In this document: positions 1 through 64,000 of the stretch, one piece after another
How positions within the stretch are numbered: position 1 is the first letter of the stretch
How the letters are laid out: every line of letters begins with the position of its first letter
DNA from: Escherichia coli
GTDB taxonomy: Bacteria > Pseudomonadota > Gammaproteobacteria > Enterobacterales > Enterobacteriaceae
NCBI RefSeq assembly: GCF_001677475.2
Contig: NZ_CP015229.1
Length of the DNA stretch: 64,000 bases
Strand: one strand, 5' to 3'
The notes under the pieces: generated by a model
Database searches by the model: none
What the model was told of the DNA's origin: nothing
What the model saw: the letters and a program-made list of their open reading frames with translations, nothing else
Made by a program: the position numbers and the translations under genes

Positions 1-910
1 GGGCGAAGTCGGCGCGAATATCGTGGCTACGCATTTTGTCTTCCAGGAAACGGGTTACCGCCAGCGATGCGCCGCCGGTGCCGGTTTGCATGGAGAAACC
101 TTCTTTGAAGTAGCCAGAGTTGACAATCACATCCGCAGCGCTACGGGCAATAAGCAGTTCGCGCGGGTTAGTGGTCATACGGGTTGCACCAGCGCCGATT
201 TTTGCAGCATCGCCAACGCGATCAACTTTGACGATCAGATCAACCTGATCTTGCTCAATGCTTGCCGGATTATGCGGATAAGGCAGCAGTTCTTCGGTAA
301 GCATCACAACCTGTTTTGCGTTGTCGGCATCAACCATTGCATAGCCGAGGGAGCCGCAGCAGGCTTTACCGGTGTAGCCGTTGGCATTACCGAATTCATC
401 ACAGGACGGGACGCCGAGGAAAGCCACGTCGATATTCAGTTCGCCGCTCTGTACCAGATGCACACGTCCGCCGTGAGAGTGGATTTGCACCGGTTCCGCC
501 AGCAGACCACGGGAGATCTCTTCCGCCAGTGGACCGCGCAGGCCGGAGGTATAAATGCGGGTGACCACACCCTGACGAATATGTTCTACCAGCGGTGCAT
601 GGCAGTCGCTCAAAGAGCTGGACGCCAGGGTCAGGTTTTTAAAGCCCATCTTCGCGATGACGTCCATCACCATATTGACGGTCAGGTCACCGCCACGGAA
701 AGCGTGGTGGAAGGAGACGGTCATGCCGTCCTTTAAACCAGAACGACGAATAGCGTCTTCCAGGTTGGCGCACAGTTTGCGATCGCGCGCTTTTTCAGCC
801 TGGTAGGTTTGCTTTGGCGAGTTCTGGAAAGCGGCAAGATCGCATTCAGCGCGACGATTCCAGGCCGCTACCCGTTCTTGTCGTTGAGATTGTTCAATTT
901 TCTGCGTCAT
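1..910 (-). CDS. citF: citrate lyase alpha subunit (citrate CoA-transferase), N-terminal part only; gene runs off the window start
   Basis: Reverse-complement of 908..910 is ATG and the translation reads MTQKIEQSQRQERVAAWNRRAECDLAAFQ..., matching remembered CitF; no stop before position 1. Sits directly downstream of citE. Confidence 0.85.
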   Translation of the reverse strand, partial: MTQKIEQSQRQERVAAWNRRAECDLAAFQNSPKQTYQAEKARDRKLCANLEDAIRRSGLKDGMTVSFHHAFRGGDLTVNMVMDVIAKMGFKNLTLASSSLSDCHAPLVEHIRQGVVTRIYTSGLRGPLAEEISRGLLAEPVQIHSHGGRVHLVQSGELNIDVAFLGVPSCDEFGNANGYTGKACCGSLGYAMVDADNAKQVVMLTEELLPYPHNPASIEQDQVDLIVKVDRVGDAAKIGAGATRMTTNPRELLIARSAADVIVNSGYFKEGFSMQTGTGGASLAVTRFLEDKMRSHDIRADFA

Positions 911-920
911 TTTGATTGCC

Positions 921-1829
921 TTATTCTTCGCGGATGCCGGAAAGTTCTGCGCGGGAGAGCACCAGACGGGCACGATCGATAACCGGACCGTCAACCATCT
1001 TGCCGTTCAGGGAAACCACACCGAGGCCTTCGCGAGCGGCGGCTTCAGCGGCTTCTACGACGCGGCGTGCGTGATCCACTTCTTTCTGGGTTGGTGCGTA
1101 GAGGTTGTGGAGCAGATCAATCTGACGCGGGTTGATCAGCGATTTGCCGTCAAAGCCCAGCTGTTTGATGTGGGCGGCTTCTTGCAGGAATCCGGCTTCG
1201 TTGTTGGCGTCGGAATAGACGGTATCGAACGCCTGGATACCGGCAGAGCGCGCGGCTTGCAAAATGGAGCAGCGAGCGAACAGCAGTTCCGTACCTTCCG
1301 GTGAGCGTTCAGTGCGCAGGTTACGCACGTAGTCTTCCGCGCCCAGCGCGATACCGATTAAACGTTCAGATGCGTGAGCGATTTCTACCGTGCGGGTAAT
1401 ACCCAGCGGAGATTCAATCGCCGCCAGCAGGCCGGTGCTGCCGGGTTCACGACCACAGGCTTTTTCGATACGCAGGATCTCTTTTTCGATATCCAGCACA
1501 TCCTGAGCGGTATCGGTTTTCGGCAGACGCACAACGTCCGCACCACCGCGAACGACGGCTTCCAGGTCGTTAACACCCCATTCGGAATCCAGCGCGTTTA
1601 CACGCACAATGGTTTCAATATCGCGATACAGCGGATGTTGCAGCGCGTGGTAAACCATGCGGCGGGCGGTGTCTTTTTCACGCAATGCTACGGAGTCTTC
1701 GAGGTCAAACATCAGGGCATCAGCCGGGTAGATGAAGGAGTTGCTGACCATCGCGGCATTGGCACCAGGCACAAACAACATGCTGCGGCGGGTGCGAGTT
1801 TTACGTTGTTGCAGCGAAGCGGAAATCAT
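921..1829 (-). CDS. citE: citrate lyase beta subunit (citryl-CoA lyase)
   Basis: ORF 921..1844 (-); product [27 protein letters not shown]... Start placed at the internal ATG to give 302 aa; 4-nt ATGA overlap with citD stop. Confidence 0.9.
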
Positions 1830-2122
1830 TGGCAATCCTCCCATGGCAGAGCCGGGATACCGCTGGCGCGTGCCAGCAGGGCTTCCAGTCGTGCACGTAA
1901 AATGCAGTCCAGTGCGCCTTTGTCATCGACATTCAGCTGTACGCCGCGCACGTTGTAGCGGGCGAGAACGTCCAGAATGGTGGTGCGAATGGCATCGCCA
2001 AACTGTTTCTCAACGCTGCTGTTGATTTGCAGGTCGATATCCTGCGTATCGAGTGGGGCGATGCGTATCATCACATCCCCAGACTCAAGGGTGCCTGCAA
2101 CGGCGGGCTGGTTTATTTTCAT
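1826..2122 (-). CDS. citD: citrate lyase acyl carrier protein (gamma subunit)
   Basis: 98-aa [27 protein letters not shown]..., between citC and citE. Confidence 0.9.
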
Positions 2123-2136
2123 TTTTCACCTGTTTC

Positions 2137-3195
2137 TCATGCGGGGGTCTTTTGACGAGCTGCCGCGTCCTGGCGGGAGTGCTCAAGCAGGTTCTGCAAA
2201 TAATGCAGCGTGACTGCAGGGACCAGCGGCGCGATAGCCGTGAGATCGTTTTTCGCCAGCAGTTGACGTACCCGGGAAGCGGATATCGGCATCTCCTGGT
2301 AACGCAGCCGCTCAATTTCAACCAGTTCGATGGGCGGTGCGGAGATAGTCGGCGTTTCCAGCCAGTAGCGCATATCCTGGTTGTACTGGGCGGTAACGCG
2401 ACAAAAGGGTTCAGTACCGACAAAGCGGTGAGTTACACCCAGCGCGGGAGCGAGGTACTGACGGAAAATCTTCAGATCAATTTCGGTGTAACAATGGTTA
2501 ATGACGCTCTGTTCTTTAATGAAGTAGCAAGGGAACGTGGCGCGGGAGATGATGTATTCGGAGCCGCGATGCACAGTCAGGCGTGGAATATCGGCGGTGC
2601 CTTTTAACACCAGATCCAGCCGGTCTTCATAGGGGAAGCGTGAAGAATCTTCTTTGACTAAAAACAGATGCAACCAGTCGCACTGTGCTGCAGCCTGTTG
2701 AATCAGATAACGGTGACCATTCGTAAAGGGATTGGCGTTCATCACAATGCAGCCAATCTTATTCCCTGGATGACGAAATTTTTTCAGCGATTCGGCATAG
2801 CGTTTCAGTCGCGTGGCGCTGTTTTCCATCAGCACCATCACGCCGGGTACACTAGTCAGCGTGGAAAAACCGCACTGGCGGAACAGCGCCTCGTATTCGG
2901 TTTTGGTATAAATAAATAGATGCGTGCTGTGCCGCTCATAGGCGAGGTTAATTAGCTCGGTGGCTAATGTCAGCGCCAGTCCTTCACCGCGAACGGATTC
3001 ACTGATAGCAACGCATTTAATAATATTTCCGGCAATTCCACCGCACGCGATAAGCTTTTCATCGCGGGTTACGGTAATAAATACTTCGACTGTGGTGTCA
3101 ACGCTCAAATCATTTTCATGCAGGAATTGGGCGATTTCCGCCATTTTTTTATTTTCTGAACGTTTTACACGGGTGAAAATATCATTGCCGAACAT
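2137..3195 (-). CDS. citC: [citrate (pro-3S)-lyase] ligase
   Basis: ORF 2137..3282 (-); start placed at internal ATG (3193..3195) giving 352 aa beginning MFGNDIFTRVKRSENKKMAEIAQF... Confidence 0.85.
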   Translation of the reverse strand: MFGNDIFTRVKRSENKKMAEIAQFLHENDLSVDTTVEVFITVTRDEKLIACGGIAGNIIKCVAISESVRGEGLALTLATELINLAYERHSTHLFIYTKTEYEALFRQCGFSTLTSVPGVMVLMENSATRLKRYAESLKKFRHPGNKIGCIVMNANPFTNGHRYLIQQAAAQCDWLHLFLVKEDSSRFPYEDRLDLVLKGTADIPRLTVHRGSEYIISRATFPCYFIKEQSVINHCYTEIDLKIFRQYLAPALGVTHRFVGTEPFCRVTAQYNQDMRYWLETPTISAPPIELVEIERLRYQEMPISASRVRQLLAKNDLTAIAPLVPAVTLHYLQNLLEHSRQDAAARQKTPA

Positions 3196-3574
3196 AATAA
3201 ATAGTATCCTGAAGGTGCATGTTGTTATCGATTTGCAACAAATGTTGTTCGATGTTGCAAACTGATAACCTTTTATTTTCACTTGGGAGAAAGGGGGGCG
3301 ATCGAGGTATATCTTTTTCTCCTTTCGCTATACATCCTAAGGAGTATTGCAGCGTGAAATTTTGATTTATTTCACATAGAGTTAGTGGTTTTTTATTTAT
3401 TTAATGGTTTTAAGTTTTTTAATTAATGTAATTACGAAATGACCCGCAGGTTTAAGTGATTTAATTGATTTAATGAATAAAATTTGCCACGATTATATTT
3501 AATATCTATGTATTTTGATTCAACATTTTAATTACATTCGTCAAAGAGGCTCGGGACAACCCGCAAGGAAAACA
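3196..3574. promoter_or_regulatory. divergent citC / dpiB control region, very AT-rich with tandem GATTTAAT motifs
   Basis: 379-bp non-coding spacer between divergently oriented citC and dpiB; AT-rich by eye, contains tgatttaattgatttaatgaat around 3456..3480. Confidence 0.4.
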
Positions 3575-5233
3575 ATGTTGCAGCTTAACGAGAATAAACA
3601 GTTTGCATTTTTCCAAAGACTGGCATTTCCGCTGCGTATCTTTTTGCTGATTCTGGTGTTCTCAATATTTGTCATTGCAGCCCTGGCGCAATATTTTACG
3701 GCCAGTTTTGAGGACTATTTAACGCTTCATGTACGCGACATGGCAATGAATCAGGCAAAAATTATTGCTTCTAATGACAGTATCATCAGCGCAGTGAAAA
3801 CGCGTGACTACAAGAGGCTGGCGACCATCGCTGACAAATTACAAAGAGATACTGATTTCGATTATGTGGTGATTGGCGATCGGCACTCGATTCGTCTTTA
3901 CCATCCTAATCCGGAGAAAATTGGTTATCCTATGCAGTTCACCAAACCGGGCGCGCTGGAGAAAGGGGAGAGCTACTTCATCACCGGGAAAGGGTCAATT
4001 GGCATGGCAATGCGTGCCAAAACGCCAATCTTTGATGACGATGGAAAAGTCATCGGCGTGGTGTCGATTGGCTACCTGGTGAGTAAAATCGATAGCTGGC
4101 GTGCTGAGTTTTTATTACCGATGGCAGGTGTGTTTGTCGTGCTGTTAGGGATTCTGATGTTGCTATCGTGGTTCCTGGCCGCGCATATCCGTCGGCAGAT
4201 GATGGGCATGGAGCCAAAGCAAATCGCACGCGTGGTCCGTCAGCAAGAGGCGCTGTTTAGTTCGGTTTATGAAGGGCTGATTGCGGTGGATCCGCACGGT
4301 TACATTACCGCCATCAATCGTAACGCAAGAAAGATGCTGGGGCTGAGTTCCCCTGGACGACAATGGTTGGGTAAACCCATTGCTGAAGTGGTCAGGCCTG
4401 CCGATTTCTTTACCGAACAGATTGATGAAAAACGTCAGGATGTGGTGGCTAACTTTAACGGCCTGAGCGTTATTGCCAATCGGGAAGCTATTCGTTCAGG
4501 TGATGATTTGCTGGGGGCCATTATCAGCTTTCGCAGTAAAGACGAAATTTCCACCCTCAATGCGCAACTGACGCAAATTAAACAATACGTCGAGAGCCTG
4601 CGCACATTGCGACACGAGCATCTCAATTGGATGTCGACGCTCAATGGTCTGTTGCAGATGAAAGAGTATGATCGCGTGCTGGCGATGGTGCAGGGGGAGT
4701 CTCAGGCCCAGCAACAGCTTATTGACAGCCTGCGCGAGGCGTTTGCCGATCGCCAGGTGGCGGGGCTGCTTTTTGGTAAAGTGCAGCGCGCCCGCGAACT
4801 GGGGCTAAAAATGATCATCGTCCCCGGCAGCCAGCTTTCGCAACTGCCGCCAGGACTGGATAGCACCGAGTTTGCCGCCATTGTTGGCAATTTACTTGAT
4901 AACGCCTTCGAAGCCAGCCTGCGTAGCGATGAAGGAAACAAGATCGTTGAATTATTCCTCAGCGATGAAGGCGATGATGTGGTGATTGAAGTCGCCGATC
5001 AGGGCTGCGGCGTTCCAGAGTCTCTACGAGACAAAATATTTGAGCAGGGTGTCAGTACGCGTGCTGACGAGCCCGGCGAACATGGCATTGGGTTGTACTT
5101 GATTGCCAGCTACGTAACGCGCTGCGGTGGTGTTATCACTCTCGAAGATAATGATCCCTGCGGTACCTTATTTTCAATCTATATTCCGAAAGTGAAACCT
5201 AATGACAGCTCCATTAACCCTATTGATCGTTGA
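3575..5233 (+). CDS. dpiB: sensor histidine kinase of the DpiBA (CitAB) two-component system
   Basis: ORF 3515..5233; start at ATG 3575 preceded by AAGGAA; 552 aa MLQLNENKQFAFFQRLAFPL... with two TM segments and an HATPase C-terminus. Confidence 0.9.
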   Translation: MLQLNENKQFAFFQRLAFPLRIFLLILVFSIFVIAALAQYFTASFEDYLTLHVRDMAMNQAKIIASNDSIISAVKTRDYKRLATIADKLQRDTDFDYVVIGDRHSIRLYHPNPEKIGYPMQFTKPGALEKGESYFITGKGSIGMAMRAKTPIFDDDGKVIGVVSIGYLVSKIDSWRAEFLLPMAGVFVVLLGILMLLSWFLAAHIRRQMMGMEPKQIARVVRQQEALFSSVYEGLIAVDPHGYITAINRNARKMLGLSSPGRQWLGKPIAEVVRPADFFTEQIDEKRQDVVANFNGLSVIANREAIRSGDDLLGAIISFRSKDEISTLNAQLTQIKQYVESLRTLRHEHLNWMSTLNGLLQMKEYDRVLAMVQGESQAQQQLIDSLREAFADRQVAGLLFGKVQRARELGLKMIIVPGSQLSQLPPGLDSTEFAAIVGNLLDNAFEASLRSDEGNKIVELFLSDEGDDVVIEVADQGCGVPESLRDKIFEQGVSTRADEPGEHGIGLYLIASYVTRCGGVITLEDNDPCGTLFSIYIPKVKPNDSSINPIDR

Positions 5234-5882
5234 GGACGAAACGCCGCTGGCAGAGATGCATGCGGAATATATTCGTCACATTCCCGGATTCAGTCAGATA
5301 TTACTGGCGGGAAACCTGGCGCAGGCCCGAATGATGATCGAGCGTTTTAAGCCGGGGCTAATCTTGCTCGATAACTATCTTCCTGACGGTAGAGGGATTA
5401 ATTTACTGCATGAACTGGTGCAGGCGCATTTTCCCGGCGACGTGGTGTTTACCACTGCAGCCAGCGATATGGAAACGGTGTCTGAAGCCGTACGTTGTGG
5501 TGTATTTGATTATCTCATTAAGCCCATTGCCTATGAGCGGCTGGGGCAAACGCTAACCCGTTTCCGCCAGCGTAAACATATGCTGGAAAGTATTGATAGC
5601 GCCAGCCAGAAGCAAATTGATGAGATGTTTAATGCCTATGCTCGCGGTGAACCTAAAGACGAACTGCCGACCGGCATTGACCCCTTGACGCTAAACGCGG
5701 TGCGAAAACTGTTTAAAGAGCCTGGTGTGCAACATACGGCAGAAACGGTGGCGCAGGCACTGACCATCAGCCGCACCACTGCCAGGCGTTATCTTGAATA
5801 TTGCGCCAGCCGCCATCTGATTATTGCTGAAATTGTTCACGGCAAAGTTGGCAGACCGCAACGCATATACCACAGTGGGTGA
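5202..5882 (+). CDS. dpiA: response regulator DpiA (CitB)
   Basis: 226-aa ORF MTAPLTLLIVEDETPLAEMHAEYI... with receiver-domain motifs; overlaps the dpiB 3' end by 32 nt. Confidence 0.9.
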   Translation: MTAPLTLLIVEDETPLAEMHAEYIRHIPGFSQILLAGNLAQARMMIERFKPGLILLDNYLPDGRGINLLHELVQAHFPGDVVFTTAASDMETVSEAVRCGVFDYLIKPIAYERLGQTLTRFRQRKHMLESIDSASQKQIDEMFNAYARGEPKDELPTGIDPLTLNAVRKLFKEPGVQHTAETVAQALTISRTTARRYLEYCASRHLIIAEIVHGKVGRPQRIYHSG

Positions 5883-5922
5883 CATGAAAAAGCCGGAGGA
5901 AACTTGCCTCCGGCATGACTAT

Positions 5923-7308
5923 TTACTTGCCTGTGACCACTGCTGCCGTTCCTGGCACCATCAGCTCTGTAGCAACGATAACAATCACTAGCCCAACAAG
6001 CACCGGCACCGAGGTGCGTTTTACGACTTCAAATGGTGAGATTTTCGCCATCCCGGCAACCGCAACGACTACGCCAGAAACGGGTGATAGGGTACGACCC
6101 AGGTTTGACGCCTGCAGCATCGGGATAGTCAAATACGCCGGGTTAATGCCGGAAGAGTGCGCCAGTTTCGGGATCATCTCAACAAACGCATAAAACGGCG
6201 CATTGCCTGAACCGGTCGTGACTGCCGCCAGCATTGTCAGAATCACCAATACCAGCATCAGGATGATACTCGCCGAACCAAACGAGGTAGCAATAGAAAT
6301 CAGACTTTGAATAAAGCCGATGGTGCTAAGCCCCTGAGCGAATACCCCAGCGGCAACCAGCAGCATCACCACGTTAGCAAACGCATCTGCCATCCCGCGA
6401 TAAGCCACTTCCAGACCAGAGAAAACTTTCTGGGTATTAAAGCTGCGGATGAACTCCAGAATGGAGGCAATCAGCATACAAATCACCAGAATAGTGATGA
6501 TGTGTAATTGCGGACCCCATTTGCCGTCAAAAATCAGTACACCGATGATAGGCGTGAACGGCAAAATGGCATAAAACGCAGGAGCAGTGGTGGTGATTTC
6601 ACTGACATCTAACATTTCATGAGAGATGTGCTCTTTTTTATCCAGATAACGTTGCCAGAAGAAGTGGGCGATCGCCATGCCGATAATTGCAGCAATTGAG
6701 ATAGGCAGCGTCGTTTTGAAGGCGAAGTCAATCAGCGACATTTCGGAAGCCTGCGCCGCCAGCACCACATCCCCTGAAGTCGGTGCGAGAATAATCGCCG
6801 CCGGGGAGGCACAAATGGCAGCTGCTGCGCCACGACTGATACCAACGTTTACCATCACCGGAAACAGGGTTGCCATCAGCAAAACACCCAGACCGGTCGC
6901 GGAAGAGACGGCCAGAGACATCAGACAGGCGACAAAATAGGCGGCAATCATCAGCAGGTAAGGGGAGTTAATATACTGCAATGGTTTTGACGCCAGCTTG
7001 ACCACCATATCATTCGCGCCGATATGGGTCATGTAAGCGGCAAAGCCACACAGCATCATAATCATCATGCCGAGGTCGCCGCCGCGGCTCATTAGCAATA
7101 TTTTAACGTATTCAACGATATCCGTGGCGCTGTAGCCTGTTGAAGCCTGGCTGGACGGTAACACTTTGTGCCCCATAATGGCACTGATAATCAGCAATAA
7201 CAGGCCACCGACAAATAACACGCCAGTGGCGGAATACCCTTTAATGATGTAGCGAGCTACACCCACAATAACCACAACCCCAATAAGGAGTTCAATGAAT
7301 GTCAGCAT
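5923..7308 (-). CDS. dcuC: anaerobic C4-dicarboxylate transporter
   Basis: 461-aa polytopic membrane ORF MLTFIELLIGVVVIVGVARYIIKG..., uninterrupted. Confidence 0.9.
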   Translation of the reverse strand: MLTFIELLIGVVVIVGVARYIIKGYSATGVLFVGGLLLLIISAIMGHKVLPSSQASTGYSATDIVEYVKILLMSRGGDLGMMIMMLCGFAAYMTHIGANDMVVKLASKPLQYINSPYLLMIAAYFVACLMSLAVSSATGLGVLLMATLFPVMVNVGISRGAAAAICASPAAIILAPTSGDVVLAAQASEMSLIDFAFKTTLPISIAAIIGMAIAHFFWQRYLDKKEHISHEMLDVSEITTTAPAFYAILPFTPIIGVLIFDGKWGPQLHIITILVICMLIASILEFIRSFNTQKVFSGLEVAYRGMADAFANVVMLLVAAGVFAQGLSTIGFIQSLISIATSFGSASIILMLVLVILTMLAAVTTGSGNAPFYAFVEMIPKLAHSSGINPAYLTIPMLQASNLGRTLSPVSGVVVAVAGMAKISPFEVVKRTSVPVLVGLVIVIVATELMVPGTAAVVTGK

Positions 7309-7896
7309 AATTTTTCCTGTCTCCAGGCCCCAAAGTAAATAATAAAAAATTCCTAAAACTTAAGGAAAAAATATGCCCAATAAATTGGCGATGAATGCTG
7401 ATTAAAATCAAGAAAAACTGCCATTAACACATTGAAGTTACTGTTTTTATACATAGATAACAAAACACATATTTAGCGGTTGGTAATTATCACATAATAA
7501 TGTGTGTAAATTGATGGCGGATTGATGCAAATTTGTTAATAGCAATGGTGTTAGCTGCGATTGCGTGCTCAAAAAATAATCTGTAATGAGCATGGGTTGA
7601 CGATATATAATATATTTTTCGTTAAGATTCTTTTTGTATGTTGTTAAAAAATAAAGTAATTTTATCCTGGTTGTATTTTGTTATCAGAACCGACTTGCTT
7701 TTTATTTAATGACTATTCCCATCACAGAAAACGAAGTATCATCTTAAATCGATGCGCGGAAATATTTAACTTGAACAAGCGGAAATAAATAGAGCAGCTA
7801 TTCAGATTATTCTTTATATTGGGGCTATTAAGGTTATGTTAATTGTAGCTTTGCTATGCTAGTAGTAGATTTTTGATAAATGTTTTATGGTCACAA

Positions 7897-8457
7897 ATGA
7901 ACGTGAGTAAGTATGTCGCTATCTTTTCCTTTGTTTTTATTCAGTTAATCAGCGTTGGTAAAGTTTTTGCTAACGCAGATGAGTGGATGACAACGTTTGG
8001 AGAAAATATTACACAAACCTGGCAACAGCCTGAACATTATGATTTATATATTCCTGCCATCACCTGGCATGCTCGTTTCGCTTACGACAAAGAAAAAACC
8101 GATCGCTATAACGAGCGACCGTGGGGTGGCGGTTTTGGTCAGTCGCGATGGGATGAAAAAGGAAACTGGCATGGCCTGTATGCCATGGCATTTAAGGACT
8201 CGTGGAACAAATGGGAACCGATTGCCGGATACGGATGGGAAAGTACCTGGCGACCGCTGGCGGATGAAAATTTTCATTTAGGACTGGGATTCACCGCTGG
8301 CGTAACGGCACGCGATAACTGGAATTACATCCCTCTCCCGGTTCTACTGCCATTGGCCTCTGTGGGTTATGGTCCAGTGACTTTTCAGATGACCTACATT
8401 CCGGGTACCTATAACAATGGCAATGTGTACTTTGCCTGGATGCGCTTTCAGTTTTGA
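7897..8457 (+). CDS. pagP: lipid A palmitoyltransferase PagP (CrcA)
   Basis: ORF 7873..8457; start placed at ATG 7897 giving 186 aa [25 protein letters not shown]... with signal peptide. Confidence 0.9.
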
Positions 8458-8631
8458 GACAAATGAAATTTTAGTAAACTCTTTAAAATCAATGGGTAAA
8501 ATAATTAACATCAAAAATAACGCGACTTTTATCACTTTTTAGTAAAGTTGCACTGGACAAAGCGTACCACAATTGGTGTACTGGTAACCGACACAGCATT
8601 TGTGTCTATTTTTCATGTAAAGGTAATTTTG

Positions 8632-8841
8632 ATGTCTAAGATTAAAGGTAACGTTAAGTGGTTTAATGAGTCCAAAGGATTCGGTTTCATTACTCCGGAA
8701 GACGGCAGCAAAGACGTGTTCGTACACTTCTCTGCAATCCAGACTAATGGTTTTAAAACTCTTGCTGAAGGTCAGCGCGTAGAGTTCGAAATCACTAACG
8801 GTGCCAAAGGCCCTTCTGCTGCAAACGTAATCGCTCTGTAA
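8632..8841 (+). CDS. cspE: cold-shock-domain protein CspE
   Basis: 69-aa ORF from ATG 8632: [33 protein letters not shown]... (RNP1/RNP2 motifs). Confidence 0.95.
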
Positions 8842-8860
8842 GATACGTCAGCAAGAATTC

Positions 8861-8890
8861 AAAACCCGCTTAATCAGCGGGTTTTTTTTG
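8861..8890. terminator. Rho-independent terminator between convergent cspE and crcB
   Basis: Hairpin cccgct/agcggg (8865..8881) followed by a T8 run; A-run on the other side. Confidence 0.7.
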
Positions 8891-8894
8891 GTCT

Positions 8895-9278
8895 TTAGTG
8901 TGCGGTTGAGGCTGAAAACAGCCAGAATGCCAGTGCGGTCATGGCAAAAGAGCCCAGAAGGTTGACGAAAACGTTCAGTAATGCCCAGCCAAAGCGACCC
9001 TCTTGTAACAAAAACACCACTTCTGCCGAAAATGTTGAGAAGGTTGTTAGACCGCCACAAAATCCGGTGGTGATTAATACTTTCCACACTGGATCAATGT
9101 TCGTCATCCTGCTGAACCAGGCGAATCCCATTCCTATGATGAATGCCCCAATCAGGTTTGCTGTCAGCGTCCCCAACGGAATCGCCTGATGCAGTGGGTT
9201 AAATCGCATACTTAACAGCCATCTCGCCACGCTTCCCGTACCACCGCCAATAAAAACTGCTAAAAGAAGTTGTAACAC
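8895..9278 (-). CDS. crcB: fluoride channel CrcB/FluC
   Basis: 127-aa membrane [26 protein letters not shown]... Confidence 0.9.
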
Positions 9279-9370
9279 TGCAAAATCCTGCTATTTGATT
9301 TGTATGAGTGATAAGTGTAACGCCGAATAATCGTCGTTGGCGAATTTTACGACTCTGACAGGAGGTGGCA

Positions 9371-10159
9371 ATGCTGGTTGCTGCAGGACAGTTTGCTGTT
9401 ACATCTGTGTGGGAAAAGAACGCTGAGATTTGTGCCTCGTTGATGGCGCAGGCGGTGGAAAACGACGTATCGCTGTTTGTCCTGCCGGAAGCATTGCTGG
9501 CGCGCGATGATCATGATGCAGATCTATCGGTTAAATCAGCACAGCTGCTGGAAGGCGAATTCCTCGGACGTTTACGGCGAGAAAGTAAACGTAACATGAT
9601 GACGACAATTCTGACGATTCATGTTCCTTCAACGCCGGGGCGCGCATGGAATATGCTGGTGGCACTTCAGGCAGGAAACATCGTCGCCCGTTATGCCAAA
9701 CTGCATCTCTATGATGCATTTGCCATTCAGGAATCACGTCATGTTGATGCTGGTAATGAAATAGCTCCGTTACTGGAGGTGGAAGGGATGAAGGTCGGTC
9801 TGATGACCTGTTATGACTTACGCTTTCCAGAGCTGGCGCTGGCACAGGCATTACAGGGAGCTGAAATCCTGGTAGTTCCTGCCGCCTGGGTTCGTGGGCC
9901 GCTCAAAGAGCATCACTGGTCAACGTTGCTTGCCGCTCGTGCGCTGGATACCACCTGTTATATGGTGGCGGCGGGGGAGTGCGGGAACAAAAATATCGGG
10001 CAAAGCCGAATTATAGATCCCTTTGGCGTCACGATTGCGGCAGCGTCAGAAATGCCTGCACTCATTATGGCGGAAGTGACGCCCGAACGTGTGCGTCAGG
10101 TGCGCGCGCAACTGCCCGTCTTAAACAACCGTCGCTTTGCGCCGCCGCAATTATTATGA
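9371..10159 (+). CDS. ybeM: carbon-nitrogen hydrolase (nitrilase superfamily) YbeM, intact
   Basis: ORF 9365..10159; ATG 9371 with AGGAGG 8 nt upstream; 262 aa; my recollection is that this gene is a pseudogene in K-12. Confidence 0.8.
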
Positions 10160-10287
10160 TGTTTTTTTACTCGGCGCTTGATTCACCTTGTTACAGATTG
10201 CTATTGTGTGCGCGCGTCGAATGACCGTTAATATTCTCTGGTTTTTAAGGCGCGTTCTGTTGCCGGTTATATGTCAAGAAGGTATCT

Positions 10288-10491
10288 ATGGGTGAGATTA
10301 GTATTACCAAACTGCTGGTAGTTGCGGCGCTGGTCGTTCTGCTGTTTGGGACTAAGAAGTTACGTACGCTGGGCGGAGACCTTGGAGCGGCCATTAAAGG
10401 GTTCAAGAAGGCGATGAATGATGACGATGCTGCGGCGAAAAAAGGCGCAGACGTTGATCTTCAGGCTGAAAAGCTCTCTCATAAAGAGTGA
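10288..10491 (+). CDS. tatE: twin-arginine translocase subunit TatE
   Basis: 67-aa [36 protein letters not shown]... Confidence 0.9.
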
Positions 10492-10531
10492 CGTGGCGAG
10501 CAGGACGCTCCCTCAATATCTTGTTCGATAC

Positions 10532-10564
10532 AAAAAAACCCGCTTCAAAAAGCGGGTTTTTTAT
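10532..10564. terminator. bidirectional Rho-independent terminator between tatE and lipA
   Basis: aaaaaaacccgcttcaaaaagcgggtttttt: perfect hairpin flanked by an A-run and a T-run. Confidence 0.75.
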
Positions 10565-10592
10565 CAGACAGATGTAAGTAATTATTACAGGA

Positions 10593-11558
10593 TTACTTAA
10601 CTTCCATCCCTTTCGCCTGCAAATCGGCGTGGTAAGACGAGCGGACAAACGGACCGCATGCAGCATGGGTAAAGCCCATCGCCAGCGCTTCGGCTTTCAT
10701 TTCGTCGAACTCATCCGGGCTAACGTAACGTTGAACCGGCAGGTGATGGCGGCTTGGCTGCAAATATTGCCCCAGCGTTAGCATCGTCACACCATGACGG
10801 CGCAGGTCGCGCATTACCTCAATAATTTCTTCATTGGTTTCACCCAGACCCACCATCAGACCAGACTTGGTCGGGATTTCCGGATGCGCTTCTTTAAAGC
10901 GTTCCAGCAGCTTCAGCGACCAGTTGTAATCTGCACCAGGCCGTACCTGACGGTAAATACGCGGTACGTTTTCCAGGTTATGGTTGAACACATCTGGTGG
11001 TGTGGCGGTCAGAATATCCAGAGCACGATCCATACGACCGCGGAAATCCGGCACCAGAGTTTCAATTTTGATTTGCGGGCTTTTTTCCCGAATGGCAGTA
11101 ATGCAATCCGCAAAGTGTTGGGCACCGCCATCGCGCAGGTCATCACGGTCAACGGAGGTGATAACCACATAACGCAGCGCCATATCGGCAATGGTCTGCG
11201 CCAGTTTCACTGGTTCATTGGCATCCGGAGCTACCGGGCGACCGTGGGCAACGTCACAGAACGGACAACGGCGGGTACAAATAGCGCCGAGGATCATAAA
11301 CGTTGCTGTGCCGTGGTTGAAGCATTCCGCCAGGTTAGGGCAGGAGGCTTCCTCGCAGACAGAATGCAGGCCATTTTTGCGCATTGCGGCTTTGATGCCC
11401 TGGATACGTGTAGAGTCCGCTGGAAGCTTGATTTTCATCCATTCCGGCTTGCGCAGCAGGGCTTCGCGCTCTGTTGCCACGTTTTTAACCGGGATAAGGG
11501 CCATCTTATCGGCATCGCGGTATTTAACACCGCGTTCCATCACAATGGGTTTACTCAT
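10593..11558 (-). CDS. lipA: lipoyl synthase
   Basis: 321-aa [28 protein letters not shown]... with radical-SAM CxxxCxxC. Confidence 0.95.
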
Positions 11559-11766
11559 AGCGTGCGTGTTCCAGTTGCGAATTACGAAGGAAAGCGTTTC
11601 AATTCAATAGATTGTTGTAATTATCAACTATTTTTGAATTAACGACTGGCAGTATATCATTGAAACGGACCTGAAAGCAGCCAAAGCGGTCGCGAAAATG
11701 TAAAATTGTTGTTGGATTGTGCCATTTTTTCGCTCTTCGCTGTGATCTGGCTGTAACAATACTTTT

Positions 11767-12720
11767 TCAAAATGCATTACGGATAACATCTATTACCCCG
11801 TGCAGGATGGGATCACGCAGGCTGAATTTGTTGTAGTGGATAGAGAAATCTATTTGCTCCTCATTTAAGGACGGAAAAGGCAGTTTTTCTAGCGGCCAAC
11901 AACGGCTAAACAGGTTATAAAAACGGCTGGGAATAATCGCTAACATGTCACTGTTGGCAACCAGTGCAGCGATTGTCAAAATGTTGTAGCTGGTGAAACT
12001 GATTTGCCGGTCCGGAAACATCTCTTGAACTCTCTGCCGCAGACCGCTGAAATTTTGCCCTTCCGGTAACAGGAGTATATGCGCAGCGTTGTCGATAGTC
12101 TCCCTGTCATCTTCTAAAGAGAGTAGTGGATTTCCCTCACGGCAAATTAACACCATATTGTCGGTGAACAGAACATGATGTTGCACCGTACGATTGGTGC
12201 AAAACATGTTATCGATGATGAGATCGGTTTGAAACTGACTGAGTTGGTTTTCCGCGTCGCTGATGGGCGGGTTGCGCAGTAAAAGCTGCGGATAGTGAGT
12301 TTTAATCGCCCGATAGATGACAGGAAGGACCAGGGCTCCGACCGAGGGGGTGGTCGCAATAGTTATCGTTCGTTGCTTATCATAGCTTCCTTCGATATCC
12401 AGCGCGCCAAGAATGGACTCAAGGCCCTGACTGATATACTCATGTAGATGCATCGCAAATGCGGTAGGAGTGACACCCTGGCCTTTGCGAATAAACAATG
12501 GGTCAGGGAATATAACGCGCAGTTTCTGAATAGACTGACTGATTGCCGAGGGTGTCAGATTAAGCACTTTCGCTGCATTAACGATCCCTTTATGTACATA
12601 TACAGCTTCAAAAATAGTCAGAAGGTTAAGATCAATATTTCGTAAGGTTGTAAATATTTGTGGTTTACCTTCTGACGACTTTCTGCTTAAACAGGTTTCA
12701 ATTTGATTATTACTATCCAC
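11767..12720 (-). CDS. ybeF: LysR-family transcriptional regulator YbeF
   Basis: 317-aa ORF with N-terminal HTH (LNLLTIFEAVYVHKGIVNAAKVLNLTPSAISQSIQKLR). Confidence 0.85.
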   Translation of the reverse strand: MDSNNQIETCLSRKSSEGKPQIFTTLRNIDLNLLTIFEAVYVHKGIVNAAKVLNLTPSAISQSIQKLRVIFPDPLFIRKGQGVTPTAFAMHLHEYISQGLESILGALDIEGSYDKQRTITIATTPSVGALVLPVIYRAIKTHYPQLLLRNPPISDAENQLSQFQTDLIIDNMFCTNRTVQHHVLFTDNMVLICREGNPLLSLEDDRETIDNAAHILLLPEGQNFSGLRQRVQEMFPDRQISFTSYNILTIAALVANSDMLAIIPSRFYNLFSRCWPLEKLPFPSLNEEQIDFSIHYNKFSLRDPILHGVIDVIRNAF

Positions 12721-12979
12721 GCACTTACTCCAATTTTATTCATGGAAAAATAATATTTAAAAAAATTACAATAATCTTATGTCTAATTGGAACGGAACGC
12801 TTTTGCTCACCATAATCAACTATTTCAATAAGTTAATCAATGGGGTGAGTTACGGAGCAAGGCGTAGCATCGCATTTCTGCAAGTGATAAAGAAAATATA
12901 CAAACGCGAAGGAGATGTAAAGCATTAGCGGGTATTATGAGTAATGACCCAGTGTAAATTGGGCCATTGAGGTATGCAA

Positions 12980-13621
12980 TTAAGCGGTAATATATTCGAA
13001 GTCAGGATTGTTTAGTAGCGCTAAAATATTTTCCAGTAAACGTGGTGCAATATTATTAGTCGTCGCTTCGGGTTTCCATTGTGATATTTTAGCCATTTCC
13101 ATTCCGGCATACCCACAAGGATTAATACGTAAAAATGGTGAAAGATCCATATTGACGTTTAATGCCAGACCGTGGAATGAACAACCGCGTCGAATACGTA
13201 AACCCAGTGAGCAAATTTTCTTTTCCCCGACATAGACACCAGGCGCGTCAGCCCGAGGATGCGCTTCTATACCCAGTTCAGCCAGGGTATTCACCACTGT
13301 TTGCTCAAGCAAGGTCACCAGTTCACGCACACCGAGTTTACGGCGTTTCAGGTTAAGCAACACATACATCACCTGTTGCCCCGGCCCGTGATAAGTCACC
13401 TGCCCACCGCGATCGCTCTGAATCACCGGAATATCACCCGGCATTAAAATGTGCTCCGCTTTTCCTGCCTGCCCTTGAGTGAATACCGGATAGTGCTCGA
13501 CCAGCCAGATTTCATCAAGGGTACTTTCATCGCGGGTATCGGTGAATTCATGCATAGCCTGGGAGATTGGCTCGTAAGGCTGAAGACCGAGCTGGCGGAC
13601 AAGAATTTTATCCTGATACAA
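12980..13621 (-). CDS. lipB: octanoyltransferase LipB; apparent TTG start
   Basis: 213-aa ORF (M)[22 protein letters not shown]...; the first codon, reverse-complement of 13619..13621, is TTG. Confidence 0.9.
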
Positions 13622-13721
13622 AACGGCATCTCCGTGGAGAATGAGTAAAAGTGGGGGAAAAGTATATCACAGCGAGGAGAGGGGAGTTACCCGACCAGGA
13701 GCCGGGTAACGGAGAAGCGAG

Positions 13722-13985
13722 TTACAGAACCATGCGGACAATATCGATTTTGCCCAGTTCTTCATACAGTGTTTCAACCTGCTCGATATGAGTCGCGTTG
13801 ATAGTGATAGATACCGAGTGGTAGTTGCCTTTGCTGCTTGGTTTTACCGTTGGGGTGTAGTCACCTGGCGCATGGCGCTGTACCACTTCAACCACCTGAT
13901 CAACCAGCTCAGGTAACGCCTGCCCCATAACTTTGTAAGTAAAAGGAGTAGGGAATTCAAGCAGTTCGTTAAGTTTGGTTTTCAT
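13722..13985 (-). CDS. ybeD: UPF0250 protein YbeD
   Basis: 87-aa [33 protein letters not shown]... Confidence 0.9.
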
Positions 13986-14094
13986 GTCAGCTCCGGCGTA
14001 ACGTAATTAAATAGCAACTCCCGCCAGAAGGCGGGAGTTTTTTACTGATGCTTAGTATATGGGGACGGAAATTACACTTTCAAGTGTTCAATTT

Positions 14095-15306
14095 TTAACC
14101 AAACCAGTGATGGAACATTAATTTAATGTAATCAATGATTTTGCCGAAGAAGTTACCTTCCGGGATTTCTTGCAACACAACCAGCGGGCGTTGCTCGATC
14201 GTTTTGCCATCAAGCTGGAAGTTGATAGTTCCGACGACCTGATTCTTTTGCAGCGGCGCATGCAATTCACTGCTGTTCAGCACATAGCTGGCTTTCAGAT
14301 CTTTCATGCGACCACGCGGAATGGTCAGGTACACGTCTTTATCAACCCCTAACGAAGCGCGATCAGAATCACCAAACCAAACCGGTTCAGAGGCGAACTC
14401 TTTACCTACTTTCAGTGGGTTAACGGTTTCGAAGAAACGGAAGCCCCAGGTCAGCAGTTTTTTACTTTCGGCTTCACGGCCTTTAAAAGTACGTCCGCCC
14501 ATCACCGCAGAGATCAAGCGCATCTGGCCTTCAGTCGCAGAAGCAACAAGGTTGTAACCTGCTTTGTCAGTGTGTCCGGTTTTGATGCCGTCGACATTCA
14601 GGCTGTTATCCCATAACAGACCGTTACGGTTCAGCTGGCGAATACCGTTAAACGTAAATTCTTTTTCTTTATAGATCGAGTATTCATTTGGTACGTCACG
14701 GATCAACGCCTGGCCGATCAGCGCCATATCGCGCGCGGAGCTGTACTGACCATCAGCATCCAGACCATGTACCGTCTGGAAGTGGGTATTTTTCAGGCCC
14801 AGGGCGTTAACGTAGCTGTTCATCAAGCCAACAAAAGCGTCCTGGCTACCAGCGGCAAAATCGGCCATGGCGACGCAAGCATCGTTACCCGATTGCAGGT
14901 TAATACCGCGGATCAGCTGAGAAACCGGAACCTGCATGCCCGGTTTGAGGAACATCAGCGAAGAACCTTTAAACACCGGGTTACCGGTGGCCCATGCGTC
15001 GTTGCCGATAGTGACTAAATCAGTTTCTTTAAATTTACCGGCTTTCATTGCCTGGCCGATAACGTAACTGGTCATCATTTTGGTCAGGCTGGCAGGATCG
15101 CGGCGGACATCTGCGTTCTGTTCGGCGAGCACTTTGCCGGAGTTATAGTCAATCAGGATGTAGGACTCCGCGTCGATCTGCGGTACACCCGGGATCATAG
15201 TTTTGATATTCAGGTCATCGGCATGTGCAGCAGAGATAAAGGCTGTGCAAAGAGCCGTGGTGAGCGCCAGGCGCTTCATGATACGAGCGGAAAAAATGGT
15301 ATTCAT
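14095..15306 (-). CDS. dacA: D-alanyl-D-alanine carboxypeptidase PBP5
   Basis: 403-aa ORF with signal peptide and SxxK motif ([14 protein letters not shown]). Confidence 0.95.
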
Positions 15307-15445
15307 GGTCTGAACTACGACATCCGTGATGGAATTAAAAAAAGTGCCCTACTATAGCAAATGCACTACCGGCAGGCATCTGACTTTCCGCGTGACTTTG
15401 TTAACGTCATTTACAGAAATTGACACATCAGATGCCTGCTTTACG

Positions 15446-16534
15446 CTACTGCGCGGTGGTAATAAATGACTGTAATTGGGCTTCGGTTTGCAAACGTTGC
15501 TGCAAGGTACTGGCTTCGGCTTTGCTGGCGAATGGGCCAAGCTGGATCCGCCAGACCGCGCCATTTTGAGTTACGCGACCGGGGACGCCGAACTTCTGTC
15601 CCAGTTGCTGTTGGTACTGTTGCGCACGCGCCTGATCGCTTACGGCCCCAACTTGCACCATAAAGTTGCCGCTGGCGCTTTGCGAGGCGGCTTGCGGTGT
15701 CACCATTGCAGGCGAGGTTGCAGGCGTTGTCGACGGAGCTGTAACAACGGGCTGTGGCGCAGGTGTTGGTTCGCTGCCTTCCAGAACACCAGGCGCTAAG
15801 GTCGTTGGTGCACCGAGGAAACCGCTGCTGGTTACCGGCGCGCCGGTCGGATCTTCGCTTTTTAGCGTCGAATTACTGACCGGAAGAATGTCACCCTGCG
15901 GGCCAGACACTGAACTTGTTCCCGCGCCACCGCTTAAATCGGGAGGTGCAGGCAGGGCATAAGTCTGTTTAGCAACTGTGGTACAGGCCATACCAGGACC
16001 AGAAAGCGAACCATCCTGGGCGACAATAATCGGATCGATACGAACTTTGGTGTTGTTTGACGTGTTAAGACGGTCAGCTGCCGCGCGAGAAAGCGAAATA
16101 ACGCGGTCGTTGCCGTAAGGACCGCGATCATTAATGCGCACCACGATCATTCGCCCGTTAGCCAGGTTAGTGATTCTGGCGTAGCTGGGGATCGGAAGCG
16201 TTGGATGGGCCGCCGTCAACTGTGTCGGATCGAATGCTTCGCCAGAGGCCGTCAGGTTACTGCCGGGTTCGGCATCATAGATTGCCGCCAGTCCCGCCAG
16301 GCTAAATCGAGACGGATCCTGTACGATTTTGTAGCTTTTACCGTCGCGCTGGTAATCCTGGTTTGCCGTCGCGTTCAGTGGTTCGAAACGCGGGTCCGCC
16401 CCGCTAATTTCAACTATGGGGCCGTTACATACCGCAGGCTGCGGTACACTTACCGTCTGTTGCTGACCATCATCGCTTGTACATGCCGCGAGCATTCCTG
16501 CCGCGATGCAGATCCCGAGCCACTGCTTACGCAT
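15446..16534 (-). CDS. rlpA: septal lytic transglycosylase / rare lipoprotein A
   Basis: 362-aa ORF MRKQWLGICIAAGMLAACTSDDGQQ... (lipobox), Pro/Thr/Ser-rich linker and C-terminal SPOR-like region. Confidence 0.9.
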   Translation of the reverse strand: MRKQWLGICIAAGMLAACTSDDGQQQTVSVPQPAVCNGPIVEISGADPRFEPLNATANQDYQRDGKSYKIVQDPSRFSLAGLAAIYDAEPGSNLTASGEAFDPTQLTAAHPTLPIPSYARITNLANGRMIVVRINDRGPYGNDRVISLSRAAADRLNTSNNTKVRIDPIIVAQDGSLSGPGMACTTVAKQTYALPAPPDLSGGAGTSSVSGPQGDILPVSNSTLKSEDPTGAPVTSSGFLGAPTTLAPGVLEGSEPTPAPQPVVTAPSTTPATSPAMVTPQAASQSASGNFMVQVGAVSDQARAQQYQQQLGQKFGVPGRVTQNGAVWRIQLGPFASKAEASTLQQRLQTEAQLQSFITTAQ

Positions 16535-16544
16535 TGCGCACCTC

Positions 16545-17657
16545 TTACACGCTTTTCGACAACATTTTCCTGTGGGTGTGGATTGACATTACAATCCCGA
16601 ACCCAGCCATCAGCACAATAAGCGCCGATCCTCCATAACTGACCAGTGGGAGCGGAACCCCTACAACCGGCAGAATACCGCTTACCATACCAATATTTAC
16701 GAAGACATAAACGAATAATATCAGCATTAAGCCGCCAGCCATGACGCGACCAAAGGTGGTTTGCGCTCTGGCGGCTATCCACAGCCCGCGCATGATCAGC
16801 AGAATGTAAAGAGCGAGCAGAATCAAAATGCCCACTAATCCCAGCTCTTCCGCCAGTACCGCGAAGATAAAGTCGGTATGGCGTTCGGGGAGAAATTCAA
16901 GCTGTGACTGAGTGCCATGCAGCCAGCCTTTGCCGCGTAATCCGCCGGAGCCAATAGCAATTTTAGACTGAATAATGTGATAGCCCGCGCCGAGTGGGTC
17001 TGATTCCGGGTCCAGGAGCATCATTACGCGCTGGCGCTGGTAATCATGCATCAGGAAGAACCACAGAATAGGAATGAACGCCGCCACCAGCACTACTGCG
17101 ACGCCAATCAGACGCCAGCTAAGGCCAGAGAGGAACAGTACAAACAGACCGGAAAGCGCAACGAGGATTGATGTCCCCAGGTCAGGCTGCGCAGCCACCA
17201 GCAGCGTGGGCATAAATATCAGCACCAGCGCGATGCCTGTGTTCTTCAACGACGGCGGGCAAACGTCGCGGTTGATAAAGCGCGCAACCATCAGTGGTAC
17301 GGCTATTTTGGCAATTTCCGACGGCTGAAAACGAACAATACCGAGGTCCAGCCAGCGTTGAGCGCCTTTAGAGATGGCACCGAAAGCATCTACCGCCACC
17401 AGCAAAATAATACAGATGATATAGAGATAGGGGGCCCAGCCTTCATAAACGCGTGGAGGAATTTGCGCCATCACCACCATGATGACCAGACCCATCGCGA
17501 TTTGGCCTATTTTACGCTCCATCATGCCAATATCCTGACCGCTGGCGCTCCAGATAACCAGGGCGCTGTAAACCAGCAATGCCAGTAAAATCAGCAGCAT
17601 TGTGGGATCGAGATGGACTTTATCCCAGAATGTTTTTTTATTCGGATTATCCGTCAT
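16545..17657 (-). CDS. mrdB: peptidoglycan glycosyltransferase RodA (SEDS family)
   Basis: 370-aa polytopic membrane [28 protein letters not shown]... Confidence 0.95.
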
Positions 17658-17659
17658 GA

Positions 17660-19561
17660 TTAATGGTCCTCCGCTGCGGCAACCGCTGGATTTTCCGCAG
17701 GCAGATCGGTGTTGTTATCACCCAGCATAATGTGGTCGAGGATCTGGCGCATCAGCGTACCAACCGCTGGACCCGCGCCACCGTTCTCCAGAATCATGGC
17801 GACAGCCACTTGCGGATTGTTGTATGGCGCAAAGGCAGTCATCAGTTTGTGGTCACGTAAACGCTCGGCAATTTTGTGCGCATTATAGGTTTCGTTCGCT
17901 TTCAGACCGAAGACCTGAGCTGTACCAGATTTCGCCGCAATTTTGTACGGTGCGCTGGCAAAGTATTTATGCGCCGTACCGTTAGGGCGGTTAGCAACAC
18001 CGTACATACCGTCTTTCGCCAGCTCCCAGTAACCGGAATGAATATCGCCGACGGGTGGTTCATGCGGTTGTACCCATGGCACCTGTTTGCCGTCTTCGGC
18101 GGTGCTCATCAGCAAATGCGGAACCTTCACGATACCGTCATTAATCAGGATCATCAGTGCCTTACTCATCTGGATTGGGGTCGCTGTCCAGTAACCCTGG
18201 CCGATACCAACCGGAATGGTGTCACCCTGATACCACGGTTTTTTAAAGCGTTTCTGTTTCCATTCGCGGGTAGGCATGTTGCCGGAACGTTCTTCCGCCA
18301 GGTCGATACCGGTATAATGACCATAACCGAATTTACCCATCCATTCGGAGAGGCGATCGATCCCCATATCGTAGGCCACCTGATAGAAGAAGGTATCCGC
18401 AGATTCTTCCAGCGATCTTGTGACATTCAGACGCCCGTGGCCCCATTTTTTCCAGTCACGATAACGTTTTTCCGAACCTGGCAGTTGCCACCAGCCTGGG
18501 TCAAACAGCGTCGTATTGCGCGTGATCACCCCGGCGCTTAATGCCGAAACCGCCACATAGGGTTTAACTGTAGACGCGGGAGGATAAACCCCCTGTGTGG
18601 CGCGGTTCACCAGCGGTGTATTCGGGTCGTTCAGCAAGGCGGAATAATCTTTGCTGGAGATACCGTCAACAAATAGGTTTGGGTCATAACTAGGCGTGGA
18701 AACCAGCGCCAGCACCCCACCTGTACGCGGATCGGTGACTACCACAGCTGCGCGGCTACCCGCCAGCAGCGTTTCAATATATTGCTGGAGTTTGAGATCC
18801 AGCGTCAGGTAAATATCGTGTCCGGCTTGCGGTGGCACTTCTTTTAACTGGCGGATAACACGCCCACGGTTGTTAACTTCAACCTCTTCATAACCAGTCT
18901 GACCGTGCAGCACGTCTTCATAGTAACGCTCAATGCCCAGCTTACCTATATCATGCGTTGCCGCATAGTTGGCCAGTTTGCCGTCATTATTCAGGCGTTC
19001 GACGTCTTTATCGTTGATTTTCGACACATAGCCGATGACGTGGGTCAACGCCGAACCGTAAGGATAGTAACGACGTTTATAGCCTTTAACTTCAACACCC
19101 GGAAAACGGTACTGATTGACGGCAAAGCGAGCTACTTGTACTTCGGTCAGGTTAGTTTTCACCGGAATGGAGGTGAAACGGTGTGAACGTGCGCGCTCTT
19201 TTCGGAATGCAGCAATATCGTCATCGGTCAGATCAACCACGCTGCGCAAAGCGTCCAGCGTTTGCTGCACGTTATCGACTTTCTCCGGCATCATCTCTAT
19301 CTGGTAGATAGTGCGGTTAAGTGCCAGAGGGATACCGTTACGGTCGTAGATAATGCCGCGGCTGGGCGCGATAGGCACCAGCTTAATGCGGTTTTCATTA
19401 GAGCGGGTCTGGTAATCGGTAAAGCGAACAATTTGCAGATTATACAGGTTGGCGATAAGCACGCCGGTCAGCAGCAAAATCCCCAAAAAGGCGACCAGCG
19501 CCCGGCGCACAAACAGCGCGGACTCTGCCGTATAGTCGCGAAAAGAGTTCTGTAGTTTCAT
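17660..19561 (-). CDS. mrdA: penicillin-binding protein 2 (elongasome transpeptidase)
   Basis: 633-aa [30 protein letters not shown]...; immediately upstream of mrdB. Confidence 0.95.
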
Positions 19562-19591
19562 CCGCTGCGTTTTCTACTCAAAGCTCCCTTA

Positions 19592-20059
19592 TCACTCACG
19601 GTGATAAGGATGGTTGGTGGTGATGCTCCACGCCCGGTACAGACTCTCTGCGACCAGCACGCGAACCAGCGGATGGGGGAGGGTAAGCGCCGACAGCGAC
19701 CAGCTCTGCTCTGCCGCCGCTTTACAGGCAGGCGACAACCCTTCAGGCCCGCCAATCAGTAGACTGACGTCGCGACCATCCAGCTTCCAGCGTTCCAGCT
19801 CAGCGGCTAACTGCGGCGTATCCCAGGGCTTGCCTGGAATATCGAGGGTGACAATGCGGTTTTTGCCTGCGGCCGCCAACATCTGCTCACCCTCTTTGTC
19901 GAGTATGCGCTTGATGTCCGCATTCTTGCCGCGTTTTCCGGCCGGAATTTCAATCAGCTCGAAGGGCATATCTTTCGGAAAACGACGCAGGTACTCGGTA
20001 AAACCGGTTTGTACCCAGTCCGGCATTTTCGTTCCCACGGCGACAAGTTGCAGCTTCAC
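19592..20059 (-). CDS. rlmH: 23S rRNA (pseudouridine1915-N3)-methyltransferase RlmH
   Basis: 155-aa [30 protein letters not shown]... Confidence 0.9.
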
Positions 20060-20062
20060 GCA

Positions 20063-20398
<336 letters not shown>

Positions 20399-20639
20399 TC
20401 AAATAGATAAAAATGGTCTGTCAGTATACCTGAACCAGAGGCGATTTCGGGACAATTGTCGCCGAATCGGCTTTCGAAAGTGGGCTATCATCCCACCCCG
20501 CGCCGCAGATTGCATCGCCATTTTTGTAAAACAATTTCTACAAAGTCGTGTCTGGCGAAAAAAGTCTGGCTGCGGAGAATATCAGCCTGCCCGGGGCTGT
20601 CAATGGTCGTTGCGGCTTACCCGTAAAAAAACAGAAAAG

Positions 20640-21251
20640 TCATGCATTCTCGACCCCGATGGCACGGCTATTGAGGACGCGTAGCGTCGCGAATTTTTGG
20701 TTGATATCAATGGCGCTCCAACACCCCTGGTCAACGCGAAAATGCCACATAGCTTCGGCAGGCATACCAATTAAACGGGCGATTAACAGACTCAGTACAC
20801 CCTGATGGCTGACGACTAAAATATTCTGATAGTGCTGAAATTCACTAAGCCTTGCGATAAACCGTTCCACTCGTTGTGAAAATGCCTGAAATCCTTCACC
20901 GTTCGTGGGGATAGCATGCTGCCAGTCATTGCACCACGCGCTATAGTTTTCGGCATCTTCTTGCATGAGGTCGCGATGATGTCGCATCTCCCAGTCGCCA
21001 AAAAACATTTCGTTGAGTTCAGGGATGATTTGCACGGGAAGCTGGCGATCACTGAGAACCAGTCGCGCGGTATGCTGTGCCCGTTCCAGTTCACTGCATA
21101 AAACCAGGTCAAAGGAAACATCATCTAGCAGCGTATGCAGATTTTGCGCTTGCTCAATACCGCGCGCGGTCAGGGGAGTGGGCGCATGACCGCTGTACAG
21201 ACCATCGACATTCGCTTGCGTTTCGCCATGACGAATTAACCACAGTCGCAT
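20640..21251 (-). CDS. cobC: adenosylcobalamin/alpha-ribazole phosphatase (histidine phosphatase family)
   Basis: ORF 20640..21254; start at second Met gives 203 aa MRLWLIRHGETQANVDGLYSGH... (RHG motif). Confidence 0.85.
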   Translation of the reverse strand: MRLWLIRHGETQANVDGLYSGHAPTPLTARGIEQAQNLHTLLDDVSFDLVLCSELERAQHTARLVLSDRQLPVQIIPELNEMFFGDWEMRHHRDLMQEDAENYSAWCNDWQHAIPTNGEGFQAFSQRVERFIARLSEFQHYQNILVVSHQGVLSLLIARLIGMPAEAMWHFRVDQGCWSAIDINQKFATLRVLNSRAIGVENA

Positions 21252-21274
21252 CATGCCCTCCGTAACGACAGGTA

Positions 21275-21916
21275 TCAGCGATACAAGCCTTGTTGGTTAA
21301 TGTAAGTCAGTACCGGTTCCGGCAATAAATCCTCACACGATTCACCGTTTTGCAAACGTTCGCGGATGATGGTCGCCGAGATGTTAAACCACGGCGTTTC
21401 AGCCAGATAAATTTTACCGGCAGGCTGAAGGTGAAGATCTTCCGGGTTATGTGTCAAATGATCTTCCAGCCATTGCTGGTATTGCGTTTGCGCCATTTCA
21501 AGTGGGTAACCTGGACGCCGACAGACGATCAAATGTGCATTGTCGAGTATCGTTTCGTATTCGTACCAGGTCGGAAAGGTCAGCAATGAATCCTGACCAA
21601 TAATAAACGCCAGCGGCACGTCCGGTCCTTGTTCCTGCCGCCACTCTTTCAGTGTTTGCGCAGTGTAAGAAGGGGCATTGCGCTTTAGCTCGCGTTCATC
21701 AAGAGTAAATAATGGCTTGTCGGCAATCGCCAGTTCAAGCATGTGTTTACGCTGCACGCTGTTCGCTTCCGGCTGGGGACGATGCGGAGGAACATTATTA
21801 GGAATTATTGTGACCCGCGTCAGACCAATCAAATTCGCCAGCGTTTCCACGGGTTTTAGATGACCATAGTGCACCGGATCAAAGGTGCCGCCAAACAGAG
21901 CCTGTAAAGATTTCAT
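21275..21916 (-). CDS. nadD: nicotinate-nucleotide adenylyltransferase
   Basis: 213-aa [27 protein letters not shown]... Confidence 0.95.
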
Positions 21917-21917
21917 A

Positions 21918-22949
21918 TCAACCGTCGATAAATACGTCCGCCAGGGGTTTATGGCACAACAGAAGAGATAACCCTTCCAGCTCTGCCCACACTGACTGAC
22001 CGTAATCTTGTTTGAGGGTGAGTTCCGTTCGTGTCAGGAGTTGCACGGCCTGACGTAACTGCGGCTGGCTTAAGCGATTTAACGCCTCGCCCATCATGCC
22101 CCGGCGGTTCTGCCATACCCGATGCTTATCAAACAACGCACGCAGTGGCGTATGGGCAGACTGGCGTTTCAGGTTAACCAGTAACAACAGTTCACGTTGT
22201 AATGTGCGCAACAAAATAACCGGCTCGCTGCCTTCCAGACGCAGTTGCTGAAGAATGTGCAATGCGCGCTTGCTTTTGCCCATCAACAAAGCATCGACCC
22301 AATGAAAAGGGGTGAAATGCGCGGCATCATTCACTGCCTGCTCAACGCGCGGTAATGTCAGTTTGCCGTCCGGCCAGAGAAGCGATAAACGCTCCAGCGC
22401 CTGTGCCAGCGCCAGCAGGTTACCTTCATAACAATAGCAGAGCATCTGATTTGCAGCGTCATCCAGTTCTAAGTTGAGCTGTTTTGCACGCGCAGCAACC
22501 CAGCGAGGAAGCTGAGCCTGCTCCGGTGTCTGACAGGTTACCTGCACGCTTCGATTAGCAAGAGCAGTAAACCAGGCAGCATTTTCCTGCGCTTTGCTTA
22601 ATTTATTGCCGCGCACGATCAGCAGCAAATCGTCATGCAGCAGTCCGGTCAGTGTCAGAAGTTGGTCATTGATCGCCGCATTTGGTCCGTTTTCTGGTAA
22701 CAGCAGCAATAGCGTTTGTCGACTGGCGAACAGGCTCATGGCCTGGCATAGCGAAAATATCGCATTCCAGTCGGTGTTGGGATCAATGGAAAAAGTGTGG
22801 TGTTCTGCAAATCCTTGTGCTGCAGCTACCTGACGAACAGCGTCCTGGCTTTCCTGCAACAACAGAGGATCGTTACCAAGCAAAAGATACGCCGCGCGCA
22901 GCCCTTCATTGAGCTGCGCGCGGAGTTGTTCCGGGTACAACCGAATCAT
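21918..22949 (-). CDS. holA: DNA polymerase III delta subunit
   Basis: 343-aa [36 protein letters not shown]...; start overlaps the lptE stop by 1 nt. Confidence 0.95.
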
Positions 22950-23527
22950 CAGTTACCCAGCGTAGTAGAGACGCGTGCAGGCGTTGCTGCAGTATCCGTT
23001 GTTTTCGACGTATCTTCGTCGGAACGGATATCCGCAGCGCGGATGCTTGGCAGCTTACGTATCAGCTGTTCGGCAGCACGGTCGTACATCTCTTGAATGA
23101 TCATGCTTTGCTCATTATCTTTCGCTAACGCCATTTGCGGGTTATCGAAGAACGAACGGAAGACTTTGGCGCTAATCGGGTAGATGTCACGGCCAGGGAT
23201 CAATACTGACGCGCTGACAGTCATCACCATTTGATATTCAGCGGTTTGACCATTACGGAAAACTGAAGCGGTATCCTGGGAGATTGATACAGCACCCAAA
23301 CGCAGGGATGGAACATCCTTACGCGTGGTTTCTTTATCAAGCAACTCAACACCGTTCAGACGCAACTGATTACGCACCGCACGGCTTAACGGCCCGTTCG
23401 GGTCGCCAGAGTCCAGGATCATGACCTTCATAGTGGAAGGAACCTGCGTGGTATCACGCAGATGCCAGCCACACCCGGCGGTGATTAACACCGCCAGAGA
23501 TAACAACAATGTTGCCAGATATCGCAC
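22949..23527 (-). CDS. lptE: LPS-assembly lipoprotein LptE
   Basis: 192-aa [31 protein letters not shown]... (lipobox ITAGC). Confidence 0.95.
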
Positions 23528-23541
23528 GCTTCCTCCCGCGC

Positions 23542-26124
23542 TTAGCCAACGACCAGATTGAGGAGTTTACCCGGTACGTAAATCACTTTACGCACGGTAA
23601 CGCCATCAAGATATTTTGCTACCAGATGTTCCTGGCCAGCACGTTCGCGAACCTGTTCTTCCGTTGCATCTACCGGAACGGTGATTTTGGCACGGACTTT
23701 ACCGTTAACCTGCACCACCACCAGCGTGGAATCTTCCACCATCGCTTTCTCGTCTGCAACCGGCCACGGCGCGTTGTCGATATCGCCTTCGCCTTTCAGT
23801 TCCTGCCACAGCGTGAAGCAGATGTGCGGCGTGAACGGGTTAAGCATACGAACAACGGCCAGCAGGGCTTCCTGCATCAGCGCGCGATCCTGCTCACCAT
23901 CGGTCGGTGCTTTTGCCAGTTTGTTCATCAGCTCCATAATCGCCGCAATTGCAGTGTTAAAGGTCTGACGACGACCGATATCATCGGTCACTTTAGCGAT
24001 AGTTTTATGAACATCACGACGCAGAGCTTTCTGATCTTCAGTCAGTGCGTCAACGTTCAGCGCCGCAACATCACCTTTCGCAGTGTGCTCGTAAACCAGT
24101 TTCCAGACACGTTTCAGGAAGCGGTTAGCCCCTTCAACGCCGGACTCCTGCCATTCGAGAGTCATATCCGCCGGAGAAGCGAACATCATAAACAGACGAA
24201 CGGTGTCCGCGCCGTAACGTTCAACCATCACCTGCGGGTCGATACCGTTGTTCTTCGACTTAGACATTTTGCTCATGCCGGTATACACCAGTTCATGGCC
24301 TGCCGCGTCTTTCGCTTTCACGATACGGCCTTTCTCGTCGCGCTCAACGATAGCATCAACCGGGGAAACCCAGTTACGTTCGCCGTTTTCGCCTACATAG
24401 TAGAAGGCATCTGCCAGCACCATCCCCTGACACAGCAGCTGTTTCGCTGGCTCGTCAGAGTTCACCATGCCTGCATCACGCATCAGTTTGTGGAAGAAGC
24501 GGAAGTAGAGCAGGTGCATGATGGCGTGTTCGATACCACCAATGTAGATATCCACTGGCAGCCAGTAGTTAGCTGCTTTGGAATCCAGCATACCCTCTTT
24601 GTACTCCGGGCAAGTGTAGCGCGCATAGTACCAGGAGGACTCCATAAAGGTGTCGAAAGTATCGGTTTCACGCAGTGCCGGCATACCATTAACGGTGGTT
24701 TTCGCCCACTCAGGATCTGCTTTGATCGGGCTGGTAATACCATCCATTACCACATCTTCCGGCAGGATCACCGGCAACTGGTCGTCCGGAGTAGGCATCA
24801 CAGTGCCGTCCTCCAGCGTCACCATCGGAATCGGTGCGCCCCAGTAACGCTGACGGGAAACACCCCAGTCGCGCAGGCGATAGTTTACTTTACGCTCGCC
24901 AACGCCCATTGCCGTCAATTTGTCGGCAATGGCGTTAAAGGCCGCTTCATGGTCAAGACCGTTGAACTCGCCAGAGTTGAACAGCACGCCTTTTTCAGTC
25001 AGGGCTTGCTGAGAAAGATCTGGCTCAGAGCCGTCAGCTGCCAGGATAACCGGTTTGATATTCAGGCCGTATTTAGAGGCAAACTCGTAGTCGCGCTGGT
25101 CGTGACCCGGAACCGCCATAACTGCGCCCGTGCCGTATTCCATCAATACGAAGTTTGCTGCCCAAACGGGAATTTCTTCGCCCGTTAATGGGTGAACCGC
25201 TTTAAAGCCAGTATCGACGCCTTTTTTCTCCATCGTCGCCATTTCAGCTTCGGCAACTTTGGTGTTACGGCATTCGTCAATAAAGGCCGCCAGTTCAGGA
25301 TTATTTTCCGCCGCTTTCTGCGCCAGCGGATGACCCGCAGCTACCGCCAGGTAGGTACAACCCATAAAGGTGTCCGGGCGGGTAGTGTAAACGGTCAGCG
25401 TGTTGTCATAGTCGTTAACGTTGAAGGTGATCTCCACGCCTTCGGAACGACCGATCCAGTTACGCTGCATGGTTTTAACGGTGTCTGGCCAGTGATCCAG
25501 TTTATCCAGATCGTTGAGCAGCTCGTCAGCGTAAGCGGTGATTTTGATAAACCACTGCGGGATCTCTTTACGCTCAACTTTGGTATCGCAGCGCCAGCAG
25601 CAGCCGTCGATAACTTGTTCGTTCGCCAGTACGGTCTGGTCGTTCGGGCACCAGTTGACCGCAGAAGTCTTCTTATATACCAGGCCTTTTTTATACAGCT
25701 CGGTGAAGAATTTCTGTTCCCAACGGTAGTATTCCGGCGTACAGGTTGCCAGCTCGCGGCTCCAGTCATAACCAAAGCCCAGCATTTTGAGCTGGTTTTT
25801 CATATACGCGATGTTGTCGTACGTCCACGGTGCCGGAGCGGTGTTGTTTTTCACCGCCGCGCCTTCCGCAGGCAGACCAAACGCGTCCCAGCCGATCGGC
25901 TGCAGAACGTTTTTGCCCAGCATGCGCTGGTAACGGGCGATCACGTCACCGATGGTGTAGTTACGTACGTGGCCCATGTGTAGTCGACCAGAAGGATAGG
26001 GAAGCATAGACAGGCAGTAATACTTCTCTTTGCTCTCGTCTTCGGTTACTTCAAATGTGCGCTTCTCATCCCAATGAAGCTGTACTTTGGATTCTATCTC
26101 TTCCGGGCGGTATTGCTCTTGCAT
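23542..26124 (-). CDS. leuS: leucine--tRNA ligase
   Basis: ORF 23542..26148; start at internal Met gives 860 aa [24 protein letters not shown]... with HMGH and KMSKS motifs. Confidence 0.95.
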
Positions 26125-26359
26125 GGCAGCCAGTGGTCCTGTTTTCATTACGGCTACAAAAGTAGCGTTAGAGGTGGTTTTTCAGATCCGCATAGCATAG
26201 CCCAAACGTCCGCGTCAAAACAGCCTTTCGCGCACTCGACGTTGAAATGATGCCCGGATTATTCATACATTAATTTACAGAGTTTGTGGGCGTATTAGCA
26301 AAGCAAGGAACAAAGAACGTCTATTATTATAGTCAGTTAACGACCCGGGAGATGAAACG

Positions 26360-26842
26360 ATGAACAAGGTTGCTCAATATTACCGTGAACTGGTCGCGTC
26401 ACTGAGCGAACGCCTGCGTAATGGCGAACGTGATATCGACGCACTGGTGGAACAGGCGCGCGAGCGCGTAATAAAAACAGGGGAGTTAACGCGAACCGAG
26501 GTCGATGAGCTGACGCGAGCTGTCAGACGTGACCTGGAAGAGTTCGCCATGAGCTATGAAGAGAGCCTGAAAGAAGAATCTGACAGCGTCTTTATGCGGG
26601 TGATTAAAGAAAGCTTATGGCAGGAGCTGGCAGACATCACCGATAAAACGCAGCTTGAATGGCGCGAAGTTTTCCAGGACCTCAATCATCACGGGGTTTA
26701 TCACAGCGGAGAAGTGGTAGGGCTGGGAAATCTGGTCTGCGAGAAATGTCACTTCCATCTCCCAATCTACACACCGGAAGTGCTGACGCTATGCCCGAAA
26801 TGTGGTCATGATCAGTTCCAGAGACGCCCGTTCGAGCCGTAA
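26360..26842 (+). CDS. ybeL: DUF1451 zinc-ribbon protein YbeL
   Basis: 160-aa ORF MNKVAQYYRELVASLSERLRNGERD...; C-terminal CEKC...CPKC pairs. Confidence 0.85.
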   Translation: MNKVAQYYRELVASLSERLRNGERDIDALVEQARERVIKTGELTRTEVDELTRAVRRDLEEFAMSYEESLKEESDSVFMRVIKESLWQELADITDKTQLEWREVFQDLNHHGVYHSGEVVGLGNLVCEKCHFHLPIYTPEVLTLCPKCGHDQFQRRPFEP

Positions 26843-26875
26843 TAGTCTGATTTCGCACAGCAATAAAGAGAATAT

Positions 26876-26908
26876 GGGCCGAATGAAATTCCCCGGCCCT
26901 TGTTTTTA
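26876..26908 (+). terminator. Rho-independent terminator after ybeL
   Basis: gggccgaatgaaattccccggccc hairpin followed by ttgttttta. Confidence 0.6.
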
Positions 26909-26911
26909 TCT

Positions 26912-27895
26912 CTACAGTAAATCTTCAATCTCACGAATTTCTTGACTGACATCTCTGGTTCCGGATGACTGAACTTTACGATACAGGTCGAGAGCCTGTC
27001 GGAGATCGACAGGTCTTCCTTCTCCGTAGTGATACATAATGGCCAGGTTATACCAGGCAGTGGCGTCATTGCATTCAGCGGCTTTCGTAAACCATTCAAA
27101 GGCGGCCTGATAATCTTTCTCAACGCCTTGTCCGTGTTTATACATATAACCGATGTTGACGTAAGCGCCGACGCTCCCCTGAGCGGCAGCCTTCAGATAC
27201 CAGTACATCGCTTGCTTATAGTCCTGGTCCACCCCTTCGCCAGCGTTATAATCCCATGCAATTTGAAACTGAGCATGCCGATTACCCTGCTGTGCGCTTT
27301 TCAAATACCAGAATGCGGCGAGTGTCTCGTTTTGAGCGACGCCTTTTCCGTCTTCATAAAGATCGGCCAGATTGTTTTGCGCGTCACTATGGCCTTGTAA
27401 TGCAGCTTGTTTGTACCAGAAAAATGCCAGCGTATAGTCTTGTGCGACTCCGTTGCCATTTCTGTACATCCACCCAAGATTATTTTGCGCATAAGACATT
27501 CCGCTCTCCGCGGCTATCTGATACCAGGCAACCGCTTCTTTATAGTTGGGGTCTTCTCCACGATCCAGTATCCAGCCAAGGGCGTTGGAAGCGAAAGTAT
27601 GGCCTTGTAGGGCAGCTTTTTTCAGCCAAAAGATGGCTTGCTCATTATCTTTATGACGGCTTTTATCCTCGGAGTATTTCCGCCCTAAGGAATATTGTGC
27701 TTCACAATGGCTTTGCTCAGCGGCCAGCTTCAGCCAGTAAAAGGCCTTTTCGTCGTCCGGAGAGTCAATTGCGCTATCGCGATTATAATAAAACCCAATA
27801 ATATATTGAGCCTCGCAATCGCCTTTTTCAGCACGTTCGATAATCTCATCTATTGATAAATTATCGCAGCAACTTGACGTAAAAATCATTATCAT
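26912..27895 (-). CDS. ybeQ: Sel1-repeat (TPR-like) protein YbeQ
   Basis: 327-aa ORF with repeated A-x-A-Q-x-x-L-G-x-x-Y-x-x-G-x-G-V units; paralogue of ybeT; start could be 6 nt further in. Confidence 0.85.
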   Translation of the reverse strand: MIMIFTSSCCDNLSIDEIIERAEKGDCEAQYIIGFYYNRDSAIDSPDDEKAFYWLKLAAEQSHCEAQYSLGRKYSEDKSRHKDNEQAIFWLKKAALQGHTFASNALGWILDRGEDPNYKEAVAWYQIAAESGMSYAQNNLGWMYRNGNGVAQDYTLAFFWYKQAALQGHSDAQNNLADLYEDGKGVAQNETLAAFWYLKSAQQGNRHAQFQIAWDYNAGEGVDQDYKQAMYWYLKAAAQGSVGAYVNIGYMYKHGQGVEKDYQAAFEWFTKAAECNDATAWYNLAIMYHYGEGRPVDLRQALDLYRKVQSSGTRDVSQEIREIEDLL

Positions 27896-28052
27896 TTCCT
27901 TATGGTTGTAGATAAAACATATTATATTTTTATGTGTTCCATTTTTGCGTAAACCTTATTTTATGCGTATTATGTTGCGTCAGAAAAGTATAAATAAATG
28001 AGCCTCGCAACGTGGTTAATATTCATTGAATGAATATTTAAGGATAAATTAT

Positions 28053-28759
28053 ATGGACATGGAGTCGCAAAAAATATTGTTTGCACTTTCCACTCCGATG
28101 GAAATACGCAATAAATGCTGTTTACCTTCGCATTCATCCCCCAAAATGTATTTAGGTACATGCTTTTTGACCTTTCTTCCTCATGGGGAATTGATGGCCG
28201 TGATGACCTGCTGCGCACAATTCACCGAATGATCGATAACGGTCATGCCGCGCGGTTGGCAGGGCTTTATCACCGCTGGTTTCGTTATTCTCCGTGTGAA
28301 TGGCGTGACTATCTTGCTGAACTAAATGAGCAAGGTCAGGCTTATGCGCAATTTGTCGCCAGCACCGCCGAATGCTGTGGCGAAGGGGGAATCAAAGCCT
28401 GGGATTATGTCCGGATGGGTTTTTTAAGCCGAATGGGCGTACTTAATAACTGGTTGAGCGAAGAAGAAAGTCTATGGATCCAGTCGCGCATTCATCTACG
28501 GGCGCTACGTTATTATAGTAACTGGCAGCAATACTTTGCCGGTTATACCTTTGGTCGGCAATATTGGCAGTCTCCCGAAGATGATAATCTTCAGTTATTA
28601 CGTGAATTCTTAGCGCGTAAAGAATACGACGATTCCGGCAATGATATGTTTTATCAATTATTTGCCAGTGATGATGCGTATTACCCTACCTTGTCCTGGC
28701 AACCATTGGCTTACTATTCTGCATGCCCGGAAACGCTTAAGGATATGAGCGACCTATGA
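28053..28759 (+). pseudogene. ybeR: DUF1266 protein YbeR, disrupted by a -1 frameshift in a T5 tract (28164..28168)
   Basis: Track ORFs 28026..28232 (frame 3) and 28115..28759 (frame 2) together align colinearly with intact paralogue YbeU; a T6 tract would restore one ~235-aa frame. Could be a sequencing error. Confidence 0.7.
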
Positions 28760-30183
28760 AAAATTGCTGGCAGATCCTCGATATATCTCAAACGACTGAC
28801 GTCGATATTATCCGCCGCGCTTATCTGGCGCTGTTACCGTCCTTTCATCCAGAAACCGATCCGCAGGGTTTTAAACAACTTCGTCAGGCGTATGAGGATG
28901 CGCTACGGATTGCGCAGTCGCCTGCTAAATCTGTTTGGCAACCAGAAGAATATGAGGTAGCAGAACATGAAATTCTGCTCGCCTTTCGCGCGTTACTTGC
29001 CTCTGATAGCGAACGTTTTCTGCCCTCCGCCTGGCAGCGATTCATTCAGCAATTAAATTATTGCTCGATGGAAGAGATTGATGAATTACGCTGGTCGCTG
29101 TGCACAATCGCCATGAACACTGCCCATTTATCCTTCGAGTGCGTGGTGTTATTAGCAGAAAGATTGCGGTGGTTGCAGGAGGAAAACGTCGGGGAAATAG
29201 ACGAAGAAGAACTGGAATCCTTTTTATATGCCATTGCGAAGGGGAATGTTTTTAACTTCCAGACCATTCTGCATCTGCACGTTGCCGTGCAAAATGACAC
29301 TATCGATTTTTACCAAATGTTCGCTCGGATTTGGTTATCGCATCCAGAATGGCTGACATTGTATTTAGCGCAACATCGCGCAGTGATTATCCCCGATGAT
29401 GCAAAACTGCACAGAAATTTACTCCGCTGGTATAGCGCAGGTCGCCTGGGAATCCCCGAACTCCTGGATTACGCCCGGTCGTGGCGGGAAGCTGAACCTG
29501 ATAATGAAGATGCGCGTTATTATGAATACGCACAACGCGTCTATTGTGGAGAAGGCGAAAGCTTGCTGGCAGAACTTTGTGACTACTGGCGCGAGTATCC
29601 CTCCACCCAGGCGGATGCTTTAATGTTGCAATGGTGCCGTCAGCATCGGGTCGATTATTACCCGTTAGTGGTGATGATGATTGAAGCTCGTGAACTGGTT
29701 AACGATCAGGGAAAACCGCTACTTTATATCCCCGGCGACAGCGCCCGTACGCGTTTTCATTTATACGAAATACTCAGCGATGAAAAACTCTCTGCTCTGG
29801 GGCGTTCACTGGTCGAGATGGTTTTGCACAAAGGACGTAAGCCGCGAATCTCACTCACGCGTGATACAGAACATCCCTTATGGCCATTATATTTAGTTGC
29901 TAAACAATTAGTTCAGGCCAGCCAACCGACAGAAGAATCATTAATGCCGATTGTGAGCCGCCTTGATGCAGAAGCTCGTTGTCCACTGGAAGCATTAATG
30001 ATTCGTCGATTATTAATTCAGGCGGCAAATTTTACCGAGAAGCAAACCGTCGAACCGGAGCCGCAACCGCAGCCAATGCCCGTTGACGATGGTGGGCCGG
30101 GCTGTCTGGGCGTCATCAAAATTATTTTCTACATTTTTATCTTTGCCGGTTTGATAGGGAAAATACTCCATCTGTTCGGGTGA
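28756..30183 (+). CDS. djlB: J-domain co-chaperone DjlB (YbeS) with C-terminal transmembrane anchor
   Basis: 475-aa ORF; N-terminal J-like domain with HPE in place of HPD (28846..28854); hydrophobic C-tail [20 protein letters not shown]; ATGA overlap with ybeR. Confidence 0.85.
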
Positions 30184-30192
30184 CAGTCGACG

Positions 30193-30747
30193 TTAATGTG
30201 CGGGAAGCCCGGCAAGTAATCTTTCCGCATTTTTGTAATGTTGTTTGGCGGCCAGTTTTAACCATTTTTGAGATTCATAATGGTTAACATTAATACCTGA
30301 GCCATTTCTGTAGATCAAACCCAAAGTATATTGAGCATGAGCATACCCTTGTTCAGCTGCTTCCTTATACCAGAGAATTGCTTTACGGGTATCGGGTTTG
30401 ACCCCCAGACCTTTGAGGTAGATCCACCCCAGTTTACTTTGCGCGCGTGGATTTTCCTGTTCCGCTGATTGCTCATACCAGTATCTCGCCTGTGTATAAT
30501 CCAGTGGTTTACCGTCGCTACCATGAAGATAAAATTCTCCAAGTCGATATTGCGACGTTGAGTGACCATGAATCGCGGAAAGCTCTGTGGCTGCCGTGGT
30601 GAATGGAAGACTGCCCGGTGAGCTTAAATAATCAAAGGCATAATTCGCCATGGCTTTATCACGCAACGTCGTTTTCTTGGGTTGGCTAATACAGGTTATT
30701 GCTGCAACTATAAATATTGCGAATATATACATTAATTTTTTATTCAT
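30193..30747 (-). CDS. ybeT: Sel1-repeat protein YbeT with N-terminal signal/anchor
   Basis: 184-aa [28 protein letters not shown]... followed by Sel1-like repeats. Confidence 0.85.
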
Positions 30748-30848
30748 GTGTGAATACTTCGATTTTCTTTTTATTTTGAAAGCGTCAAGTTTATACTCAT
30801 CAATAATAAAAAAGTAGTCAGTTAATGCACTTAAGGGATTATTAACAA

Positions 30849-31556
30849 ATGAACAAGGAAGAACAATATCTTCTTTTTGCGCTTTCTGCGCCCATGGAAA
30901 TACTTAATCAGGGTTGCAAACCCGCGCATGACTCGCCAAAAATGTATACCGGGATAAAAGAATTCGATCTCTCATCATCCTGGGGAATAAATAATCGTGA
31001 TGATTTAATTCACACTATTTATCAGATGACCGATGATGGTCATGCTAATGATTTAGCTGGCTTATATCTGACATGGCATCGCTCTTCCCCTGAAGAGTGG
31101 AAAGCATTAATTGCTGGCGGCTCGGAGAGAGGGTTGATTTATACCCAATTCGTTGCCCAAACCGCTATGTGTTGTGGGGAAGGGGGAATCAAAGCCTGGG
31201 ATTATGTGCGGATGGGTTTTTTATCACGGGTTGGTGTGCTCAACAAGTGGCTGACGGAAGACGAGAGTTTATGGCTGCAATCGCGCGTCTATATACGAGC
31301 ACACCATTACTATCACAGCTGGATGCACTATTTTTCCGCCTATTCGTTAGGGCGTCTCTACTGGCAATCTTCTCAGTGCGAAGACAACGCTTCGCTACGC
31401 GAGGCGCTAACCCTGTACAAATACGATAGCGCCGGGAGTCGGATGTTCGAAGAGCTGGCAGCGGGAAGCGATCGTTTCTATGCCACGCTTCCCTGGCAGC
31501 CATTAACTGTCCAGCCTGAATGCCCGGTAACGCTTAAGGATGTGAGCGGCCTATGA
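30849..31556 (+). CDS. ybeU: DUF1266 protein YbeU
   Basis: 235-aa [36 protein letters not shown]...; paralogue of ybeR. Confidence 0.85.
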
Positions 31557-33004
31557 AAACATGTTGGCAAATCCTCGAAATTGAAAGCACGACGCAAATA
31601 GACATTATCCGCCAGGCTTATCTTGCTCGCTTACCGTTGTGTCATCCCGAAACCGATCCGCAGGGGTTTAAAGCATTACGCCAGGCCTATGAAGAGGCGC
31701 TGCGACTGGCGGTAAATCCTGTCGAGGAAGCAGATAATGAAGAAAAAGATGCCACCGCTGAACATGAAATACTACGAGCATTCAGGACATTACTGGATTC
31801 AGAAAGTGATCGTTTTCAGCCCTCCGCCTGGCAGAAATTTATTCAGCAATTAAATACCTGGAACATGGAGGATGTCGATCAATTACGCTGGCCGCTGTGT
31901 GCAATCGCTATAGAAGCGCGATATCTTTCATTAAATTGTGCTTCTTTGCTGGCAGAGCGTTTGAACTGGCATTCGTTTAATGACAGCGAAGGAATGGATG
32001 AGGAAGAAAGGGAGGCTTTTCTTGAGGCCATTCAGGCTGGTGATTGTTTCGATTTCCTTAGCCTTCTGGAATATCCCGTCGCGTTGCAGAACCAGACTGT
32101 TGAGTATTACTTCGCGCTGGAACGCTGCTGCCGTTACCATCCCGACTATGTCACTGCGTTTATGGCAATGGAAGGTCCGTGGTTCATTCCTGATGATGTC
32201 AAGTTACATCGCAAACTGTTGCGCTGGTACAGCTCGGTGAAAACAGGTATGGCGGAACTCATTCCTGTTGCCCAACAGTGGCAAGCAGAAGAACCAGAAA
32301 GCGAAGATGCCCGTTATTACCAGTGTGCGCAACGGTTGTACTGTGGCGAGGGGGAAAGCCTGCTTGCCGATCTCTGCGCATACCGGGAGAGTTACCCATC
32401 TACACAAGCCGATAATTTGTTGTTGCAGTGGAGCAAGCGTCATTGCCCGGATTATTTCGCGCTGTTAGTGATGGTTATCGAAGCGCAGAGCATGGTTGAT
32501 GCGCAAGGTCAACCGTTGAAATATGTTCCTGGTGAGAGCGCCCGGACGCGGCTGTTATGGGCGGAAATTTTACATAGCGGAAAATTATCGCCGTTAGGTC
32601 AATCGTTTATTGAGTCGTTATTCTTCAAGCGCAAAGCATGGGCGTGGTGGAAATCGAGAGTCGGTAGCGAGACAGAACAAGATTCACCGTTACTGGATTT
32701 GTATCGGGTAGCGGAACAGGTTGTGCTGGAAGCGTTCCCGAAACAAGAGATGCTGGCCCGTCTTAATACAAGGCTGGAAGGTGGAGATGCTCATCCATTA
32801 GAGGCCATTATCACCCGGATGCTGTTGACGAAAGTGAAACTCGAGCCGGAGGATGAAGATGTCGATGAGACAACACCTGAAAACCACGAAGAAATAAATG
32901 ATGAGGATGAAAAACCACAGAGCATTACCAGCATTATCAAAATCAGCTTAACGGTGCTGGTGATAGGTTATGCTCTCGGAAAAATCGCGATGTTGTTTAG
33001 CTGA
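31553..33004 (+). CDS. djlC: J-domain co-chaperone DjlC (YbeV) with C-terminal transmembrane anchor
   Basis: 483-aa ORF paralogous to DjlB; HPE at 31643..31651; acidic region then hydrophobic tail [18 protein letters not shown]; ATGA overlap with ybeU. Confidence 0.85.
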
Positions 33005-33019
33005 GGAAGTGTTTTTTGC

Positions 33020-33043
33020 GCCGATGCCGGATGCAGCGTTTAT
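33020..33043. repeat. left half of a REP-like palindromic unit split by the IS insertion
   Basis: gccgatgccggatgcagcgtttat; its inverted partner gccgcatccggcagccg lies at 34480..34496 on the far side of the IS. Confidence 0.6.
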
Positions 33044-33566
33044 TGAACTGCACCCCAAATGTTGGACATAATCTGACATCTGAAGGTGCAGTTTATGAAA
33101 CATTCATTTGAAGTAAAACTTGCCGCTGTAAATCATTACCTGGCTGGTCATGCAGGCATCATTTCTACGGCAAAACTCTTTCAACTTTCTCACACCAGCC
33201 TCTCACACTGGATTAATCTTTTTCTTCTTCACGGTCCTCGGGCACTGGATTGCAGACACAAGCGTAGCTATTCTCCTGAAGATAAACTTTGCGTGGTTCT
33301 TTATGCTCTCGGGCATTCTGAGTCTCTACCCCGGGTAGCTGCCCGGTTTAACATTCCCAGCCACAACACGGTTAAAAACTGGATAAAAGGCTACCGCAAA
33401 TCTGGTAATGAGGCCTTTATCAGGCGCAGGAAGGAGAAAAGCATGACCCGTTCTGATGATACCCATGAAAACGAGGCAAACATGACGCCGGAAGAGATGA
33501 AGAATGAGCTGCGTTATCTTCGCGCAGAAAATGCATATCTGAAAGCCATGCAGGAGCATCTCCTGG

Positions 33567-34477
<911 letters not shown>

Positions 34478-34499
34478 ATGCCGCATCCGGCAGCCGTGT

Positions 34500-36170
34500 T
34501 TAAGGGATCTCAATAGCCAAATAATCGCTCGCCCGTCGCCGAACTTCATCGACGCGGGCCATATCGTTTGACTGCAACGCCGCATCAAAATCGGTGATCA
34601 CCCGGCCGATCTCTTCTCGCTCGTCACCCAGCGCCCGCGCCCACAACTCTTCCAGTTTTGCTTTAAAGGTACGGTTGATGAGCATATCGCGCGGATAAAT
34701 TTTCAATGCGGATAACCGCGTCCGACTCTCTTCAATCTGCTGTGCGCTCAATGTTACAGGACTGTGATTAATGACTCTGGACTTAACGCTGCCGTCTTCC
34801 AGAAGCACGTCAACTTCAAGCAACCCGTTGATATCATAACTAAAGCGAATATCAATCGACTGATAAGCCCCGGTTTTCTTCAACGGCACATCGAAGGATT
34901 CCACCAGAATGTTATTTTTAACTTTGTGGTTTTCTCCCTGATAGACGTTAACCGTAATTGAATCCTGTTCCGGGTGCATGGTCGAGTAAGTTTCTACACG
35001 CGACACCGGTACAGTGGTGTTTCGTTCAATAATCGGCGAGAAAATGCCGGAAACGCCCTGGCGGTTAACTTCAACACCCAACGAGTAAGGGCAAATATCA
35101 GTGAGGATCACCTCTTCAATATCTTCACTGCGTAAGCGGCAGGCGGCCTGGATTGCTGCGCCCAGCGCGACAATGGTGCTCGGGTCGTAACTTTGATATG
35201 GTAATTTGCCAAACAGACGTACGGCGATTCGCTGCACCAGCGGCATTTGTGATGCGCCGCCAACCAGCACCAGACTGTCGATTTGACTTGGCTTCAGACG
35301 TGCATCGCGCAACGCCTGTTCAATCGGTACTCGCAAGCGATTGAGCAGCGGCAACCACAAATCTTCCAGTTCGTTTTCGTAAAATTCGCACTTACGCGTT
35401 TCTTCCTGATACTGCCAGCTAATTTGCAGCGGTAATTGATTGCCGCATTTTGCCGCTTCCACGCTGGTGTACAGGGCTGCCAGCTCACTTTCGTTGAGCA
35501 TGTTTTTAGCCACTGCGGCGCGTTTTAAAACTTCATCCACCAGCATATGAGTAAAATCTTCGCCGCCAAGAAAGTTGTCGCCAGCGGAGGCGTGAACTTC
35601 AATCACCGGCGTGGCGTATTCGAGCACCGTGACGTCAAACGTGCCGCCACCGAGATCAAAAACCAGCGAGCGGGTATTTTGTTGCGTATGCAGGCCATAT
35701 GCCATCGCAGCTGCTGTGGGTTCATTAATTAAGCGTACCGCATTTAACCCGGCTAACTCCGCTGCTAAACGGGTATGCTTGCGTTGTTCATCGCTGAAAT
35801 AAGCCGGAACGGAGATCACCACATCTTTAATCGGACGTTGCAGAAATTCTTCGGCATCTTCTTTTAATGAGCGTAATACCAAAGAGGACAGTTCTGGCGC
35901 GTTAAATGTATCGCTGCCTAACCGCCAGTTGGTATTACTGCCCATTGCACGTTTAAATAACGCTGCCGTTTTATCCGGATGCGAAGTGCGCCGTGATACA
36001 GCCGGTTTTCCGACTAAAATATGATTATTTTCATCCATGCTAATTATGGATGGTGTTAAATATTCACCGAACTTATTTGGAATTAATTGCGCGGCACCGT
36101 CTTTCCAGACGGCAATTAAACTATTGGTAGTACCGAGATCGATACCAATGGCGAGTTCTGCATTATCCAT
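34500..36170 (-). CDS. hscC: specialised Hsp70-family chaperone HscC
   Basis: 556-aa ORF MDNAELAIGIDLGTTNSLIAVWKDG... with Hsp70 ATPase signatures (DLGGGTFD). Confidence 0.9.
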   Translation of the reverse strand: MDNAELAIGIDLGTTNSLIAVWKDGAAQLIPNKFGEYLTPSIISMDENNHILVGKPAVSRRTSHPDKTAALFKRAMGSNTNWRLGSDTFNAPELSSLVLRSLKEDAEEFLQRPIKDVVISVPAYFSDEQRKHTRLAAELAGLNAVRLINEPTAAAMAYGLHTQQNTRSLVFDLGGGTFDVTVLEYATPVIEVHASAGDNFLGGEDFTHMLVDEVLKRAAVAKNMLNESELAALYTSVEAAKCGNQLPLQISWQYQEETRKCEFYENELEDLWLPLLNRLRVPIEQALRDARLKPSQIDSLVLVGGASQMPLVQRIAVRLFGKLPYQSYDPSTIVALGAAIQAACRLRSEDIEEVILTDICPYSLGVEVNRQGVSGIFSPIIERNTTVPVSRVETYSTMHPEQDSITVNVYQGENHKVKNNILVESFDVPLKKTGAYQSIDIRFSYDINGLLEVDVLLEDGSVKSRVINHSPVTLSAQQIEESRTRLSALKIYPRDMLINRTFKAKLEELWARALGDEREEIGRVITDFDAALQSNDMARVDEVRRRASDYLAIEIP

Positions 36171-36253
36171 TGCATTTATATCTTGAAAGAAAAAGAGATA
36201 AACAGATTAAGACCACCCGGGTAACGCGTGGTGATCTTAATCAATGACGTGTG

Positions 36254-37189
36254 TTAAGCGTAAAATTTCAGACGATCAGCCAGTAAATCAACAAAGCCCT
36301 GACGATCAACATCGACCATTACAGTGGCATTCGGTTTATTGCCGGTCAGATAATAATAATCAACAACCGTCATACCCTGGGTATATTTCCCTTGTGTTTC
36401 CACGCCAACCCAGCGCTCAACAGTGGTAAACAACTCGGGTTTTAACAGCCAGGCGATGGTGCATGGGTCATGTAGCGGTGGGCCGACAAAGCCCCATTTT
36501 TCGTCTTTGTGATATTCGAGGAAGAAATCCAGCAGTTCGGCAACAATGGTTGAAACAGGGTTGCCAATGGCGCGGAAACGCTCGGTGTCCTCAACGTGAA
36601 TTTGTGCTTTGTGAGTAACATCCAGACCGGCCATCACCACCGGGATCCCTGACTGGAAGACAATTTCTGCCGCTTCCGGGTCAACGTAAATATTAAATTC
36701 AGCCGCAGGCGTCCAGTTACCAAGCCCCATTGCGCCGCCCATAATCACGATACGGGCAATTTTGCTATGCAGTTCCGGATGGCTATTGAGCAGCAAGGCA
36801 ACGTTAGTTTGCGGTCCGGTAGACACAATCGTGACAGGTTCCGCACTTTCACGTAGCGTTTTCGCCATCAGCTCCACCGCCGTACACTTTTGCGGTGCAA
36901 ACGTCGGTTCCGGTAATGCCGGGCCGTCGAGACCGCTTTCGCCGTGCACATTGTCCGCGATAATCAACTCACGCATTAACGGTTTTACTGCGCCGCCGGC
37001 TACCGGAATATCGGTGCGATTAAGCAATGTCAGCATACGCAGAACATTGCGTAAGGTTTTTTCTGGAGTCTGGTTTCCGGCGGAAGACGTAATTGCTTTG
37101 ACATCAAGCTCTGGTGAGGCGAGGGCGAGAACTATTGCGATAGCGTCATCATGACCTGGGTCGCAATCTAACAGAATTGGCAGTGCCAT
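36254..37189 (-). CDS. rihA: pyrimidine-specific ribonucleoside hydrolase RihA
   Basis: ORF 36254..37222; start at internal Met gives 311 aa [25 protein letters not shown]... (DxDxxxDD motif). Confidence 0.9.
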
Positions 37190-37306
37190 TGTTGCTCCTT
37201 GTTGTGTGCTTCTTTGCGACAAGGGTACCGCCAGGATGTAACAGATACGAGGAGCGAAACGATAAAGCGTGAGATGGCGCGCACTTGGGTATGCGCGCCA
37301 GAGTGA

Positions 37307-38032
37307 TTAATGCAGGATTTTCGCGAGGAAGTCTTTTGCGCGGTCCGATTTCGGATCATCGAAGAAAGCGTCTTTCGGCGAGTCTTCGACAATTTTACCC
37401 TCGTCCATAAAGATCACCCGATTCGCCACTTTACGGGCAAAGCCCATTTCGTGGGTCACCACCATCATGGTCATTCCTTCATTCGCCAGTTCGACCATTA
37501 CGTCCAGCACTTCGTTGATCATCTCCGGATCCAGCGCCGATGTCGGTTCGTCGAACAGCATCGCGATAGGATCCATGCACAATGCGCGAGCGATCGCCAC
37601 ACGCTGCTGCTGACCGCCGGAAAGCTGCGCCGGAAACTTATTGGCATGTGCGGAAAGCCCGACGCGCTCCAGCAATTTCAATGCTTTTTCACGAGCGGGT
37701 GCTTTATCGCGTTTAAGCACTTTCACCTGCGCCAGGGTCAGGTTTTCAATAATCGACAAATGGGGGAACAACTCGAAATGCTGGAACACCATTCCCACAC
37801 GGGAACGCAGCTTCGCCAGATCGGTTTTCTTATCGTTCACCACGATGCCATCGACGGTGATTTCACCTTGCTGCACCGGTTCGAGGCCGTTAACGGTTTT
37901 AATCAGCGTTGATTTACCGGAGCCAGATGGGCCGCAAACCACCACCACTTCGCCTTTTTTCACTTCCGTTGAGCAGTCGGTCAGCACCTGAAAGTGACCA
38001 TACCATTTTGAAACATTTTTCAGGGTAATCAT
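37307..38032 (-). CDS. gltL: glutamate/aspartate ABC transporter ATP-binding protein
   Basis: 241-aa ORF with Walker [10 protein letters not shown] and LSGGQQQR signature. Confidence 0.95.
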
Positions 38033-38706
38033 TATGCTGTCCTTCTTTTCAAGTAGCTGACCAACAACGACGCGCTAAGGCTAATAACGAAATAAACAAA
38101 TCCGGCAAACAGGATCATCTCAACCTGCGTACCATCACGCTCACCAATGGTTGAGGCGGTACGGAAGAAATCGGCCAGAGATAACACATACACCAGTGAG
38201 GTATCCTGAAACAGTACGATGCCCTGAGTGAGCAGCAGCGGCACCATCGCGCGGAACGCCTGCGGCAGAATAATCAGTTTCATCGACTGCCAGTGGGTCA
38301 TCCCCAACGCCAGCGCGGCGCTCGACTGACCACGAGAAATACTTTGAATACCGGCACGGATAATCTCTGAATAGTAGGCCGCTTCAAACATCGAAAACGC
38401 CACCATCGCCGAAATTAAACGGATATCATTTTTTGGTGATAATCCCAGCACGTTTTGCAGAAAACCCGGCACGATCAGGTAAAACCACAGCAAAACCATA
38501 ACTAAAGGAATCGAGCGGAATACGTTAACGTAGGCTTTGGCAAACCACGCTACGGGCGCAAAGCTGGACAAGCGCATCACCGCCAGCATGGTGCCCCACA
38601 AAATACCAATCACGACTGCCGTGACGGTGATTTTCAGGGTGATCACCAGCCCGTCGAGCAGATATGGCAGGGAAGGAACAATGGAACTCCAGTCAAACTC
38701 GTACAT
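38032..38706 (-). CDS. gltK: glutamate/aspartate ABC transporter permease
   Basis: 224-aa membrane ORF; 1-nt overlaps with gltL and gltJ. Confidence 0.9.
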
Positions 38707-39446
38707 TATTTGCCCCCCATGTTGCCGGGCAGGCGAACTTTACGTTCAACCAGCGTCATCACCAGCATGATAAAAGCGTTAATCAATACATACGCCAGCG
38801 TAATCGCGGTAAACGACTCCCAGGCGTGAGCCGAGTAGTCGAGCAATTTACCCGCCTGCGCTGCCATATCTACCAGACCGATGGTCGAGGCGATGGCGGA
38901 GTTTTTCACCAGGTTCATCATCTCTGAGGTCATCGGCGGGACGATAACGCGATAAGCATTAGGCAGCAGTACGTAGCGGTAAGCCTGCGGTAGCGTCAGA
39001 CCCATCGCCAGCGCGGCATTCTTCTGCCCACGCGGCAGCGACTGAATAGCGGCGCGTACCTGTTCGCAAACACGGGCGGCGGTAAACAGTCCAAGGCAGA
39101 GCATGGATGAAAGGAAAAACTGAATATTGGGATCCAGCTCGGCCTTAAACCACATGCCGATTTTCTCTGGCAGCAACTCCGGGATCACCAGATACCAGGT
39201 AAAGAATTGCACAATCAACGGCACGTTGCGGAACAGTTCGACATACAACGTACCCAGACCGGAGAGAAAACGGTTTGGAACGGTACGTAAAATGCCGAAA
39301 AATGAACCGACGAGGAAAGCGATAATCCAGGCGCAGATCGACAAAGCGATCGTCACCTGAAAACCACTCCAGATCCAACCAAGATAGGTGGTGTTGCCGA
39401 ACGGGGCTTGTTGTAAAAAAATACCCCAGTTCCAGTCTATAGACAT
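38706..39446 (-). CDS. gltJ: glutamate/aspartate ABC transporter permease
   Basis: 246-aa membrane [29 protein letters not shown]... Confidence 0.9.
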
Positions 39447-39457
39447 AAATCTACTCC

Positions 39458-39620
39458 AGAAAAAAGAGGGTAGCAGCGTTAACTGCTACCCTCGAAGATT
39501 GTTACCCAGCGTATTGCGGTTTTCAGGCCCGATGGGGAACGACCATCAGGCGTATAGTCTGTCCGTGCTACGTAACAATCGAGAGGGCTGGAATTTCCGC
39601 CCCTGGTTCTTGTAATTAGT
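39458..39620 (-). ncRNA. sroC: SroC-like sRNA in the gltI-gltJ spacer (GcvB sponge in E. coli)
   Basis: 169-bp spacer; minus-strand hairpin gagggtagcag/ctgctaccctc (39466..39493) followed by a U-run ending about 12 nt before the gltJ start; ends set from position in spacer and recalled ~163-nt length. Confidence 0.55.
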
Positions 39621-40524
39621 TCAGTGCCTTGTCATTCGGTTCTTTGAACAGAGCTTTCATTTCGTCTGACAGTTCGAAATTCATGTTCAGGTTTTTCGGC
39701 GGAATTGGATTTTTGAACCACTTATCAAACCATTTTTCCGCTTCGCCGGAGGTCTGCACCTGCGCGATGGTGTCATCCATCAGCTTTTTGAACTGCGGAT
39801 CATCTTTACGCAACATACAACCGTAGGCTTCCTGAGACTGCGGCTTGCCGACGATTTCCCAGTTGTCTGGTTTCTTCGCTTTCGCACGTTCACCGGCCAG
39901 CAGAGCGTCATCCATCATAAAGGCAACGGCACGACCGCTTTCCAGGGTGCGGAAAGAGTCACCGTGATCTTTGGCGCTGATGATGCGCATATTCATTTTT
40001 TGCTCTTCATTCAATTTGTTGAGCAAAACTTCAGAGGTAGTGCCGGAAGTGACGACTACGGCTTTGCCTTTCAGGTCGGCAAAATCTTTGATATCGCCGC
40101 CCTTTTTAGTCAGAAGGCGCGTACCGACCACGAAAATAGTGTCAGAGAAAGCCGCCTGTTTCTGGCGTTCGACGTTATTGGTGGTAGAACCACATTCAAA
40201 ATCGAAAGTGCCGTTTTGCAGCAGAGGAATACGGTTTTGTGAGGTGATCGGAATCAGTTTCACCTGCAAGTCCGGTTTGTTGAGTTTCTTTTTCACTGCT
40301 TCAACAATGGCGTTGGAGTAATCCTGCGAGTAACCCACCACTTTTTGCTGATTGTCGTAATAAGAGAAAGGTACTGAAGATTCACGGTGACCGACGACAA
40401 TCACACCGTTTTTGGCGATTTTGTCCAGCGTACTGCCCGCTGCCGGGGCGGCGTCATCTGCCTGTGCCAGTCCTGCGGAAAGCGCCAGGGCCAGGATTGC
40501 TGTGGCAGGTTTACGTAATTGCAT
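39616..40524 (-). CDS. gltI: glutamate/aspartate periplasmic binding protein
   Basis: ORF 39616..40599; start at ATG 40522..40524 with AAGGAG upstream gives 302 aa MQLRKPATAILALALSAGLAQADDAAP... Confidence 0.9.
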   Translation of the reverse strand: MQLRKPATAILALALSAGLAQADDAAPAAGSTLDKIAKNGVIVVGHRESSVPFSYYDNQQKVVGYSQDYSNAIVEAVKKKLNKPDLQVKLIPITSQNRIPLLQNGTFDFECGSTTNNVERQKQAAFSDTIFVVGTRLLTKKGGDIKDFADLKGKAVVVTSGTTSEVLLNKLNEEQKMNMRIISAKDHGDSFRTLESGRAVAFMMDDALLAGERAKAKKPDNWEIVGKPQSQEAYGCMLRKDDPQFKKLMDDTIAQVQTSGEAEKWFDKWFKNPIPPKNLNMNFELSDEMKALFKEPNDKALN

Positions 40525-40842
40525 ATCCAACTCCTTTATCTTCTGCGTTAAGAACGCATGGATACCTGTTGTGAGTGTTTGTGTTGTTATCATCTGCAAC
40601 TTTATTGTGCAGTGTTGTGCCTGTTAGGTAACATTTAGTTTGGCTAAATGTAAAGATATTGCTGTTTTATTGTTTGTTTTTGCGAGTTGCGCCGCACCAT
40701 TCCGAAGCAAAATTCTTAAAATGCACTCTTTTGGTGCTACCCGTGGATTGCTGTGGTGCAACCGGGTTGTACTGATGCTGGTTCACGCTTTGCCTTGTAT
40801 AACAAAGCAATAGATGTGCCAAAGTTGGATAGGGGAATTTTG

Positions 40843-40880
40843 TTATCCGGATAACGCACTGATGCCGCATCCGGTGAGCG
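40843..40880. repeat. REP-like palindromic element in the lnt-gltI spacer
   Basis: gttatccggataacgcactgatgccgcatccggtgagcg; GCCGGATGCGGCG-type palindrome. Confidence 0.5.
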
Positions 40881-40920
40881 TGCCGAAATACGGGATGTAT
40901 TCCGGCACGATAAGAAGGGA

Positions 40921-42459
40921 TTATTTACGTCGTTGACGCAGACTCATCAGCACAGCAGCAAAACCAAACAGCGCCGTAAGCACCCACAGCGGCCAGTTGC
41001 CGGTACGTGCGTACGGTGTGAGTCCGGTGGTCGGCGTCACGTTAGTGGTTAACACCTCGCGGGTGAACTGCGGGATCATCGCCTGAATCTCACCCTGCGG
41101 ACCAATCACCGCCGTAATGCCGTTGTTGGTGCTACGCAGCAGTGGGCGCGCCAGCTCCAGCGCACGCATTCGCGCCATCTGGAAGTGTTGCCATGGACCA
41201 ATAGATTTACCAAACCACGCATCGTTGGAGATAGTCAGCAGGTAGTCGGTATCCGGGCGGAAGTTATCACGCACTTGCTCGCCGAGAATGATCTCGTAGC
41301 AAATAGCCGCAGTAAGCTCAATACCGTTTACCGACAGCGGCGGCTGGATATATGGCCCACGGCTGAACGACGACATCGGTAGATCAAAGAACGGTGCTAA
41401 CGGACGCAGAATCGACTCCAGCGGGACAAACTCGCCAAACGGCACCAGATGGTTTTTGTTATAGCGATCGGCTGATTCGTAGCTGTACGGCGCACCTTTA
41501 CCCAGCGTGATGATGGTGTTGTAGGTATCGTAGCGGTTCTGCTTATTGAGACGTGCGTCAACAATCCCGGTTACCAGCGAGCTACCTTTATCGCGCAACT
41601 CACCGTCCAGTGCTTTGAGGAACGGTTGCTGATTAATTTCCAGATCGGTTATCGCCGACTCCGGCCAGATAATCAACGATGATTTGCCCATCAGCGGTGC
41701 CGTTGCGTTGTAGTAAATCTTCAGCGTATTAAGAAGCTGGTCTCCGTCCCATTTCAGTGATTGCGGAATATCGCCCTGAACCATCGAAACCTGAATGGTT
41801 TTCTCCGGTTGCGGGGTAAACCACTGGATGTAACGCAGCGGGAAGGGAAGGGCGAACAGCACGACGGCCACCACCATCGGACGCCAGTTGCGTTTGACCA
41901 ACGCCAGTGCCAGCAGGCCGCTAACCATCATTAGCAGGAAGTTAATGGCTTCCACGCCCATTATCGGTGCCAGCCCTTTTAACGGGCCATCAATCTGGCT
42001 ATAGCCGAACTGTAACCACGGGAAACCAGTCAGCACCCAACCGCGCAGAAACTCGGTCACTTGCCAGAGAGCAGGGGCGGCAATCGCCACGCGCAGCCAG
42101 GTGGTTTTCGGCCACAGACGCGACAGCACGCCAGCAAACAGTCCGGTATACAGCGACAAATACGCCGCCAGCAGCACCACCAGGAAGATGTTAACCGGGC
42201 CAGGCATTCCGCCAAAGGTCGCGATGCTGACATAGACCCAGTTAATACCGCTGCCAAAGAGGCCAAATCCCCAGCAAAAGCCAATAGCGGCAGACTGGAG
42301 TGGACGGCGGTTAAAGGTCAGCGCCTGAAGCCCCATCAGCGAAATAATCGCCGCAGGCCAGACGTCGTAAGGAGAGAAGGCCAGCGTTCCGCAGGCACCG
42401 AATAATAACGCCAGCAGCAGGCGAATGCGCTGGCGTTCAATTAATGAGGCAAAAGCCAT
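40921..42459 (-). CDS. lnt: apolipoprotein N-acyltransferase
   Basis: 512-aa [31 protein letters not shown]... with C-terminal CN-hydrolase domain. Confidence 0.95.
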
Positions 42460-42483
42460 GTAGTTATCTATCCAGTTTCGGTT

Positions 42484-43362
42484 TTATTCATCCAGCTTCG
42501 GCTGGGGTGAGTCATCCGGGATTTTGACATGAACCTGAATAATACGCCGACTGTCGGCCATCGCCACTTTGAACTGGTAACCGTCGATGTCGATGGTTTC
42601 GCCACGCGCCGGAAGATGCCCAAATGCCTGCATCACCAGACCACCGATAGTGTCAACCTCTTCATCGCTAAAGTGGGTGCCGAACGCTTCGTTGAAGTCT
42701 TCAATGGAAGCCAGTGCGCGCACGGTCCAGGTATGACGGCTCAGCTGACGGAAGTCGATATCATCTTCTTCGTCATACTCGTCTTCAATCTCACCAACAA
42801 TCAGTTCCAGGATGTCTTCAATGGTCACCAGACCGGAAACCCCACCGAATTCGTCAATGACGATCGCCATGTGGTAACGCTGAGAGCGAAACTCTTTCAG
42901 CATCCGGTCTACGCGCTTACTTTCAGGAACGACAACCGCCTGACGTAACACTTTGTCCATGCTGAAGGCTTCAGCATCGCTGCGCATAAACGGCAGCAAG
43001 TCTTTCGCCATCAGAATCCCTTCAATGTGATCTTTGTCTTCGCTAATCACCGGGAAACGTGAGTGGGCGGACTCGATGATGACATCAAGGCATTCGTCCA
43101 GCGTCTGGTTGCGTTTCAGGGTAATCATCTGGGAGCGGGGGATCATGATGTCGCGGACGCGTTGGTCTGCGATGTCCATCACCCCTTCGAGCATATCGCG
43201 CGTATCTTCGTCGATAAGGTCGTTCTGCCCGGAATCACGGATCAGCGCCAGCAGTTCGTCACGGTTTTTCGGTTCACCGTGGAAAAGTTGGCTGAGTAAC
43301 AGGGAGAAAAATCCCTTCTTGTTGCTTATCGTGTCACTACTGTGTGAATTGTCGTCGCTCAT
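42484..43362 (-). CDS. corC: CBS/CorC-domain metal-efflux accessory protein CorC (YbeX)
   Basis: 292-aa [37 protein letters not shown]... Confidence 0.9.
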
Positions 43363-43451
43363 GGCGTCGTATGGGTTCTCATGTTAGTTAATCAAAACGC
43401 CGTCGTTAATCACCAACGGCGGGGACATCTGCCAGTCAAATGCCTGGCAAA

Positions 43452-43919
43452 TTATTCTTTCTCGGCAATGTACGGATCCTCATAGCCCAGAGCAAGCATA
43501 ATCTCTGTTTCGAGGGCTTCCATTTCTTCTGCTTCGTCATCTTCGATGTGATCGTAACCTAACAAATGCAGACTGCCGTGCACCACCATATGCGCCCAGT
43601 GCGCCTCCAGTGGTTTGCCTTGCTCCTGTGCTTCCTTCTCAACCACCTGACGGCAGATAACCAGATCGCCCAGTAGCGACATTTCCATGCCAGGCGGTAC
43701 TTCAAACGGGAAGGAGAGCACGTTGGTCGGCTTATCCTTACCGCGATAGGTCAGATTCAGACTGTGGCTTTCGGCGGTATCGACCACGCGAATCGTCACT
43801 TCCGATTCTTCCTGAAACTGCGGGATCACCGCATTCAGCCATGTCTGAAACTGGCTCTCTTCCGGTAACCCGGAATTATCTTCACATGCCAGTTGTAAAT
43901 CGAGGATCACCTGACTCAT
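43452..43919 (-). CDS. ybeY: endoribonuclease YbeY (16S rRNA 3' maturation)
   Basis: 155-aa ORF with HxxxHxxGYDH metal-binding motif ([11 protein letters not shown]). Confidence 0.95.
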
Positions 43920-44995
43920 TTTTGTTCCTGTTCTTCGCGCTTGCGTTCTGCTGCCAGCGCCGCTTTACGTTTTTGTTCGGCTTCTTCCCAGGCTTCATAA
44001 GCGTTAACGATACGCGCCACCACCGGGTGACGAACCACGTCTTCGCTGTGGAAGAAGTTAAAGCTGATCTCTTCGACATCGGCCAGCACTTCGATGGCAT
44101 GACGCAAACCTGATTTAGTATTACGCGGCAGGTCGATCTGTGTGACGTCGCCGGTGATAACCGCTTTTGAGTTAAAACCGATACGGGTCAGGAACATCTT
44201 CATCTGTTCGATGGTAGTGTTCTGGCTCTCATCGAGAATGATAAATGCGTCGTTCAGCGTACGACCACGCATATAGGCCAGCGGTGCGACTTCAATAACG
44301 TTGCGCTCAATCAGTTTCTCAACTTTCTCAAAGCCCAGCATTTCAAACAGCGCGTCGTACAGCGGGCGCAAATACGGGTCTACTTTCTGGCTTAAATCGC
44401 CAGGCAGGAAGCCCAGTTTCTCACCGGCTTCTACCGCCGGACGAGTCAGCAGAATACGGCGAATTTCCTGACGCTCCAGGGCATCAACTGCCGCAGCCAC
44501 TGCCAGGTAGGTTTTACCCGTACCCGCCGGGCCAACGCCGAAGGTGATGTCATGGTCGAGAATATTGGCGATGTACTGCGCCTGGTTTGGCGTGCGCGGC
44601 TTGATTACGCCGCGTTTGGTTTTGATATTGACCGCTTTACCATACTCCGGCACGCTCTCCGCGCTTTGCTCCAGTACCCGCGCTTCTTTAATCGCAAGGT
44701 GGATCTGTTCCGGTTCGATATCCTGAATCTGACCGCGCATCGGGGCTGTATCGACATACAGGCTACGCAGAATGTCTGCCGCAGCGGTGACGCAAATCGG
44801 ACGGCCGGTCAGTTTAAAGTGGTTATCGCGGCGATTGATCTCGATGCCGAGACGGCGTTCGAGTTGTTTGATGTTGTCATCAAACGGGCCGCACAGGCTC
44901 AACAGACGCGCATTGTCTGCTGGCTCCAGGGTGATTTCGCGAGTGTCTATGTTCAAACCGTTCCTCTTATCTGTATGCCGCCGGAAGCTGAACAT
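43916..44995 (-). CDS. ybeZ: PhoH-like ATPase YbeZ
   Basis: 359-aa ORF with Walker A GPAGTGKT; 4-nt overlap with ybeY; a start 39 nt further in (giving a 346-aa product) is possible. Confidence 0.85.
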
Positions 44996-45108
44996 TCACC
45001 GGCCTATAAGGAAATTATTCACGCCACAGGAAAAAGGCGCAAGCATTGCGATAAAGATGGGGATAAAGAGAGAAAAAACAAGGCCCACCGGAACGGCGGG
45101 CCTGAGAA

Positions 45109-46533
45109 TTACGGCTGATAATAACCCACGCCAAGGTCGTTTTCTTTGCGGGTACGGGCAATGACTGATTCCGGTGTTTCTGCCACGCGCAGACCCATTT
45201 CATCTTCAGTTCGCACCACTTTACCGCGCAGAGAGTTCGGGTAGACGTCGGTAATTTCTACATCGACGAATTTACCGATCATATCCGGTGTGCCCTCGAA
45301 GTTGACCACGCGGTTATTTTCAGTGCGACCGGAAAGCTCCATGATGCTCTTACGCGATGTACCTTCTACCAGAATACGCTGGGTGGTGCCGAGCATCCGG
45401 CGGCTCCATGCCATCGCTTGCTGATTAATACGTTCTTGTAGAATATACAGACGCTGCTTCTTCTCTTCTTCCGGAACATCATCAACCATGTCGGCGGCTG
45501 GTGTACCCGGACGTGCAGAGAAGATAAAGCTGTAGCTCATGTCGAAATTGACGTCGGCAATCAGCTTCATCGTTTTCTCGAAGTCTTCGGTGGTTTCGCC
45601 AGGGAAGCCGACGATGAAGTCAGAACTGATCTGAATATCCGGACGCGCCGCACGCAGTTTACGGATGATCGCTTTGTACTCCAGCGCCGTGTGGGTACGC
45701 CCCATCAGGTTCAGAATGCGATCGGAACCGCTCTGTACCGGCAGGTGCAGGAAACTCACTAGCTCCGGCGTGTCGCGGTACACTTCGATGATATCGTCGG
45801 TGAATTCGATCGGATGGCTGGTGGTAAAGCGAATACGATCGATCCCGTCGATCGCAGCAACCAGACGCAGCAGATCGGCAAACGATCCGGTGGTGCCGTC
45901 GTAGTTTTCACCACGCCAGGCGTTCACGTTCTGACCGAGCAGGTTGACTTCACGCACGCCCTGAGCCGCAAGCTGGGCGATCTCAAACAGAATATCGTCG
46001 GACGGACGGCTTACCTCTTCACCACGGGTGTAAGGCACTACGCAGTAGGTGCAATATTTATTGCAGCCTTCCATGATGGAGACAAACGCGGTCGGCCCTT
46101 CGGCACGTGGTTCCGGCAGACGGTCAAACTTCTCGATTTCCGGGAAGCTGATATCTACAACCGGGCTGCGGTCGCCGCGCACGGAGTTGATCATCTCCGG
46201 CAGACGGTGCAGCGTTTGCGGCCCAAAAATAATATCGACATAGTGGGCGCGCTGGCGAATGTGCTCGCCTTCTTGCGATGCCACGCAGCCGCCGACGCCG
46301 ATAATCAGGTCTGGATTCTTCTCTTTTAACAGTTTCCAGCGACCCAACTGATGGAAGACTTTTTCCTGAGCCTTCTCGCGGATTGAGCAGGTGTTCAGCA
46401 GCAGCACATCCGCTTCTTCCGCCACGTCGGTCAGTTGATAGCCGTGGGTGGCATCCAGCAGATCGGCCATCTTCGATGAATCGTACTCGTTCATCTGACA
46501 GCCCCAGGTTTTAATATGGAGTTTTTTGGTCAT
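45109..46533 (-). CDS. miaB: tRNA-i6A37 methylthiotransferase
   Basis: 474-aa [29 protein letters not shown]... with radical-SAM CNKYCTYC. Confidence 0.95.
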
Positions 46534-46678
46534 CGACTTGCTCTTGCGAAATAGTAGCCAGGAATGCAGGGCGCATAGTGTAATGCTTTGCTGCCGTTGT
46601 GACCAGTATGAGCGTTATCAGCCCTTGGGGGTAAAAATCCTGTAAACTTAAAGCATATTGCTAACAGGATGATTGACC

Positions 46679-47854
46679 ATGACAAATCAACCAACGGAAA
46701 TTGCCATTGTCGGCGGAGGAATGGTCGGCGGCGCACTGGCGCTGGGACTGGCTCAGCACGGATTTTCGGTAATGGTTATCGAACATGCCCAACCTGCACC
46801 GTTTGTCGCTGACAGCCAGCCGGACGTGCGGATCTCGGCGATTAGTGCGGCTTCGGTATCATTGCTTAAAGGGTTAGGGGTCTGGGATGCAGTACAGGCT
46901 ATGCGTTGCCATCCTTACCGCAGACTGGAAACGTGGGAGTGGGAAACGGCGCATGTGGTGTTTGACGCCGCTGAACTTAAGCTACCGTTGCTTGGCTACA
47001 TGGTGGAAAACACTGTCCTGCAACAGGCGCTGTGGCAGGCGCTGGAAGCGCATCCGAAAGTAACGTTACGTGTGCCAGGCTCGCTGATTGCGCTGCATCG
47101 CCATAATGATCTTCAGGAGCTGGAACTGAAGGGCGGTGAAACGATCCGCGCGAAGCTGGTGATTGGTGCCGACGGCGCAAATTCGCAGGTGCGGCAGATG
47201 GCGGGAATTGGCGTTCATGCCTGGCAGTATGCACAGTCGTGTATGTTGATTAGCGTACAGTGTGAGAACGATCCCGGCGACAGCACCTGGCAGCAATTTA
47301 CCCCGGATGGACCTCGTGCGTTTCTGCCGTTGTTTGATAACTGGGCATCGCTGGTGTGGTATGACTCTCCGGCACGCATTCGCCAGTTGCAGAATATGAA
47401 TATGGCGCAGTTACAGGCGGAAATCGCGAAGCATTTCCCGTCGCGTCTGGGTTACGTGACGCCACTCGCCGCGGGGGCGTTTCCGCTGACGCGCCGCCAT
47501 GCGTTGCAGTATGTGCAACCGGGGCTTGCGCTGGTGGGCGATGCGGCGCACACCATTCATCCGCTGGCGGGGCAGGGGGTGAATCTTGGTTATCGTGATG
47601 TCGATGCCCTGATTGACGTTCTGGTCAACGCTCGCAGCTATGGCGAAGCGTGGGCCAGTTATCCGATCCTCAAGCGTTACCAGATGCGGCGCATGGCGGA
47701 TAACTTCATTATGCAGAGCGGTATGGATCTGTTTTATGCCGGATTCAGCAATAATCTGCCGCCGCTGCGTTTTGTGCGTAATCTTGGTTTGATGGCGGCG
47801 GAGCGTGCTGGCGTGTTGAAACGTCAGGCACTGAAATATGCGTTAGGGTTGTAG
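46679..47854 (+). CDS. ubiF: 2-octaprenyl-3-methyl-6-methoxy-1,4-benzoquinol hydroxylase
   Basis: ORF 46673..47854; 391 aa from MTNQPTEIAIVGGGMVGGALALGL (FAD-binding GxGxxG). Confidence 0.9.
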   Translation: MTNQPTEIAIVGGGMVGGALALGLAQHGFSVMVIEHAQPAPFVADSQPDVRISAISAASVSLLKGLGVWDAVQAMRCHPYRRLETWEWETAHVVFDAAELKLPLLGYMVENTVLQQALWQALEAHPKVTLRVPGSLIALHRHNDLQELELKGGETIRAKLVIGADGANSQVRQMAGIGVHAWQYAQSCMLISVQCENDPGDSTWQQFTPDGPRAFLPLFDNWASLVWYDSPARIRQLQNMNMAQLQAEIAKHFPSRLGYVTPLAAGAFPLTRRHALQYVQPGLALVGDAAHTIHPLAGQGVNLGYRDVDALIDVLVNARSYGEAWASYPILKRYQMRRMADNFIMQSGMDLFYAGFSNNLPPLRFVRNLGLMAAERAGVLKRQALKYALGL

Positions 47855-47869
47855 CCTTACAACATTGCC

Positions 47870-47935
47870 GGATACATGCCAACCGTAGGTCGGATAAGAC
47901 GCGTCAGCGTCGCATCCGACTTTGAAGGATAAGAC
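47870..47935. repeat. REP/BIME-type palindromic repeats downstream of ubiF
   Basis: gtaggtcggataagacgcgtcagcgtcgcatccgac and related units. Confidence 0.55.
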
Positions 47936-47969
47936 GTGTCAACATCGCATTCGACATTGAATATACGCA

Positions 47970-47999
47970 GAAAAGCAAAAAGCTCGCCGAAGCGAGCTT
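47970..47999 (-). terminator. Rho-independent terminator of the tRNA operon
   Basis: Hairpin agctcgccgaagcgagct with a minus-strand U-run (plus-strand aaaagcaaaaa). Confidence 0.7.
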
Positions 48000-48007
48000 T
48001 TTTAATG

Positions 48008-48082
48008 TGGCTGGGGTACGAGGATTCGAACCTCGGAATGCCGGAATCAGAATCCGGTGCCTTACCGCTTGGCGATACCCCA
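48008..48082 (-). tRNA. glnX: tRNA-Gln (anticodon CUG)
   Basis: 75-nt minus-strand sequence UGGGGUAUCGCCAAGCGGUAAGGCACCGGAUUCUGAUUCCGG...CCA; anticodon loop UUCUGAU. Confidence 0.9.
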
Positions 48083-48119
48083 ACTGGGTGCACTTACGAT
48101 GTAAGCGTCTTGAATAAAT

Positions 48120-48194
48120 TGGCTGGGGTACGAGGATTCGAACCTCGGAATGCCGGAATCAGAATCCGGTGCCTTACCGCTTGGCGATACCCCA
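48120..48194 (-). tRNA. glnV: tRNA-Gln (anticodon CUG), tandem copy
   Basis: Identical 75-nt sequence to 48008..48082. Confidence 0.9.
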
Positions 48195-48242
48195 ACAAAT
48201 TGGTTTGTGAATTTGCCGAACTTATTCGACACATTCAGAATT

Positions 48243-48319
48243 TGGTGGCTACGACGGGATTCGAACCTGTGACCCCATCATTATGAGTGATGTGCTCTAA
48301 CCAACTGAGCTACGTAGCC
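48243..48319 (-). tRNA. metU: elongator tRNA-Met (anticodon CAU)
   Basis: 77 nt GGCUACGUAGCUCAGUUGGUUAGAGCACAUCACUCAUAAUGAUGGGGUCACAGGUUCGAAUCCCGUCGUAGCCACCA. Confidence 0.9.
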
Positions 48320-48334
48320 AGATTGTTTCTTCGA

Positions 48335-48409
48335 TGGCTGGGGTACCTGGATTCGAACCAGGGAATGCCGGTATCAAAAACCGGTGCCTTACCGCTTGGC
48401 GATACCCCA
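48335..48409 (-). tRNA. glnW: tRNA-Gln (anticodon UUG)
   Basis: 75 nt; anticodon loop UUUUGAU. Confidence 0.9.
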
Positions 48410-48443
48410 ATAACCGGGCGGTGAACCGCTTACTCGAAGAAGA

Positions 48444-48518
48444 TGGCTGGGGTACCTGGATTCGAACCAGGGAATGCCGGTATCAAAAACCGGTGCCTTA
48501 CCGCTTGGCGATACCCCA
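48444..48518 (-). tRNA. glnU: tRNA-Gln (anticodon UUG), tandem copy
   Basis: Identical 75-nt sequence to 48335..48409. Confidence 0.9.
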
Positions 48519-48541
48519 TCCGTACAACGCTTTCTGGTGAA

Positions 48542-48626
48542 TGGTGCGGGAGGCGAGACTTGAACTCGCACACCTTGCGGCGCCAGAACCTAAATCTGGT
48601 GCGTCTACCAATTTCGCCACTCCCGC
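48542..48626 (-). tRNA. leuW: tRNA-Leu (anticodon UAG)
   Basis: 85 nt GCGGGAGUGGCGAAAUUGGUAGACGCACCAGAUUUAGGUUCUGG... with long variable arm. Confidence 0.9.
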
Positions 48627-48634
48627 AAAAAAGA

Positions 48635-48711
48635 TGGTGGCTACGACGGGATTCGAACCTGTGACCCCATCATTATGAGTGATGTGCTCTAACCAACTGA
48701 GCTACGTAGCC
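48635..48711 (-). tRNA. metT: elongator tRNA-Met (anticodon CAU), second copy
   Basis: Identical 77-nt sequence to 48243..48319. Confidence 0.9.
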
Positions 48712-48743
48712 ATCTTTTTTTCGCGATACCTTATCGGCGTTGC

Positions 48744-48800
48744 GGGGCGCATTATGCGTATAGAGCCTTGCAGCGTCAACCTCTTTTTCAAGGAAAATTG
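48744..48800 (-). promoter_or_regulatory. candidate sigma70 stable-RNA promoter of the tRNA operon
   Basis: Minus strand: -35 TTGACG (complement of 48774..48779), 17-bp spacer, -10 CATAAT (complement of 48751..48756), GC-rich discriminator GCGCCCCGC, AT-rich upstream stretch. Confidence 0.55.
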
Positions 48801-49049
48801 CTCGAAAGTGACTGTTTGGTTAGGTTGCGAACAGCGTGGCGCTATATTCGTCAATTATTGTTTACTTTGTGTTTTTTCCCCACCCTACAGCCATTCTTTT
48901 GTCATACAGGATGAAATTCGGAATTCAACAATAGTGGTGGGAAATTAATCTATGAAGTACTGGCCTACAGTGATGAATTGTCAAACAGTGATGTGGCAAA
49001 CCCTGAACATTTCCTTACTGCATATCAGAATCAACAAGCAGCTCAATAA

Positions 49050-49078
49050 CTAAAACAGCCCCGGATTTCTCCGGGGCA
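49050..49078 (-). terminator. Rho-independent terminator after asnB
   Basis: Hairpin gccccgga/tccggggc (49058..49077) followed on the minus strand by UGUUUUA. Confidence 0.65.
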
Positions 49079-49090
49079 GTACCGCATTTC

Positions 49091-50755
49091 TTACTTATAC
49101 GCCGACTGGTGAACACCAACCGCACGACCAGACGGATCGTCCATTTTCTTGAACGCTTCATCCCACTCAATCGCTTTAGCGGAAGAACACGCGACGGAAG
49201 GACCGCCCGGTACGCACTCTGCGGCGCTCGGAAGCGGGAACAGTTCTTCAAAGATCTCCCGGTACAGATACGCTTCTTTGGACGTCGGCGTGTTGTACGG
49301 GAAGCGGAAGCGGGCAGTTTCCAGCTGTTGATCAGAAACCTGCTGCGCCGCCACTTCTTTCAGGGTATCGATCCAACTGTAACCGACGCCATCGGAGAAC
49401 TGCTCTTTCTGCCGCCAGGCCACGCTTGCAGGCAGATACGCTTCAAAACATTCACGCAGGATGTGTTTTTCCATTTTGCCGTTACCGCACATTTTATCCT
49501 GTGGGTTAATGCGCATCGCCACATCAAGGAATTTTTTGTCGAGGAACGGAACGCGTGCTTCCACGCCCCAGGCTGACATCGCTTTGTTGGCACGCGCGCA
49601 GTCATACATATGCAGGGCCAGCAGTTTACGCACCGTCTCTTCATGCAGTTCTTTGGCATTCGGTGCTTTGTGGAAGTAAAGATAACCGCCAAACACTTCA
49701 TCAGAACCTTCACCGGACAGCACCATTTTAATGCCCATCGCTTTGATCTTACGCGACATTAAATACATCGGTGTTGAAGCGCGAATAGTGGTCACATCAT
49801 AGGTTTCGATGTGGTAAATCACGTCGCGGATGGCGTCCAGACCTTCCTGTACAGTGAAGTGAATTTCATGATGCACAGTGCCCAGATGGTTTGCCACTTC
49901 CTGGGCTGCCTTCAGATCCGGTGAACCCGGCAGACCTACAGCAAAGGAGTGCAGCTGCGGCCACCAGGCTTCAGAGCGTTCCTGATCTTCCACGCGACGG
50001 GCGGCGTATTTCTTGGTGATAGCGGAAATGATTGAGGAATCCAGGCCACCAGATAGCAGCACACCGTAAGGCACATCAGACATCAGATGGCTTTTAACGG
50101 AATCTTCCAGTGCCTGACGCAGCTCGTTTTTGTCGGTCACGTTATCTTTCACTGCATCGTAGTCGAACCAGTCGCGGTGATAATAAGAACGGATTTCGCC
50201 GTCCTGACTCCACAAATAGCTCCCCGCCGGGAACTCTTTAATCGTGCGGCATACCGGCACCAGGGCTTTCATTTCTGAGGCCACATACAGCTGACCATGT
50301 TCGTCATAGCCCATATACAGTGGGATGATCCCCAGATGGTCGCGACCAATCAGATACGCATCTTTTTCGCTGTCGTACAGGGCAAAAGCGAACATGCCCT
50401 GCAAATCGTCCAGAAATTCCGGCCCTTTTTCCTGATACAGCGCGAGGATCACTTCACAGTCAGACCCGGTCTGGAACTGGTAACGATCGCCATATTCAGC
50501 GCGCAATGCCTGGTGGTTGTAGATTTCACCGTTTACTGCCAGCACGTGGGTTTTTTGTTGGTTGTAGAGAGGTTGCGCCCCCGCGTTAACGTCAACAATG
50601 GACAGACGTTCGTGGGCGAGAATGGCGTTATCGCTGGCATAAATACCGGACCAGTCCGGGCCACGATGACGCATCAGGCGTGACAGCTCGAGTGCTTTCT
50701 TGCGCAGCTCAACTGCGTCTGTTTTGATATCGAATACGCCAAAAATTGAACACAT
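49091..50755 (-). CDS. asnB: asparagine synthetase B (glutamine-hydrolysing)
   Basis: ORF 49091..50836; start at internal Met gives 554 aa MCSIFGVFDIKTDAVELRKKALE... (N-terminal Cys nucleophile, SGGLDSS). Confidence 0.95.
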   Translation of the reverse strand: MCSIFGVFDIKTDAVELRKKALELSRLMRHRGPDWSGIYASDNAILAHERLSIVDVNAGAQPLYNQQKTHVLAVNGEIYNHQALRAEYGDRYQFQTGSDCEVILALYQEKGPEFLDDLQGMFAFALYDSEKDAYLIGRDHLGIIPLYMGYDEHGQLYVASEMKALVPVCRTIKEFPAGSYLWSQDGEIRSYYHRDWFDYDAVKDNVTDKNELRQALEDSVKSHLMSDVPYGVLLSGGLDSSIISAITKKYAARRVEDQERSEAWWPQLHSFAVGLPGSPDLKAAQEVANHLGTVHHEIHFTVQEGLDAIRDVIYHIETYDVTTIRASTPMYLMSRKIKAMGIKMVLSGEGSDEVFGGYLYFHKAPNAKELHEETVRKLLALHMYDCARANKAMSAWGVEARVPFLDKKFLDVAMRINPQDKMCGNGKMEKHILRECFEAYLPASVAWRQKEQFSDGVGYSWIDTLKEVAAQQVSDQQLETARFRFPYNTPTSKEAYLYREIFEELFPLPSAAECVPGGPSVACSSAKAIEWDEAFKKMDDPSGRAVGVHQSAYK

Positions 50756-51011
50756 AACCTTCTCCGTTAACCTGGTATTTGTTGCTTGTTGTGTTTGCTT
50801 GTTTAAAAAAATGCCGCAAAGCAGCACTGTGCGCAAGCGATTTGGCAGGGGGTAAATAAAAAACGTAATGGTGATTGCTGATTAATGAAAAAGGGTAGGG
50901 TGTGGAGGTGTATTTATTGATGAATCGATAATTTTTGGCGGGTTTTATTGAATGGGTGAATTTTAATGATGGGTAAAAATAAGAAACCACGCCCTGAGGC
51001 GTGGTTGCTAT

Positions 51012-51764
51012 TCAGATAACGTCGATTTCAGCGACTGACGGGTAAATCCAGCTTGGGCGGAACGGCATACTGTCGATATCGTCAAGCGACGAAACACCAG
51101 AGAGCACAAGAATCGTCTCCAGACCGGCCTGGAAGCCCGCCAGAATATCGGTACGCAAGTTATCGCCGACAATCACCGTTTCTTCCGAATGCGCCTGCAT
51201 TTTGTTTAATGCCGCGCGGATGATCCACGGACTCGGCTTTCCAACATAGAACGGTTTGCGCCCGGAGATTTTCTCGATCCCTGCACACAACGCGCCACAG
51301 GCGGGATAAAAACCGCGCCCGTGGGTGTCCGGGTTGGTGGCGATAAAGCGTGCACCGTTAGCGACGAAATAGGCTGCTTTATGCATCATGTCCCAGTTGT
51401 AGGAACGCGTTTCGCCAACAATCACAAAATCAGGGTTCACATCGGTAATAGTGAAACCGGCTTTGTACAGTTCATGAATCAGTGCGCCTTCGCCCACCAC
51501 ATACGCTTTCTTGCCTTCCTGGCGACGCAGGAAATCGGCGGTCGCCATCGCGGAGGTATAAAACACGCTATCCGGTACATCGACACCAGCAGTGGCAAAG
51601 CGGTTCGCCAGATCTTGCCCGGTCTGCGAAGGATAGTTGGTCAGCAACACCAGCGGCAGGCCTTTATCCATAATCCCGTGCAAAAATTCCGCTGCACCCG
51701 GTACGGCGACGTTATCGTGCATCAGCACGCCGTCGATATCGCAAATTACATTTTTAATGGTCAT
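51012..51764 (-). CDS. umpH: UMP phosphatase (HAD family) NagD/UmpH
   Basis: 250-aa ORF MTIKNVICDIDGVLMHDNVAVPGAAEF... (DxDG HAD motif). Confidence 0.95.
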   Translation of the reverse strand: MTIKNVICDIDGVLMHDNVAVPGAAEFLHGIMDKGLPLVLLTNYPSQTGQDLANRFATAGVDVPDSVFYTSAMATADFLRRQEGKKAYVVGEGALIHELYKAGFTITDVNPDFVIVGETRSYNWDMMHKAAYFVANGARFIATNPDTHGRGFYPACGALCAGIEKISGRKPFYVGKPSPWIIRAALNKMQAHSEETVIVGDNLRTDILAGFQAGLETILVLSGVSSLDDIDSMPFRPSWIYPSVAEIDVI

Positions 51765-51811
51765 GGACTACCCAGAATATTGACAACAATAAGCGCCACT
51801 ATAAAAGCATA

Positions 51812-53032
51812 TCAATTTTCCAGCAAATGCTGGAGCAAAATACCGTTGAGCATGGCGCGTTTTACCAGCGCAAAAGCGCCGATTGCCGAGCGGTGATCCA
51901 ACTCAGAACGTACCACCGGTAGATTAGTACGAAACGCCTTCAGCGCCTGGGTATTAATGCAGCTTTCAATAGCAGGGAGCAGCACTTTATCGGCTTCGGT
52001 GATTTCTCCAGCAATAACAATTTTTTGCGGATTAAATAAGTTGATAGCAATGGCGATGGTTTTACCCAGATGACGACCGACATATTCAATCACTTCCGAG
52101 GCCAGGCTATCGCCTTTGTTCGCGGCTTTGCAGATAGTTTTGATGGTGCAGTCGTCCAGTGGCACACGGCTCTGGTAGCCCTGCTTTAATAAATTCAACA
52201 CCCGTTGTTCAATGGCAGCGTTGGCAGCGATAGTTTCCAGGCAGCCGAAGTTGCCACAGTGGCAGCGTTCTCCCAGCGGTTCAACCTGAATATGACCAAT
52301 TTCACCGACGTTGCCGTTGCGGCCGATAAAAATGCGCCCGTTAGAGATGATTCCAGCCCCCGTTCCGCGATGCACGCGCACCAGAATGGAGTCTTCGCAA
52401 TCCTGACTTGCACCGAAGTAGTGCTCTGCCAGCGCCAGACTGCGGATATCGTGGCCGACAAAACAGGTCACTTTAAAACGCTCTTCCAATGCTTCTACCA
52501 GCCCCCAGTTTTCTACCTGAATATGCGGCATGTAATGAATTTTGCCGCTGTCCGGGTCAACAAGTCCTGGCAGGATCACGGAAATGGCGATCAGCTCGCG
52601 CAGCTTGCGCTGGTAGCTATCAATAAACTGAGCAATGGCGTTAAGCAGGGCATGTTCCAGCGTCTGCTGGGTACGTTCCGGCAGCGGGTAATGTTCTTCT
52701 GCCAGCACTTTGCTACTGAGATCAAACAAGGTGATGGTGGCGTCGTGACGACCAAGCCGTACGCCGATTGCGTGGAAATTGCGGGTTTCGGTGACGATGG
52801 AGATAGCGCGGCGGCCCCCGGTGGAGGCCTGCTGATCAACTTCTTTGATCAGCCCGCGTTCGATAAGCTGACGCGTAATTTTGGTTACGCTGGCGGGGGC
52901 AAGCTGACTTTGCTCGGCAATCTGAATCCGCGAGATTGGCCCATACTGGTCAATCAGGCGATAAACCGCCGCGCTGTTAAGCTGTTTTACGAGATCAACA
53001 TTACCTATCTGAGCTTGTCCGCCTGGTGTCAT
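51812..53032 (-). CDS. nagC: N-acetylglucosamine repressor NagC (ROK family)
   Basis: 406-aa ORF with N-terminal HTH and ROK Cys/His cluster (CHCGNFGCLE). Confidence 0.95.
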   Translation of the reverse strand: MTPGGQAQIGNVDLVKQLNSAAVYRLIDQYGPISRIQIAEQSQLAPASVTKITRQLIERGLIKEVDQQASTGGRRAISIVTETRNFHAIGVRLGRHDATITLFDLSSKVLAEEHYPLPERTQQTLEHALLNAIAQFIDSYQRKLRELIAISVILPGLVDPDSGKIHYMPHIQVENWGLVEALEERFKVTCFVGHDIRSLALAEHYFGASQDCEDSILVRVHRGTGAGIISNGRIFIGRNGNVGEIGHIQVEPLGERCHCGNFGCLETIAANAAIEQRVLNLLKQGYQSRVPLDDCTIKTICKAANKGDSLASEVIEYVGRHLGKTIAIAINLFNPQKIVIAGEITEADKVLLPAIESCINTQALKAFRTNLPVVRSELDHRSAIGAFALVKRAMLNGILLQHLLEN

Positions 53033-53040
53033 ACTTTCTC

Positions 53041-55049
<2,009 letters not shown>

Positions 55050-55381
55050 TATTCACCTCAATAAGTAAAATGTAAGCCGTTGGCGGATTAGGCATCTTTA
55101 AGCGTAACCTAGATTTGCGCAGACAGGCGTCAATCCGACCTGATTTTTTGAATGATAAAATAAGTTTTCTGGTTTAGCCAGTAAAAGGGAGTGATGATAA
55201 CGATATTTGGTGACAAAACTCACAAAAGACACGCGTTTAATTTGCGATACGAATTAAATTTTCACACACTCTGTAGCAGATGATCTAACAATCTGATTAC
55301 AGAACATCGGCAGTACAATTTGCAGCAAAATAAAAATACGGCTTTAAACGAGCCAAATAGGGTTCTCGTAGGGGGAATAAG
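55050..55381. promoter_or_regulatory. divergent nagB / nagE promoter region (NagC and CRP control in E. coli)
   Basis: 332-bp AT-rich spacer between divergent nagB and nagE; individual operator sites not resolved here. Confidence 0.5.
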
Positions 55382-57328
55382 ATGAATATTTTAGGTTTTT
55401 TCCAGCGACTCGGTAGGGCGTTACAGCTCCCTATCGCGGTGCTGCCGGTGGCGGCGCTGTTGCTGCGATTCGGTCAGCCAGATTTACTTAACGTTGCGTT
55501 TATTGCCCAGGCGGGCGGTGCGATTTTTGATAACCTCGCATTAATCTTCGCCATCGGTGTGGCATCCAGCTGGTCGAAAGACAGCGCAGGTGCGGCGGCG
55601 CTGGCGGGTGCGGTAGGTTACTTTGTGTTAACCAAAGCGATGGTGACCATCAACCCAGAAATTAACATGGGTGTACTGGCGGGTATCATTACCGGTCTGG
55701 TTGGTGGCGCAGCTTATAACCGTTGGTCCGATATTAAACTGCCGGACTTCCTGAGTTTCTTCGGCGGCAAACGCTTTGTGCCGATTGCCACCGGCTTCTT
55801 CTGCCTGGTGCTGGCGGCCATTTTTGGTTACGTCTGGCCGCCGGTACAGCACGCTATCCATGCAGGCGGCGAGTGGATCGTTTCTGCGGGCGCGCTGGGT
55901 TCCGGTATCTTTGGTTTCATCAACCGTCTGCTTATCCCAACCGGTCTGCATCAGGTACTGAACACCATCGCCTGGTTCCAGATTGGTGAATTCACCAACG
56001 CGGCGGGTACGGTTTTCCACGGTGACATCAACCGCTTCTATGCCGGTGACGGCACCGCGGGGATGTTCATGTCCGGCTTCTTCCCGATCATGATGTTCGG
56101 TCTGCCGGGTGCGGCGCTGGCGATGTACTTTGCAGCACCGAAAGAGCGTCGTCCGATGGTTGGCGGTATGCTGCTTTCTGTTGCTGTTACTGCGTTCCTG
56201 ACCGGTGTGACTGAGCCGCTGGAATTCCTGTTCATGTTCCTTGCGCCGCTGCTGTACCTCCTGCACGCACTGCTGACCGGTATCAGCCTGTTTGTGGCAA
56301 CGCTGCTGGGTATCCACGCGGGCTTCTCCTTCTCTGCGGGGGCTATCGACTACGCGTTGATGTATAACCTGCCGGCCGCCAGCCAGAACGTCTGGATGCT
56401 GCTGGTGATGGGGGTTGTCTTCTTCGCTATCTACTTCGTGGTGTTCAGTTTGGTTATCCGCATGTTCAACCTGAAAACGCCGGGTCGTGAAGATAAAGAA
56501 GACGAGATCGTTACTGAAGAGGCTAACAGCAATACTGAAGAAGGTCTCAATCAACTGGCAACCAACTATATTGCTGCGGTTGGCGGTACTGACAACCTGA
56601 AAGCAATTGACGCCTGTATTACTCGTCTGCGCCTGACCGTGGTTGACTCGGCTCGCGTCAACGATGCGATGTGTAAACGGCTGGGTGCTTCTGGGGTAGT
56701 GAAACTGAACAAACAGACTATTCAGGTGATTGTTGGCGCGAAAGCGGAATCCATTGGCGATGCAATGAAGAAAGTTGTTGCCCGTGGTCCGGTAGCCGCT
56801 GCGTCAGCTGAAACTGCGCCTGCAACTGCCGCGCCTGTAGCAAAACCGCAGGCTGTACCAAACGCGGTGTCTATCGCGGAGCTGGTATCGCCGATTACCG
56901 GTGATGTTGTGGCACTGGATCAGGTTCCTGACGAAGCATTCGCCAGCAAAGCGGTGGGTGACGGTGTGGCGGTGAAACCGACAGATAAAATCGTCGTATC
57001 ACCAGCCGCAGGGACAATCGTGAAAATCTTCAATACCAACCACGCGTTCTGCCTGGAAACCGAAAAAGGCGCGGAGATCGTCGTCCATATGGGTATCGAC
57101 ACCGTAGCGCTGGAAGGTAAAGGCTTTAAACGTCTGGTGGAAGAGGGCGCGCAAGTAAGCGCAGGGCAACCGATTCTGGAAATGGATCTGGATTATCTGA
57201 ACGAAAACGCCCGCTCGATGATTAGCCCGGTGGTTTGCAGCAATATCGACGATTTCAGCGGCTTGATCATTAAAGCTCAGGGCCATGTCGTGGCGGGTCA
57301 AACGCCGCTGTATGAAATCAAAAAGTAA
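55382..57328 (+). CDS. nagE: PTS N-acetylglucosamine-specific EIICBA component
   Basis: 648-aa ORF MNILGFFQRLGRALQLPIAVLPVAALLLRFG...; EIIB Cys (ITRLRL) and C-terminal EIIA domain. Confidence 0.95.
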   Translation: MNILGFFQRLGRALQLPIAVLPVAALLLRFGQPDLLNVAFIAQAGGAIFDNLALIFAIGVASSWSKDSAGAAALAGAVGYFVLTKAMVTINPEINMGVLAGIITGLVGGAAYNRWSDIKLPDFLSFFGGKRFVPIATGFFCLVLAAIFGYVWPPVQHAIHAGGEWIVSAGALGSGIFGFINRLLIPTGLHQVLNTIAWFQIGEFTNAAGTVFHGDINRFYAGDGTAGMFMSGFFPIMMFGLPGAALAMYFAAPKERRPMVGGMLLSVAVTAFLTGVTEPLEFLFMFLAPLLYLLHALLTGISLFVATLLGIHAGFSFSAGAIDYALMYNLPAASQNVWMLLVMGVVFFAIYFVVFSLVIRMFNLKTPGREDKEDEIVTEEANSNTEEGLNQLATNYIAAVGGTDNLKAIDACITRLRLTVVDSARVNDAMCKRLGASGVVKLNKQTIQVIVGAKAESIGDAMKKVVARGPVAAASAETAPATAAPVAKPQAVPNAVSIAELVSPITGDVVALDQVPDEAFASKAVGDGVAVKPTDKIVVSPAAGTIVKIFNTNHAFCLETEKGAEIVVHMGIDTVALEGKGFKRLVEEGAQVSAGQPILEMDLDYLNENARSMISPVVCSNIDDFSGLIIKAQGHVVAGQTPLYEIKK

Positions 57329-57375
57329 TCTGCTTTATGCCTGATGCGACGCTTGAGCGTCGCATCCAACAATGA

Positions 57376-57411
57376 CAAGCGGTGGAGATCTTCTCTGCCG
57401 CTTTTTTTTTC
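57376..57411 (+). terminator. Rho-independent terminator after nagE
   Basis: GC hairpin followed by T9 (gccgcttttttttt); a REP-like palindrome gcctgatgcgacgcttgagcgtcgcatc lies just upstream. Confidence 0.65.
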
Positions 57412-57530
57412 ATCAATCATCCCCATAATCTCAGTGAGATTTTCGATTTTCACTAACTAACAGTTGTCAGCCTGTCCCGCTTATAAGATCATACGCCGTT
57501 ATACGTTGTTTACGCTTTGAGGAATCCACG

Positions 57531-59195
57531 ATGAGTGAGGCAGAAGCCCGCCCGACTAACTTTATTCGTCAGATCATCGATGAAGATCTGGCCAGTGGTA
57601 AGCACACCACAGTACACACCCGTTTCCCGCCGGAGCCGAATGGCTATCTGCATATTGGCCATGCGAAATCTATCTGCCTGAACTTCGGGATCGCCCAGGA
57701 CTATAAAGGCCAGTGCAACCTGCGTTTCGACGACACTAACCCGGTAAAAGAAGATATCGAGTATGTTGAGTCGATCAAAAACGACGTTGAGTGGTTAGGT
57801 TTTCACTGGTCTGGTAACGTCCGTTACTCCTCCGATTATTTTGATCAGCTCCACGCCTATGCGATCGAACTGATCAATAAAGGCCTGGCGTACGTTGATG
57901 AACTGACACCGGAACAGATCCGCGAATACCGCGGCACCCTGACGCAGCCGGGTAAAAACAGCCCGTACCGCGACCGCAGCGTTGAAGAGAACCTGGCGCT
58001 GTTCGAAAAAATGCGTACCGGTGGTTTTGAAGAAGGTAAAGCCTGCCTGCGTGCGAAAATCGACATGGCGTCGCCATTTATCGTAATGCGCGATCCGGTG
58101 CTGTACCGCATTAAATTTGCTGAACACCACCAGACTGGCAACAAGTGGTGCATCTACCCGATGTACGACTTCACCCATTGCATCAGCGATGCGCTGGAAG
58201 GTATTACGCACTCTCTGTGTACGCTTGAGTTCCAGGACAACCGTCGCCTGTACGATTGGGTGCTGGACAACATCACCATTCCTGTTCACCCGCGCCAGTA
58301 CGAATTCTCGCGCCTGAATCTGGAATACACTGTGATGTCCAAGCGTAAGCTGAACCTGCTGGTGACCGACAAGCACGTTGAAGGCTGGGATGACCCGCGT
58401 ATGCCGACCATTTCCGGTCTGCGTCGTCGTGGTTACACTGCGGCTTCTATTCGTGAGTTCTGCAAACGCATCGGCGTGACCAAGCAGGACAACACCATTG
58501 AAATGGCGTCGCTGGAATCCTGCATCCGTGAAGATCTCAACGAAAACGCCCCGCGCGCAATGGCGGTTATCGATCCGGTGAAACTGGTTATCGAAAACTA
58601 TCAGGGCGAAGGCGAAATGGTCACCATGCCGAACCATCCGAACAAACCGGAAATGGGGAGCCGTCAGGTGCCGTTTAGCGGTGAGATTTGGATCGATCGC
58701 GCCGATTTCCGCGAAGAAGCTAACAAGCAGTACAAACGTCTGGTGCTGGGTAAAGAAGTGCGTCTGCGTAATGCTTACGTCATTAAGGCTGAACGCGTGG
58801 AGAAAGATGCCGAAGGCAATATCACCACCATCTTCTGTACTTATGACGCCGACACCTTAAGCAAAGATCCGGCAGATGGTCGTAAAGTGAAAGGCGTTAT
58901 TCACTGGGTGAGCGCGGCACATGCGCTGCCGGTTGAAATCCGTTTGTATGATCGTCTGTTCAGCGTGCCTAACCCAGGTGCTGCGGATGATTTCCTGTCG
59001 GTGATTAACCCGGAATCGCTGGTGATCAAACAGGGCTTTGCTGAACCGTCGCTGAAAGATGCGGTTGCGGGTAAAGCATTCCAGTTTGAGCGTGAAGGTT
59101 ACTTCTGCCTCGACAGCCGCCATTCCACTGCCGAAAAACCGGTATTTAACCGCACCGTTGGGCTGCGTGATACCTGGGCGAAAGTAGGCGAGTAA
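57531..59195 (+). CDS. glnS: glutamine--tRNA ligase
   Basis: 554-aa [50 protein letters not shown]... (HIGH and VMSKR motifs). Confidence 0.95.
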
Positions 59196-59261
59196 TTTTA
59201 AGTTCTACCAGGCCGGGTGAGGCGTTTACGCCGCATCCGGCATGAAACATGCAAACAATCC

Positions 59262-59290
59262 AAAACGCCGCGCTCTGCGGCGTTTTTTTC
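59262..59290 (+). terminator. Rho-independent terminator after glnS
   Basis: aacgccgcgctctgcggcgttttttt; preceded by a REP-like unit ggcgtttacgccgcatccggca. Confidence 0.7.
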
Positions 59291-59643
59291 TGCTTTTCTT
59301 CGCGAATTAATTCCGCTTCGCAATTTATCCATAAAACAAATTTAAAATCACAAGCCATAATTAAATAAAATGTAACCGCTTTCATCTTGCTGGAATTTCA
59401 CGCTTTTATTCTTCTGCAAGCCTTTCAACTGCAAACTTAAGCCTTGTAACAAAAATCATCAAAATATGTGCGGTTGCTCATGTTCTTACATTCTGGTTAC
59501 AGAAAGAGATTGATAATTCGCGTCGCGAAAAATAGTCTGTTCCTGTAGTCAGCGAGACTTTTCTCAACGCTACTTTTTTAATTTTTATTTTTTTCGCTGT
59601 TCACCTTTGGTGCAGCAATTTATACGTCAAAGAGGATTAACCC

Positions 59644-61050
59644 ATGCGTACGTTTAGTGGCAAACGTAGTACGCTGGCGCTGGCTATCGCCGGTGTTACA
59701 GCAATGTCGGGCTTTATGGCAATGCCGGAGGCTCGCGCCGAAGGATTCATCGACGATTCAACCTTAACCGGCGGTATCTATTACTGGCAGCGTGAACGCG
59801 ACCGTAAAGATGTTACCGACGGCGACAAATACAAAACCAACCTTTCTCACTCCACCTGGAACGCCAACCTCGATTTTCAGTCTGGTTATGCTGCTGATAT
59901 GTTCGGCCTTGATATTGCTGCGTTTACGGCGATTGAAATGGCGGAAAACGGTGACAGCTCTCACCCGAACGAAATCGCGTTTTCAAAAAGCAATAAAGCC
60001 TATGACGAAGACTGGTCCGGCGACAAAAGCGGTATAAGCCTGTATAAAGCAGCGGCCAAATTTAAATACGGTCCGGTGTGGGCGAGGGCAGGTTACATTC
60101 AGCCAACTGGTCAGACGCTGTTAGCGCCGCACTGGAGCTTCATGCCGGGTACTTATCAGGGGGCGGAAGCCGGGGCGAATTTTGATTACGGCGATGCTGG
60201 TGCGTTGAGTTTCTCCTACATGTGGACCAACGAATACAAAGCACCGTGGCATCTGGAAATGGATGAGTTTTATCAGAACGATAAAACCACCAAAGTTGAT
60301 TATCTGCACTCCCTTGGGGCGAAATACGACTTCAAAAATAACTTCGTACTGGAAGCGGCATTTGGTCAGGCGGAAGGGTATATCGATCAATATTTTGCCA
60401 AAGCCAGCTACAAATTTGATATCGCCGGTAGCCCGTTAACCACCAGCTACCAGTTCTATGGTACGCGCGATAAAGTTGACGATCGCAGCGTCAACGATCT
60501 TTATGACGGCACCGCCTGGCTGCAAGCGTTGACCTTTGGTTACCGGGCGGCTGACGTAGTGGATTTGCGCCTCGAAGGCACCTGGGTTAAGGCTGACGGT
60601 CAGCAGGGATACTTCCTGCAACGTATGACTCCAACCTACGCTTCCTCGAACGGTCGCCTGGATATCTGGTGGGATAACCGTTCCGACTTCAACGCTAACG
60701 GCGAAAAAGCGGTCTTCTTCGGTGCGATGTATGACCTGAAAAACTGGAATCTTCCAGGCTTCGCCATCGGCGCTTCCTACGTTTACGCATGGGATGCTAA
60801 ACCTGCGACCTGGCAGAGCAATCCGGATGCGTACTACGACAAAAACCGGACTATTGAAGAGTCTGCCTACAGCCTGGATGCGGTGTACACCATTCAGGAC
60901 GGTCGCGCCAAAGGCACGATGTTCAAACTGCACTTCACCGAATACGACAACCACTCCGACATCCCAAGCTGGGGCGGTGGTTACGGCAACATCTTCCAGG
61001 ATGAGCGTGACGTGAAATTTATGGTAATCGCACCATTCACCATCTTCTGA
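59644..61050 (+). CDS. chiP: chitoporin ChiP (YbfM), outer-membrane porin
   Basis: 468-aa ORF with signal peptide [32 protein letters not shown] and C-terminal aromatic residue (F). Confidence 0.9.
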
Positions 61051-61099
61051 TGCCCGACGCGGCAGGTTTTGTGCCTGCCGCACGTTTGAGGAATTTGCT

Positions 61100-61426
61100 A
61101 TGAAAAAACTGATTCTCATCGCCATAATGGCATCGGGGCTGGTAGCTTGTGCGCAATCAACCGCGCCACAGGAAGACAGTCGTCTGAAAGAGGCATACAG
61201 CGCCTGTATCAACACCGCACAAGGTTCGCCAGAAAAAATTGAAGCCTGCCAGAGCGTGTTAAACGTGCTGAAGAAAGAGAAACAACATCAGCAGTTTGCC
61301 GACCAGGAAAGTGTCCGCGTACTGGATTATCAGCAGTGTCTGCGCGCAACGCAAACCGGAAATGATCAGGCGGTGAAAGCCGATTGTGATAAGGTCTGGC
61401 AGGAAATTCGCAGTAATAACAAATAA
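61100..61426 (+). CDS. chiQ: lipoprotein ChiQ (YbfN)
   Basis: 108-aa ORF MKKLILIAIMASGLVACAQST... (lipobox LVAC). Confidence 0.85.
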   Translation: MKKLILIAIMASGLVACAQSTAPQEDSRLKEAYSACINTAQGSPEKIEACQSVLNVLKKEKQHQQFADQESVRVLDYQQCLRATQTGNDQAVKADCDKVWQEIRSNNK

Positions 61427-61465
61427 GTGAGAGCTGTAACTCTCGCTTTTCTTATTTCCCTTATA

Positions 61466-61496
61466 TAAAAAAGCCAACCCGCAGGTTGGCTTTTCT
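61466..61496. terminator. bidirectional Rho-independent terminator between chiQ and fur
   Basis: aaaaaagccaacccgcaggttggctttt: perfect hairpin flanked by A- and T-runs. Confidence 0.75.
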
Positions 61497-61509
61497 CGTT
61501 CAGGCTGGC

Positions 61510-61956
61510 TTATTTGCCTTCGTGCGCGTGCTCATCTTCGCGGCAATCGCCTTCGGCACAGTGACCGTAAAGATAGAGACTGTGGTTAGTCAGGCGAATG
61601 CCATGTTTTGCGGCAATTTCACGCTGACGCGCTTCGATGGAATCATCACTAAATTCGATTACCTTGCCGCAGTCGAGGCAGATCAGGTGATCGTGGTGAT
61701 GTTGCTGTGTCAGTTCAAATACGGATTTACCGCCTTCAAAATTGTGGCGGGTGACGATACCAGCGTCGTCAAACTGGTTCAGTACGCGATATACCGTAGC
61801 CAGACCAATTTCTTCACCCATATCGATCAGACGTTTGTATAAATCTTCCGCACTGACGTGATGGTTGTCCGGCTCCTGAAGAACTTCCAGGATTTTCAAG
61901 CGAGGAAGCGTTACTTTCAGGCCAGCTTTCTTTAGGGCGGTATTGTTATCAGTCAT
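61510..61956 (-). CDS. fur: ferric uptake regulator
   Basis: 148-aa ORF MTDNNTALKKAGLKVTLPRLKILEVLQEPDNHHVSAEDLYKRL... Confidence 0.95.
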   Translation of the reverse strand: MTDNNTALKKAGLKVTLPRLKILEVLQEPDNHHVSAEDLYKRLIDMGEEIGLATVYRVLNQFDDAGIVTRHNFEGGKSVFELTQQHHHDHLICLDCGKVIEFSDDSIEARQREIAAKHGIRLTNHSLYLYGHCAEGDCREDEHAHEGK

Positions 61957-62035
61957 GCGGAATCTGTCCTGTTACTAAGCGGTTCACTTCATTAGAAGAA
62001 GTGACAGAATTTGCTCTTGAGATAATGCGTATCAT
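61949..62035 (-). CDS. uof: uof, 28-codon upstream ORF translationally coupled to fur
   Basis: MIRIISRANSVTSSNEVNRLVTGQIPHD; its stop (61949..61951) overlaps the fur start region (ATGACTGA). Confidence 0.65.
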   Translation of the reverse strand: MIRIISRANSVTSSNEVNRLVTGQIPHD

Positions 62036-62038
62036 TAT
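62018..62038. promoter_or_regulatory. Fur-box-like palindrome in the fur/uof leader
   Basis: gagataatgcgtatcattata resembles the GATAATGATAATCATTATC consensus; it overlaps the uof start codon. Confidence 0.5.
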
Positions 62039-62244
62039 AGAATTGCCACGCCTAAATGAAAACCACAAGTCCCTGGCAAATATTGTTAATAAAAACGTGG
62101 CACAGCTTACATTTACAACGGCAAGGCCACTTGAACACCGGGACATTGTACAGGTACAACAGCAAAAGTTACAAATTTGTAGCAATTATTTTGATTGGCA
62201 TTATCTATTAATACGGCGTAGACATGAGTCTACGCCGCATCACA

Positions 62245-62775
62245 TCAGGCATTGAGAATTTCGTCGAGATGCAGCTCTTCAGAAATTTGTTTAACCCATT
62301 TTTCTACACGTTCAGCGGTCAGTTCCGGCTGACGATCTTCGTCGATAGCCAGACCGACAAAGTGGTCATCATCAGCCAGACCTTTTGACGCTTCGAAGTG
62401 GTAGCCCGCGGTTGGCCAGTGACCAACGATGGTTGCACCGCGCGGTTCAATGATGTCGCGGATGGTGCCCAATGCATCGCAGAAGTATTCTGCGTAATCT
62501 TCCTGGTCGCCACAACCAAACAGCGCAACCAGTTTGCCATTGAAATCAATCTCTTCGAGAGTCGGGAAGAAGTCATCCCAGTCACACTGCGCTTCGCCGT
62601 AATACCAGGTTGGGATGCCCAGCAGCAGAATGTCATATGCTTCCAGATCTTCTTTGCTGCTTTTTGCAATGTCATGGACATCGGCAACGTCTTTACCAAG
62701 CTGTTTTTGAATCATTTTTGCGATATTTTCGGTATTACCGGTGTCGCTGCCGAAAAAGATGCCAGTGATAGCCAT
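62245..62775 (-). CDS. fldA: flavodoxin 1
   Basis: ORF 62245..62892; start at internal Met gives 176 aa [27 protein letters not shown]... (FMN-binding T/SxTGxT). Confidence 0.95.
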
Positions 62776-62914
62776 GAGTGAAATAACCTCTTGAAACTTA
62801 TTGAAATGGGGGTGGAAAATTGCCCACGGATAAAGGCAATCATAGCAGAACAGGCAGTCTTGCGGAATCAGCAAACGAGCAGGACTGCACACTGTGCTAC
62901 ATGAAAGTGGAAAT

Positions 62915-63208
62915 TTAAACGATGCCCTGACTACGCAGCGCCGCCAGTTGCTGCATTAACATCTCTTCGATCAGTTCGCTACGGCTCATATTGCGCGATT
63001 CCGCCAGCTCGTTCAGCGCCTCGACAGCTTCCGCGTTCAGCTTCAGTTCGACACGCTTAAGGCCACGTACTTTGTCGCGTTTTAGCTGGTTGCGTTTATT
63101 AATACGCAGCTGTTCATCGCGCGAAAGCGGATTAGTTTTCGGTCGTCCCGGTCGACGCTCGTGCGCGAACAGATCTAATGTCGTACGGTCCGTTTGTTCT
63201 TTGGCCAT
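62915..63208 (-). CDS. ybfE: small DNA-damage-associated protein YbfE
   Basis: ORF 62915..63277; start at internal Met gives 97 aa [33 protein letters not shown]... Confidence 0.8.
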
Positions 63209-63347
63209 GATCTTGGTGACTTCGGGGGAAACAATCAGCCAGGCCTCTGCCCGGATGGATAGCGCGCCATAATACATCAGCGCGATGAGTCACGCCAACG
63301 CCCACGCGCGGAAAGCGACGCGGACGCTGGGTTTTTAATCAGTTGCG

Positions 63348-64000
63348 TTAATCATTGAGATAGCGACGGATAGCGCGTAATACCGCATCCGGTTTTTCAG
63401 CATGGACCCAGTGACCCGCGCCTGCAATCACATGCGCCCGTGCCTGTGGAAATTGTGCCAGTAAATCATCACGGTACTGCTCGCTAACATACGGAGAATT
63501 GCCGCCAGGGATAAACAGGGCAGGGTGATCCCATGCCGGGATTTTCTCCCAACCCACAATATGCGGATACTGATCCCACAATACCGGCACGTTAAAGCGC
63601 CACTCCCCGTCAACAAAAGATTTCAACAGAAACTGAATCACCCCTTCTTCATTAAGATGCTGGCGCATTATTGCTGCTGCTTGCTGGCGAGTTTGTGCGT
63701 CCGATTCACTGACCGCGTTGATGGCCGCAAAAATCTCATCATGACGGCGTACGTGATAGTCGACCGGTGCGATATCGATCGCTACCAGCTTATCGATGCG
63801 ATCGGGGGCCAGTGCAGTAAGAGCCATTACCGCTTTACCGCCCATGGAGTGACCGATAAATGTTGCTTTGTCGATCTGCTGTGCATCCAGGGTATCAACA
63901 AGATCCTGCGCCATCGCCGGGTAATTCATTACCGGATCTCTCGGTGAAAGACCGTGGTTACGCATATCAACCTGGATGATATTGTGATCGTTTACCAAAT
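63348..64000 (-). CDS. ybfF: alpha/beta-hydrolase esterase YbfF, C-terminal part; N-terminus beyond window end
   Basis: Minus-strand frame open to the window edge; contains GHSMGG nucleophile elbow; C-terminus ...RAIRRYLND. Confidence 0.85.
   Translation of the reverse strand, partial: LVNDHNIIQVDMRNHGLSPRDPVMNYPAMAQDLVDTLDAQQIDKATFIGHSMGGKAVMALTALAPDRIDKLVAIDIAPVDYHVRRHDEIFAAINAVSESDAQTRQQAAAIMRQHLNEEGVIQFLLKSFVDGEWRFNVPVLWDQYPHIVGWEKIPAWDHPALFIPGGNSPYVSEQYRDDLLAQFPQARAHVIAGAGHWVHAEKPDAVLRAIRRYLND

Follow-up and report, generated by a model that had tools for sequence, protein, structure and literature searches.

The window, that is, the whole 64,000-nucleotide stretch of Escherichia coli DNA that was analysed (contig NZ_CP015229.1), carries a variable segment reaching from ybeQ to hscC (Table 1), whose borders are the ybeL stop codon and the REP before rihA. 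Within this segment, a DUF1266 gene and a J-protein gene form a translationally coupled pair that occurs twice, as ybeR-djlB and as ybeU-djlC; the paralogues share 60% (YbeR/YbeU) and 48% (DjlB/DjlC) identity. In both pairs the start of the J-protein gene overlaps the stop of its DUF1266 partner (ATGA), each pair is divergent from a Sel1-repeat gene (ybeQ and ybeT, respectively), and hscC is convergent at the right end. The sequence-only reading had delimited the six genes from ybeQ to djlC (26912-33004) as a block of its own. This block is real, but its end was set too early, as hscC belongs to the same variable unit.

Table 1. Features of the ybeQ-hscC segment, with positions in the window
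Feature	Positions	Strand	Remarks
Variable segment ybeQ to hscC, including IS1397	26844..36253		present or missing as a whole in individual E. coli genomes
ybeQ	26912..27895	-	Pfam Sel1 E = 4.6e-66, 8 repeats; named ybeQ in matching genomes
ybeQ<>ybeR divergent promoter spacer	27896..28052		GC 0.268
ybeR (DUF1266), frameshifted here	28053..28759	+	intact reference copy: Pfam DUF1266 2e-46
djlB, J-domain protein, HPE motif	28756..30183	+	weak Pfam DnaJ match, residues 4-47
ybeT, short Sel1-repeat protein, hydrophobic N-terminus	30193..30747	-	Pfam Sel1, 3 repeats
ybeT<>ybeU divergent promoter spacer	30748..30848		GC 0.267
ybeU (DUF1266), ybeR paralogue	30849..31556	+	Pfam DUF1266 E = 8.4e-45
djlC, J-domain co-chaperone of HscC	31553..33004	+	annotated co-chaperone DjlC; weak Pfam DnaJ match
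IS1397 (IS3 family)	33044..34475	+	1,432 bp, imperfect terminal inverted repeats, TTAT on both sides
hscC, specialised Hsp70 partner of DjlB/DjlC	34500..36170	-	Pfam HSP70 E = 2.9e-116; annotated HscC

The locus resembles the K-12 HscC/DjlB/DjlC locus (Kluck et al. 2002; PMC8215388) in genes, order, orientation and chromosomal position, with about 97% nucleotide identity and HPE-type J-domains in both. It differs from the K-12 locus in two respects, namely an IS1397 copy in the djlC-hscC REP, which GF131 shares, and a ybeR frameshift of 1 bp found in no other complete genome. The element sits in the loop of the REP palindrome between djlC and hscC, which is uninterrupted in strain 4FA, and the same insertion in GF131 is annotated there as IS1397 transposase; IS1397 is a secondary insertion within the segment. 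Alignment to the GF131 copy identified the ybeR frameshift as a 1-bp deletion turning T6 into T5 at 28164-28168. The frame opened by the ATG at 28053 ends after 58 codons, the rest being read in the frame of the ORF at 28115-28759. This allele occurs in none of 5,426 genomes; it may be a sequencing error.

In an alignment of the Djl proteins, the HPE variant of the J-domain HPD motif is invariant (H31-P32-E33), and the Pfam DnaJ match of this domain remains under the gathering score. The HPE motif of DjlB and DjlC has already been described (PMC13254874). Hydrophobic C-terminal stretches were seen by eye in both translations; DjlB is tail-anchored according to the literature (PMC8215388), and membrane insertion was shown by experiment for DjlC only (Peschke 2018, cited in PMC8215388). 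Likewise, stimulation of the HscC ATPase is reported for DjlC and assumed for DjlB, and the experimental role of DjlC as HscC co-chaperone has been summarised (PMC8215388). An Rfam scan of 26000–37500 returned zero families, and a promoter/terminator consensus scan of the block gave fewer promoter-like sites than in shuffles, with none in the two divergent spacers at the threshold used, and was set aside as uninformative.

The block had been read by eye as AT-rich relative to its flanks, with a preference for A/T-ending codons and especially AT-rich divergent spacers, and calculation bore this out on all three counts. Its GC content is 0.463, compared with 0.500 in the left 20 kb, 0.517 in the right 20 kb and 0.504 in the whole window. 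For the six block genes versus the 45 other genes of the window, GC is 0.467 versus 0.519 (Mann-Whitney p = 2e-5), GC3 0.460 versus 0.568 (p = 7e-6) and CAI, calculated with Sharp-Li weights, 0.235 versus 0.377 (p = 5e-6), so that the block is distinguishable from its neighbours by each measure; the six lowest CAI values of the window are those of the six block genes. A/T-ending codons make up 54% of the block codons and 43% elsewhere in the window. The window has 33 intergenic spacers that are 60 bp or longer; the two divergent ones have the lowest GC among them, followed by that between dcuC and pagP (0.301). Within the block, ybeT is the most AT-rich gene (GC 0.427, GC3 0.373), and ybeQ has a GC of 0.467, a GC3 of 0.470 and a CAI of 0.270; the composition of hscC is intermediate (GC 0.491, GC3 0.508, CAI 0.287).

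The size of the shift is modest, amounting to about 4-5 GC points overall and, in coding sequence, about 5 GC and 11 GC3 points under the neighbours. About 4-5% of equal-sized windows are at least as AT-rich as the block, and the most AT-rich 6-kb stretch of the window is not the block but 7091-13224 (pagP to lipB; GC 0.450). Segmentation of the window placed the AT-rich stretch at 26840-31112 (GC 0.448), and the djlC half of the block is hardly distinct in composition.

Mapping of presence and absence showed the segment to be accessory and patchy. When the variants of the locus were counted in 5,426 E. coli genomes, an empty allele, from which ybeQ to hscC are cleanly missing and in which hscC is thus lost along with the block, accounted for about 17%; module 1 was missing in about 10%, BL21-type hybrid alleles and IS1 deletions also occurred, and about 30% of the genomes were without part or all of the block. 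In UTI89, homology stops at window position 26843 (ybeL stop) and restarts at 36254 (rihA stop), the empty site consisting of a 43-bp REP-like palindrome between the two stops. Across taxa, the same ybeL...rihA/gltL site is occupied in four Escherichia species (among them E. albertii, E. whittamii and Escherichia sp. E1V33), Salmonella, Citrobacter amalonaticus and Klebsiella spallanzanii, and it is empty in C. koseri, Kluyvera, Enterobacter ludwigii, Kosakonia and Scandinavium. The taxa with an occupied site are those among the matches listed in a contig scan, with E. coli, Salmonella and Citrobacter added by contig look-ups; such an incomplete sample of taxa counts against the explanation preferred below. 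Salmonella and C. amalonaticus likewise have the DUF1266-J-protein pair twice, K. spallanzanii once. Among the matches listed, the DUF1266-Djl-HscC triad is furthermore scattered in Budviciaceae and Pseudomonas, its neighbourhoods being conserved within Budviciaceae and within Pseudomonas species groups. In Salmonella and Citrobacter the two modules have no ybeT between them, and a donor search with it found full-length homologues only in Escherichia and otherwise generic Sel1 proteins.

HscC identity declines stepwise as the species become more distant (83, 79.5, 75, 62-64 and 55-58%). The GC content of the module follows the host, with 0.46 in Escherichia, 0.51-0.52 in Salmonella, Citrobacter and Klebsiella, about 0.50 in Budviciaceae and 0.61-0.65 in Pseudomonas, the last being coarse values as ATG-ORF gene calling is unreliable in these high-GC loci. 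Relative to its neighbours, the block has a deficit of 4 to 6 GC points in Escherichia and of 1 to 3 points in Salmonella, Citrobacter and Klebsiella; the larger deficit in Escherichia is an observation that speaks against the explanation preferred below. From polarised substitutions, the block (GC3 0.46) has a substitutional equilibrium of about 0.40 and the flanks (GC3 0.62) one of 0.46-0.49, values obtained by parsimony polarisation, which is biased at these divergences, and from few genes. As the equilibrium GC3 lies under the current GC3, the block is not ameliorating upward. Between Escherichia species, dN/dS is 0.06-0.16 in the block and 0.00-0.07 in the flanks, and dS is raised in the block genes; these genes evolve fast under weak but real purifying selection.

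The suggestion that H-NS may silence the block finds its support in published experiments on K-12 and strain 042 rather than in our computation. In an hns mutant of 042, ybeR rose 308-fold at 25 C, compared with 4-fold at 37 C (PMC7582179), and a locus-tag check confirmed EC042_RS03510 as ybeR. Genomic SELEX marked the first spacer as H-NS-bound ('ybeQ < HNS > ybeR-djlB'; Shimada 2014, PMC3946193). In K-12, ybeT and ybeU-djlC are listed as H-NS-associated by ChIP-based flags (K and K,O) and are induced by SlyA overexpression (Curran 2017, PMC5797941), although the robust SlyA responders exclude ybeT and ybeU reporter fusions (PMC7417354). This last result weighs against the preferred explanation, and so does the origin of all H-NS evidence in K-12 and 042 rather than in the strain of the window. 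Matches resembling the H-NS motif form a small cluster at 27800-28050. The high-affinity motif TCGATAAATT, allowing at most two mismatches, was discarded as independent evidence, since about 16 of its 89 window matches fall in the block (9.5% of the window), a mild enrichment that is about what AT-richness alone gives. Compared with loci silenced by H-NS and counter-silenced by SlyA or LeuO (hlyE, pagC, casABC), the block is alike in its very AT-rich promoter regions, its H-NS-associated listing, the derepression of ybeR without hns, stronger at 25 C, and the induction by SlyA overexpression. It differs from them in that its coding regions are mildly AT-rich (GC 0.46-0.48), its ybeT and ybeU fusions are not robust SlyA reporters, neither GIST nor IslandViewer classes it as a genomic island, and it resides in several genera instead of being strain-specific.

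The proposal of horizontal acquisition is supported only insofar as the segment is accessory and patchily distributed; recent import, by contrast, does not agree with the same site being occupied across genera, the GC following the host and the lack of amelioration. Like classical tRNA-linked, integrase-bearing islands, the segment deviates in composition, shows a sharp-edged presence/absence polymorphism and has a patchy phylogenetic distribution. Unlike them, it is bordered by the stop codon of a gene and by a REP, where no mobility genes, integrase, tRNA or flanking direct repeats were seen; sister genera carry it at the same site, where an island would be absent from close relatives or sit elsewhere, and its composition follows the host and is not donor-like and ameliorating. 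GIST and IslandViewer left the K-12 block unflagged (PMC5797941).

It is accordingly very improbable that, as a literal reading of the sequence-only proposal would have it, E. coli took up the block recently from an AT-rich donor whose un-ameliorated signature is the low GC. Such an import would account for GC, GC3 and CAI values under those of the neighbours, for the gene-precise edges of the polymorphism in E. coli and for targeting by H-NS, which is typical of xenogeneic DNA. It is, however, largely refuted by synteny, given the same site and architecture in other Escherichia, Salmonella, C. amalonaticus and K. spallanzanii, and the host-tracking GC, the low equilibrium GC3, the bare segment edges, the secondary nature of IS1397 and the negative island calls for K-12 all speak against it as well. 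An ancient acquisition, or repeated same-site transfers by recombination of the conserved flanking sequences, leaving the AT shift as a lingering donor legacy, appears unlikely too. That Enterobacteriaceae have the ybeL...gltL site occupied in a patchy manner and that the triad is scattered in Budviciaceae and Pseudomonas agrees with it, as do the sporadic distribution of HscC, which was regarded as pointing to HGT (Barriot 2020, cited in PMC8215388), and ybeT being at once confined to Escherichia and the most AT-rich gene. Yet a donor signature should have decayed, whereas the deficit is largest in Escherichia with no move toward host GC; HscC divergence follows species distance, triad neighbourhoods are conserved within Pseudomonas species groups and within Budviciaceae, and no donor of ybeT was found. 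It may be added that repeated transfer by flank recombination could also give patchy occupancy of one site, a point against our preferred reading.

Two further explanations do without any transfer. Weak codon bias is linked to fast synonymous change, and the raised dS fits this link if nothing regional is at work and GC3 and CAI are low as in any weakly expressed E. coli gene; the lowest CAI values of the window and the fact that HscC, DjlB and DjlC lie under the proteomic detection limit (PMC8215388) point the same way. However, the 13 other window genes with a CAI below 0.30 have a GC3 of 0.551 compared with 0.460 in the block (p = 0.003), and all six block genes fall under the regression line of GC3 on CAI, ybeT by 3.5 sd. 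Since low-CAI comparison genes thus have a higher GC3, weak expression alone is insufficient and some region-specific factor is needed, which leaves this explanation improbable. We are equally doubtful that the block is a decaying, functionless remnant made AT-rich by the neutral drift of pseudogenes. Signs of decay do exist in the frameshifted ybeR of the window, in the BL21 lineage, where ybeQ has an internal stop and the hybrid djlB/C is frameshifted, and in the loss of part or all of the block from many E. coli genomes. Against these stand the dN/dS values, which denote continuing purifying selection, ORFs that are intact in most E. coli genomes and across genera, the possible sequencing error behind a ybeR allele seen in no other genome, and the Cd2+-sensitivity of mutants lacking hscC, or both djlB and djlC (PMC8215388).

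We therefore consider it probable that the block makes up most of an old, dispensable and repeatedly lost HscC-system segment, and that its AT shift is a maintained state rather than a donor signature. The segment would have been resident since before the Escherichia/Salmonella/Citrobacter split and then lost repeatedly, with ybeT being added later in the Escherichia lineage. According to the published work on other strains, H-NS associates with these regions and silences at least the ybeR operon almost completely, above all at low temperature; the spacers at 27896-28052 and 30748-30848 may serve as H-NS nucleation sites. Because the genes would be barely expressed and weakly constrained, AT-biased mutation could take their synonymous sites near mutational equilibrium, a state that would in turn favour H-NS binding.

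Earlier publications cover the genes, their chaperone role, the HPE J-domains, the H-NS association and the sporadic HscC distribution, and the compositional observation, correct but ordinary, has little importance beyond correct bookkeeping. It does illustrate that a locus which is mildly AT-rich and bound by H-NS need not be of recent foreign origin. What this third, poorly understood Hsp70 system does may be easier to find with the aid of the census of locus variants and of the conserved DUF1266–J-protein–HscC triad. The AlphaFold model of YbeU is all-alpha (pLDDT 89.5), and no solved structural relative of it was found. As a rather improbable speculation, the DUF1266 protein could be an obligatory third component of HscC/Djl, be it adaptor, regulator or dedicated client; a conditionally useful conflict or stress function (e.g., phage, toxins, envelope damage), and not plain drift, would then explain why the module diverges unusually fast, has Sel1 partners specific to lineages, is silenced by H-NS but derepressed in the cold and is often lost. 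PADLOC models lend no support to a known defence system, giving only negligible matches of the Sel1 proteins to PtuA. The adjacency of hscC to J-protein genes is kept from Pseudomonas to E. coli.

The ybeQ-djlC block belongs to a chaperone segment that has long been resident, is dispensable and weakly expressed, and evolves fast; its AT-richness is most likely a maintained state and not an imported one. The main elements of this finding are all already known from the literature. The window represents an E. coli-type chromosome segment, with E. coli GF131 being ~97.7% identical to it over 35 kb, and the gene order is leuS, ybeL, ybeQ, ybeR, djlB, ybeT, ybeU, djlC, an IS1397 copy, hscC, rihA and gltLKJI. 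The gene names and spacer coordinates assigned in the sequence-only reading were correct.

Features in and around the ybeQ-djlC block
Feature	Coordinates	Strand	Description
Block, ybeQ-djlC	26912-33004		
Variable unit, ybeQ to hscC	26844-36253		
YbeQ	26912-27895	-	eight Sel1 repeats (Pfam)
ybeQ/ybeR spacer	27896-28052		divergent
YbeR	28053-28759	+	DUF1266 protein (Pfam)
T-run in ybeR	28164-28168		1-bp deletion, T6 to T5
DjlB		+	weak J-domain match at N-terminus (Pfam)
DjlB J-domain	28756-28900		
YbeT	30193-30747	-	three Sel1 repeats (Pfam)
ybeT/ybeU spacer	30748-30848		divergent
YbeU		+	DUF1266 protein (Pfam)
DjlC		+	weak J-domain match at N-terminus (Pfam)
DjlC J-domain	31553-31700		
IS1397	33044-34475		IS3 family, 1,432 bp; within REP palindrome loop between convergent djlC and hscC; TTAT each side
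HscC		-	Hsp70 (Pfam)
AT-rich maximal segment	26840-31112		GC 0.448
pagP-cspE-crcB-tatE-lipA-ybeF-lipB	7091-13224		GC 0.450

The sequence alone had suggested that the coding sequences of the block, and especially its divergent spacers, are AT-rich with a preference for A/T-ending codons, and calculation bore this out, with a modest effect. The GC content of the block is 0.463, compared with 0.500 and 0.517 in the 20 kb to its left and right and 0.504 in the whole window. The six block genes have GC 0.427-0.482 and GC3 0.373-0.492, while the 45 other genes of the window, which served as compositional background, average 0.519 (sd 0.026) and 0.568 (sd 0.049), respectively (Mann-Whitney, p = 2e-5 for GC and 7e-6 for GC3). 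Codons ending in A/T account for 54% in the block and 43% elsewhere, and the spacers (GC 0.268 and 0.267) are the lowest among 33 intergenic spacers of >=60 bp. With Sharp-Li weights, CAI of the block genes is 0.208-0.270, five of them being the lowest in the window and only ybeQ (0.270) overlapping the bottom of the range of the other genes. GC3 averages 0.551 in other low-CAI genes and 0.460 in the block (p = 0.003), with ybeT lying 3.5 sd below the regression of GC3 on CAI; thus, weak expression by itself is insufficient to explain the AT shift. Maximal-segment analysis delimited the AT-rich stretch to 26840-31112, the djlC half of the block is hardly distinct, about 4-5% of windows of block length are equally or more AT-rich, and the pagP-lipB segment, the most AT-rich 6 kb of the window, exceeds the block. 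The dcuC/pagP spacer has a GC content of 0.301 and was marked as H-NS-bound by Shimada 2014 (PMC3946193).

Horizontal acquisition had also been proposed, and the segment is accessory and patchily distributed. In an evenly spaced sample of E. coli loci anchored on leuS and rihA, ~68% carry the full block, ~10% lack module 1 (the ybeR-djlB side) and retain a ybeQ remnant, and ~17%, including UTI89 and HS, cleanly lack ybeQ to hscC, so that ybeL is followed directly by rihA. IS1-mediated deletions are also present, as is a BL21-lineage hybrid with pseudogenes (ybeQ with an internal stop and a frameshifted djlB/C fusion). Loci L027, L028, L030, L031 and L032 were compared with the variable unit for this polymorphism. 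Of 5,426 complete E. coli genomes, 3,713 carry an intact module 1, 4,256 an intact module 2 (the ybeU-djlC side) and 3,654 both. UTI89 is homologous to the window up to the stop codon of ybeL (26843) and again from that of rihA (36254), the two being separated solely by a 43-bp REP-like palindrome; the variable unit therefore runs from ybeQ to hscC and exceeds the reported block. The site is likewise empty in C. koseri, Kluyvera ascorbata, Enterobacter ludwigii, Kosakonia and Scandinavium.

Against a recent import stands occupation of the same site across genera, by the block in at least E. albertii, E. whittamii and Escherichia sp. E1V33, by the duplicated pair without ybeT in Salmonella and Citrobacter amalonaticus, and by one pair only in Klebsiella spallanzanii. 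Among the matches listed, Budviciaceae and many Pseudomonas likewise carry a DUF1266-Djl-HscC triad, in neighbourhoods conserved inside species groups. HscC identity to the window drops with species distance, from 83% in Salmonella, 79.5% in Citrobacter and 75% in Klebsiella to 62-64% in Budviciaceae and 55-58% in Pseudomonas. Module GC tracks the host (0.46 in Escherichia, 0.51-0.52 in Salmonella, Citrobacter and Klebsiella, ~0.50 in Budviciaceae and, as coarse values, 0.61-0.65 in Pseudomonas), and its deficit relative to the neighbours is greatest in Escherichia. Third-position changes polarised by parsimony with E. albertii as outgroup, which is approximate at these divergences, gave a substitutional equilibrium of ~0.40 for the block (GC3 0.46) and 0.46-0.49 for the flanks (GC3 0.62). 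The block is thus not ameliorating toward the GC of its host, and it is far closer to its own equilibrium than the flanks are to theirs. Its six proteins are 46-64% identical to those of Salmonella, compared with 83% for HscC and 89-98% for flanking proteins, and since dN/dS is 0.06-0.16 (flanks 0.00-0.07), purifying selection persists. A recent arrival of the block in E. coli is all but excluded; it is still conceivable that the horizontal origin is ancient and that transfers followed later. We also observed an unusually high dS for ybeQ, 1.8 to E. albertii (L026) and 0.9 to E. whittamii (L003), with 0.2-0.65 for flanking genes; old allelic lineages, or recombination at this gene, may be the reason.

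The compositional outlier ybeT (GC 0.427, GC3 0.373) looks like a later addition to the segment. In Salmonella and Citrobacter the two modules have no ybeT between them, full-length YbeT homologues occur in Escherichia only, and the homologue search revealed no donor. The N-terminus of YbeT is hydrophobic, and ybeT appears as a variable gene and OmrA target in the lists of Skippington and Ragan 2012.

The suggested H-NS silencing is backed by published experiments, all in other strains, in which the very AT-rich divergent promoters of the block are documented H-NS targets. Shimada et al. list "ybeQ < HNS > ybeR-djlB" (PMC3946193). SlyA overexpression raised ybeT 4.1-fold and ybeU-hscD (= djlC) 2.8-fold, both being flagged as H-NS-associated from ChIP studies without overlap with a GIST or IslandViewer island (Curran et al., PMC5797941); ybeT and ybeU reporter fusions were not among the robust SlyA responders in a follow-up (PMC7417354). 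In E. coli 042, EC042_RS03510, which we identified by its locus tag as ybeR of this block, increased 308-fold (25 °C) and 4-fold (37 °C) in delta-hns, and 8.2-fold and 5.0-fold, respectively, in delta-hns2 (PMC7582179).

The pair of a DUF1266 gene and a J-protein gene is present in two copies in the block, with identities of 60% for YbeR/YbeU, 48% for DjlB/DjlC and ~68% for the DNA, while YbeQ and YbeT are similar at the repeat level only. Each pair has an ATGA at which the stop codon of the DUF1266 gene and the start codon of the J-protein gene overlap, implying translational coupling. The J-domains of DjlB and DjlC fall short of the Pfam DnaJ gathering threshold and carry an invariant HPE in place of HPD, as already noted in a 2026 review (PMC13254874). 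Pseudomonas and Pragia homologues (L007 9995-12646; L005 8168-10894) reach ~880-910 aa, about twice the enterobacterial length, with a weak C-terminal match to a DUF805-like membrane region; membrane anchoring seems conserved and the protein middle not. Deletion of hscC, or of djlB and djlC together, causes Cd2+ sensitivity, and HscC, DjlB and DjlC are each under the proteomic detection limit (PMC8215388). DUF1266 structure searches gave no clue to function.

In the window, the ybeR frame from ATG 28053 stops after 58 codons. Because this exact allele was found in 0 of the 5,426 complete E. coli genomes, the frameshift is either private to this strain or an error of homopolymer sequencing. The IS1397 insertion is shared by GF131, and the REP is uninterrupted in strain 4FA. 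The surroundings are a hotspot of lineage-specific genes: Salmonella (L023) has four additional genes between leuS and ybeL (906-5435) and a 412-aa protein without Pfam match between hscC and rihA (13250-14488), and C. amalonaticus (L025 5077-6021) and E. albertii (L026 4323-5282) each have one 314-319-aa protein, also without Pfam match, between ybeL and ybeQ.

Follow-up and report, generated by a model that had tools for sequence, protein, structure and literature searches.

The window, a stretch of 64,000 nucleotides of Escherichia coli DNA, contains ybeR in its usual surroundings, the gene order being leuS, ybeL, ybeQ, ybeR, djlB, ybeT, ybeU and djlC, with ybeQ and ybeT on the minus strand. 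The part between 26912 and 33004, which adjoins hscC, consists of two tandem copies of a three-gene module, ybeQ/ybeR/djlB and ybeT/ybeU/djlC. Each module has a minus-strand Sel1-repeat gene, followed by a DUF1266 gene and a J-domain gene that overlap by ATGA. In the first module, the stop codon of ybeR and the start codon of djlB overlap at 28756-28759, and ybeU and djlC overlap likewise at 31553-31556. The overlap suggests, as far as the sequence can tell, that the translation of djlB is coupled to that of ybeR. In this DNA, ybeR is divided between two reading frames, which meet at a short run of T. The features of the locus are as follows.

26912-27889, minus strand: ybeQ, an intact gene of a Sel1-repeat protein, divergent from ybeR
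28053-28232, plus strand: the 5' fragment of ybeR, with 38 authentic codons (M1-F38), 21 out-of-frame codons and a premature TGA at 28230-28232; the predicted product has 59 amino acids
28164-28168, plus strand: the T5 homopolymer, site of the 1-bp deletion, identified by alignments and allele-specific probes; intact alleles have T6, which encodes Phe38-Phe39 (TTT TTT)
28166-28759, plus strand: the 3' remainder of ybeR in the other frame, FDLSSSWGI...MSDL, with the stop codon TGA at 28757-28759; it holds the whole Pfam DUF1266 domain
28756-30183, plus strand: djlB, a J-domain co-chaperone gene, the exact protein of which (P0016) is catalogued as a J domain-containing protein
30849-31556, plus strand: ybeU, the intact DUF1266 paralogue, 59% identical to the restored YbeR without gaps

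The start of ybeR is the ATG at 28053, with which the annotated ATG of the orthologues aligns; the list of open reading frames gives 28026-28232 for the same frame. Translation from this ATG yields MDMESQKILFALSTPMEIRNKCCLPSHSSPKMYLGTCF (…SPKMYLGTCF), comprising 38 authentic residues, and then continues out of frame as LTFLPHGELMAVMTCCAQFTE. The T5 run, read directly from the window, occupies exactly positions 28164-28168 in the context GGTACATGC-TTTTT-GACCTTTC. The second frame is open from 28166 up to the TGA at 28757-28759 without a break. The Pfam profile PF06889 (DUF1266) matches residues 41-216 of the intact orthologue with E = 3.2e-46, and the break in ybeR falls just upstream of the whole of this domain. 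Three ATG codons, at 28115, 28160 and 28229, are put in frame with the DUF1266 part by the frameshift. In other assemblies carrying T5, gene callers choose a 214-amino acid ORF that starts at the first of them (28115-28756), and its product is flagged PF06889. The last of the three overlaps with the premature TGA in the sequence AATGA at 28229-28232, where it encodes the Met of …HRMIDNG… in the DUF1266 frame. This arrangement resembles a termination-reinitiation overlap and is probably a coincidence.

The ybeR region matches the annotated ybeR ("DUF1266 domain-containing protein") of thousands of complete E. coli genomes, and in the best matches 731 nucleotides of the query cover 732 nucleotides of the record. 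The alignment of these 731 nucleotides with ybeR of strain GF4-3 and of K-12 ER1709 contains a single gap, which is located in the T run: both references have T6 and the window has T5. The first-pass annotation had attributed the break in ybeR to a 1-bp change within a poly-T tract, and the alignment bears this out. The same annotation had predicted that T6 would restore one ORF, and this is the case. Adding one T in silico results in an uninterrupted ORF of 235 amino acids, which is identical, residue for residue, to a catalogued E. coli protein (P0017) present on 22-29 contigs. A full-length intact orthologue of ybeR therefore exists, the disrupted copy aligns with it over its whole length, and the indel, being of 1 bp and not a multiple of three, leads to a premature TGA 21 codons after the shift. 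The alignment of the restored YbeR with YbeU runs without a gap across the junction, so that the two paralogues are indeed colinear at this point, and, with ybeU intact, only one of the two DUF1266 copies is affected, both as had been claimed.

T5 in intact orthologues had been named in the first-pass annotation as an observation that would speak against a broken gene. It does occur, in a trivial form only, in one intact YbeR allele (P0005) that has Leu at residue 38, reading GTCLFDL in place of the GTCFFDL of other alleles. Most likely, the first base of the T6 run has changed from T to C in this allele, which leaves a T5 run in frame and keeps the length of the gene.

The intact ybeR (b0645) of K-12 lies in a locus, ybeQ-ybeR-djlB / ybeT-ybeU-djlC / hscC, that resembles the window in the gene itself, its neighbours and their order, the sequence being 98-99% identical. 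The window differs from it in having T5 instead of T6 at codons 38-39. Another difference from the K-12 locus, shared with GF131, is an IS1397-like element between djlC and hscC.

The T5 allele is present in two further NCBI assemblies. Contig NJSK01000029.1 of GCA_002516285.1 (L004) is 100% identical to positions 22115-33106 of the window and GCA_033729275.1 (L007) is 100% identical to positions 22849-33597, T5 included in both cases; the identity extends over 10.7-11.0 kb. L007 has no gene product listed between ybeQ and djlB, which is the expected outcome of a pseudogene call. The exact product of the 214-amino acid downstream ORF is recorded from both NCBI and Logan sources, on six contigs. 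Since this product is possible only with T5, its catalogue record attests the allele in other data, including Logan assemblies. Both draft contigs stop inside or beside the IS element that the window crosses, which indicates that the window was assembled separately. It could derive from the same isolate as one of the drafts, and there could then be as few as two truly independent isolates.

The closest relatives of these sequences with an intact gene are GCA_019141245.1 (L008, L009) and the Logan assembly of ERR10434848 (L010). Over 14-15 kb, no more than 3-4 substitutions separate them from the window, and both have T6 and an intact ybeR of 235 amino acids. There is no difference among the three T5 loci examined (those of the window, L004 and L007), all of which have G at position 31549 of the window, where both T6 relatives examined have A. 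The identity of the T5 loci and the absence of their variant at 31549 from the T6 relatives point to a single event. The index of the collection lists 44 blocks with the djlB allele of the window, and at most of the places inspected the neighbouring proteins are those of the intact-ybeR locus.

The window is 99.97-100% identical to several draft assemblies. The closest complete RefSeq E. coli genome is 97.6% identical over 24 kb and 98.2% identical in the flanks, and the lineage is thus without a close match in the complete RefSeq E. coli set searched. The catalogued identical proteins are all labelled Escherichia coli. In GenBank, DjlB of the window is ANO87835.1 and YbeU is ANO87837.1; there is no ANO accession among the four listed for the intact YbeR. 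The most economical reading of these sequences is that a single recent deletion of one T has been inherited by one clone of a lineage that otherwise keeps ybeR.

We are confident, on the strength of these comparisons, that ybeR carries a recent, clonally inherited 1-bp deletion (T6 to T5) in codons 38-39 in one sub-lineage of E. coli, and that it is a frameshift pseudogene. The first-pass annotation had left three options open. Real pseudogenisation is the one supported, by T5 in other assemblies and T6 in near-identical relatives; sequencing error and slipped-strand switching, both discussed below, did not hold up.

The likely cause of the deletion would be replication slippage, in which one T of the short homopolymer is dropped. 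Translation from the native start of ybeR would then change frame after Phe38 and end 21 codons further on, at 28230-28232, and the conserved N-terminal segment would be cut off from the whole DUF1266 domain. The T5 allele is most likely null, judging from the predicted products. Ribosomes would terminate about 525 nt upstream of the djlB start, which may abolish the coupling or cause polarity, and in either way the expression of djlB is probably lowered.

The T5 allele of ybeR is an ordinary, textbook lineage-specific frameshift pseudogene of a known kind. As in the lineage-specific frameshift pseudogenes of E. coli and Shigella, which are labelled 'frameshifted' by PGAP, a one-base deletion in a mononucleotide run creates a premature stop codon, intact full-length orthologues are found in near-identical relatives, and the protein is absent from the listed products, here those of L007. 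Nothing substantive sets ybeR apart from them.

The loss of ybeR is probably tolerated owing to the duplication of the module, the second copy of which, ybeT-ybeU-djlC, is intact, and this is also indicated by the disruption of ybeR in some other E. coli. In several complete E. coli genomes (H21-H24), an IS1 insertion splits ybeR into two annotated DUF1266 fragments. The ybeR query is covered to at least 80% at one place in 3,803 of the 5,426 complete E. coli genomes, and about 1,000 of the 5,426 have no match to it. The IS1 insertions and the missing matches indicate that ybeR has been disrupted independently by other routes. These findings fit a gene that is under weak selection and whose loss is tolerated.

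Literature searches on ybeR and DUF1266 returned nothing on function or on the T5 allele, and what they did return was background of a general kind on HscC, DjlB and DjlC (PMC8215388). These three proteins are below the detection limit in quantitative proteomics of exponentially growing cells, and deletion of their genes has been linked to Cd2+ sensitivity only (PMC8215388). Scans of YbeR, DjlB, YbeU, YbeQ and YbeT with PADLOC and NCBIfam gave no meaningful match. The two Sel1-repeat proteins have weak PADLOC/NCBIfam matches to PtuA, in which no stretch passes alone, and these are regarded as spurious.

An alternative to a null allele is that T5 still gives a functional product, either wild-type YbeR by -1 slippage or a DUF1266-only protein by initiation or reinitiation at the ATG codons at 28160 or 28229. 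If the ribosome or the RNA polymerase slipped by -1 at C TTT TTG, the product would be ...C F F D..., as in the wild type. Furthermore, the ATG at 28160 (MLFDLSS…) opens a frame that contains the entire Pfam domain, and a further ATG of this frame overlaps with the premature stop (AATGA, 28229-28232). Nevertheless, we consider a functional product very unlikely. The zero-frame heptamer is C TTT TTG, whereas the canonical one is X XXY YYZ, and the 92 nucleotides downstream (28169-28260) fold like shuffled sequence (z = -0.30), which leaves no stimulatory structure in this interval. The two-frame arrangement is used by no other E. coli examined, every orthologue examined being single-frame with T6. 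Programmed frameshifting is rejected on the absence of both the canonical heptamer and the downstream structure.

The only Shine-Dalgarno-like sequence, AGG, is located 2-3 nt 5' of the ATG at 28160, which is too close, and a DUF1266-only protein would lack an N-terminal segment of 38 residues that is conserved in both paralogues. YbeR and YbeU are identical at 22 of these 38 residues (a hand count from the alignment), about as in the whole protein (59%), which suggests that the segment is needed. A truncated product initiated at 28160 or at the AATGA overlap may yet be made. A more elaborate proposal is that the T5 allele is hypomorphic or remodelled, by rare -1 slippage or as a DUF1266-only protein, and not dead, and that together with a weaker coupling to djlB it retunes the HscC/DjlB module; this we regard as highly improbable.

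Slipped-strand switching would make the T tract a contingency locus, with ybeR turned ON and OFF and perhaps the coupled djlB with it. Like the contingency loci of Haemophilus, Neisseria and Campylobacter, the frame of ybeR is broken by a change in homopolymer length close to the 5' end of the gene, and the ON length, T6, is found in very close relatives. In the known contingency loci, a mononucleotide tract usually has at least 8 nt. The tract of ybeR, with T5 here and T6 when intact, is just 5-6 nt, far shorter than in those genera. The window contains 32 T6 and 22 A6 runs (54 in all), which makes the ybeR tract unremarkable as a mutational target.

The occurrence of other tract lengths was examined with allele-specific probes of 46-48 nt, in which every 28-mer megablast seed spans the T run, so that each probe seeds on its own allele only. 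In a local control with dust filtering on, the T5 probe matched the window, L004 and L007 only, and the T6 probe matched T6 loci only. Neither the T5-specific nor the T7-specific probe had a match in the 5,426 complete E. coli genomes. A T6 57-mer is present exactly in 1,555 of them and at 95-99% identity in 1,535 more (about 3,090 together), and the sampled rows all span 57 nt. Three sampled genomes differ from the 57-mer by an A-to-C substitution 15 nt 3' of the run (the CTCCTGG class), which still leaves usable 28-mers for the probes. Where SNPs flank the run both 5' and 3', as in GF131, the probes do not seed; this probably applies to the majority of the 109 genomes that fall into the 90-95% identity band. 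In a pattern scan of the GTDB species representatives, neither T5 nor T6 with exact flanks had a match. The wider population thus lacks the variant lengths that are found at contingency loci, and the T5 loci, unlike such loci, are identical and have in common the variant at 31549, which is missing from the two T6 relatives. Phase variation is rejected because the tract is short and because the 5,426 genomes gave neither a T5 nor a T7 allele, and the chance that the tract is a contingency locus is, in our view, slim in the extreme.

There remains the question of accuracy of the assembly. All indels between the window and GF131, which align over 98% of the 64 kb, were listed and checked against the annotations. 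In this aligned part, the deletion in ybeR is the only frame-breaking indel in coding sequence. Five other differences in homopolymer length, at 3293, 10532, 48627, 48715 and 59283, are all intergenic. The pattern fits an accurate assembly of a sequence under purifying selection. Errors in homopolymers would hit genes as well, and with the differences elsewhere being intergenic, sequencing error is excluded for practical purposes. Assemblies made from long reads only often miscall homopolymers by one base, the window may be of long-read origin as it spans the IS element at which the drafts break, and the best complete RefSeq E. coli genome is only about 97.6-98.2% identical to it; all the same, the chance that T5 is an error of sequencing or assembly in a strain that truly has T6 and an intact ybeR is next to negligible, and this explanation is rejected, given the identical T5 in two other NCBI assemblies, the T5-specific ORF product in Logan and the lack of any other coding frameshift in the aligned part of the window.

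As a frameshift pseudogene that arose by a real deletion, ybeR of the window merits annotation as such, and not 'correction' as a sequencing error. The T5 allele marks one clone in a lineage of E. coli that has no close counterpart among the complete RefSeq genomes searched, and it is a minor additional indication that one of the two copies of the Sel1/DUF1266/J-domain module beside hscC is dispensable. A strain that is naturally ybeR-null and its near-isogenic T6 relatives form a convenient pair for studies of DUF1266 or DjlB. Beyond correct annotation, the importance of the allele is very small.

Several other features of the window were noted in the comparison with GF131. The IS1397-like element between djlC and hscC, at 33086-34444, belongs to the IS3 family and its site is shared with GF131. 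Its orfB transposase gene has a CAG-to-TAG nonsense mutation at about 33847 in the window (…RKLMQ*LGLKS, compared with …RKLMQQLGLKS in GF131), and by reason of this codon the window copy is probably inactive. In drafts of this lineage the assembly is interrupted at the element or inside it. The tRNA cluster Gln-Gln-Met-Gln-Gln-Leu-Met on the minus strand (48008-48711) has seven genes, compared with six annotated in GF131, owing to an additional copy of tRNA-Gln(ttg); the cluster is flanked by differences in homopolymer length, A6/A7 and T7/T8. Between gltI and lnt, the window is without the gene of a rhomboid-family intramembrane protease, of about 1.9 kb, that is found in GF131, and has about 167 bp of unaligned sequence (40770-40936) in its place. 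In lptE, at 23012, there is an in-frame length difference of 3 bp, the gene having 192 codons in the window and 193 in GF131.

Follow-up and report, generated by a model that had tools for sequence, protein, structure and literature searches.

The closest described systems are the K-12 proteins DjlC and DjlB, which belong to class C of the J-domain co-chaperones and serve the specialised Hsp70 HscC. HscC is the least understood Hsp70 machine of Escherichia coli, and its sole phenotypes are sensitivity to Cd2+ and UV; the Cd2+ sensitivity appears upon loss of hscC or of djlB and djlC together (PMC8215388). Both J-proteins are tail-anchored (PMC8215388), and membrane insertion of DjlC was reported (Peschke 2018, via PMC8215388). 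According to the same review, K-12 DjlC stimulates the ATPase activity of HscC, an effect that DnaJ, CbpA, and HscB lack (Kluck 2002, as cited there). For DjlB, stimulation of HscC is assumed in the review. The J-domain of DnaJ cannot be replaced by that of DjlC (PMC1906734), and mutual exclusivity between DjlC/HscC and the systems of DnaK and HscA has been reported (PMC8215388, PMC1906734, PMC13254874). In a preprint from 2026, DnaK/DnaJ, HscA/HscB, and HscC/DjlC are regarded as three classes that co-evolve. The HscB-HscA pair resembles DjlC-HscC in being a specialised, mutually exclusive J-protein/Hsp70 pair whose genes lie side by side. However, HscB is soluble, delivers IscU, and is grouped with the HPD-motif J-domains in a review figure (PMC8215388), whereas DjlB and DjlC are membrane-anchored and have the tripeptide His-Pro-Glu (HPE).

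The canonical HPD tripeptide makes direct contacts in the structure of DnaK with a J-domain: His33 bonds the backbone of Leu391, Pro34 packs on Pro419, and Asp35 is hydrogen-bonded to Arg167 and Gln378 (PMC8215388). Tomiczek et al. proposed that this Asp pulls Arg167 away from Asp393 in the linker and Asp481 in SBD-beta (PMC7289447). The original prediction took this Asp to be normally essential, in agreement with PMC8215388, where changes of the D35N type abolish ATPase stimulation in every system tested. Replacement of this Asp with Glu is known. Malinverni et al. (2023) counted 2,921 J-domains with HPE (about 1% of all J-domains) and named DjlB and DjlC as examples (PMC10410713). These about 2,900 proteins have the same Asp-to-Glu variation as DjlB and DjlC, which serve in that paper as the examples of prokaryotic HPE proteins without further annotated domains. 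In eukaryotes, HPE proteins are for the most part fusions with Na/Ca-exchanger domains and have no relation to HscC; an NCKX-type eukaryotic J-protein is reported to have HPD in humans but HPE in the majority of other species (PMC10410713). The HPE of DjlB and DjlC is stated explicitly in PMC10410713 (2023) and in PMC13254874 (2026), where it is called "the only replacement tolerated", while PMC10410713 speculates on "additional fine-tuning" by HPE.

The region between 26.9 and 36.2 kb of the window (the whole 64,000-nucleotide stretch of E. coli DNA that was analysed) is the E. coli locus ybeQ-ybeR-djlB-ybeT-ybeU-djlC-hscC. It is collinear with K-12 b0644–b0650 and 97.8–98.7% identical to the corresponding locus of complete E. 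coli genomes. Its features are:

26912..27895, minus strand: ybeQ, Sel1-repeat protein; opens the duplicated Sel1 / DUF1266 / J-protein module
28053..28759, plus strand: ybeR (DUF1266); stop codon and djlB start codon overlap in ATGA; frameshifted
28756..30183, plus strand: djlB (ybeS), ORF of 475 aa; tail-anchored J-protein, 96% identical to K-12 DjlB (b0646)
28756..28920, plus strand: DjlB J-domain; helices I-III, no helix IV (AF2 model, Foldseek, family profile)
28846..28854, plus strand: DjlB His31-Pro32-Glu33, codons CAT CCA GAA; counterpart of HPD
30193..30747, minus strand: ybeT, Sel1-repeat protein; part of the second module copy
30849..31556, plus strand: ybeU (DUF1266); stop codon and djlC start codon overlap in ATGA
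31553..33004, plus strand: djlC (ybeV), ORF of 483 aa; tail-anchored HscC co-chaperone, 97% identical to K-12 DjlC (b0649)
31553..31717, plus strand: DjlC J-domain; Pfam DnaJ at aa 4–47, AF2 helices 4–8, 16–29, and 36–54
31643..31651, plus strand: DjlC His31-Pro32-Glu33, codons CAT CCC GAA
34500..36170, minus strand: hscC, specialised Hsp70 of 556 aa; Pfam HSP70 E = 2.9e-116, annotated as hscC in E. coli genomes
35733..35735, minus strand: HscC Arg146, equivalent of DnaK Arg167 (alignment, codon checked); predicted contact of Glu33
35148..35150, minus strand: HscC Gln341, equivalent of DnaK Gln378 (alignment); second contact of the HPD Asp

In DjlB, the J-domain (aa 1–55) is followed by a middle domain made of helices and by a hydrophobic anchor at the C-terminus. 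The codons at 28846..28854 and 31643..31651 encode His31-Pro32-Glu33 in DjlB and DjlC, respectively, as had been predicted, and the N-terminal peptides quoted with that prediction are exact. The K-12 proteins resemble those of the window in gene order, in HPE at aa 31–33, and in the tail anchor, and both K-12 DjlB and K-12 DjlC have the same HPE as the window proteins. DjlC of the window and of K-12 are identical at 59 of the first 60 residues, with only changes of the N62D type beyond residue 60.

The placement of the tripeptide within a J-domain was examined at the level of sequence profile and fold. When aligned to Pfam DnaJ (PF00226), as proposed with the original prediction, residues 4–47 of both proteins matched profile positions 2–51, although the scores (21.4 and 19.4 bits for DjlB and DjlC) were below the gathering score of 27.8; some DjlB/DjlC homologues have a precomputed PF00226 match. 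[quoted passage not shown] A family profile built from 76 non-redundant N-termini matched solved J-domains with E = 3e-8 to 2e-7, including those of DnaJA1, DnaJ (among them 5NRO_B from the DnaK-J complex), and CbpA, with hPE aligned on HPD. The AF2 model of DjlB residues 1–75 (pLDDT 86–90 over aa 11–50) has helix I at 4–8, helix II at 16–26, and helix III at 36–54, with HPE residues 31–33 in the loop between helices II and III and no ordered structure beyond residue 57, where helix IV is thus absent. A Foldseek search of the PDB with this J-domain model returned almost only J-domains, among them 5nro_B (rmsd 2.1 A over 56 columns, TMt 0.64). The same three J-domain helices are present in the AF2 model of full-length DjlC (pLDDT 85). 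The models have the antiparallel hairpin of helices II and III that characterises the J-domain fold, but not helix IV as such, whereas canonical J-domains have four helices.

In addition to helices I-II-III and the tripeptide in the II-III loop, which are common to DjlB/DjlC, the DnaJ-DnaK complex (5NRO), and the PF00226 J-domains, both proteins retain the AY..FK..AYE signature and the equivalents of Arg22, Lys48, and Lys51. They differ from DnaJ in having Glu instead of Asp, 7 fewer residues after the tripeptide, no helix IV, and Leu and Ala at the positions of Lys26 and Arg27. The family profile and the AF2 fold agree that the N-termini are J-domains with HPE in the HPD position, as originally claimed. 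The tripeptide represents the motif of the J-domain and no accidental HPx, and its invariance in the 40-sequence alignment described below goes far beyond chance. The loop sequence departs from the supposedly invariant His-Pro-Asp in both window proteins and in all 202 relatives described below.

Outside the J-domain, the AF2 model of DjlC is all-helical from 60 to 427, followed by a disordered acidic linker (433–456) and a C-terminal membrane helix (458–482). This transmembrane helix, together with the hydrophobic C-termini of DjlB and DjlC, identifies both as tail-anchored proteins. Homologues at 41–95% identity share the family architecture, with PF27158 (DjlB_C_2nd) after the N-terminal J-domain. 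In a Foldseek search of the PDB with the full-length DjlC model, only weak generic matches to TPR or helical-repeat proteins were found (TM <= 0.25), and NCBIfam holds no model for DjlB or DjlC.

Next, we analysed how far the HPE extends in the family. Among the 120 closest clusters, all 113 N-terminally intact sequences (from Escherichia, Salmonella, Citrobacter, Enterobacter, and Pseudocitrobacter; 41–95% identity) have HPE, and the sole "HPD" is an internal motif of a fragment. An exhaustive phmmer search with DjlB against 1.84 billion representatives gave 2,068 matches, 115 of them at E <= 1e-10. Within the best 150 of these 2,068 matches, the J-domain motif was readable as an H-P-x type in 89, all of which have HPE and none HPD. 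These HPE-bearing matches include proteins of ~890 aa that are only 28–37% identical over aa 3–335. Taken together, HPE is present in 202 of 202 N-terminally intact homologues examined, down to about 22–29% overall identity. The 90% identity clusters represented by HPE sequences comprise 7,634 members for DjlC and 10,348 for DjlB. In a full-length alignment of 40 sequences (22–90% identical to DjlC), His31, Pro32, and Glu33 are invariant columns, and no other part of the protein is as well conserved as the J-domain, with its motif HPE-x-DP-x-GF. Glu33 is encoded by GAA or GAG, depending on the lineage. Since this codon varies synonymously, the constraint acts on the residue, at the level of the protein. 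A change of GAA to GAT or GAC (Asp) requires a single base, yet none was seen in the family. Among the best 150 matches, distant relatives with another first residue were also found, namely NPE in 16 and RPD in one.

The assignment of DjlB and DjlC to HscC, another element of the original prediction, was borne out by the gene neighbourhood. The hscC gene of the window begins a convergent unit 1.5 kb beyond djlC, on its downstream side, and its product is HscC-type in size (about 560 aa) and in its characteristic deletions relative to DnaK. For ten distant family members (four HPE, five NPE, and one RPD), the gene surroundings were looked up; in all ten, a gene for an Hsp70 of 562–569 aa was found, either adjacent (eight loci) or within 4 kb (two loci). 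Seven of these neighbouring Hsp70s were aligned and proved to be 44–59% identical to HscC, compared to 33–37% to DnaK. All seven share the HscC-specific indels, that is, they are without the DnaK 84–111 region and residues 208–211 and have a short lid. HscC and the seven aligned Hsp70s also have two extra residues before the interdomain linker.

We also compared the residues that the Glu would meet on the Hsp70 side. The equivalents of the DnaK contacts Arg167, Gln378, Leu391, and Pro419 are conserved in HscC. In the alignment of HscC with the seven related Hsp70s, Arg167, Asp393, Leu391, and Pro419 are invariant, and Gln378 is Gln in seven of the eight proteins, including HscC itself (Gln341). 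No compensating substitution was found in HscC at the DnaK residues touched by Asp35 (Arg167, Gln378, Asp393, Leu391, and Pro419 are all kept). The docking surface of HscC differs elsewhere: Asp211 is deleted (within 208–211) and Asp477 is replaced with Ser or Thr. On the docking side of DjlB/DjlC, the equivalents of Lys26 and Arg27 are Leu and Ala, while Arg22, Lys48, and Lys51 are kept. Asp481 is replaced with Asn in HscC and the seven related Hsp70s; this was considered as a co-adaptation specific to Glu and rejected, because Asn is the commonest residue at this position in Hsp70s that use HPD partners (PMC7289447).

From these results, HPE is very probably the normal, ancestral, and functional catalytic tripeptide of DjlB and DjlC, tail-anchored co-chaperones of the inner membrane that recruit HscC and switch it on. 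HPE in DjlB/DjlC is a published, family-wide, functional signature and no new oddity. What is added here to the literature is its invariance in 202 sequences, the synonymous Glu codons, the HscC-type neighbours at ten of ten loci, and the unchanged contact residues of HscC. Judged from the alignments, Glu33 most likely works as Asp does, on the same conserved arginine-centred network. [quoted passage not shown] On the J-domain side, this co-divergence may comprise the loop that is 7 residues shorter after HPE and the conserved HPE-x-DP-x-GF; on the HscC side, it may comprise the loss of DnaK 208–211 (including Asp211), Ser/Thr in place of Asp477, and the two extra residues before the linker. 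The best-supported reading of the sequence data is that HPE is maintained by purifying selection in the HscC co-chaperone family. The atypical nature of the J-domain, with single-sequence Pfam scores below the gathering score and helix IV missing, counts against this explanation.

These same two features could indicate that the N-terminus is a degenerate, inactive J-like domain ("type IV" J-protein), or that the real motif lies elsewhere, as DjlC has an internal HPD (aa 196–198, within RYHPDYV at aa 194–200). We consider such explanations extremely improbable. Conservation within the protein is highest in the J-domain, and DjlC was reported to stimulate the HscC ATPase (PMC8215388). The internal HPD is located where helices of the middle domain join (AF2), has no J-domain similarity (Pfam), and is not kept in position, being HPE in DjlB of the window and HPQ in K-12 DjlB. 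It was therefore rejected as the true motif, which also excludes the possibility, raised with the original prediction, that the J-domain motif lies elsewhere. The other possibility raised there, that HPE is ordinary in this subfamily and goes along with normal activity, is essentially what was found: HPE is invariant, and the HPE-bearing DjlC is a reported active co-chaperone. The presence of Glu in both paralogues is thus correct as an observation, but it does not constitute independent evidence, as it is an inherited ancestral state of the family.

The meaning of the Glu itself can be read in two further ways. It could be a neutral, conservative replacement that was fixed once in the ancestor of the family, is interchangeable with Asp, and has no adaptive meaning. 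The carboxylate common to both residues, the unchanged contact residues in HscC, and the description of Glu as the only tolerated replacement (PMC13254874) agree with this, and the HPD/HPE variation by species in the NCKX-type eukaryotic J-protein suggests interchangeability in at least one family (PMC10410713). With about 200 sequences and drift between the synonymous Glu codons, however, reversion to Asp would be expected, and none was seen. The lack of Asp in about 200 diverse sequences suggests that Asp and Glu are not freely interchangeable, and we regard neutrality as unlikely. Alternatively, Glu could be a specificity or insulation device, needed to trigger HscC while blocking DjlB/DjlC on DnaK and HscA and HPD domains on HscC. 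The Glu is strictly invariant across a family whose constant companions are HscC-type Hsp70s, the single-base change from GAA to GAT or GAC never occurs in it, the DjlC/HscC system is reportedly exclusive of DnaK and HscA, and the speculation on fine-tuning (PMC10410713) points the same way. Against such a role, Arg167, Gln378, and the partners of the Arg network are unchanged in HscC, the Asn at Asp481 is the commonest state with HPD partners, and other carriers of specificity exist (K26L and R27A in DjlB helix II, the shortened loop, the HscC 208–211 deletion, and Ser/Thr at Asp477). We consider this role of Glu possible but less likely than not. With unchanged direct contacts and numerous differences elsewhere in the interface, the specificity code is unlikely to reside in Glu alone, and the specificity of DjlC for HscC rather than DnaK more probably comes from the whole co-adapted surface. 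The tuned or partner-specific interaction with HscC proposed in the original prediction is a suggestion already present in the literature (PMC10410713, PMC13254874); for the Glu itself, the sequence neither supports nor refutes it.

The relatives with NPE or RPD in the same position count against the reading of HPE as a functional tripeptide that engages the conserved Arg network. They show a loop open to more variation than the canonical model would permit, and the trigger of HscC may therefore not be identical to that of DnaK. A stronger version, in which the trigger of the HscC branch differs from that of DnaK in that Glu is obligatory and serves as an orthogonality code against DnaJ-type partners, while His is dispensable (NPE and RPD occur beside intact HscC-type genes), seems rather doubtful. 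If it were true, the "invariant HPD" rule would hold for DnaK-like Hsp70s but not for Hsp70s in general. Among large natural families, the HscC co-chaperones are the only one that combines a systematic change of the supposedly invariant HPD with activity. DjlC/HscC is thus a convenient natural test case for the role of Asp in J-domain signalling, which the NPE relatives would extend to His. The impact on annotation is small, as djlB, djlC, and hscC are well-known core genes of E. coli.

Several minor features of the locus were also observed. The Sel1 / DUF1266 / J-protein module is a tandem duplication, and a DUF1266 gene precedes the J-protein gene in two proteobacterial loci, like ybeR and ybeU in E. 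coli. Compared to K-12, the window has only strain-level substitutions in DjlB and DjlC, a frameshifted ybeR, and IS1397 between djlC and hscC. The frameshift in ybeR is due to a run of five T residues at 28164–28168, where K-12 and GF131 have six, and leads to a stop after codon 59. The hscC gene is convergent with djlC, at a distance of 1.5 kb in the window and of 59 bp in K-12, which is without the insertion sequence. IS1397 (IS3 family, about 33043..34479) was inserted in a REP-like palindrome between the two genes. This palindrome is undisrupted in K-12, whereas E. coli GF131 has the same IS1397 insertion.

Of the 150 top-ranking DjlB/C family representatives, 16 carry Asn-Pro-Glu (NPEDDPEGF) at the motif position, so that in these proteins the His of the tripeptide is also replaced (P0229, P0241, P0245, P0248, P0251, P0252, P0255-P0259, P0261-P0263, P0265, and P0266, all from the phmmer search with DjlB). 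In canonical systems, a J-domain that lacks its His is inactive. All five of the NPE loci that were looked up (L006, L011, L014, L015, and L016) encode an Hsp70 of 562-569 aa, either adjacent or at most 4 kb away. The catalytic residues were intact in the two of these Hsp70s that were aligned (L006 and L011). No account of an NPE group in the DjlB/C family was found in the literature. A further relative, P0264 (428 aa), has Arg-Pro-Asp (RPDSDPKGF) at this position. Its gene, at 5639-6925 of locus L013, has an HscC-type Hsp70 gene 3 bp upstream, and the residue equivalent to D481 of DnaK in this Hsp70 is Ser.

The region that follows the J-domain in DjlC was predicted, with high confidence, to form an all-helical, repeat-like domain.

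31730-32833, + strand: DjlC middle domain, aa 60-427 (PF27158, DjlB_C_2nd, in newer Pfam)

Foldseek returned no close solved relative of this domain, only generic TPR-like folds with TM-scores of ≤0.25. In distant relatives, the middle domain is followed by long TPR regions and not by a tail anchor.

Both J-protein genes belong to a unit that is present in two tandem copies within 26912-33004 and consists of a Sel1-repeat gene (- strand), a DUF1266 gene (+ strand), and a J-protein gene (+ strand).

First copy: ybeQ-ybeR-djlB
Second copy: ybeT-ybeU-djlC

The stop codon of the DUF1266 gene overlaps the start codon of the J-protein gene as ATGA in both copies. The same DUF1266-then-J order, with overlapping or abutting genes, was observed at distant loci (L004, 7297-10655; L005, 7306-10688), where the J-proteins are only ~30% identical. 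This recurrence suggests a functional partnership between the DUF1266 proteins and the HscC system.

In the first copy of the unit, the DUF1266 gene reads as frameshifted.

28053-28759, + strand: ybeR (DUF1266), stop overlapping the djlB start codon
28164-28168: T-run within ybeR

The run consists of five T here versus six in K-12 and E. coli GF131. This 1-bp deletion therefore places a stop after codon 59 of the K-12 reading frame, and the frame of the DUF1266 domain is left only as a 214-aa ORF that starts at an internal ATG at 28115. The missing T could be a sequencing error in the homopolymer; alternatively, ybeR could be a pseudogene, or translation could restart. Should the deletion be real, translational coupling to djlB may be affected.

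The convergent djlC and hscC genes are separated by a REP-like palindrome, the loop of which is occupied by an IS3-family element.

33025-33037 and 34480-34492: palindrome arms
~33043-34479: IS3-family element (orfA from 33086, orfB to 34443), named IS1397 in the annotation of E. coli GF131

Palindromic units of the REP-like kind are a reported target of IS1397. In K-12, the palindrome between djlC and hscC is unbroken (TGCCGGATGCAGCGTTTACGCCGCATCCGGCA). In a listing of the 12 E. coli records that best matched a query spanning the insertion, GF131 alone covered the query completely (100%); the other 11 matched in two pieces, with 85% query coverage.

Follow-up and report, generated by a model that had tools for sequence, protein, structure and literature searches.

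The gltI-gltJ spacer of this E. coli-like genome contains the small RNA SroC. Judged from its sequence, the element is the already known RNA, annotated in K-12 and represented by an Rfam family, and not a new one. It is almost certain that the locus operates as one scheme, in which leaky termination, release of SroC by RNase E, sponging of GcvB and setting of the GltI:GltJKL ratio are combined. gltI and gltJ are glutamate/aspartate transporter genes; SroC was discovered in 2003 and characterised mechanistically in 2015. The discovery value of the case is small, as SroC is already annotated and characterised. It does show that the first-stage reader can correctly identify a processed sRNA from inside an operon in raw sequence. 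What was determined here is the identity of the RNA, its anatomy, its complementarity and the conservation of its structure; for termination, processing, Hfq dependence and GcvB decay, we rely on published experiments with identical or near-identical sequences. None of the comparisons made revealed a feature that speaks against the SroC reading. The following elements of the locus are numbered along the window, which is the whole 64,000-nt stretch of DNA that was analysed.

37307-39446, minus strand: gltJ, gltK and gltL (permeases and ATPase), from the ORF list and the RefSeq annotation of the homologous region
39454-39457, minus strand: Shine-Dalgarno sequence GGAG of gltJ, 7 nt 5' of the ATG and adjoining the SroC 3' end, read directly from the sequence
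39458-39620, minus strand: SroC sRNA, 163 nt, derived from the 3' end of gltI together with the spacer to gltJ, identified by Rfam RF00369 and identity to K-12
39460-39465, minus strand: U6 tract of the terminator, read directly from the sequence
39466-39493, minus strand: Rho-independent terminator hairpin, SroC nt 128-155, with the loop UAAC, from folding and the sequence
39497-39580, minus strand: stem-loop 2 (SL2), nt 41-124, a long branched helix with both GcvB-binding sites, from the minimum-free-energy (MFE) fold and covariation
39536-39542, minus strand: BS1, UCGUUCC, SroC nt 79-85 in the SL2 apical loop, an exact 7-nt complement of K-12 GcvB nt 13-19 (SL1)
39557-39564, minus strand: BS2, GGACAGAC, SroC nt 57-64, an exact 8-nt complement of K-12 GcvB nt 156-163 (R3/SL4)
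39584-39603, minus strand: stem-loop 1, SroC nt 18-37, from the MFE fold and the alignment
39604-39620, minus strand: A-rich unpaired 5' leader, 17 nt, which holds the gltI stop codon (39618-39616), from the MFE fold
39616-40524, minus strand: gltI, from the ORF list and the RefSeq annotation of the homologous region
40559-40624, minus strand: gltI 5' UTR, in which a C/A-rich tract, with its core at 40567-40590, is complementary to the R1 seed of GcvB

The ORF list and the sequence place both genes on the minus strand, with the TAA stop codon of gltI at 39618-39616 and the ATG of gltJ starting at 39446. The spacer therefore spans 39447-39615 and measures 169 bp, the length stated in the original prediction. 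That prediction also located SroC inside the spacer, which holds for most of the RNA; the 5' end (39620) lies 2 nt within the gltI reading frame, so that SroC extends beyond the spacer, and the end at 39620 that had been given already includes this part.

The Rfam sroC model (RF00369) matches 39620-39458 (-) without truncation (model positions 1-163 of 163; 174.8 bits, E 7.4e-37), against a gathering score of 45 bits. All 163 nt of the RNA are identical to K-12 sroC (b4763), which is annotated as an ncRNA at 686681-686843 between gltJ and gltI, and the alignment to K-12 MG1655 (NC_000913.3) is identical at 191 of 191 bases across 39440-39630. The original claim that the spacer yields SroC, which had been made to depend on a search with the SroC covariance model and on alignment to K-12 sroC, thus came through both. 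The RNA lies at the 3' end of gltI and in the spacer to gltJ, on the strand of the operon. A 281-nt region occurs with at least 95% identity in 5421 of 5426 complete E. coli genomes, flanked by gltI and gltJ in every case.

Between the window and K-12, no difference was observed over 390 nt (39262-39651), which comprise sroC together with the start of gltJ and the end of gltI. In the 4.6 kb around the locus, 127 of 4628 positions differ (2.7%), mostly at third codon positions. The invariance of 39262-39651 next to diverged flanks would fit strong purifying selection on the RNA. The window copy shares its position, strand, terminator, BS1/BS2 and predicted fold with K-12 SroC (RF00369, b4763) and with the Salmonella SroC of Miyakoshi, Chao and Vogel (2015). 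Compared with K-12, the RNA is without difference, whereas the flanks differ by the 2.7% given above and no IS5 is located upstream of gltI: the IS5D found between gltI and lnt in K-12 is missing from 40525-40920 of the window, and the K-12 alignment ends at 40628. Near 40850-40900, the intergenic region includes what we take to be a REP-like palindrome (GCCGGATGCGGC...TTATCCGG). The best identity of the window to the 5,426 complete RefSeq E. coli genomes is 98.3% for 36000-44000 and 98.5% for 52000-60000; three other species-level Escherichia genomes (E. whittamii, sp. E1V33 and sp. MOD1-EC7003) reach ~95% identity, and E. albertii reaches 92%. By these identities, the lineage of the window appears to be one of E. 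coli without a representative among the complete genomes.

SroC (163 nt) is predicted to fold at -66.3 kcal/mol (z -6.5) into four parts, namely the 5' leader, stem-loop 1, the branched stem-loop 2 and the terminator. The 5' end at the leader would be generated by RNase E, as published (PMC4474525). The residues G61, G65 and G84 probed in Salmonella (PMC4474525) correspond to G58, G62 and G81 in the window copy; from this numbering, the mature 5' end may lie ~3 nt 5' of the K-12 annotation.

The conservation of this fold was examined in an alignment. A pattern scan with one genome per species yielded 63 Enterobacteriaceae loci, and the 56 full-length copies among them were combined with the window in an alignment of 57 Enterobacteriaceae sequences (55 distinct). 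The scan pattern required BS1, BS2 and their neighbours, and the invariance of BS1/BS2 in this sample carries no weight. The MFE structure of the window leaves 91.5% of the alignment cells paired, compared with 38-50% when the partners are slid. Double-sided changes were observed in 172 cells and affect 14 pairs, versus 60 ± 7 cells in shuffles and 6-56 with slid partners. Compensatory changes occur in five of the nine pairs of the SL2 apical stem (98% paired), and in 6 of 13 pairs of the SL2 basal stem according to the MFE structure or 4 of 7 according to the Rfam-like structure (~90% paired). Stem-loop 1 is paired in 84-87% of the cells of the 55 distinct sequences and exhibits compensatory changes in two pairs. 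SroC has a conserved secondary structure that is supported by covariation.

Several Citrobacter, Phytobacter and Kosakonia genomes carry a ~120-nt insertion, which we take to be an ERIC-like element, between the gltI stop codon and stem-loop 1 (locus L022:6459-6590; also L017, L028, L023, L057 and L064). With the insertion, the usual site of RNase E processing comes to lie farther from the body of the sRNA. In four other loci (L013, L039, L055 and L056), the sequence past the SL2 apical stem is wholly divergent; ERIC-like sequence follows the apical stem in L013 and L039, and neither a terminator nor a gltJ start is at the expected place. These loci may represent truncated SroC variants, similar to the one described in Yersinia (PMC4474525). 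L039 (CACSKA010000002.1) is labelled Chryseobacterium sp. 18061 and has a gltI-SroC core of the Enterobacteriaceae type; a wrong label or contamination of this assembly is probable.

The terminator reads GAGGGUAGCAGU-UAAC-GCUGCUACCCUC at 39493-39466 (-). The original prediction of a minus-strand hairpin with an 11-bp stem and a U-run is accurate: the stem consists of 11 Watson-Crick pairs, to which one loop-closing U-G pair is added to give 12 pairs (7 G-C), and the U6 tract follows, which we presume to be the Hfq-binding 3' tail of SroC. The hairpin has a predicted energy of -22.7 kcal/mol, compared with -8.0 ± 2.4 kcal/mol for 200 dinucleotide shuffles (z -6.1), none of which equalled it. 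A 12-pair stem, the UAAC loop and U6 together constitute a Rho-independent 3' end in silico. This G+C-rich hairpin directly before a U-tract lies inside the operon, as is found for a leaky terminator. From the last U of the run, 13 nt remain to the gltJ ATG, and 11 nt remain from the annotated RNA end at 39458, which brackets the 'about 12 nt' of the original prediction; the GGAG Shine-Dalgarno sequence (39457-39454) sits between the U-run and the ATG.

In published work, a leaky Rho-independent terminator ends the short gltI mRNA, the full gltIJKL mRNA is made from the same promoter, and the SroC terminator holds GltI in excess over GltJKL (PMC4474525). The attenuation between gltI and gltJKL that had been proposed for the window is thus also the published view (Miyakoshi et al.). 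A single promoter serves gltIJKL (PMC4474525). The 13-nt gap is too small for a promoter, so that gltJKL would be expressed only through read-through of the SroC terminator. A promoter scan found no sigma-70-like site in 39000-41000, although the scan is insensitive and missed the gltI promoter as well.

The terminator core GGGUAG/CUACCC is unchanged in the 55 distinct sequences. Relative to Salmonella and Citrobacter, the Escherichia terminator has 7 nt inserted in the loop and C in place of T at the base of the stem; together, these two changes extend the stem from about 7-9 to 12 pairs. The predicted energy is -22.7 kcal/mol here, -20.3 kcal/mol in another Escherichia copy and -13.7 kcal/mol in the Salmonella/Citrobacter form. 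The Kluyvera terminator has a separate extension (-20 to -21 kcal/mol). The comparison shows that the terminator, as predicted from the folds, was strengthened independently in Escherichia and in Kluyvera. The RF00369 consensus leaves the terminator helix unannotated (window 39458-39500, model 132-163), pairs model nt 12-14 with 160-162, and forces the Escherichia 7-nt loop insertion into an ungapped, mismatched 3' alignment; the shorter form of the terminator was apparently the basis of the model.

Both GcvB-binding sites are present in SL2, BS2 in an internal bulge and BS1 in the loop, at positions that agree with the published probing (PMC4474525). Their complementarity was computed against K-12 GcvB, as the gcvB gene of the studied genome lies outside the window. 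BS1 faces GGAACGA (GcvB nt 13-19) and BS2 faces GUCUGUCC (nt 156-163), with local duplex energies of -10.9 and -15.3 kcal/mol, respectively. The two sites are 14 nt apart in SroC, which is the published spacing: Miyakoshi et al. (2015, PMC4474525) described BS1/BS2 as 7 or 8 nt long, 14 nt apart, and protecting G14, G18 and G156 of GcvB. The sites on the GcvB side are ~137 nt apart (PMC10250213). The statement in the original prediction that SroC sponges GcvB therefore agrees both with published work (PMC4474525) and with the complementarity of the two sites to K-12 GcvB.

The pairing sites were derived from exact complementary k-mers and local duplexes. A full-length SroC-GcvB RNAduplex calculation was discarded; it returned a meaningless 150-nt duplex, as the method ignores intramolecular structure. 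SroC and K-12 GcvB share 6 complementary 7-mers versus 1.9 expected (p about 0.04), a mild enrichment. Two further matches of 7-8 nt (SroC 101-108 with GcvB 189-196, and SroC 146-152 with GcvB 114-120) fall inside stable stems of both RNAs and were set aside as probable chance. Upstream of gltI, the 5' UTR tract pairs with GcvB nt 56-100 at -43.1 kcal/mol, compared with -28.3 ± 3.4 kcal/mol for shuffles. gltI is a published GcvB target (PMC4474525), and the tract provides the second arm of the published feed-forward loop.

These elements suggest the following course of events. Transcription from the gltI promoter would mostly end at the 39493-39460 terminator and yield a short gltI-sroC mRNA, and a minority of transcripts would continue past the terminator into gltJKL. 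Hfq-guided RNase E in its 5'-end-dependent mode would cut near the gltI stop codon and release a very stable SroC of ~163 nt. Trimming of the short gltI mRNA to SroC by RNase E in this manner has been described (PMC4474525); the processed 5' end carries a 5' monophosphate and arises without a promoter of its own in Salmonella (PMC4474525) and in E. coli (PMC10250213), and SroC is stable for >16 min whatever its 5' phosphorylation state (PMC10250213). BS1 in the SL2 loop and BS2 in the internal bulge would then pair with GcvB, and this pairing would lead to RNase E-dependent decay of GcvB. Hfq-dependent SroC-GcvB pairing is known to trigger such decay (PMC4474525), and in stationary-phase E. 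coli the GcvB-SroC hybrid accounts for up to about 70% of GcvB reads (PMC9299463). From the identity of its sequence, we infer that the SroC of the window destabilises GcvB in an Hfq-dependent manner. Loss of GcvB would de-repress the amino-acid transport and metabolism regulon, including gltI through the C/A-rich site in its 5' UTR, and the same SroC terminator would set the GltI:GltJKL ratio. According to a review (PMC9438474), SroC also acts as a sponge of MgrR and represses fliE and flhBAE.

A simpler account would grant the locus an intercistronic terminator or attenuator alone, which lowers gltJKL relative to gltI and releases an inert by-product. The hairpin and U-tract 13 nt ahead of gltJ agree with it, as do the typical over-expression of the binding protein in ABC-transporter operons and the published role of the leaky terminator. 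That role is real, yet it coexists with the sponge function and hence provides no alternative. The terminator alone leaves unexplained the ~125 nt that precede it, with their conserved and covarying structure, and the two exact complements of K-12 GcvB. Published sroC deletions lift the GcvB half-life from 1.7 min in the presence of SroC to >15 min (PMC4474525), and Salmonella point mutations in BS1/BS2 stabilise GcvB with termination intact (PMC4474525). We regard the inert by-product as very improbable.

Even less can be said for two other accounts, which we hold to be practically negligible. The spacer might encode a small protein, and the mechanical ORF list does contain a 75-aa plus-strand ORF at 39388-39615, antisense to SroC; this ORF overlaps the gltJ start on the opposite strand, and it was rejected as a gene on account of the indels in homologous spacers, the lengths of which are not divisible by three (7 nt for the loop insertion, 1-2 nt for several gaps), and of the substitutions, which are paired across stems with no codon-position pattern. 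The hairpin might also be a REP/BIME-type or other dispersed repeat that shields the gltI mRNA from 3' exonucleases, stabilising hairpins being common after the first gene of ABC-transporter operons. The window (64 kb) contains its sequence only once, even when 3 mismatches are tolerated, and the hairpin is therefore no repeat element; REP-type identity was rejected on this count. In addition, a canonical U-tract lies directly 3' of the hairpin, the hairpin belongs to the full-length Rfam sroC match, and Miyakoshi et al. expressly contrast the gltI-gltJ locus with the stabiliser model (PMC4474525). The reading of the spacer as a terminated and processed SroC is preferred over all three.

As a processed sRNA, SroC resembles CpxQ, SdhX, NarS, MalH and OppZ, which are also made by RNase E from a parent mRNA, share its Rho-independent terminator and carry a 5' monophosphate (PMC10250213, PMC9438474). 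Unlike in these RNAs, whose terminators stand at the operon end, the terminator of SroC is operon-internal. The main target of SroC is the sRNA that it sponges, whereas the other five target mRNA. The locus is likewise similar to the leaky intercistronic terminators of ABC-transporter operons, in which a stem-loop and a U-tract follow the binding-protein gene and less permease and ATPase is expressed. It is distinguished from a plain leaky terminator of this type by the co-option of the terminated 3' fragment as a trans-acting regulator.

The comparative alignment offers a small lead on the cause of the terminator leakiness. When the nascent RNA is folded to nt 131-143, the MFE structure pairs UCUCG (nt 37-41, 39584-39580) with CGAGG (nt 127-131, 39494-39490). 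This helix, which closes SL2 in the Rfam consensus structure, occupies the lowest four pairs of the terminator 5' arm, those beside the U-tract. It may delay the closure of the terminator base, and termination would then need quick strand displacement. In the full RNA, the terminator is favoured by about 10 kcal/mol and the pairing probability of the competitor at equilibrium is <0.001, so that the competing helix remains a kinetic speculation. On the alignment, it is 96% paired with 0 double-sided changes and a C-A mismatch in 11 Klebsiella/Raoultella-type sequences; both strands are near-invariant across genera, and covariation therefore speaks neither for nor against it. We consider it unlikely that this conserved helix sets the leakiness of the SroC terminator. 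If it did, any factor that stabilises or opens SL2 could adjust SroC output as well as gltJKL read-through, and Hfq, or GcvB bound to BS1/BS2 of the nascent RNA, would be the candidate modulators. Regulated termination has been raised as a possibility with the element unnamed, and conserved nucleotides outside the GcvB sites have been noted (Miyakoshi et al., PMC4474525).

Two other parts of the window gave matches to known RNAs. The Rfam cspA thermoregulator model (RF01766) matches 8531-8889 (+) with 123 bits against a gathering score of 78 and with many non-canonical pairs; from its map position, this is probably the mRNA of a csp paralogue and not cspA. Seven tRNA genes, including two pairs identical by score, lie within about 700 bp at 48011-48711 (-) and presumably form the gln/met/leu tRNA operon.

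Follow-up and report, generated by a model that had tools for sequence, protein, structure and literature searches.

The metT operon of Escherichia coli is already known; decades of work have dealt with its transcript, with how this is processed and with the suppressor alleles supB/supE. The classical example of a tRNA promoter under stringent control is that of tyrT, whose sensitivity to ppGpp has been studied. Using probes for nine positions of the K-12 metT operon, Mohanty and Kushner detected on northern blots a full-length species that comprises the 5′ non-coding region, seven tRNAs and the terminator; a probe to the 5′ non-coding region binds this transcript as well as 5′ intermediates, the smallest of which (leader plus metT) is approximately 125 nt, and in RNase E mutants the full-length species is also seen with a terminator probe (PMC2241853). 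According to the same study, RNase E takes off the terminator and cuts the distal genes apart, and the five upstream tRNAs are separated by RNase P, which is inhibited if the terminator is left on (PMC2241853). Tiefenbacher et al. found the metT transcription unit to be essential in MG1655; the operon holds the only K-12 genes for elongator tRNA-Met, tRNA-Leu(UAG), tRNA-Gln(UUG) and tRNA-Gln(CUG), and a plasmid-borne unit with its natural promoter complements a chromosomal deletion (PMC11480407). The mutation supE44 has been assigned to glnX, having been moved there from glnV (PMC4444293, PMC11148124). Furthermore, when the Salmonella operon was carried on a multicopy plasmid, overexpression impaired growth, and spontaneous recombination between metT and metU produced a collapsed layout (PMC5400242).

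In this study, the window is the whole stretch of DNA that was analysed, with a length of 64 kb. The whole window was scanned for tRNA genes, which were called with ARAGORN and scored against the Rfam family RF00005. ARAGORN found seven tRNA genes, all on the minus strand between 48711 and 48008, and no further tRNA gene in the 64 kb. In transcription order they are as follows.

48635..48711, minus strand: metT, elongator tRNA-Met(CAU), 77 nt with the CCA encoded, identical to metU (ARAGORN, Rfam, string comparison)
48542..48626, minus strand: leuW, tRNA-Leu(UAG), 85 nt (ARAGORN, Rfam)
48444..48518, minus strand: glnU, tRNA-Gln(UUG), 75 nt (ARAGORN, Rfam, string comparison)
48335..48409, minus strand: glnW, tRNA-Gln(UUG), identical to glnU (ARAGORN, Rfam, string comparison)
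48243..48319, minus strand: metU, elongator tRNA-Met(CAU), identical to metT (ARAGORN, Rfam, string comparison)
48120..48194, minus strand: glnV, tRNA-Gln(CUG), 75 nt (ARAGORN, Rfam, string comparison; name from the MG1655 annotation)
48008..48082, minus strand: glnX, tRNA-Gln(CUG), identical to glnV (ARAGORN, Rfam, string comparison, MG1655 annotation)

The order from 5′ to 3′ is therefore Met(CAU)-Leu(UAG)-Gln(UUG)-Gln(UUG)-Met(CAU)-Gln(CUG)-Gln(CUG) by both ARAGORN and Rfam, and all seven genes score between 57.6 and 71.1 bits (E-values from 4e-11 to 7e-15), where the gathering score is 29. By direct string comparison, metT and metU, glnU and glnW, and glnV and glnX are 100% identical within each pair; this identity stops 0–2 nt from the gene borders, and the Gln(UUG) and Gln(CUG) genes differ at 7 of 75 positions. 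An earlier note on this DNA, made from the letters alone, had named seven tRNA genes in this order with these anticodons and had placed three identical pairs within about 700 bp. The calls made here, the MG1655 annotation and the synteny bear out the names, order and anticodons, the string comparison bears out the pairs, and the seven genes span 704 bp. The term "tandem pairs" needs one correction, as metT and metU form a direct repeat spaced by 392 bp, with leuW-glnU-glnW lying between the two copies. The note gave no strand, and the operon can now be placed on the minus strand.

A gene with a CAU anticodon can encode the elongator tRNA-Met, the initiator or the lysidine-modified Ile2 species, and these are told apart by the 1:72 pair and the G-C pairs of the anticodon stem. 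Both genes of this locus have a G1-C72 pair and an anticodon stem CAUCA/UGAUG without GGG/CCC. The 1:72 pair is thus of the Watson-Crick type, the base of the anticodon stem has no run of three G-C pairs, and both genes have the sequence of metT and metU of K-12. RefSeq annotates both as tRNA-Met. These features agree with the published statement that metT and metU are identical elongator tRNA-Met genes (PMC6265465), and we conclude, as had been proposed from the letters, that both Met genes are elongator genes, neither initiator nor lysidine-Ile2.

The most distal gene, glnX, is the copy that bears supE44 in K-12 laboratory strains. In strain THB42-F4 (NZ_CP110814.1; 459–533 of locus L002), the Gln gene at the glnX position has a CTA anticodon, which is the supE44 amber suppressor; ARAGORN reports it as "Pyl", and RefSeq leaves it without annotation because of this anticodon. 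THB42-F4 is evidently a K-12 laboratory recipient. We also observed a 17-nt inverted repeat around metT (48621–48637 and 48710–48726), in which the A-run of the leader (CGCGAAAAAAAGAU) is complementary to the T-run of the metT-leuW spacer (AUCUUUUUUGCG). The leader, metT and spacer RNA is predicted to form a helix that lengthens the acceptor stem (−37.1 kcal/mol, z = −2.75). Among strains, the leader run varies from A7 to A9 and the metT-leuW spacer from 8 to 10 nt, without strict co-variation: the two lengths change together between the window and K-12 and fail to do so in AH02 and E2348/69, and we make no claim of co-variation. Two open reading frames that overlie the tRNA genes on the plus strand, 47936–48286 and 48679–48948, were regarded as spurious. 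A Plastid-ycf2 match antisense to the tRNAs was rejected as far below its Rfam gathering score, as were rsmX, isrB and istR matches, which cover the terminator hairpin only.

The flanks identify the locus. The cluster is bordered upstream by asnB on the same strand and on the other side by the convergent ubiF, as judged from the open reading frames and the K-12 annotation, and the gene order miaB-ubiF-seven tRNAs-asnB-nagD is common to the window and a K-12 MG1655 derivative. In the MG1655 record NC_000913.3 the corresponding positions bear the names glnX, glnV, metU and glnW. Over the 1101 bp compared, the window and the K-12 derivative differ by 15 substitutions or indels. These are confined to REP elements, to the spacers between genes, to the A-run of the leader and to the flanks, and 0 of the 15 lie in the tRNA genes, the promoter hexamers, the discriminator or the stem of the terminator. 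Two of these differences shorten the leader A-run by one A and the metT-leuW spacer by one T relative to K-12. Because of this near-identity and synteny, the window is a chromosome of E. coli or of a very close relative. We hold it as almost certain that the feature is the chromosomal metT operon of E. coli, with a sigma-70 promoter, a single transcript and repeats that recombine; nothing contradicts the identification as this operon. Elsewhere in the window, Rfam reports at gathering level the sRNA sroC (39458–39620, minus strand, 174.8 bits) and a cspA-type thermoregulator 5′ UTR (8531–8889, plus strand, 123 bits), both of which we take to belong to this part of the K-12 chromosomal map.

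Our survey of the locus covered 5,426 complete E. coli genomes, with the 1101-bp locus as the query. In 5278 of 5426 genomes (97.3%), 80% or more of the query aligned at a single place, and the full-length alignments listed are 98.3–99.6% identical. Among the listed records, one Leu, two Met and four Gln genes together with ubiF are annotated in nearly all, the exception being the strain with the unannotated supE-type distal Gln gene. The segment of leuW and its downstream spacer is present in 5413 of the 5426 genomes, at 99% identity or above in 5412 genomes.

The elements that would control the transcription of the cluster are the following.

48774..48779, minus strand: −35 hexamer TTGACG (promoter scan; the same in 13 other E. 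coli loci)
48751..48756, minus strand: −10 hexamer CATAAT, after a 17-nt spacer from the −35 (promoter scan; unchanged in 13 loci)
48742..48750, minus strand: GC-rich discriminator GCGCCCCGC (from the sequence; the same 9-mer follows the −10 of K-12 tyrT)
48712..48741, minus strand: 5′ leader of about 30–32 nt with an A7 run at its end (from the sequence)
47968..48002, minus strand: Rho-independent terminator AAAAAGCUCGC-UUCG-GCGAGCUUUUU followed by GCUUUUCUG (hairpin scan, folding)
49058..49077, minus strand: terminator-like hairpin GCCCCGGAGAAATCCGGGGC followed by TGTTTTAGTT, just past the asnB stop (hairpin scan)

The promoter TTGACG-17-CATAAT, called near-consensus in the earlier note, matches 10 of 12 consensus positions and lies approximately 30 nt ahead of metT on the tRNA strand. 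However, the 1.9-kb region scanned contains 1 such motif against 1.9 expected in shuffled sequences, so its count is not significant and the motif alone proves nothing. The promoter reading is instead backed by its position, its conservation and the literature. From the −35 through the leader, the sequence is unchanged in 13 other E. coli loci, including those of K-12, E2348/69 and 536, and the A7–A9 run is the sole variation. The putative transcription start lies at about 48741–48744 on the minus strand. If transcription begins right after the −10, one expects a leader-metT intermediate of about 115–117 nt, including the 8-nt spacer, in rough agreement with the approximately 125 nt seen in K-12.

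Between the −10 and the putative start lies the GC-rich discriminator GCGCCCCGC, an element sought in stable-RNA promoters. Its identity with that of tyrT suggests that ppGpp and DksA may down-regulate the metT promoter, which would then track growth rate as other stable-RNA promoters do. The label "stringent-type" given to this promoter before our analysis accordingly describes a sequence resemblance and not a measurement; among the papers that our literature search covered, we found no ppGpp or growth-rate measurement for the metT promoter.

At the other end of the operon, the terminator hairpin (48002–47977) starts 5 nt after glnX and consists of an 11-bp stem, a UUCG loop and a U-tract. 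It folds at −17.9 kcal/mol (z = −4.2), and 0 of 200 shuffled sequences fold as well. Across the 13 loci the stem is unchanged, and the loop varies once, in strain 536. A stable GC-containing hairpin with an immediate U-tract is thus predicted to act as a Rho-independent terminator, in keeping with the clean terminator that had been noted here before. On the plus strand the element reads A5-stem-loop-stem-T6 (window 47977–48003), and because of this symmetry it may be bidirectional and could also stop transcription of the convergent ubiF, whose open reading frame ends at 47854 and whose stop is 123 nt from the operon terminator. The interval between the ubiF stop and this terminator contains REP/BIME-type palindromes (47860–47962) with a 35-nt direct repeat, 47892–47926 and 47927–47961, whose copies are 86% identical. 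The REP region accounts for 4 of the 15 differences from K-12, and its Rfam match to naRNA4 is below threshold (30.9 bits vs 59.5) and was rejected. On the asnB side, the open reading frame ends at 49091, and the hairpin beyond it would keep asnB transcription from reading through into the tRNA promoter.

A sigma-70 promoter about 30 nt before metT would thus give one transcript that carries seven tRNAs and ends at the Rho-independent terminator about 5 nt past glnX. The sequence elements were found here, and the RNA itself is known from K-12, where the northern blots agree with the single-promoter, single-terminator operon proposed earlier (PMC2241853). Processing and essentiality are likewise transferred from the K-12 literature by near-identity. 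By this transfer, RNase E would take off the terminator and cut within the metU-glnV-glnX part, RNase P would separate the upstream tRNAs and generate mature 5′ ends, and 3′ exonucleases would trim back to the encoded CCA.

The three identical pairs of 75–77 nt are direct repeats, and unequal homologous recombination between them may occasionally remove or add a unit and produce copy-number variants at low frequency. To look for such variants, we built synthetic junction sequences for unequal crossing-over between identical copies and searched them in the 5,426 complete genomes. A record passed if at least 80% of the query was covered, a criterion that was unusable as it stood for the single-Gln(UUG) and Met-unit duplication queries. 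The layouts found are as follows.

Three or more Gln(CUG) genes: 29 records passed, 27 of them clean and full-length (about 28 genomes); M23917 verified, with eight genes
One Gln(CUG) gene: 152 genomes; E2348/69 and ETEC4075 (the rank-92 match) verified
Three or more Gln(UUG) genes: 35 genomes; XL1-Blue CP081007 verified
One Gln(UUG) gene: about 39 genomes, with bounds of 25 and 91; 731 passed and 692 were discounted
Collapse between metT and metU, with loss of leuW-glnU-glnW: 8 genomes, among them HS13-1, strain 536 and TUM1223
Repeated Met-Leu-Gln unit: at least 7 genomes, among them GF8

For the single-Gln(UUG) query, the 692 discounted records lie in the band of 95–99% identity. All seven rows sampled from this band were non-colinear joins of two pieces, and the genome inspected among them is canonical in layout; because such joins in canonical genomes typify the band, we put the true number at about 39. 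The Met-unit duplication query passed 5283 records, again with non-colinear joins, and only the 7 full-length matches in one piece were accepted. For the single-Gln(CUG) query, the suspicion that a two-piece match was an artefact was rejected, since ETEC4075, at about rank 92, has a true six-gene locus, and the count of 152 therefore stands. The layouts of M23917, E2348/69, HS30-1, ETEC4075, GF8 and XL1-Blue were verified. Natural variants with the junctions expected from unequal crossing-over were thus found as full-length matches. Allowing for overlap of the lists, roughly 4–5% of assemblies depart from the seven-gene layout, and well over 90% keep it.

Several individual records can be described. 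GF8 (NZ_CP172212.1; 690–1738 of locus L012) has 11 genes in the arrangement (Met-Leu-Gln(UUG))x3-Met-Gln(CUG), with a 283-bp unit in tandem. The collapsed layout, Met-Gln(-Gln) without leuW, glnU and glnW, occurs in 536 (NC_008253.1), HS13-1, TUM1223, MC1061, GF47, IAL7250, AVS0947 and IPCEC48, and so includes both a laboratory strain, MC1061, and the Sanger-era reference genome of 536. In 13 of the 5426 assemblies leuW is absent altogether. The XL1-Blue assemblies CP081007.1 and CP132550.1 (loci L013 and L014) have 3 and 2 Gln(UUG) genes, respectively. Six laboratory strains with closely numbered accessions, including BL21(DE3), Stbl4, XL10-Gold, TOP10 and Origami2, all have 3 Gln(UUG) genes, and one chicken-meat strain series is the source of many odd layouts.

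It could be argued that the seven-gene layout is fixed in nature and that the variation arises entirely from assembly or cloning. The 8 collapses and the 13 leuW-less assemblies would lose sole-copy genes of a unit that is essential in K-12, the two XL1-Blue assemblies disagree, the run of laboratory strains and the chicken-meat series point the same way, and plasmid clones of the operon delete spontaneously (PMC5400242). The same plasmid deletion offers a plausible route to cloning artefacts in shotgun libraries. Nevertheless, we consider so sweeping an explanation unlikely. A single Gln(CUG) gene is found in 152 genomes and on several spacer haplotypes, and this layout recurs in independent records of the same strains (E2348/69 twice, NC_011601.1 and LT827011.1, and BH100 three times) as well as in E24377A. 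Moreover, the loss of one Gln(CUG) gene costs no decoding capacity and is biologically plausible. For these reasons the single-Gln(CUG) layout is probably real, whereas the 8 collapsed and 13 leuW-less assemblies are probably products of assembly or cloning; K-12 essentiality, the known route of deletion during cloning and the discordant assemblies of one strain make an artefact far more likely in their case. That these assemblies, including those of uropathogenic 536 and MC1061, are correct is very improbable. If they were, some E. coli would have no gene for tRNA-Gln(UUG) or tRNA-Leu(UAG), and CAA and CUA would have to be read in an unrecognised way or by tRNAs too diverged for megablast. 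Part of the variation is thus probably artefactual, and our counts are upper bounds. The earlier suggestion that the identical copies are a substrate for recombination and vary in number is upheld by the survey and by the published deletion (PMC5400242), with the qualification that the variants are rare; the variants are observed, and the mechanism would follow from their junctions and that one plasmid event.

Doubts of another kind concern how the cluster is transcribed and where it came from. If the tRNAs were mainly transcribed by read-through from asnB, which lies upstream on the same strand, TTGACG/CATAAT would be a chance match, as the motif count, no higher than in shuffled sequence, would allow. 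Against this, a GC-rich hairpin with a T-tract comes right after the asnB stop, and the −35, −10 and discriminator stay unchanged in 13 diverse strains in which the neighbouring spacers vary. The discriminator is that of the tyrT promoter, the 5′ intermediate of about 125 nt in K-12 fits a start downstream of the −10 rather than an RNA of asnB length (PMC2241853), and the plasmid with the natural promoter complements the chromosomal deletion (PMC11480407). We therefore give read-through as the main source very little credence and retain the sigma-70 promoter. Even less probable is an origin of the cluster by horizontal transfer or from a phage tRNA array, or the decay of some of its duplicates into pseudogenes. 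It is true that phages and genomic islands commonly bear dense tRNA arrays with repeated genes. However, in essentially all 5426 E. coli genomes this locus is flanked by ubiF and asnB, both core genes, its duplicates match each other and their K-12 counterparts at 100% identity, all seven score far above the Rfam threshold, and the transcription unit is essential in K-12. Conservation and synteny refute an origin of this type, and a resident operon of intact genes is the reading that we keep.

As a discovery, this analysis matters little, but the variant frequencies and a warning about collapsed assemblies are mildly useful. Approximately 3% of complete E. coli genomes have one tRNA-Gln(CUG) gene, and smaller fractions have other counts. 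Models of codon usage or tRNA adaptation should therefore not treat the dosage of these tRNA genes as constant. In addition, a handful of public assemblies, including the widely used 536 reference, appear to be collapsed at this locus and so seem to be without essential tRNAs; automated comparisons of tRNA repertoires should allow for this.

Compared with the metT operon of K-12, the locus has the same seven genes in the same order and on the same strand relative to asnB and ubiF, with the same gene sequences, promoter hexamers, discriminator and terminator stem, and its 15 substitutions or indels in 1101 bp are confined to spacers, REP elements and flanks. It shares with the K-12 tyrT promoter the 9-nt discriminator GCGCCCCGC right after the −10, followed by a similar leader motif CCGATAAGG, but the hexamers differ, being TTTACA/TATGAT in tyrT and TTGACG/CATAAT here. 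The metT operon of Salmonella enterica Typhimurium has the same composition of seven genes (PMC5400242). The deletion in plasmid pUST314 has the layout metT/U-glnV-glnX that we find in eight E. coli assemblies, that of 536 among them; however, that deletion arose on a multicopy plasmid under selection against overexpression of tRNA-Gln(UUG), not on the chromosome (PMC5400242). The units argQZYV-serV, lysT-valT-lysW-valZ-lysYZQ and metZWV resemble the metT unit in that each has identical isoacceptor genes and some are essential (PMC11480407), although they encode other tRNA species. Among such tandem tRNA operons, the metT unit is unusual in that it holds every gene for four anticodons.

Follow-up and report, generated by a model that had tools for sequence, protein, structure and literature searches.

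The 448 bp that separate glnS from chiP in this Escherichia coli genome (59196–59643; by open reading frame calls the last base of glnS is 59195 and the first of chiP 59644) very probably constitute the whole regulatory region of the chitoporin operon chiPQ, a region already described, and not a single long leader. In order, the interval comprises a REP element, the glnS terminator, approximately 250 bp of AT-rich regulatory DNA, the chiP core promoter and a 99-nt 5′ UTR (Table 1). A sequence-only reading of the same DNA had described a long chiP leader of about 450 bp. The gap does have this length, but by homology to E. coli K-12 the leader would span only 59545–59643. The region aligns with K-12 at 96.5–98.5% identity, and is the orthologue, almost unchanged, of a regulatory region well characterised in E. 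coli and Salmonella; it is already known. As a discovery it carries little weight, and its practical value lies in annotation: the gap is correctly split into glnS 3′ elements, the chiP promoter with its operators, and a 99-nt leader (ChiZ), rather than recorded as one 450-nt UTR.

The window (the whole 64,000-nt stretch of contig NZ_CP015229.1 that was analysed) displays the K-12 gene order nagBACD, nagE, glnS, chiP, chiQ, fur, and also encodes nagC on the minus strand (51812–53032). The reading frames flanking the gap were identified using NCBIfam models: glnS (57531–59195) by TIGR00440, and chiP (59644–61050) by NF047822, which ChiP matches with 852 bits at a cut-off of 750. The region is present in 5421 of 5426 complete E. 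coli genomes, and only four of the 5426 match the query at ≥99% identity. The alignment with K-12 shows a single difference between 59447 and the chiP ATG, namely a T-run that is one T longer in the window.

Conservation was assessed in 80 Enterobacteriaceae chiP loci derived from one scan of species-representative genomes. The glnS–chiP gap measures 385–565 bp in all of them. A footprint was obtained from a MAFFT alignment against 66 non-Escherichia species, and its conserved blocks are discrete, beginning with the terminator stems and ending with the ChiX site; the U-tracts of the leader form one such block. This cross-genus footprint is a compact map of constrained bases, which could guide promoter dissection or a ChiX-controlled expression device based on the chiP leader.

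Table 1. Features of the glnS–chiP interval in window coordinates; negative positions are relative to the putative chiP transcription start.
Feature	Position	Strand	Description
REP element	59211–59241	−	Exact match to REP pattern GCCGGATGCGGCGTNAACGCCTNAYCCGGCC; glnS 3′ UTR
glnS Rho-independent terminator	59262–59289	+	11-bp GC-rich stem, 3-nt loop, T7 tail; from terminator scan (59262–59286, then T7)
Distal NagC-like operator TCTGCTTTTCTTCGCGAATTAAT	59289–59311		PSSM 8.7 bits; right half conserved, left half degenerate in Escherichia
CRP-like site a TGTAACCGCTTTCATC	59371–59386 (centre −166.5)		TGTAA-N6-TCATC; candidate, inferred
Short palindrome TTGT(A/T)ACAAA	59444–59453 (−101 to −92)		At least 90% conserved in 66 non-Escherichia species
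CRP-like site c TGTGCGGTTGCTCATG	59467–59482 (centre −70.5, class I position)		TGTGC-N6-TCATG; candidate, inferred
chiP core promoter	59510–59538	+	−35 TTGATA (59510–59515), 17-bp spacer, −10 TAGTCT (59533–59538)
Proximal NagC operator GATAATTCGCGTCGCGAAAAATA	59512–59534 (−33 to −11)		Identical to published "ybfM proximal" site
chiP 5′ UTR, putative ChiZ	59545–59644 (99 nt to 59643)	+	K-12 RefSeq chiZ b4808, 708236–708333
ChiX pairing site CGTCAAAGAGGA	59625–59636	+	12 of 12 Watson–Crick pairs with ChiX nt 45–56

The 3′ end of glnS is highly structured, with a predicted fold of −40.3 kcal/mol (z = −4.2) for the first 100 nt of the gap. Within this fold the REP element forms a hairpin. The REP consensus pattern found no match in 100 shuffles. 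A sub-threshold match to the REP-derived Rfam family naRNA4 (59211–59288, 36.4 bits) is accounted for by this single REP. The K-12 gap is 576 bp long and contains three REPs in a BIME-like cluster, compared with 448 bp and one REP in the window. In the alignment this 128-bp indel lies just after glnS (window 59196–59260), where K-12 is longer and carries the two additional REPs. The strong glnS terminator that the sequence-only reading placed ahead of the AT-rich stretch is present (59262–59286 plus the T7 run). Both arms of its stem are at least 90% conserved in the 66 non-Escherichia species, while the loop varies.

GC content is 52.6% for 59196–59290, 34.6% for 59291–59544 and 36.4% for 59545–59643, against 50.4% for the whole window, so that the description of the gap as AT-rich applies after the terminator but not to the first 95 bp, which hold the REP and the terminator. 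The repeated TTTTA and AATTA blocks described in the same reading do not survive comparison with dinucleotide-preserving shuffles of the gap, neither motif being enriched: TTTTA occurs four times against 2.7 expected, a count equalled or exceeded in a fraction of 0.28 of the shuffles, and AATTA twice against 1.2 expected (0.35). These AT-rich "blocks" are an effect of composition and not a repeat. Small open reading frames in the gap (22–79 aa, both strands) overlap the REP, the terminator or the operators and were set aside as lacking support.

The hexamers of the core promoter, TTGATA-N17-TAGTCT, have the appearance of a sigma-70 promoter with a weak −10 element, and a simple consensus scan missed them because of this weakness. 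The block in which they lie (59505–59539) is almost invariant across genera in the footprint against 66 non-Escherichia species. Six nucleotides separate TAGTCT from G59545, a spacing that fits the transcription start expected from homology. This start, and with it a 5′ UTR of 99 nt, is transferred from the K-12 start site, the chiZ annotation and published cloning primers, and would leave 59291–59544 (approximately 254 bp) as untranscribed promoter and operator DNA. The start site is taken from K-12, and an additional chiP promoter further upstream is a remote possibility. The primary paper on the chiP promoter is that of Plumbridge et al. 2014 (Mol Microbiol 92:648).

The proximal NagC operator occupies the spacer between the −35 and −10 hexamers, and its published counterpart is listed in Table 1 of FITBAR (PMC3098098). 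A PSSM constructed from the other nine sites of that table, with "ybfM proximal" left out, places this operator first among approximately 64,000 positions in the window, at 22 bits. The nagE and nagB operators (55236 and 55142) score below it even though they belong to the training set. Repression of chiP transcription by NagC has been reported (PMC4098024), and is also described in a 2026 bioRxiv preprint in which the chiP locus serves as an expression site.

The distal NagC-like operator overlaps the T-tail of the glnS terminator, to which its left half is fused. Its core, GCGAATTAAT (59302–59311), is 80–90% conserved in the 66 non-Escherichia species. In other genera the orthologous near-palindrome (…TTCGCGATGCGAATTAAT) reaches 12–22 bits and is usually the second-best PSSM site of the gap. 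An overlapping alternative specific to E. coli (59307–59329) scores higher, at 11 bits versus 8.7, but was rejected, as cross-genus conservation favours 59289–59311. The proximal and distal operators are 223 bp apart here, centre to centre. Most of 68 species have a distal operator, 200–245 bp away, and the distances cluster near 212, 224, 235 and 245 bp, in steps of approximately 11 bp. Such steps would indicate helical phasing and hence looping, but no more than suggestively, given non-independent species and a broad periodicity peak.

This arrangement resembles other NagC-repressed promoters with two operators (nagE–nagB, chbB and glmUS), in which a high-affinity operator overlaps the core promoter and a second lies upstream; the CRP-like sites between the chiP operators would correspond to the CAP site of those promoters. 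The spacing differs, as the nagE–nagB operators in this window are 94 bp apart centre to centre, and the distal chiP operator is half-degenerate in Escherichia. The distal chiP site resembles the chbB distal site CTTAATTATCTTCGCGAATTATT, which also directly follows terminator-like sequence, and both share TCTTCGCGAATTA. At the divergent nagB–nagE promoters (55142–55258), NagC operators flank a CRP-like sequence, GGTGACAAAACTCACA (55209–55224), in a NagC–CRP–NagC layout. A further match to the NagC PSSM, CTTATTTCCCTTATATAAAAAAG, is located in the chiQ–fur interval just upstream of the chiPQ terminator (61451–61473); at 14.7 bits it is the fourth best in the window, and may be due to chance.

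The remaining conserved blocks lie between the two operators. Candidate CRP site a is moderately conserved across genera, as TGTRAnCGCTnTCAT. Site c falls within a flanked block, AAATATGTGCGG..GCTCATG (59462–59482), that is at least 90% conserved in the 66 non-Escherichia species, and its orthologues in other genera read TGTGC-N6-TCATA, which resembles TGTGAAGAGGGTCATA, a CRP-like sequence that precedes chbB. Both sites share the TCAT right half with that sequence. Class I CRP sites are centred near −61.5, −71.5 or −92.5, and site c, at −70.5, matches seven of the ten core positions of TGTGA-N6-TCACA, a degree of similarity that occurs in the window at the frequency of chance (206 matches versus 226 expected). 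A genomic SELEX study lists ybfM among new CRP targets (PMC3105977). Taken with the conservation of the sites, this suggests that they may act in CRP activation of chiP, the sequence matches alone not being significant.

The short palindrome between sites a and c reads TTGTAACAA in this genome (59444–59452). Extending it into a three-copy TGTRM-N6-TCAT direct repeat, or CRP motif, was rejected, as the right half of the middle copy is not conserved and only TTGTWACAAA is constrained there. Direct repeats of AGGTCAA, seen upstream of chbB and attributed to ChbR, are absent upstream of chiP. It is possible, but on balance unlikely, that the palindrome, the CRP-like sites at −70.5 and −166.5 and the approximately 11-bp operator spacing together reflect an additional regulator or a phase-constrained NagC–CRP repression loop at chiP. 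Part or all of the palindrome, the CRP-like sites and the operator phasing may already have been published.

Downstream of the promoter, the leader coincides with a known small RNA. In the K-12 RefSeq record, an ncRNA named chiZ (b4808) occupies the 98 nt that abut chiP on its 5′ side. Adams et al. 2021 report a Term-seq 3′ end at K-12 708334, which is the A of the chiP ATG, and chiP and ChiZ cloning primers that start GTAGTCAGCG and TAGTCAGCG (PMC7815308). With a 5′ end as in the cloning primer and the 3′ context of the Term-seq peak (PMC7815308), 59545–59644 appears to be the ChiZ orthologue, and differs from K-12 ChiZ by one extra U in its U-rich linker. ChiZ has been described as a leader fragment of approximately 90 nt that is both Hfq-dependent and Rho-dependent, and its overexpression raises chiP and lowers ChiX (PMC7815308, PMC8043740).

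The leader is predicted to fold into a 5′ hairpin (59545–59573), a 22-nt U-rich linker (59574–59595), a second hairpin (59596–59616) and a single-stranded tail, and the ChiX site lies in this unpaired tail. The fold of the 100-nt leader is not unusually stable (z = −1.3). RNAalifold applied to 20 leaders gives a weak consensus of five pairs (−2.4 kcal/mol), restricted to the outer 5′ stem, the second hairpin being misaligned by MAFFT.

The pairing site for ChiX that the sequence-only reading anticipated in the chiP 5′ region, between 59500 and 59660, is found on the ribosome-binding site as 12 perfect Watson–Crick pairs. It includes the Shine–Dalgarno sequence GAGG (59632–59635), whose end lies 8 nt before the ATG. 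The window lacks a copy of chiX, which in K-12 lies approximately 200 kb away, and pairing was therefore computed with K-12 ChiX. Presence of the sRNA in the source genome is probable, since 5422 of 5426 complete E. coli genomes carry ChiX at ≥95% identity. Contiguous complementarity to the single-stranded ChiX seed (UCCUCUUUGACG) is present over the whole of 59625–59636. This is the only 12-mer on either strand of the window that is complementary to the GC-containing seed; three other 12-mer matches pair with the A/U-rich stretch of ChiX.

Both strands of the 64 kb were scanned in 30-nt windows for duplexes with ChiX nt 23–58 (the single-stranded stretch), with a correction for opening energies. 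The chiP site ranks first in the window over both strands at −21.0 kcal/mol, approximately 5.5 standard deviations below the background (mean −7.2, standard deviation 2.5). No dinucleotide-shuffled target (300 drawn) and no shuffled ChiX stretch (300 drawn) attained this value. Making the mRNA site accessible costs 2.5 kcal/mol and opening ChiX 0.9 kcal/mol, leaving approximately −15 kcal/mol net for the 12-bp core, and cofolding of the leader with ChiX returns exactly the 12-bp helix at 59625–59636. An unconstrained RNAduplex run of full-length ChiX against the gap was discarded, as it produced an unrealistic 130-nt interaction with large loops.

A 10-nt core of the site, GTCAAAGAGG, is kept at 17–19 nt before the ATG in 74 of the 80 Enterobacteriaceae species, whereas both flanks vary. 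Such a pattern fits a site that is constrained by pairing and not by the ribosome alone. In E. coli and Salmonella, ChiX–chiP pairing has been proven by compensatory mutations, as cited in PMC7815308, and involvement of Rho after pairing and the action of ChiZ as a sponge have been described (PMC7815308, PMC8043740). The site corresponds to the known system of the chiP (ybfM) 5′ UTR and ChiX (MicM/SroB/RybC) in K-12 and Salmonella, with the same glnS–chiP pair and the same 12-nt target over the Shine–Dalgarno sequence. No functional difference from the K-12 and Salmonella system was found, and the leader is identical to that of K-12 but for the one T.

The second-best ChiX duplex in the window, CGTCAAAGAGG (3539–3549, −19.2 kcal/mol), is an 11-nt complement of the seed and sits in the 5′ UTR of dpiB (citA), whose start (ATG 3575) lies 25 nt further downstream. 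The dpiBA transcript is the other reported ChiX/RybC target, and on this account the dpiB site serves as an internal positive control for the scan.

A reading of the conserved GTCAAAGAGGA as no more than a strong ribosome-binding site, with incidental complementarity to ChiX, has in its favour that the 3′ half, GAGGA, is a canonical Shine–Dalgarno sequence suitably spaced from the ATG. However, conservation extends 5–7 nt upstream of the Shine–Dalgarno sequence (CGTCAAA), where the ribosome imposes no constraint, while the spacer to the ATG drifts. The 12-bp match is moreover the best ChiX duplex in 128 kb of strand searched, at an energy that no shuffle attains, and the same seed complement recurs at dpiB, the other reported target. 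Together with the compensatory mutations cited in PMC7815308, these observations make a coincidence of this kind scarcely credible, and ChiX pairing is retained as the reading of the site.

Two further explanations concern the DNA upstream of the leader. Transcription of the whole of the approximately 450 bp after the glnS terminator as one chiP leader, carrying cis-regulatory RNA elements, would account for a gap that is unusually long and AT-rich and whose length range is conserved across genera. It could start from the only sigma-70 consensus match of the simple scan, TTAAAA-18-TAAAAT (59342–59371), approximately 200 bp upstream of the chiP promoter. That match lies in poorly conserved AT-rich DNA and is probably spurious, whereas the −35/NagC operator/−10 block at 59505–59539 is invariant and the K-12 start site and chiZ annotation place +1 at 59545. 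Upstream, what is conserved consists of palindromic DNA blocks of the kind expected for protein operators, and the Rfam search of the gap detected no cis-regulatory RNA family, naRNA4 being the only notable match and below threshold. A leader of this length is therefore highly improbable. The AT-rich 250 bp might instead serve chiefly to silence a cryptic porin gene as a platform for nucleoid proteins of the H-NS/Fis type, which would bind the TTTTA and AATTA motifs, adding to or replacing the specific factors. A GC content of 35% versus 50% for the window, and reports that chiP is essentially silent under laboratory conditions, are compatible with this. Against it, both motifs occur at chance frequency, conservation is concentrated in discrete palindromic blocks rather than following general AT-richness, and silencing is already explained by the known specific regulators, leaving such a platform improbable. 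A compact promoter with operators and a short leader remains the preferred interpretation of the interval.

The following sequence of events can be proposed for this interpretation, with the start site, NagC repression, ChiX silencing, the Rho step and ChiZ function carried over from homology or the literature by sequence identity. The glnS transcript would end in the REP hairpin and the strong intrinsic terminator, and be followed by approximately 250 bp of untranscribed AT-rich DNA presenting protein sites (the distal NagC-like operator, two CRP-like sites and the palindrome). When GlcNAc-6-P is lacking, NagC, encoded 6.5 kb upstream, would block RNA polymerase from the spacer operator and probably loop to the distal operator 223 bp away; conservation is what suggests both this loop and activation by CRP. 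Transcripts initiated at G59545 would carry the 99-nt leader, with its 5′ hairpin, a U-rich tract that is a likely Hfq contact, the second hairpin and the single-stranded tail. Trans-encoded ChiX would pair through 12 bp with CGUCAAAGAGGA (59625–59636), occluding the Shine–Dalgarno sequence and blocking translation, and pairing would, according to the literature, expose the chiP message to Rho-dependent termination. The leader itself would accumulate as the sRNA ChiZ, of approximately 90–100 nt, which is reported to sponge ChiX. Together, chiP, ChiX, ChiZ and NagC are a textbook case in which transcriptional control is combined with that by an sRNA, and which includes both an mRNA decoy and a 5′-UTR sponge.

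Among the significant positions tabulated in the supplement of Adams et al. 2021 is K-12 708624, equivalent to approximately 59934 in the window and approximately 290 nt into the chiP reading frame. This position may be Rho-related, in line with the Rho-dependent polarity reported after ChiX silencing.

Two departures from the common leader were observed among the other genera. In Kosakonia and related species (five loci), GCGTC(C/T)AGAAGGA replaces CGTCAAAGAGGA at −20 to −8 before the chiP ATG, giving the variant site GCGUCCAGAAGGA, which predicts a co-varying ChiX seed in those genera. In the Citrobacter freundii group (six loci), the chiP leader carries an inserted ERIC-like repeat of approximately 120 nt that directly precedes the ChiX site. 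It extends the UTR to approximately 220 nt, and a long hairpin is predicted for it.

Follow-up and report, generated by a model that had tools for sequence, protein, structure and literature searches.

The control region of fur in the window, that is, in the whole 64-kb stretch of DNA analysed here, is very probably the E. coli fur control region as it has already been described, and in it the Fur operator, the −10 hexamer, the main transcription start site and the start codon of the leader ORF uof share one 19-bp stretch; therefore, the main fur mRNA cannot use uof. In enteric bacteria, Fur acts as the master regulator of iron, and several layers of control bear on its own synthesis. The overlap of uof with fur, the Fur operator and the inference on the start sites are all already annotated or published; the interpretation of how uof evolved, the covarying hairpin of the fur leader and the abundant 3′ end of an RNA at the fur AUG (61955) might be new. 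The hairpin is more widely conserved than uof itself, and caution is warranted in extending the RyhB/uof/MiaB model past E. coli, for example, to Salmonella or Klebsiella, in which the ORF is broken. The anatomy of the locus, its identity to K-12, the two promoters, the placement of the start sites with respect to the uof AUG and the comparative pattern come from the present analysis; Fur footprinting, translational coupling and the effects of RyhB and MiaB are taken from the literature.

The gene neighbourhood within the window, chiP-chiQ-fur-uof-fldA-ybfE, is that of the E. coli chromosome. The fur CDS (148 aa; 61510..61956) was taken from the list of open reading frames and corresponds to MG1655 b0683, with 80 orthologous loci at 90-100% identity; it lies on the minus strand, as do the uof ORF and the promoters, transcript ends, Fur box and RNA elements discussed below. 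The sequence-only reading had claimed that a 28-codon ORF, recognized as E. coli uof, ends over the fur start, and both points are borne out. Read in the sense direction (62035..61949), the ORF runs ATG ATA CGC ATT ATC TCA ... CCG CAT GAC TGA, that is, 28 codons plus TGA with the translation MIRIISRANSVTSSNEVNRLVTGQIPHD, and its stop codon (61951..61949) and the fur ATG (61956..61954) both fall within the overlap ATGACTGA (61949..61956), as seen by direct reading. Furthermore, uof and the fldA-fur spacer are 100% identical to those of MG1655, where the same ORF is annotated as uof (b4637), "RyhB-regulated fur leader peptide"; the NCBI PGAP label "uof: fur leader peptide" is found among the matches listed. 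The locus was matched in 5,424 of the 5,426 complete E. coli genomes, with the 141-bp core at least 99% identical in 5,096 of the 5,424, and the 1.5-kb neighbourhood shares at most 99.5% identity with any complete genome. The fur Shine-Dalgarno sequence AGGA (61967..61970, by direct reading) is located 10 nt 5′ of the AUG, within uof codons 22-24, and the surrounding ACAGGAC is near-invariant in an alignment of 24 sequences, Shimwellia (ACAGGAT) being the exception. The pair uof-fur thus displays the hallmarks of coupled genes, namely, a stop/start overlap of a few nucleotides and a downstream Shine-Dalgarno sequence (61970..61967) inside the upstream ORF. No convincing Shine-Dalgarno sequence was found by direct reading 5′ of the uof AUG, where GUGG/UAGG alone is present 10-19 nt upstream.

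The sequence around the uof ATG had been read as a Fur operator, which was taken to suggest autoregulation. Indeed, the Fur box TATAATGATACGCATTATC (62021..62039) matches the consensus GATAATGATAATCATTATC at 16 of 19 positions and is the only site with three or fewer mismatches in the 64 kb, against 0.02 such sites expected from shuffled sequences, only 2 of 100 of which contained any match. For comparison, the best box in the strongly Fur-repressed ryhB promoter, used as a positive control, likewise departs from the consensus at three positions. Reverse complementation of the plus-strand string gagataatgcgtatcattata (62020..62040) gives tataATGatacgcattatctc, within which lies the uof ATG (62035..62033), the very ATG present in the Fur consensus itself (GATA-ATG-AT). 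The box (62039..62021) spans the −10 hexamer (62039..62034) and the start site at 62026, and lies inside the published DNase I footprint of Fur on the fur promoter (NC_000913.2 709931-709960, corresponding to window positions 62018..62047; PMC2189734 Table 3). Our own test consisted of the mismatch count and the shuffle control, and the weight-matrix score was taken from the published matrix: the strongest score of the fur-promoter site in the information-theory Fur matrix is 12.3 bits (Chen et al. 2007, PMC2189734). The sequence-only reading had named a below-threshold matrix score as grounds against the operator; this is not the case, given that the published score is positive and the site is footprinted. 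The site is nevertheless weak to moderate: its score is the second lowest of the 13 footprinted regions listed and falls under the 17-bit cut-off of the genome scan (PMC2189734), which would have missed it. Autoregulation of fur by Fur has itself been published (de Lorenzo 1988, as cited in PMC7867234) and is described as "moderate" (PMC7867234), which fits the low positive matrix score.

A consensus scan of positions 61900..62320 detected exactly two promoter-like sites, both on the minus strand and each just 5′ of a mapped start. The proximal one, Pfur (62034..62062), consists of TTTTCA (62062..62057) and TATAAT (62039..62034) separated by 17 nt, with 10 of 12 positions matching; the distal one, Puof (62145..62174), reads TTGTAA-18-TACAAT, with 9 of 12. 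Published accounts describe Pfur "within the uof ORF" with Puof upstream and two mRNAs, fur and uof-fur (PMC6191717), a ybfE-fldA-uof-fur operon with three promoters (PMC4161252), and promoters for fldA, uof and, twice, fur, with four transcription units (PMC7867234). A comparison with the mapped fur start sites had been proposed together with the claim that uof translation depends on a transcript starting further upstream, and it upholds that claim. The main fur start, an A at 62026 (NC_000913.2 709939; 46 reads, the highest count in the fldA-fur spacer; Kim 2012 Table S1), lies 7 nt 3′ of the −10 hexamer and yields a leader of 70 nt; since it is also 9 nt 3′ of the A of the uof AUG, the transcript from 62026 cannot encode Uof. 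In contrast, the starts at 62138 (710051; 8 reads), 103 nt before the uof AUG, and, less used, at 62169 (710082; 5 reads) produce mRNAs that include uof and are both assigned to uof in the same table, which also contains an extra 5′ end at 61963 (28 reads), just 7 nt before the fur AUG. The Cappable-seq supplement has no rows at this locus. Uof is therefore encodable solely by RNAs from the distal starts (62138, 62169) or by read-through from fldA. The upstream transcript had been placed on "the fldA side", and here the earlier claim needs adjustment: the upstream origin stands, the main source being dedicated starts in the fldA-uof spacer, downstream of the fldA terminator, with fldA read-through coming second.

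The fldA intrinsic terminator (62207..62236), identified by direct reading, is composed of GGCGTAGAC-TCAT-GTCTACGCC followed by the tail GTATTAAT; its hairpin occupies 62236..62215, and the primary Term-seq 3′ end (710897) maps to 62207, with an intrinsic-terminator score of 19.7. A simple terminator scan missed this terminator because its T tract is weak. The other prominent RNA end of the region is located at 61955, at the U of the fur AUG (NC_000913.3 710645, minus strand), where the Term-seq supplement of Adams 2021 gives scores of 137,086 and 180,817 and calls the end not Rho-dependent. As a separate observation, the best match in a scan with the OxyR consensus (14 of 20 positions; 62208..62172) abuts the −35 element of the distal promoter and is tied with two unrelated sites in the window; this putative site next to the distal promoter is only a lead.

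Translation of fur is reported to be coupled to that of uof (Vecerek, Moll & Blasi 2007, as relayed by secondary sources), and the sequence would fit such coupling, with AGGA inside uof and overlapping stop and start codons. According to the same secondary accounts, RyhB represses uof, and hence fur, translation at low iron (Vecerek et al. 2007), and the iron responsiveness of uof/fur arises from a UCA codon that MiaB-modified tRNA-Ser decodes; codon 6 of uof in the window is UCA (TCA), the MiaB-dependent codon of the published model. However, because the mRNA from the most-used start, 62026, lacks the uof AUG, no more than a minority of fur transcripts can be subject to coupling under the sampled conditions. 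The best candidate RyhB pairing site, GAGCAAAUUCUGUCA (62002..62016), would pair with RyhB nt 38-48, including G44/C45. The predicted duplex at 62016..62002 has an energy of −12.3 kcal/mol, and 72% of shuffles are equally good; for sodB, the positive control, the corresponding values are −15.3 kcal/mol and 0 of 40 shuffles, so that pairing of RyhB with the leader, searched in 16-nt windows, is not above shuffles. A weaker duplex (−9.8) is found just 5′ of the uof AUG, at 62049..62039. RNAduplex runs of full-length RyhB against the whole leader or 30-nt windows returned unrealistic, loop-rich duplexes that were no better than shuffles and were dropped. The candidate site at 62002..62016 is common to the short and long transcripts and uses G44/C45, which fits the "same site" and the G44/C45 requirement of PMC6191717. 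That study found that RyhB lowers the short fur mRNA and not the uof-fur mRNA, an effect that fits poorly with the notion that RyhB acts by blocking uof initiation.

Combining these data with the published work, regulation at the locus very probably proceeds as follows. Two sigma-70 promoters between fldA and fur, a proximal one (Pfur) starting at 62026 and a distal one starting at 62138, supply the transcripts. Because the 19-bp box covers Pfur from the −10 to beyond +1, iron-loaded Fur bound to it would block RNA polymerase, giving moderate autoregulation. The Pfur mRNA carries a 70-nt leader devoid of the uof AUG, and the distal promoter (62138, minor 62169), together with read-through of the fldA terminator, provides longer mRNAs with the full 28-codon uof. 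On these, a ribosome translating uof would cross the fur Shine-Dalgarno sequence and terminate at the UGA overlapping the fur AUG, whereupon it may be handed to fur or may have opened weak structure at the fur ribosome binding site. At low iron, RyhB and MiaB-dependent decoding of the UCA codon 6 would lower uof, and hence fur, translation, as secondary sources report from Vecerek et al. 2007. As for the origin of uof, we infer that the Fur-box/−10 core TATAATGA provided the ATG, and fur codons 2-3 (ACT GAY) the overlapping TGA.

The distribution of uof was examined in 80 Enterobacterales fur loci (81 sequences in the ORF counts). Almost all of them retain the −10/Fur-box core TATAATG at about −83, and conservation of the distal promoter Puof extends to nearly all Enterobacteriaceae loci, those with a broken uof included. 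The ORF starting at the ATG of TATAATG, among the 81 sequences, occurs in all three phases. In 37, representing about 14 named genera (Escherichia, most Citrobacter, Enterobacter, Kosakonia, Kluyvera, Phytobacter, Leclercia, Pluralibacter, Pseudescherichia, Siccibacter and others), an ORF of the uof type, 28, 29 or 30 codons long, ends at ATGACTGA. Seven end at an alternative overlapping stop, ATGA (Mangrovibacter, Cedecea, one Buttiauxella), and four read in frame into fur (Buttiauxella, Dryocola and one strain labelled Enterobacter). The rest are truncated, to 16 codons in Salmonella enterica arizonae, 14 in Klebsiella and Raoultella and 13 in Atlantibacter, with truncated ORFs also in Pantoea, Erwinia, Dickeya and others; in loci of the Erwinia/Pantoea type, uof is truncated or re-phased in all but one. 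In addition, uof is reported to be absent in Yersinia enterocolitica (PMC7867234). Lack of uof conservation in related genomes, which the sequence-only reading had named as grounds against its claim, is thus partly borne out: about 14 named genera have an intact ORF, and several others, among them Salmonella arizonae, Klebsiella and Raoultella, have one that is broken or re-phased. The overlap itself, ATGACTGA(C/T), occurs in nearly all of the 80 orthologous loci irrespective of whether they have uof, and the uof stop is therefore dictated by fur codons 2-3. Among 22 unique intact 28-codon orthologues, uof diversity at codon positions 1/2/3 is 0.167/0.126/0.181, that is, not concentrated at third positions, unlike that of fur in the same genomes (0.022/0.013/0.278), and the peptide is therefore under no purifying selection. 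The UCA codon 6 is retained in 11 of the 31 unique intact orthologues and replaced by CCA in Enterobacter, and 16 of the 31 are devoid of any UCA. Where selection acts, in the Escherichia/Citrobacter/Enterobacter group, it would keep the frame open to the fur start rather than preserve the peptide. In our reading, uof would be a lineage-restricted layer made from an ATG and a TGA supplied by other constraints.

An RNA hairpin of the fur leader (61984..62004, read 62004..61984) occupies the variable middle of uof; in it, the arms UCACUUC and GAAGUGA enclose the loop UUCUAAU. It extends from −48 to −28 relative to the fur AUG and covers roughly uof codons 11-18. The arms co-vary in other genera, with the pairs ACUUCC/GGAAGU, CUUCCC/GGGAAG, UUGCUCC/GGAGCGA, CGCUCA/UGAGCG, GCCC/GGGC and GCUUCG/CGGAGC. 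In a covariance-model alignment of 64 Enterobacteriaceae leaders (54 distinct), which was fitted to the structure, 88.9% of cells are paired and both sides change in seven of the eight pairs; compensated cells number 34, compared with 9.1 ± 2.6 in shuffles (none of 500 reached 34), and sliding the partner columns leaves at most 51% paired. Because that alignment was fitted to the structure, we added an alignment-free folding test on the 50 unique 28-mers anchored at the Shine-Dalgarno sequence; every one of them forms a hairpin at this place, with 26 distinct arm pairs and, relative to dinucleotide shuffles, a mean z of −2.95. Taken by itself, the E. coli leader does not reach significance in folding (z = −1.31). 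RNAalifold, applied to 24 leaders aligned with MAFFT, failed to recover the hairpin owing to its variable loop length and returned the invariant pairs of the Shine-Dalgarno region alone (−2.3 kcal/mol); as these pairs show no covariation in the 24 leaders, sequestration of the fur ribosome binding site is not supported. A search of 61900..62300 against Rfam (E ≤ 1) matched no family, and the hairpin is not mentioned in the literature examined, a body that Vecerek 2003 and 2007 lie outside of. A role as a terminator was considered and rejected: the hairpin is followed by AACCGCUUAGUAAC (AACCGC) with no U tract, and the terminator scan was negative. Candidate functions include a determinant of leader stability or translation and a binding platform for a protein or Hfq.

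An RNA extending from the main start at 62026 to the abundant 3′ end at 61955 would be about 72 nt long and would carry both the hairpin and the stretch best complementary to RyhB. One could imagine that the hairpin is the oldest and best-conserved RNA feature of the fur leader, that this leader RNA constitutes an undescribed regulatory element, and that uof is a lineage-restricted add-on on minor long transcripts; we regard this scenario as tentative and rather improbable. Such an element could govern the stability or translation of the short fur mRNA that lacks uof, or, as a leader-derived RNA, could titrate RyhB.

How much of the regulation passes through uof can be weighed on the same evidence. 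At one extreme, uof would be essentially a by-product that contributes little or nothing to regulation in the cell, the elements under selection being the promoter/operator and the leader hairpin, with most Fur made from the short Pfur mRNA through its own AGGA. Much of the comparative pattern points this way: an ATG is inherent to every Fur-box core GATAATGAT and to a −10 hexamer followed by G, and the stop is forced by fur codons 2-3; TATAATG is near-universal in Enterobacterales loci, yet the ORF that follows occurs in all phases (37 at ATGACTGA, seven at ATGA, four into fur, the rest truncated), and ATGACTGA is kept where uof is absent. The lack of codon-position bias in uof, the variable middle of the ORF being a covarying hairpin, the want of a convincing Shine-Dalgarno sequence before its AUG, the main start site lying 3′ of that AUG and the action of RyhB on the short mRNA and not on uof-fur (PMC6191717) are all consistent with it. 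Against this stands the genetics, which, as secondary sources report from Vecerek 2007, makes fur translation dependent on uof translation. Moreover, about 14 named genera have preserved the open frame in spite of heavy divergence and 3-nt indels, a pattern that points to selection for reading through to the fur start, and the distal promoter that supplies the uof mRNA is conserved. We therefore consider it doubtful that uof is inert, and favour the lineage-restricted layer that would act through the open frame.

Two further roles would assign the function to the act or the product of uof translation in other ways, and both were rejected on the codon-position diversity and the negative terminator scan. 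If uof were an attenuation leader peptide of the trpL/thrL type, the position of the ribosome would choose between a terminator and an antiterminator and so control transcription into fur. EcoCyc does group uof with the leader peptides, a conserved hairpin lies within the ORF, and an abundant RNA 3′ end is found at the fur AUG; however, the scan of 61900..62320 revealed no terminator-like site, the hairpin runs into AACCGCUUAGUAAC instead of a U tract, the end at 61955 is 28 nt past the hairpin with an intrinsic-terminator score of 1.1 and is not Rho-dependent, and neither leader folding nor the alignment of 24 leaders disclosed an alternative pairing, which leaves attenuation very improbable. 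A functional small protein acting through its amino-acid sequence is, in our estimate, the least probable of all. Thousands of genomes carry a CDS annotation for the ORF, and its C-terminal part, EVNRL(A/V)TGQIPHD, is well conserved. That part, however, coincides with invariant nucleotides of the fur leader and its ribosome binding site, and loci with a broken ORF conserve these nucleotides equally well; variation is not biased towards third positions (0.167/0.126/0.181), and N-terminal and middle residues are freely replaced, with seven different residues at each of codons 14 and 15.

Compared with known systems, the uof of the window shares nucleotide sequence, position, length of 28 codons and the ATGACTGA overlap with E. 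coli K-12 uof (b4637), without any difference: it is the same element in another E. coli strain. Likewise, the box does not differ from the Fur operator of the fur promoter (footprinted by de Lorenzo et al. 1988 and included in the matrix of Chen et al. 2007), being the same 19-bp site that overlaps the −10 hexamer and +1 inside 62018..62047. The uof-pqsR system of Pseudomonas aeruginosa, controlled by PhrS, resembles fur in that a short uORF coupled to a downstream regulator gene is the point of sRNA action. The two differ in that PhrS activates by opening the ribosome binding site of the uORF, whereas RyhB is reported to repress, and in that the major fur promoter bypasses the start of the uORF. 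Finally, trpL, thrL, ivbL and pheL, with which EcoCyc lists uof, are also short ORFs in the leaders of regulated genes; unlike them, uof has no terminator/antiterminator pair and no U tract, and its published mode of action is translational coupling rather than transcription termination.

Read upstream of uof, the 28-codon leader ORF that overlaps the fur start codon, the same reading frame continues without a stop for 78 codons (open frame with its extension, 61949..62185, minus strand). A second ATG of this frame, at 62146..62144, lies within the -10 element of the distal promoter, TACAATG, and would open a 65-codon ORF on RNA reading through from fldA. The -10+G motifs of both promoters, the distal one and that of fur itself, thus create in-frame ATGs. 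In four loci of the Enterobacterales fur set, those of Buttiauxella izardii (L055), B. agrestis (L056), Dryocola boscaweniae (L058) and 'Enterobacter sp. R1' (L061), the ATG in the Fur box lies about 66-69 nt 5' of the fur ATG (locus position 1501), in frame with fur and with no intervening stop, so that long transcripts of these loci could encode an N-terminally extended Fur with 22-23 additional residues (MRRIHLNAHPESER...).

Published maps place two RNA ends close to the fur AUG, both on the minus strand. Among the Term-seq 3' ends in the supplement to Adams et al. 2021 is a highly abundant one at the U of the AUG itself (61955, corresponding to NC_000913.3 710645), with scores of 137,086 and 180,817, the fldA terminator scoring 47,785; the supplement classes this end as not Rho-dependent, and the main text of that paper does not discuss it. 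Taken together with the main fur start at 62026, the 3' end implies a leader RNA of ~72 nt. The second is a 5' end at 61963 (28 reads; Kim et al. 2012), merely 7 nt 5' of the AUG and 3' of the Shine-Dalgarno sequence, which could be a processing site or could reflect an almost leaderless fur mRNA. Within uof, the fur leader also contains a hairpin (61984..62004, minus strand) that is preserved by compensatory base changes throughout Enterobacteriaceae; no Rfam family matches it, and no mention of it was found within the accessible literature.

The best match to the OxyR consensus in the spacer (62172..62208, minus strand; 14/20) adjoins the -35 element of the distal promoter immediately 3' of the fldA terminator, a score equalled by two unrelated sites in the window. 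An OxyR site was reportedly described by Zheng et al. in 1999, and the match may correspond to it; if so, the uof-carrying transcript would be the OxyR-activated one.

Elsewhere in the window, Rfam matches identify the sroC sRNA (39458..39620, minus strand), the cspE leader of the cspA thermoregulator family (8531..8889, plus strand) and seven tRNA genes (48011..48711, minus strand), which correspond to the K-12 glnX-glnV-metU-glnW-glnU-leuW-metT cluster. The window also carries miaB (45109..46533, minus strand), 16 kb from uof, whose product, identical in protein sequence (100%) to that of K-12, is the Fe-S tRNA methylthiotransferase proposed as the basis of iron-responsive uof decoding. Coordinate offsets relative to MG1655 imply that the window lacks IS5D, which MG1655 carries between gltI and lnt (about 39700..41000), that it is about 1.47 kb longer than K-12 somewhere before sroC, and that its tRNA cluster lies about 270 bp closer to fur. 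No complete E. coli genome (n = 5,424) exceeds 99.5% identity to the 1.5-kb region surrounding fur; despite this, the fldA-fur spacer has the K-12 sequence.
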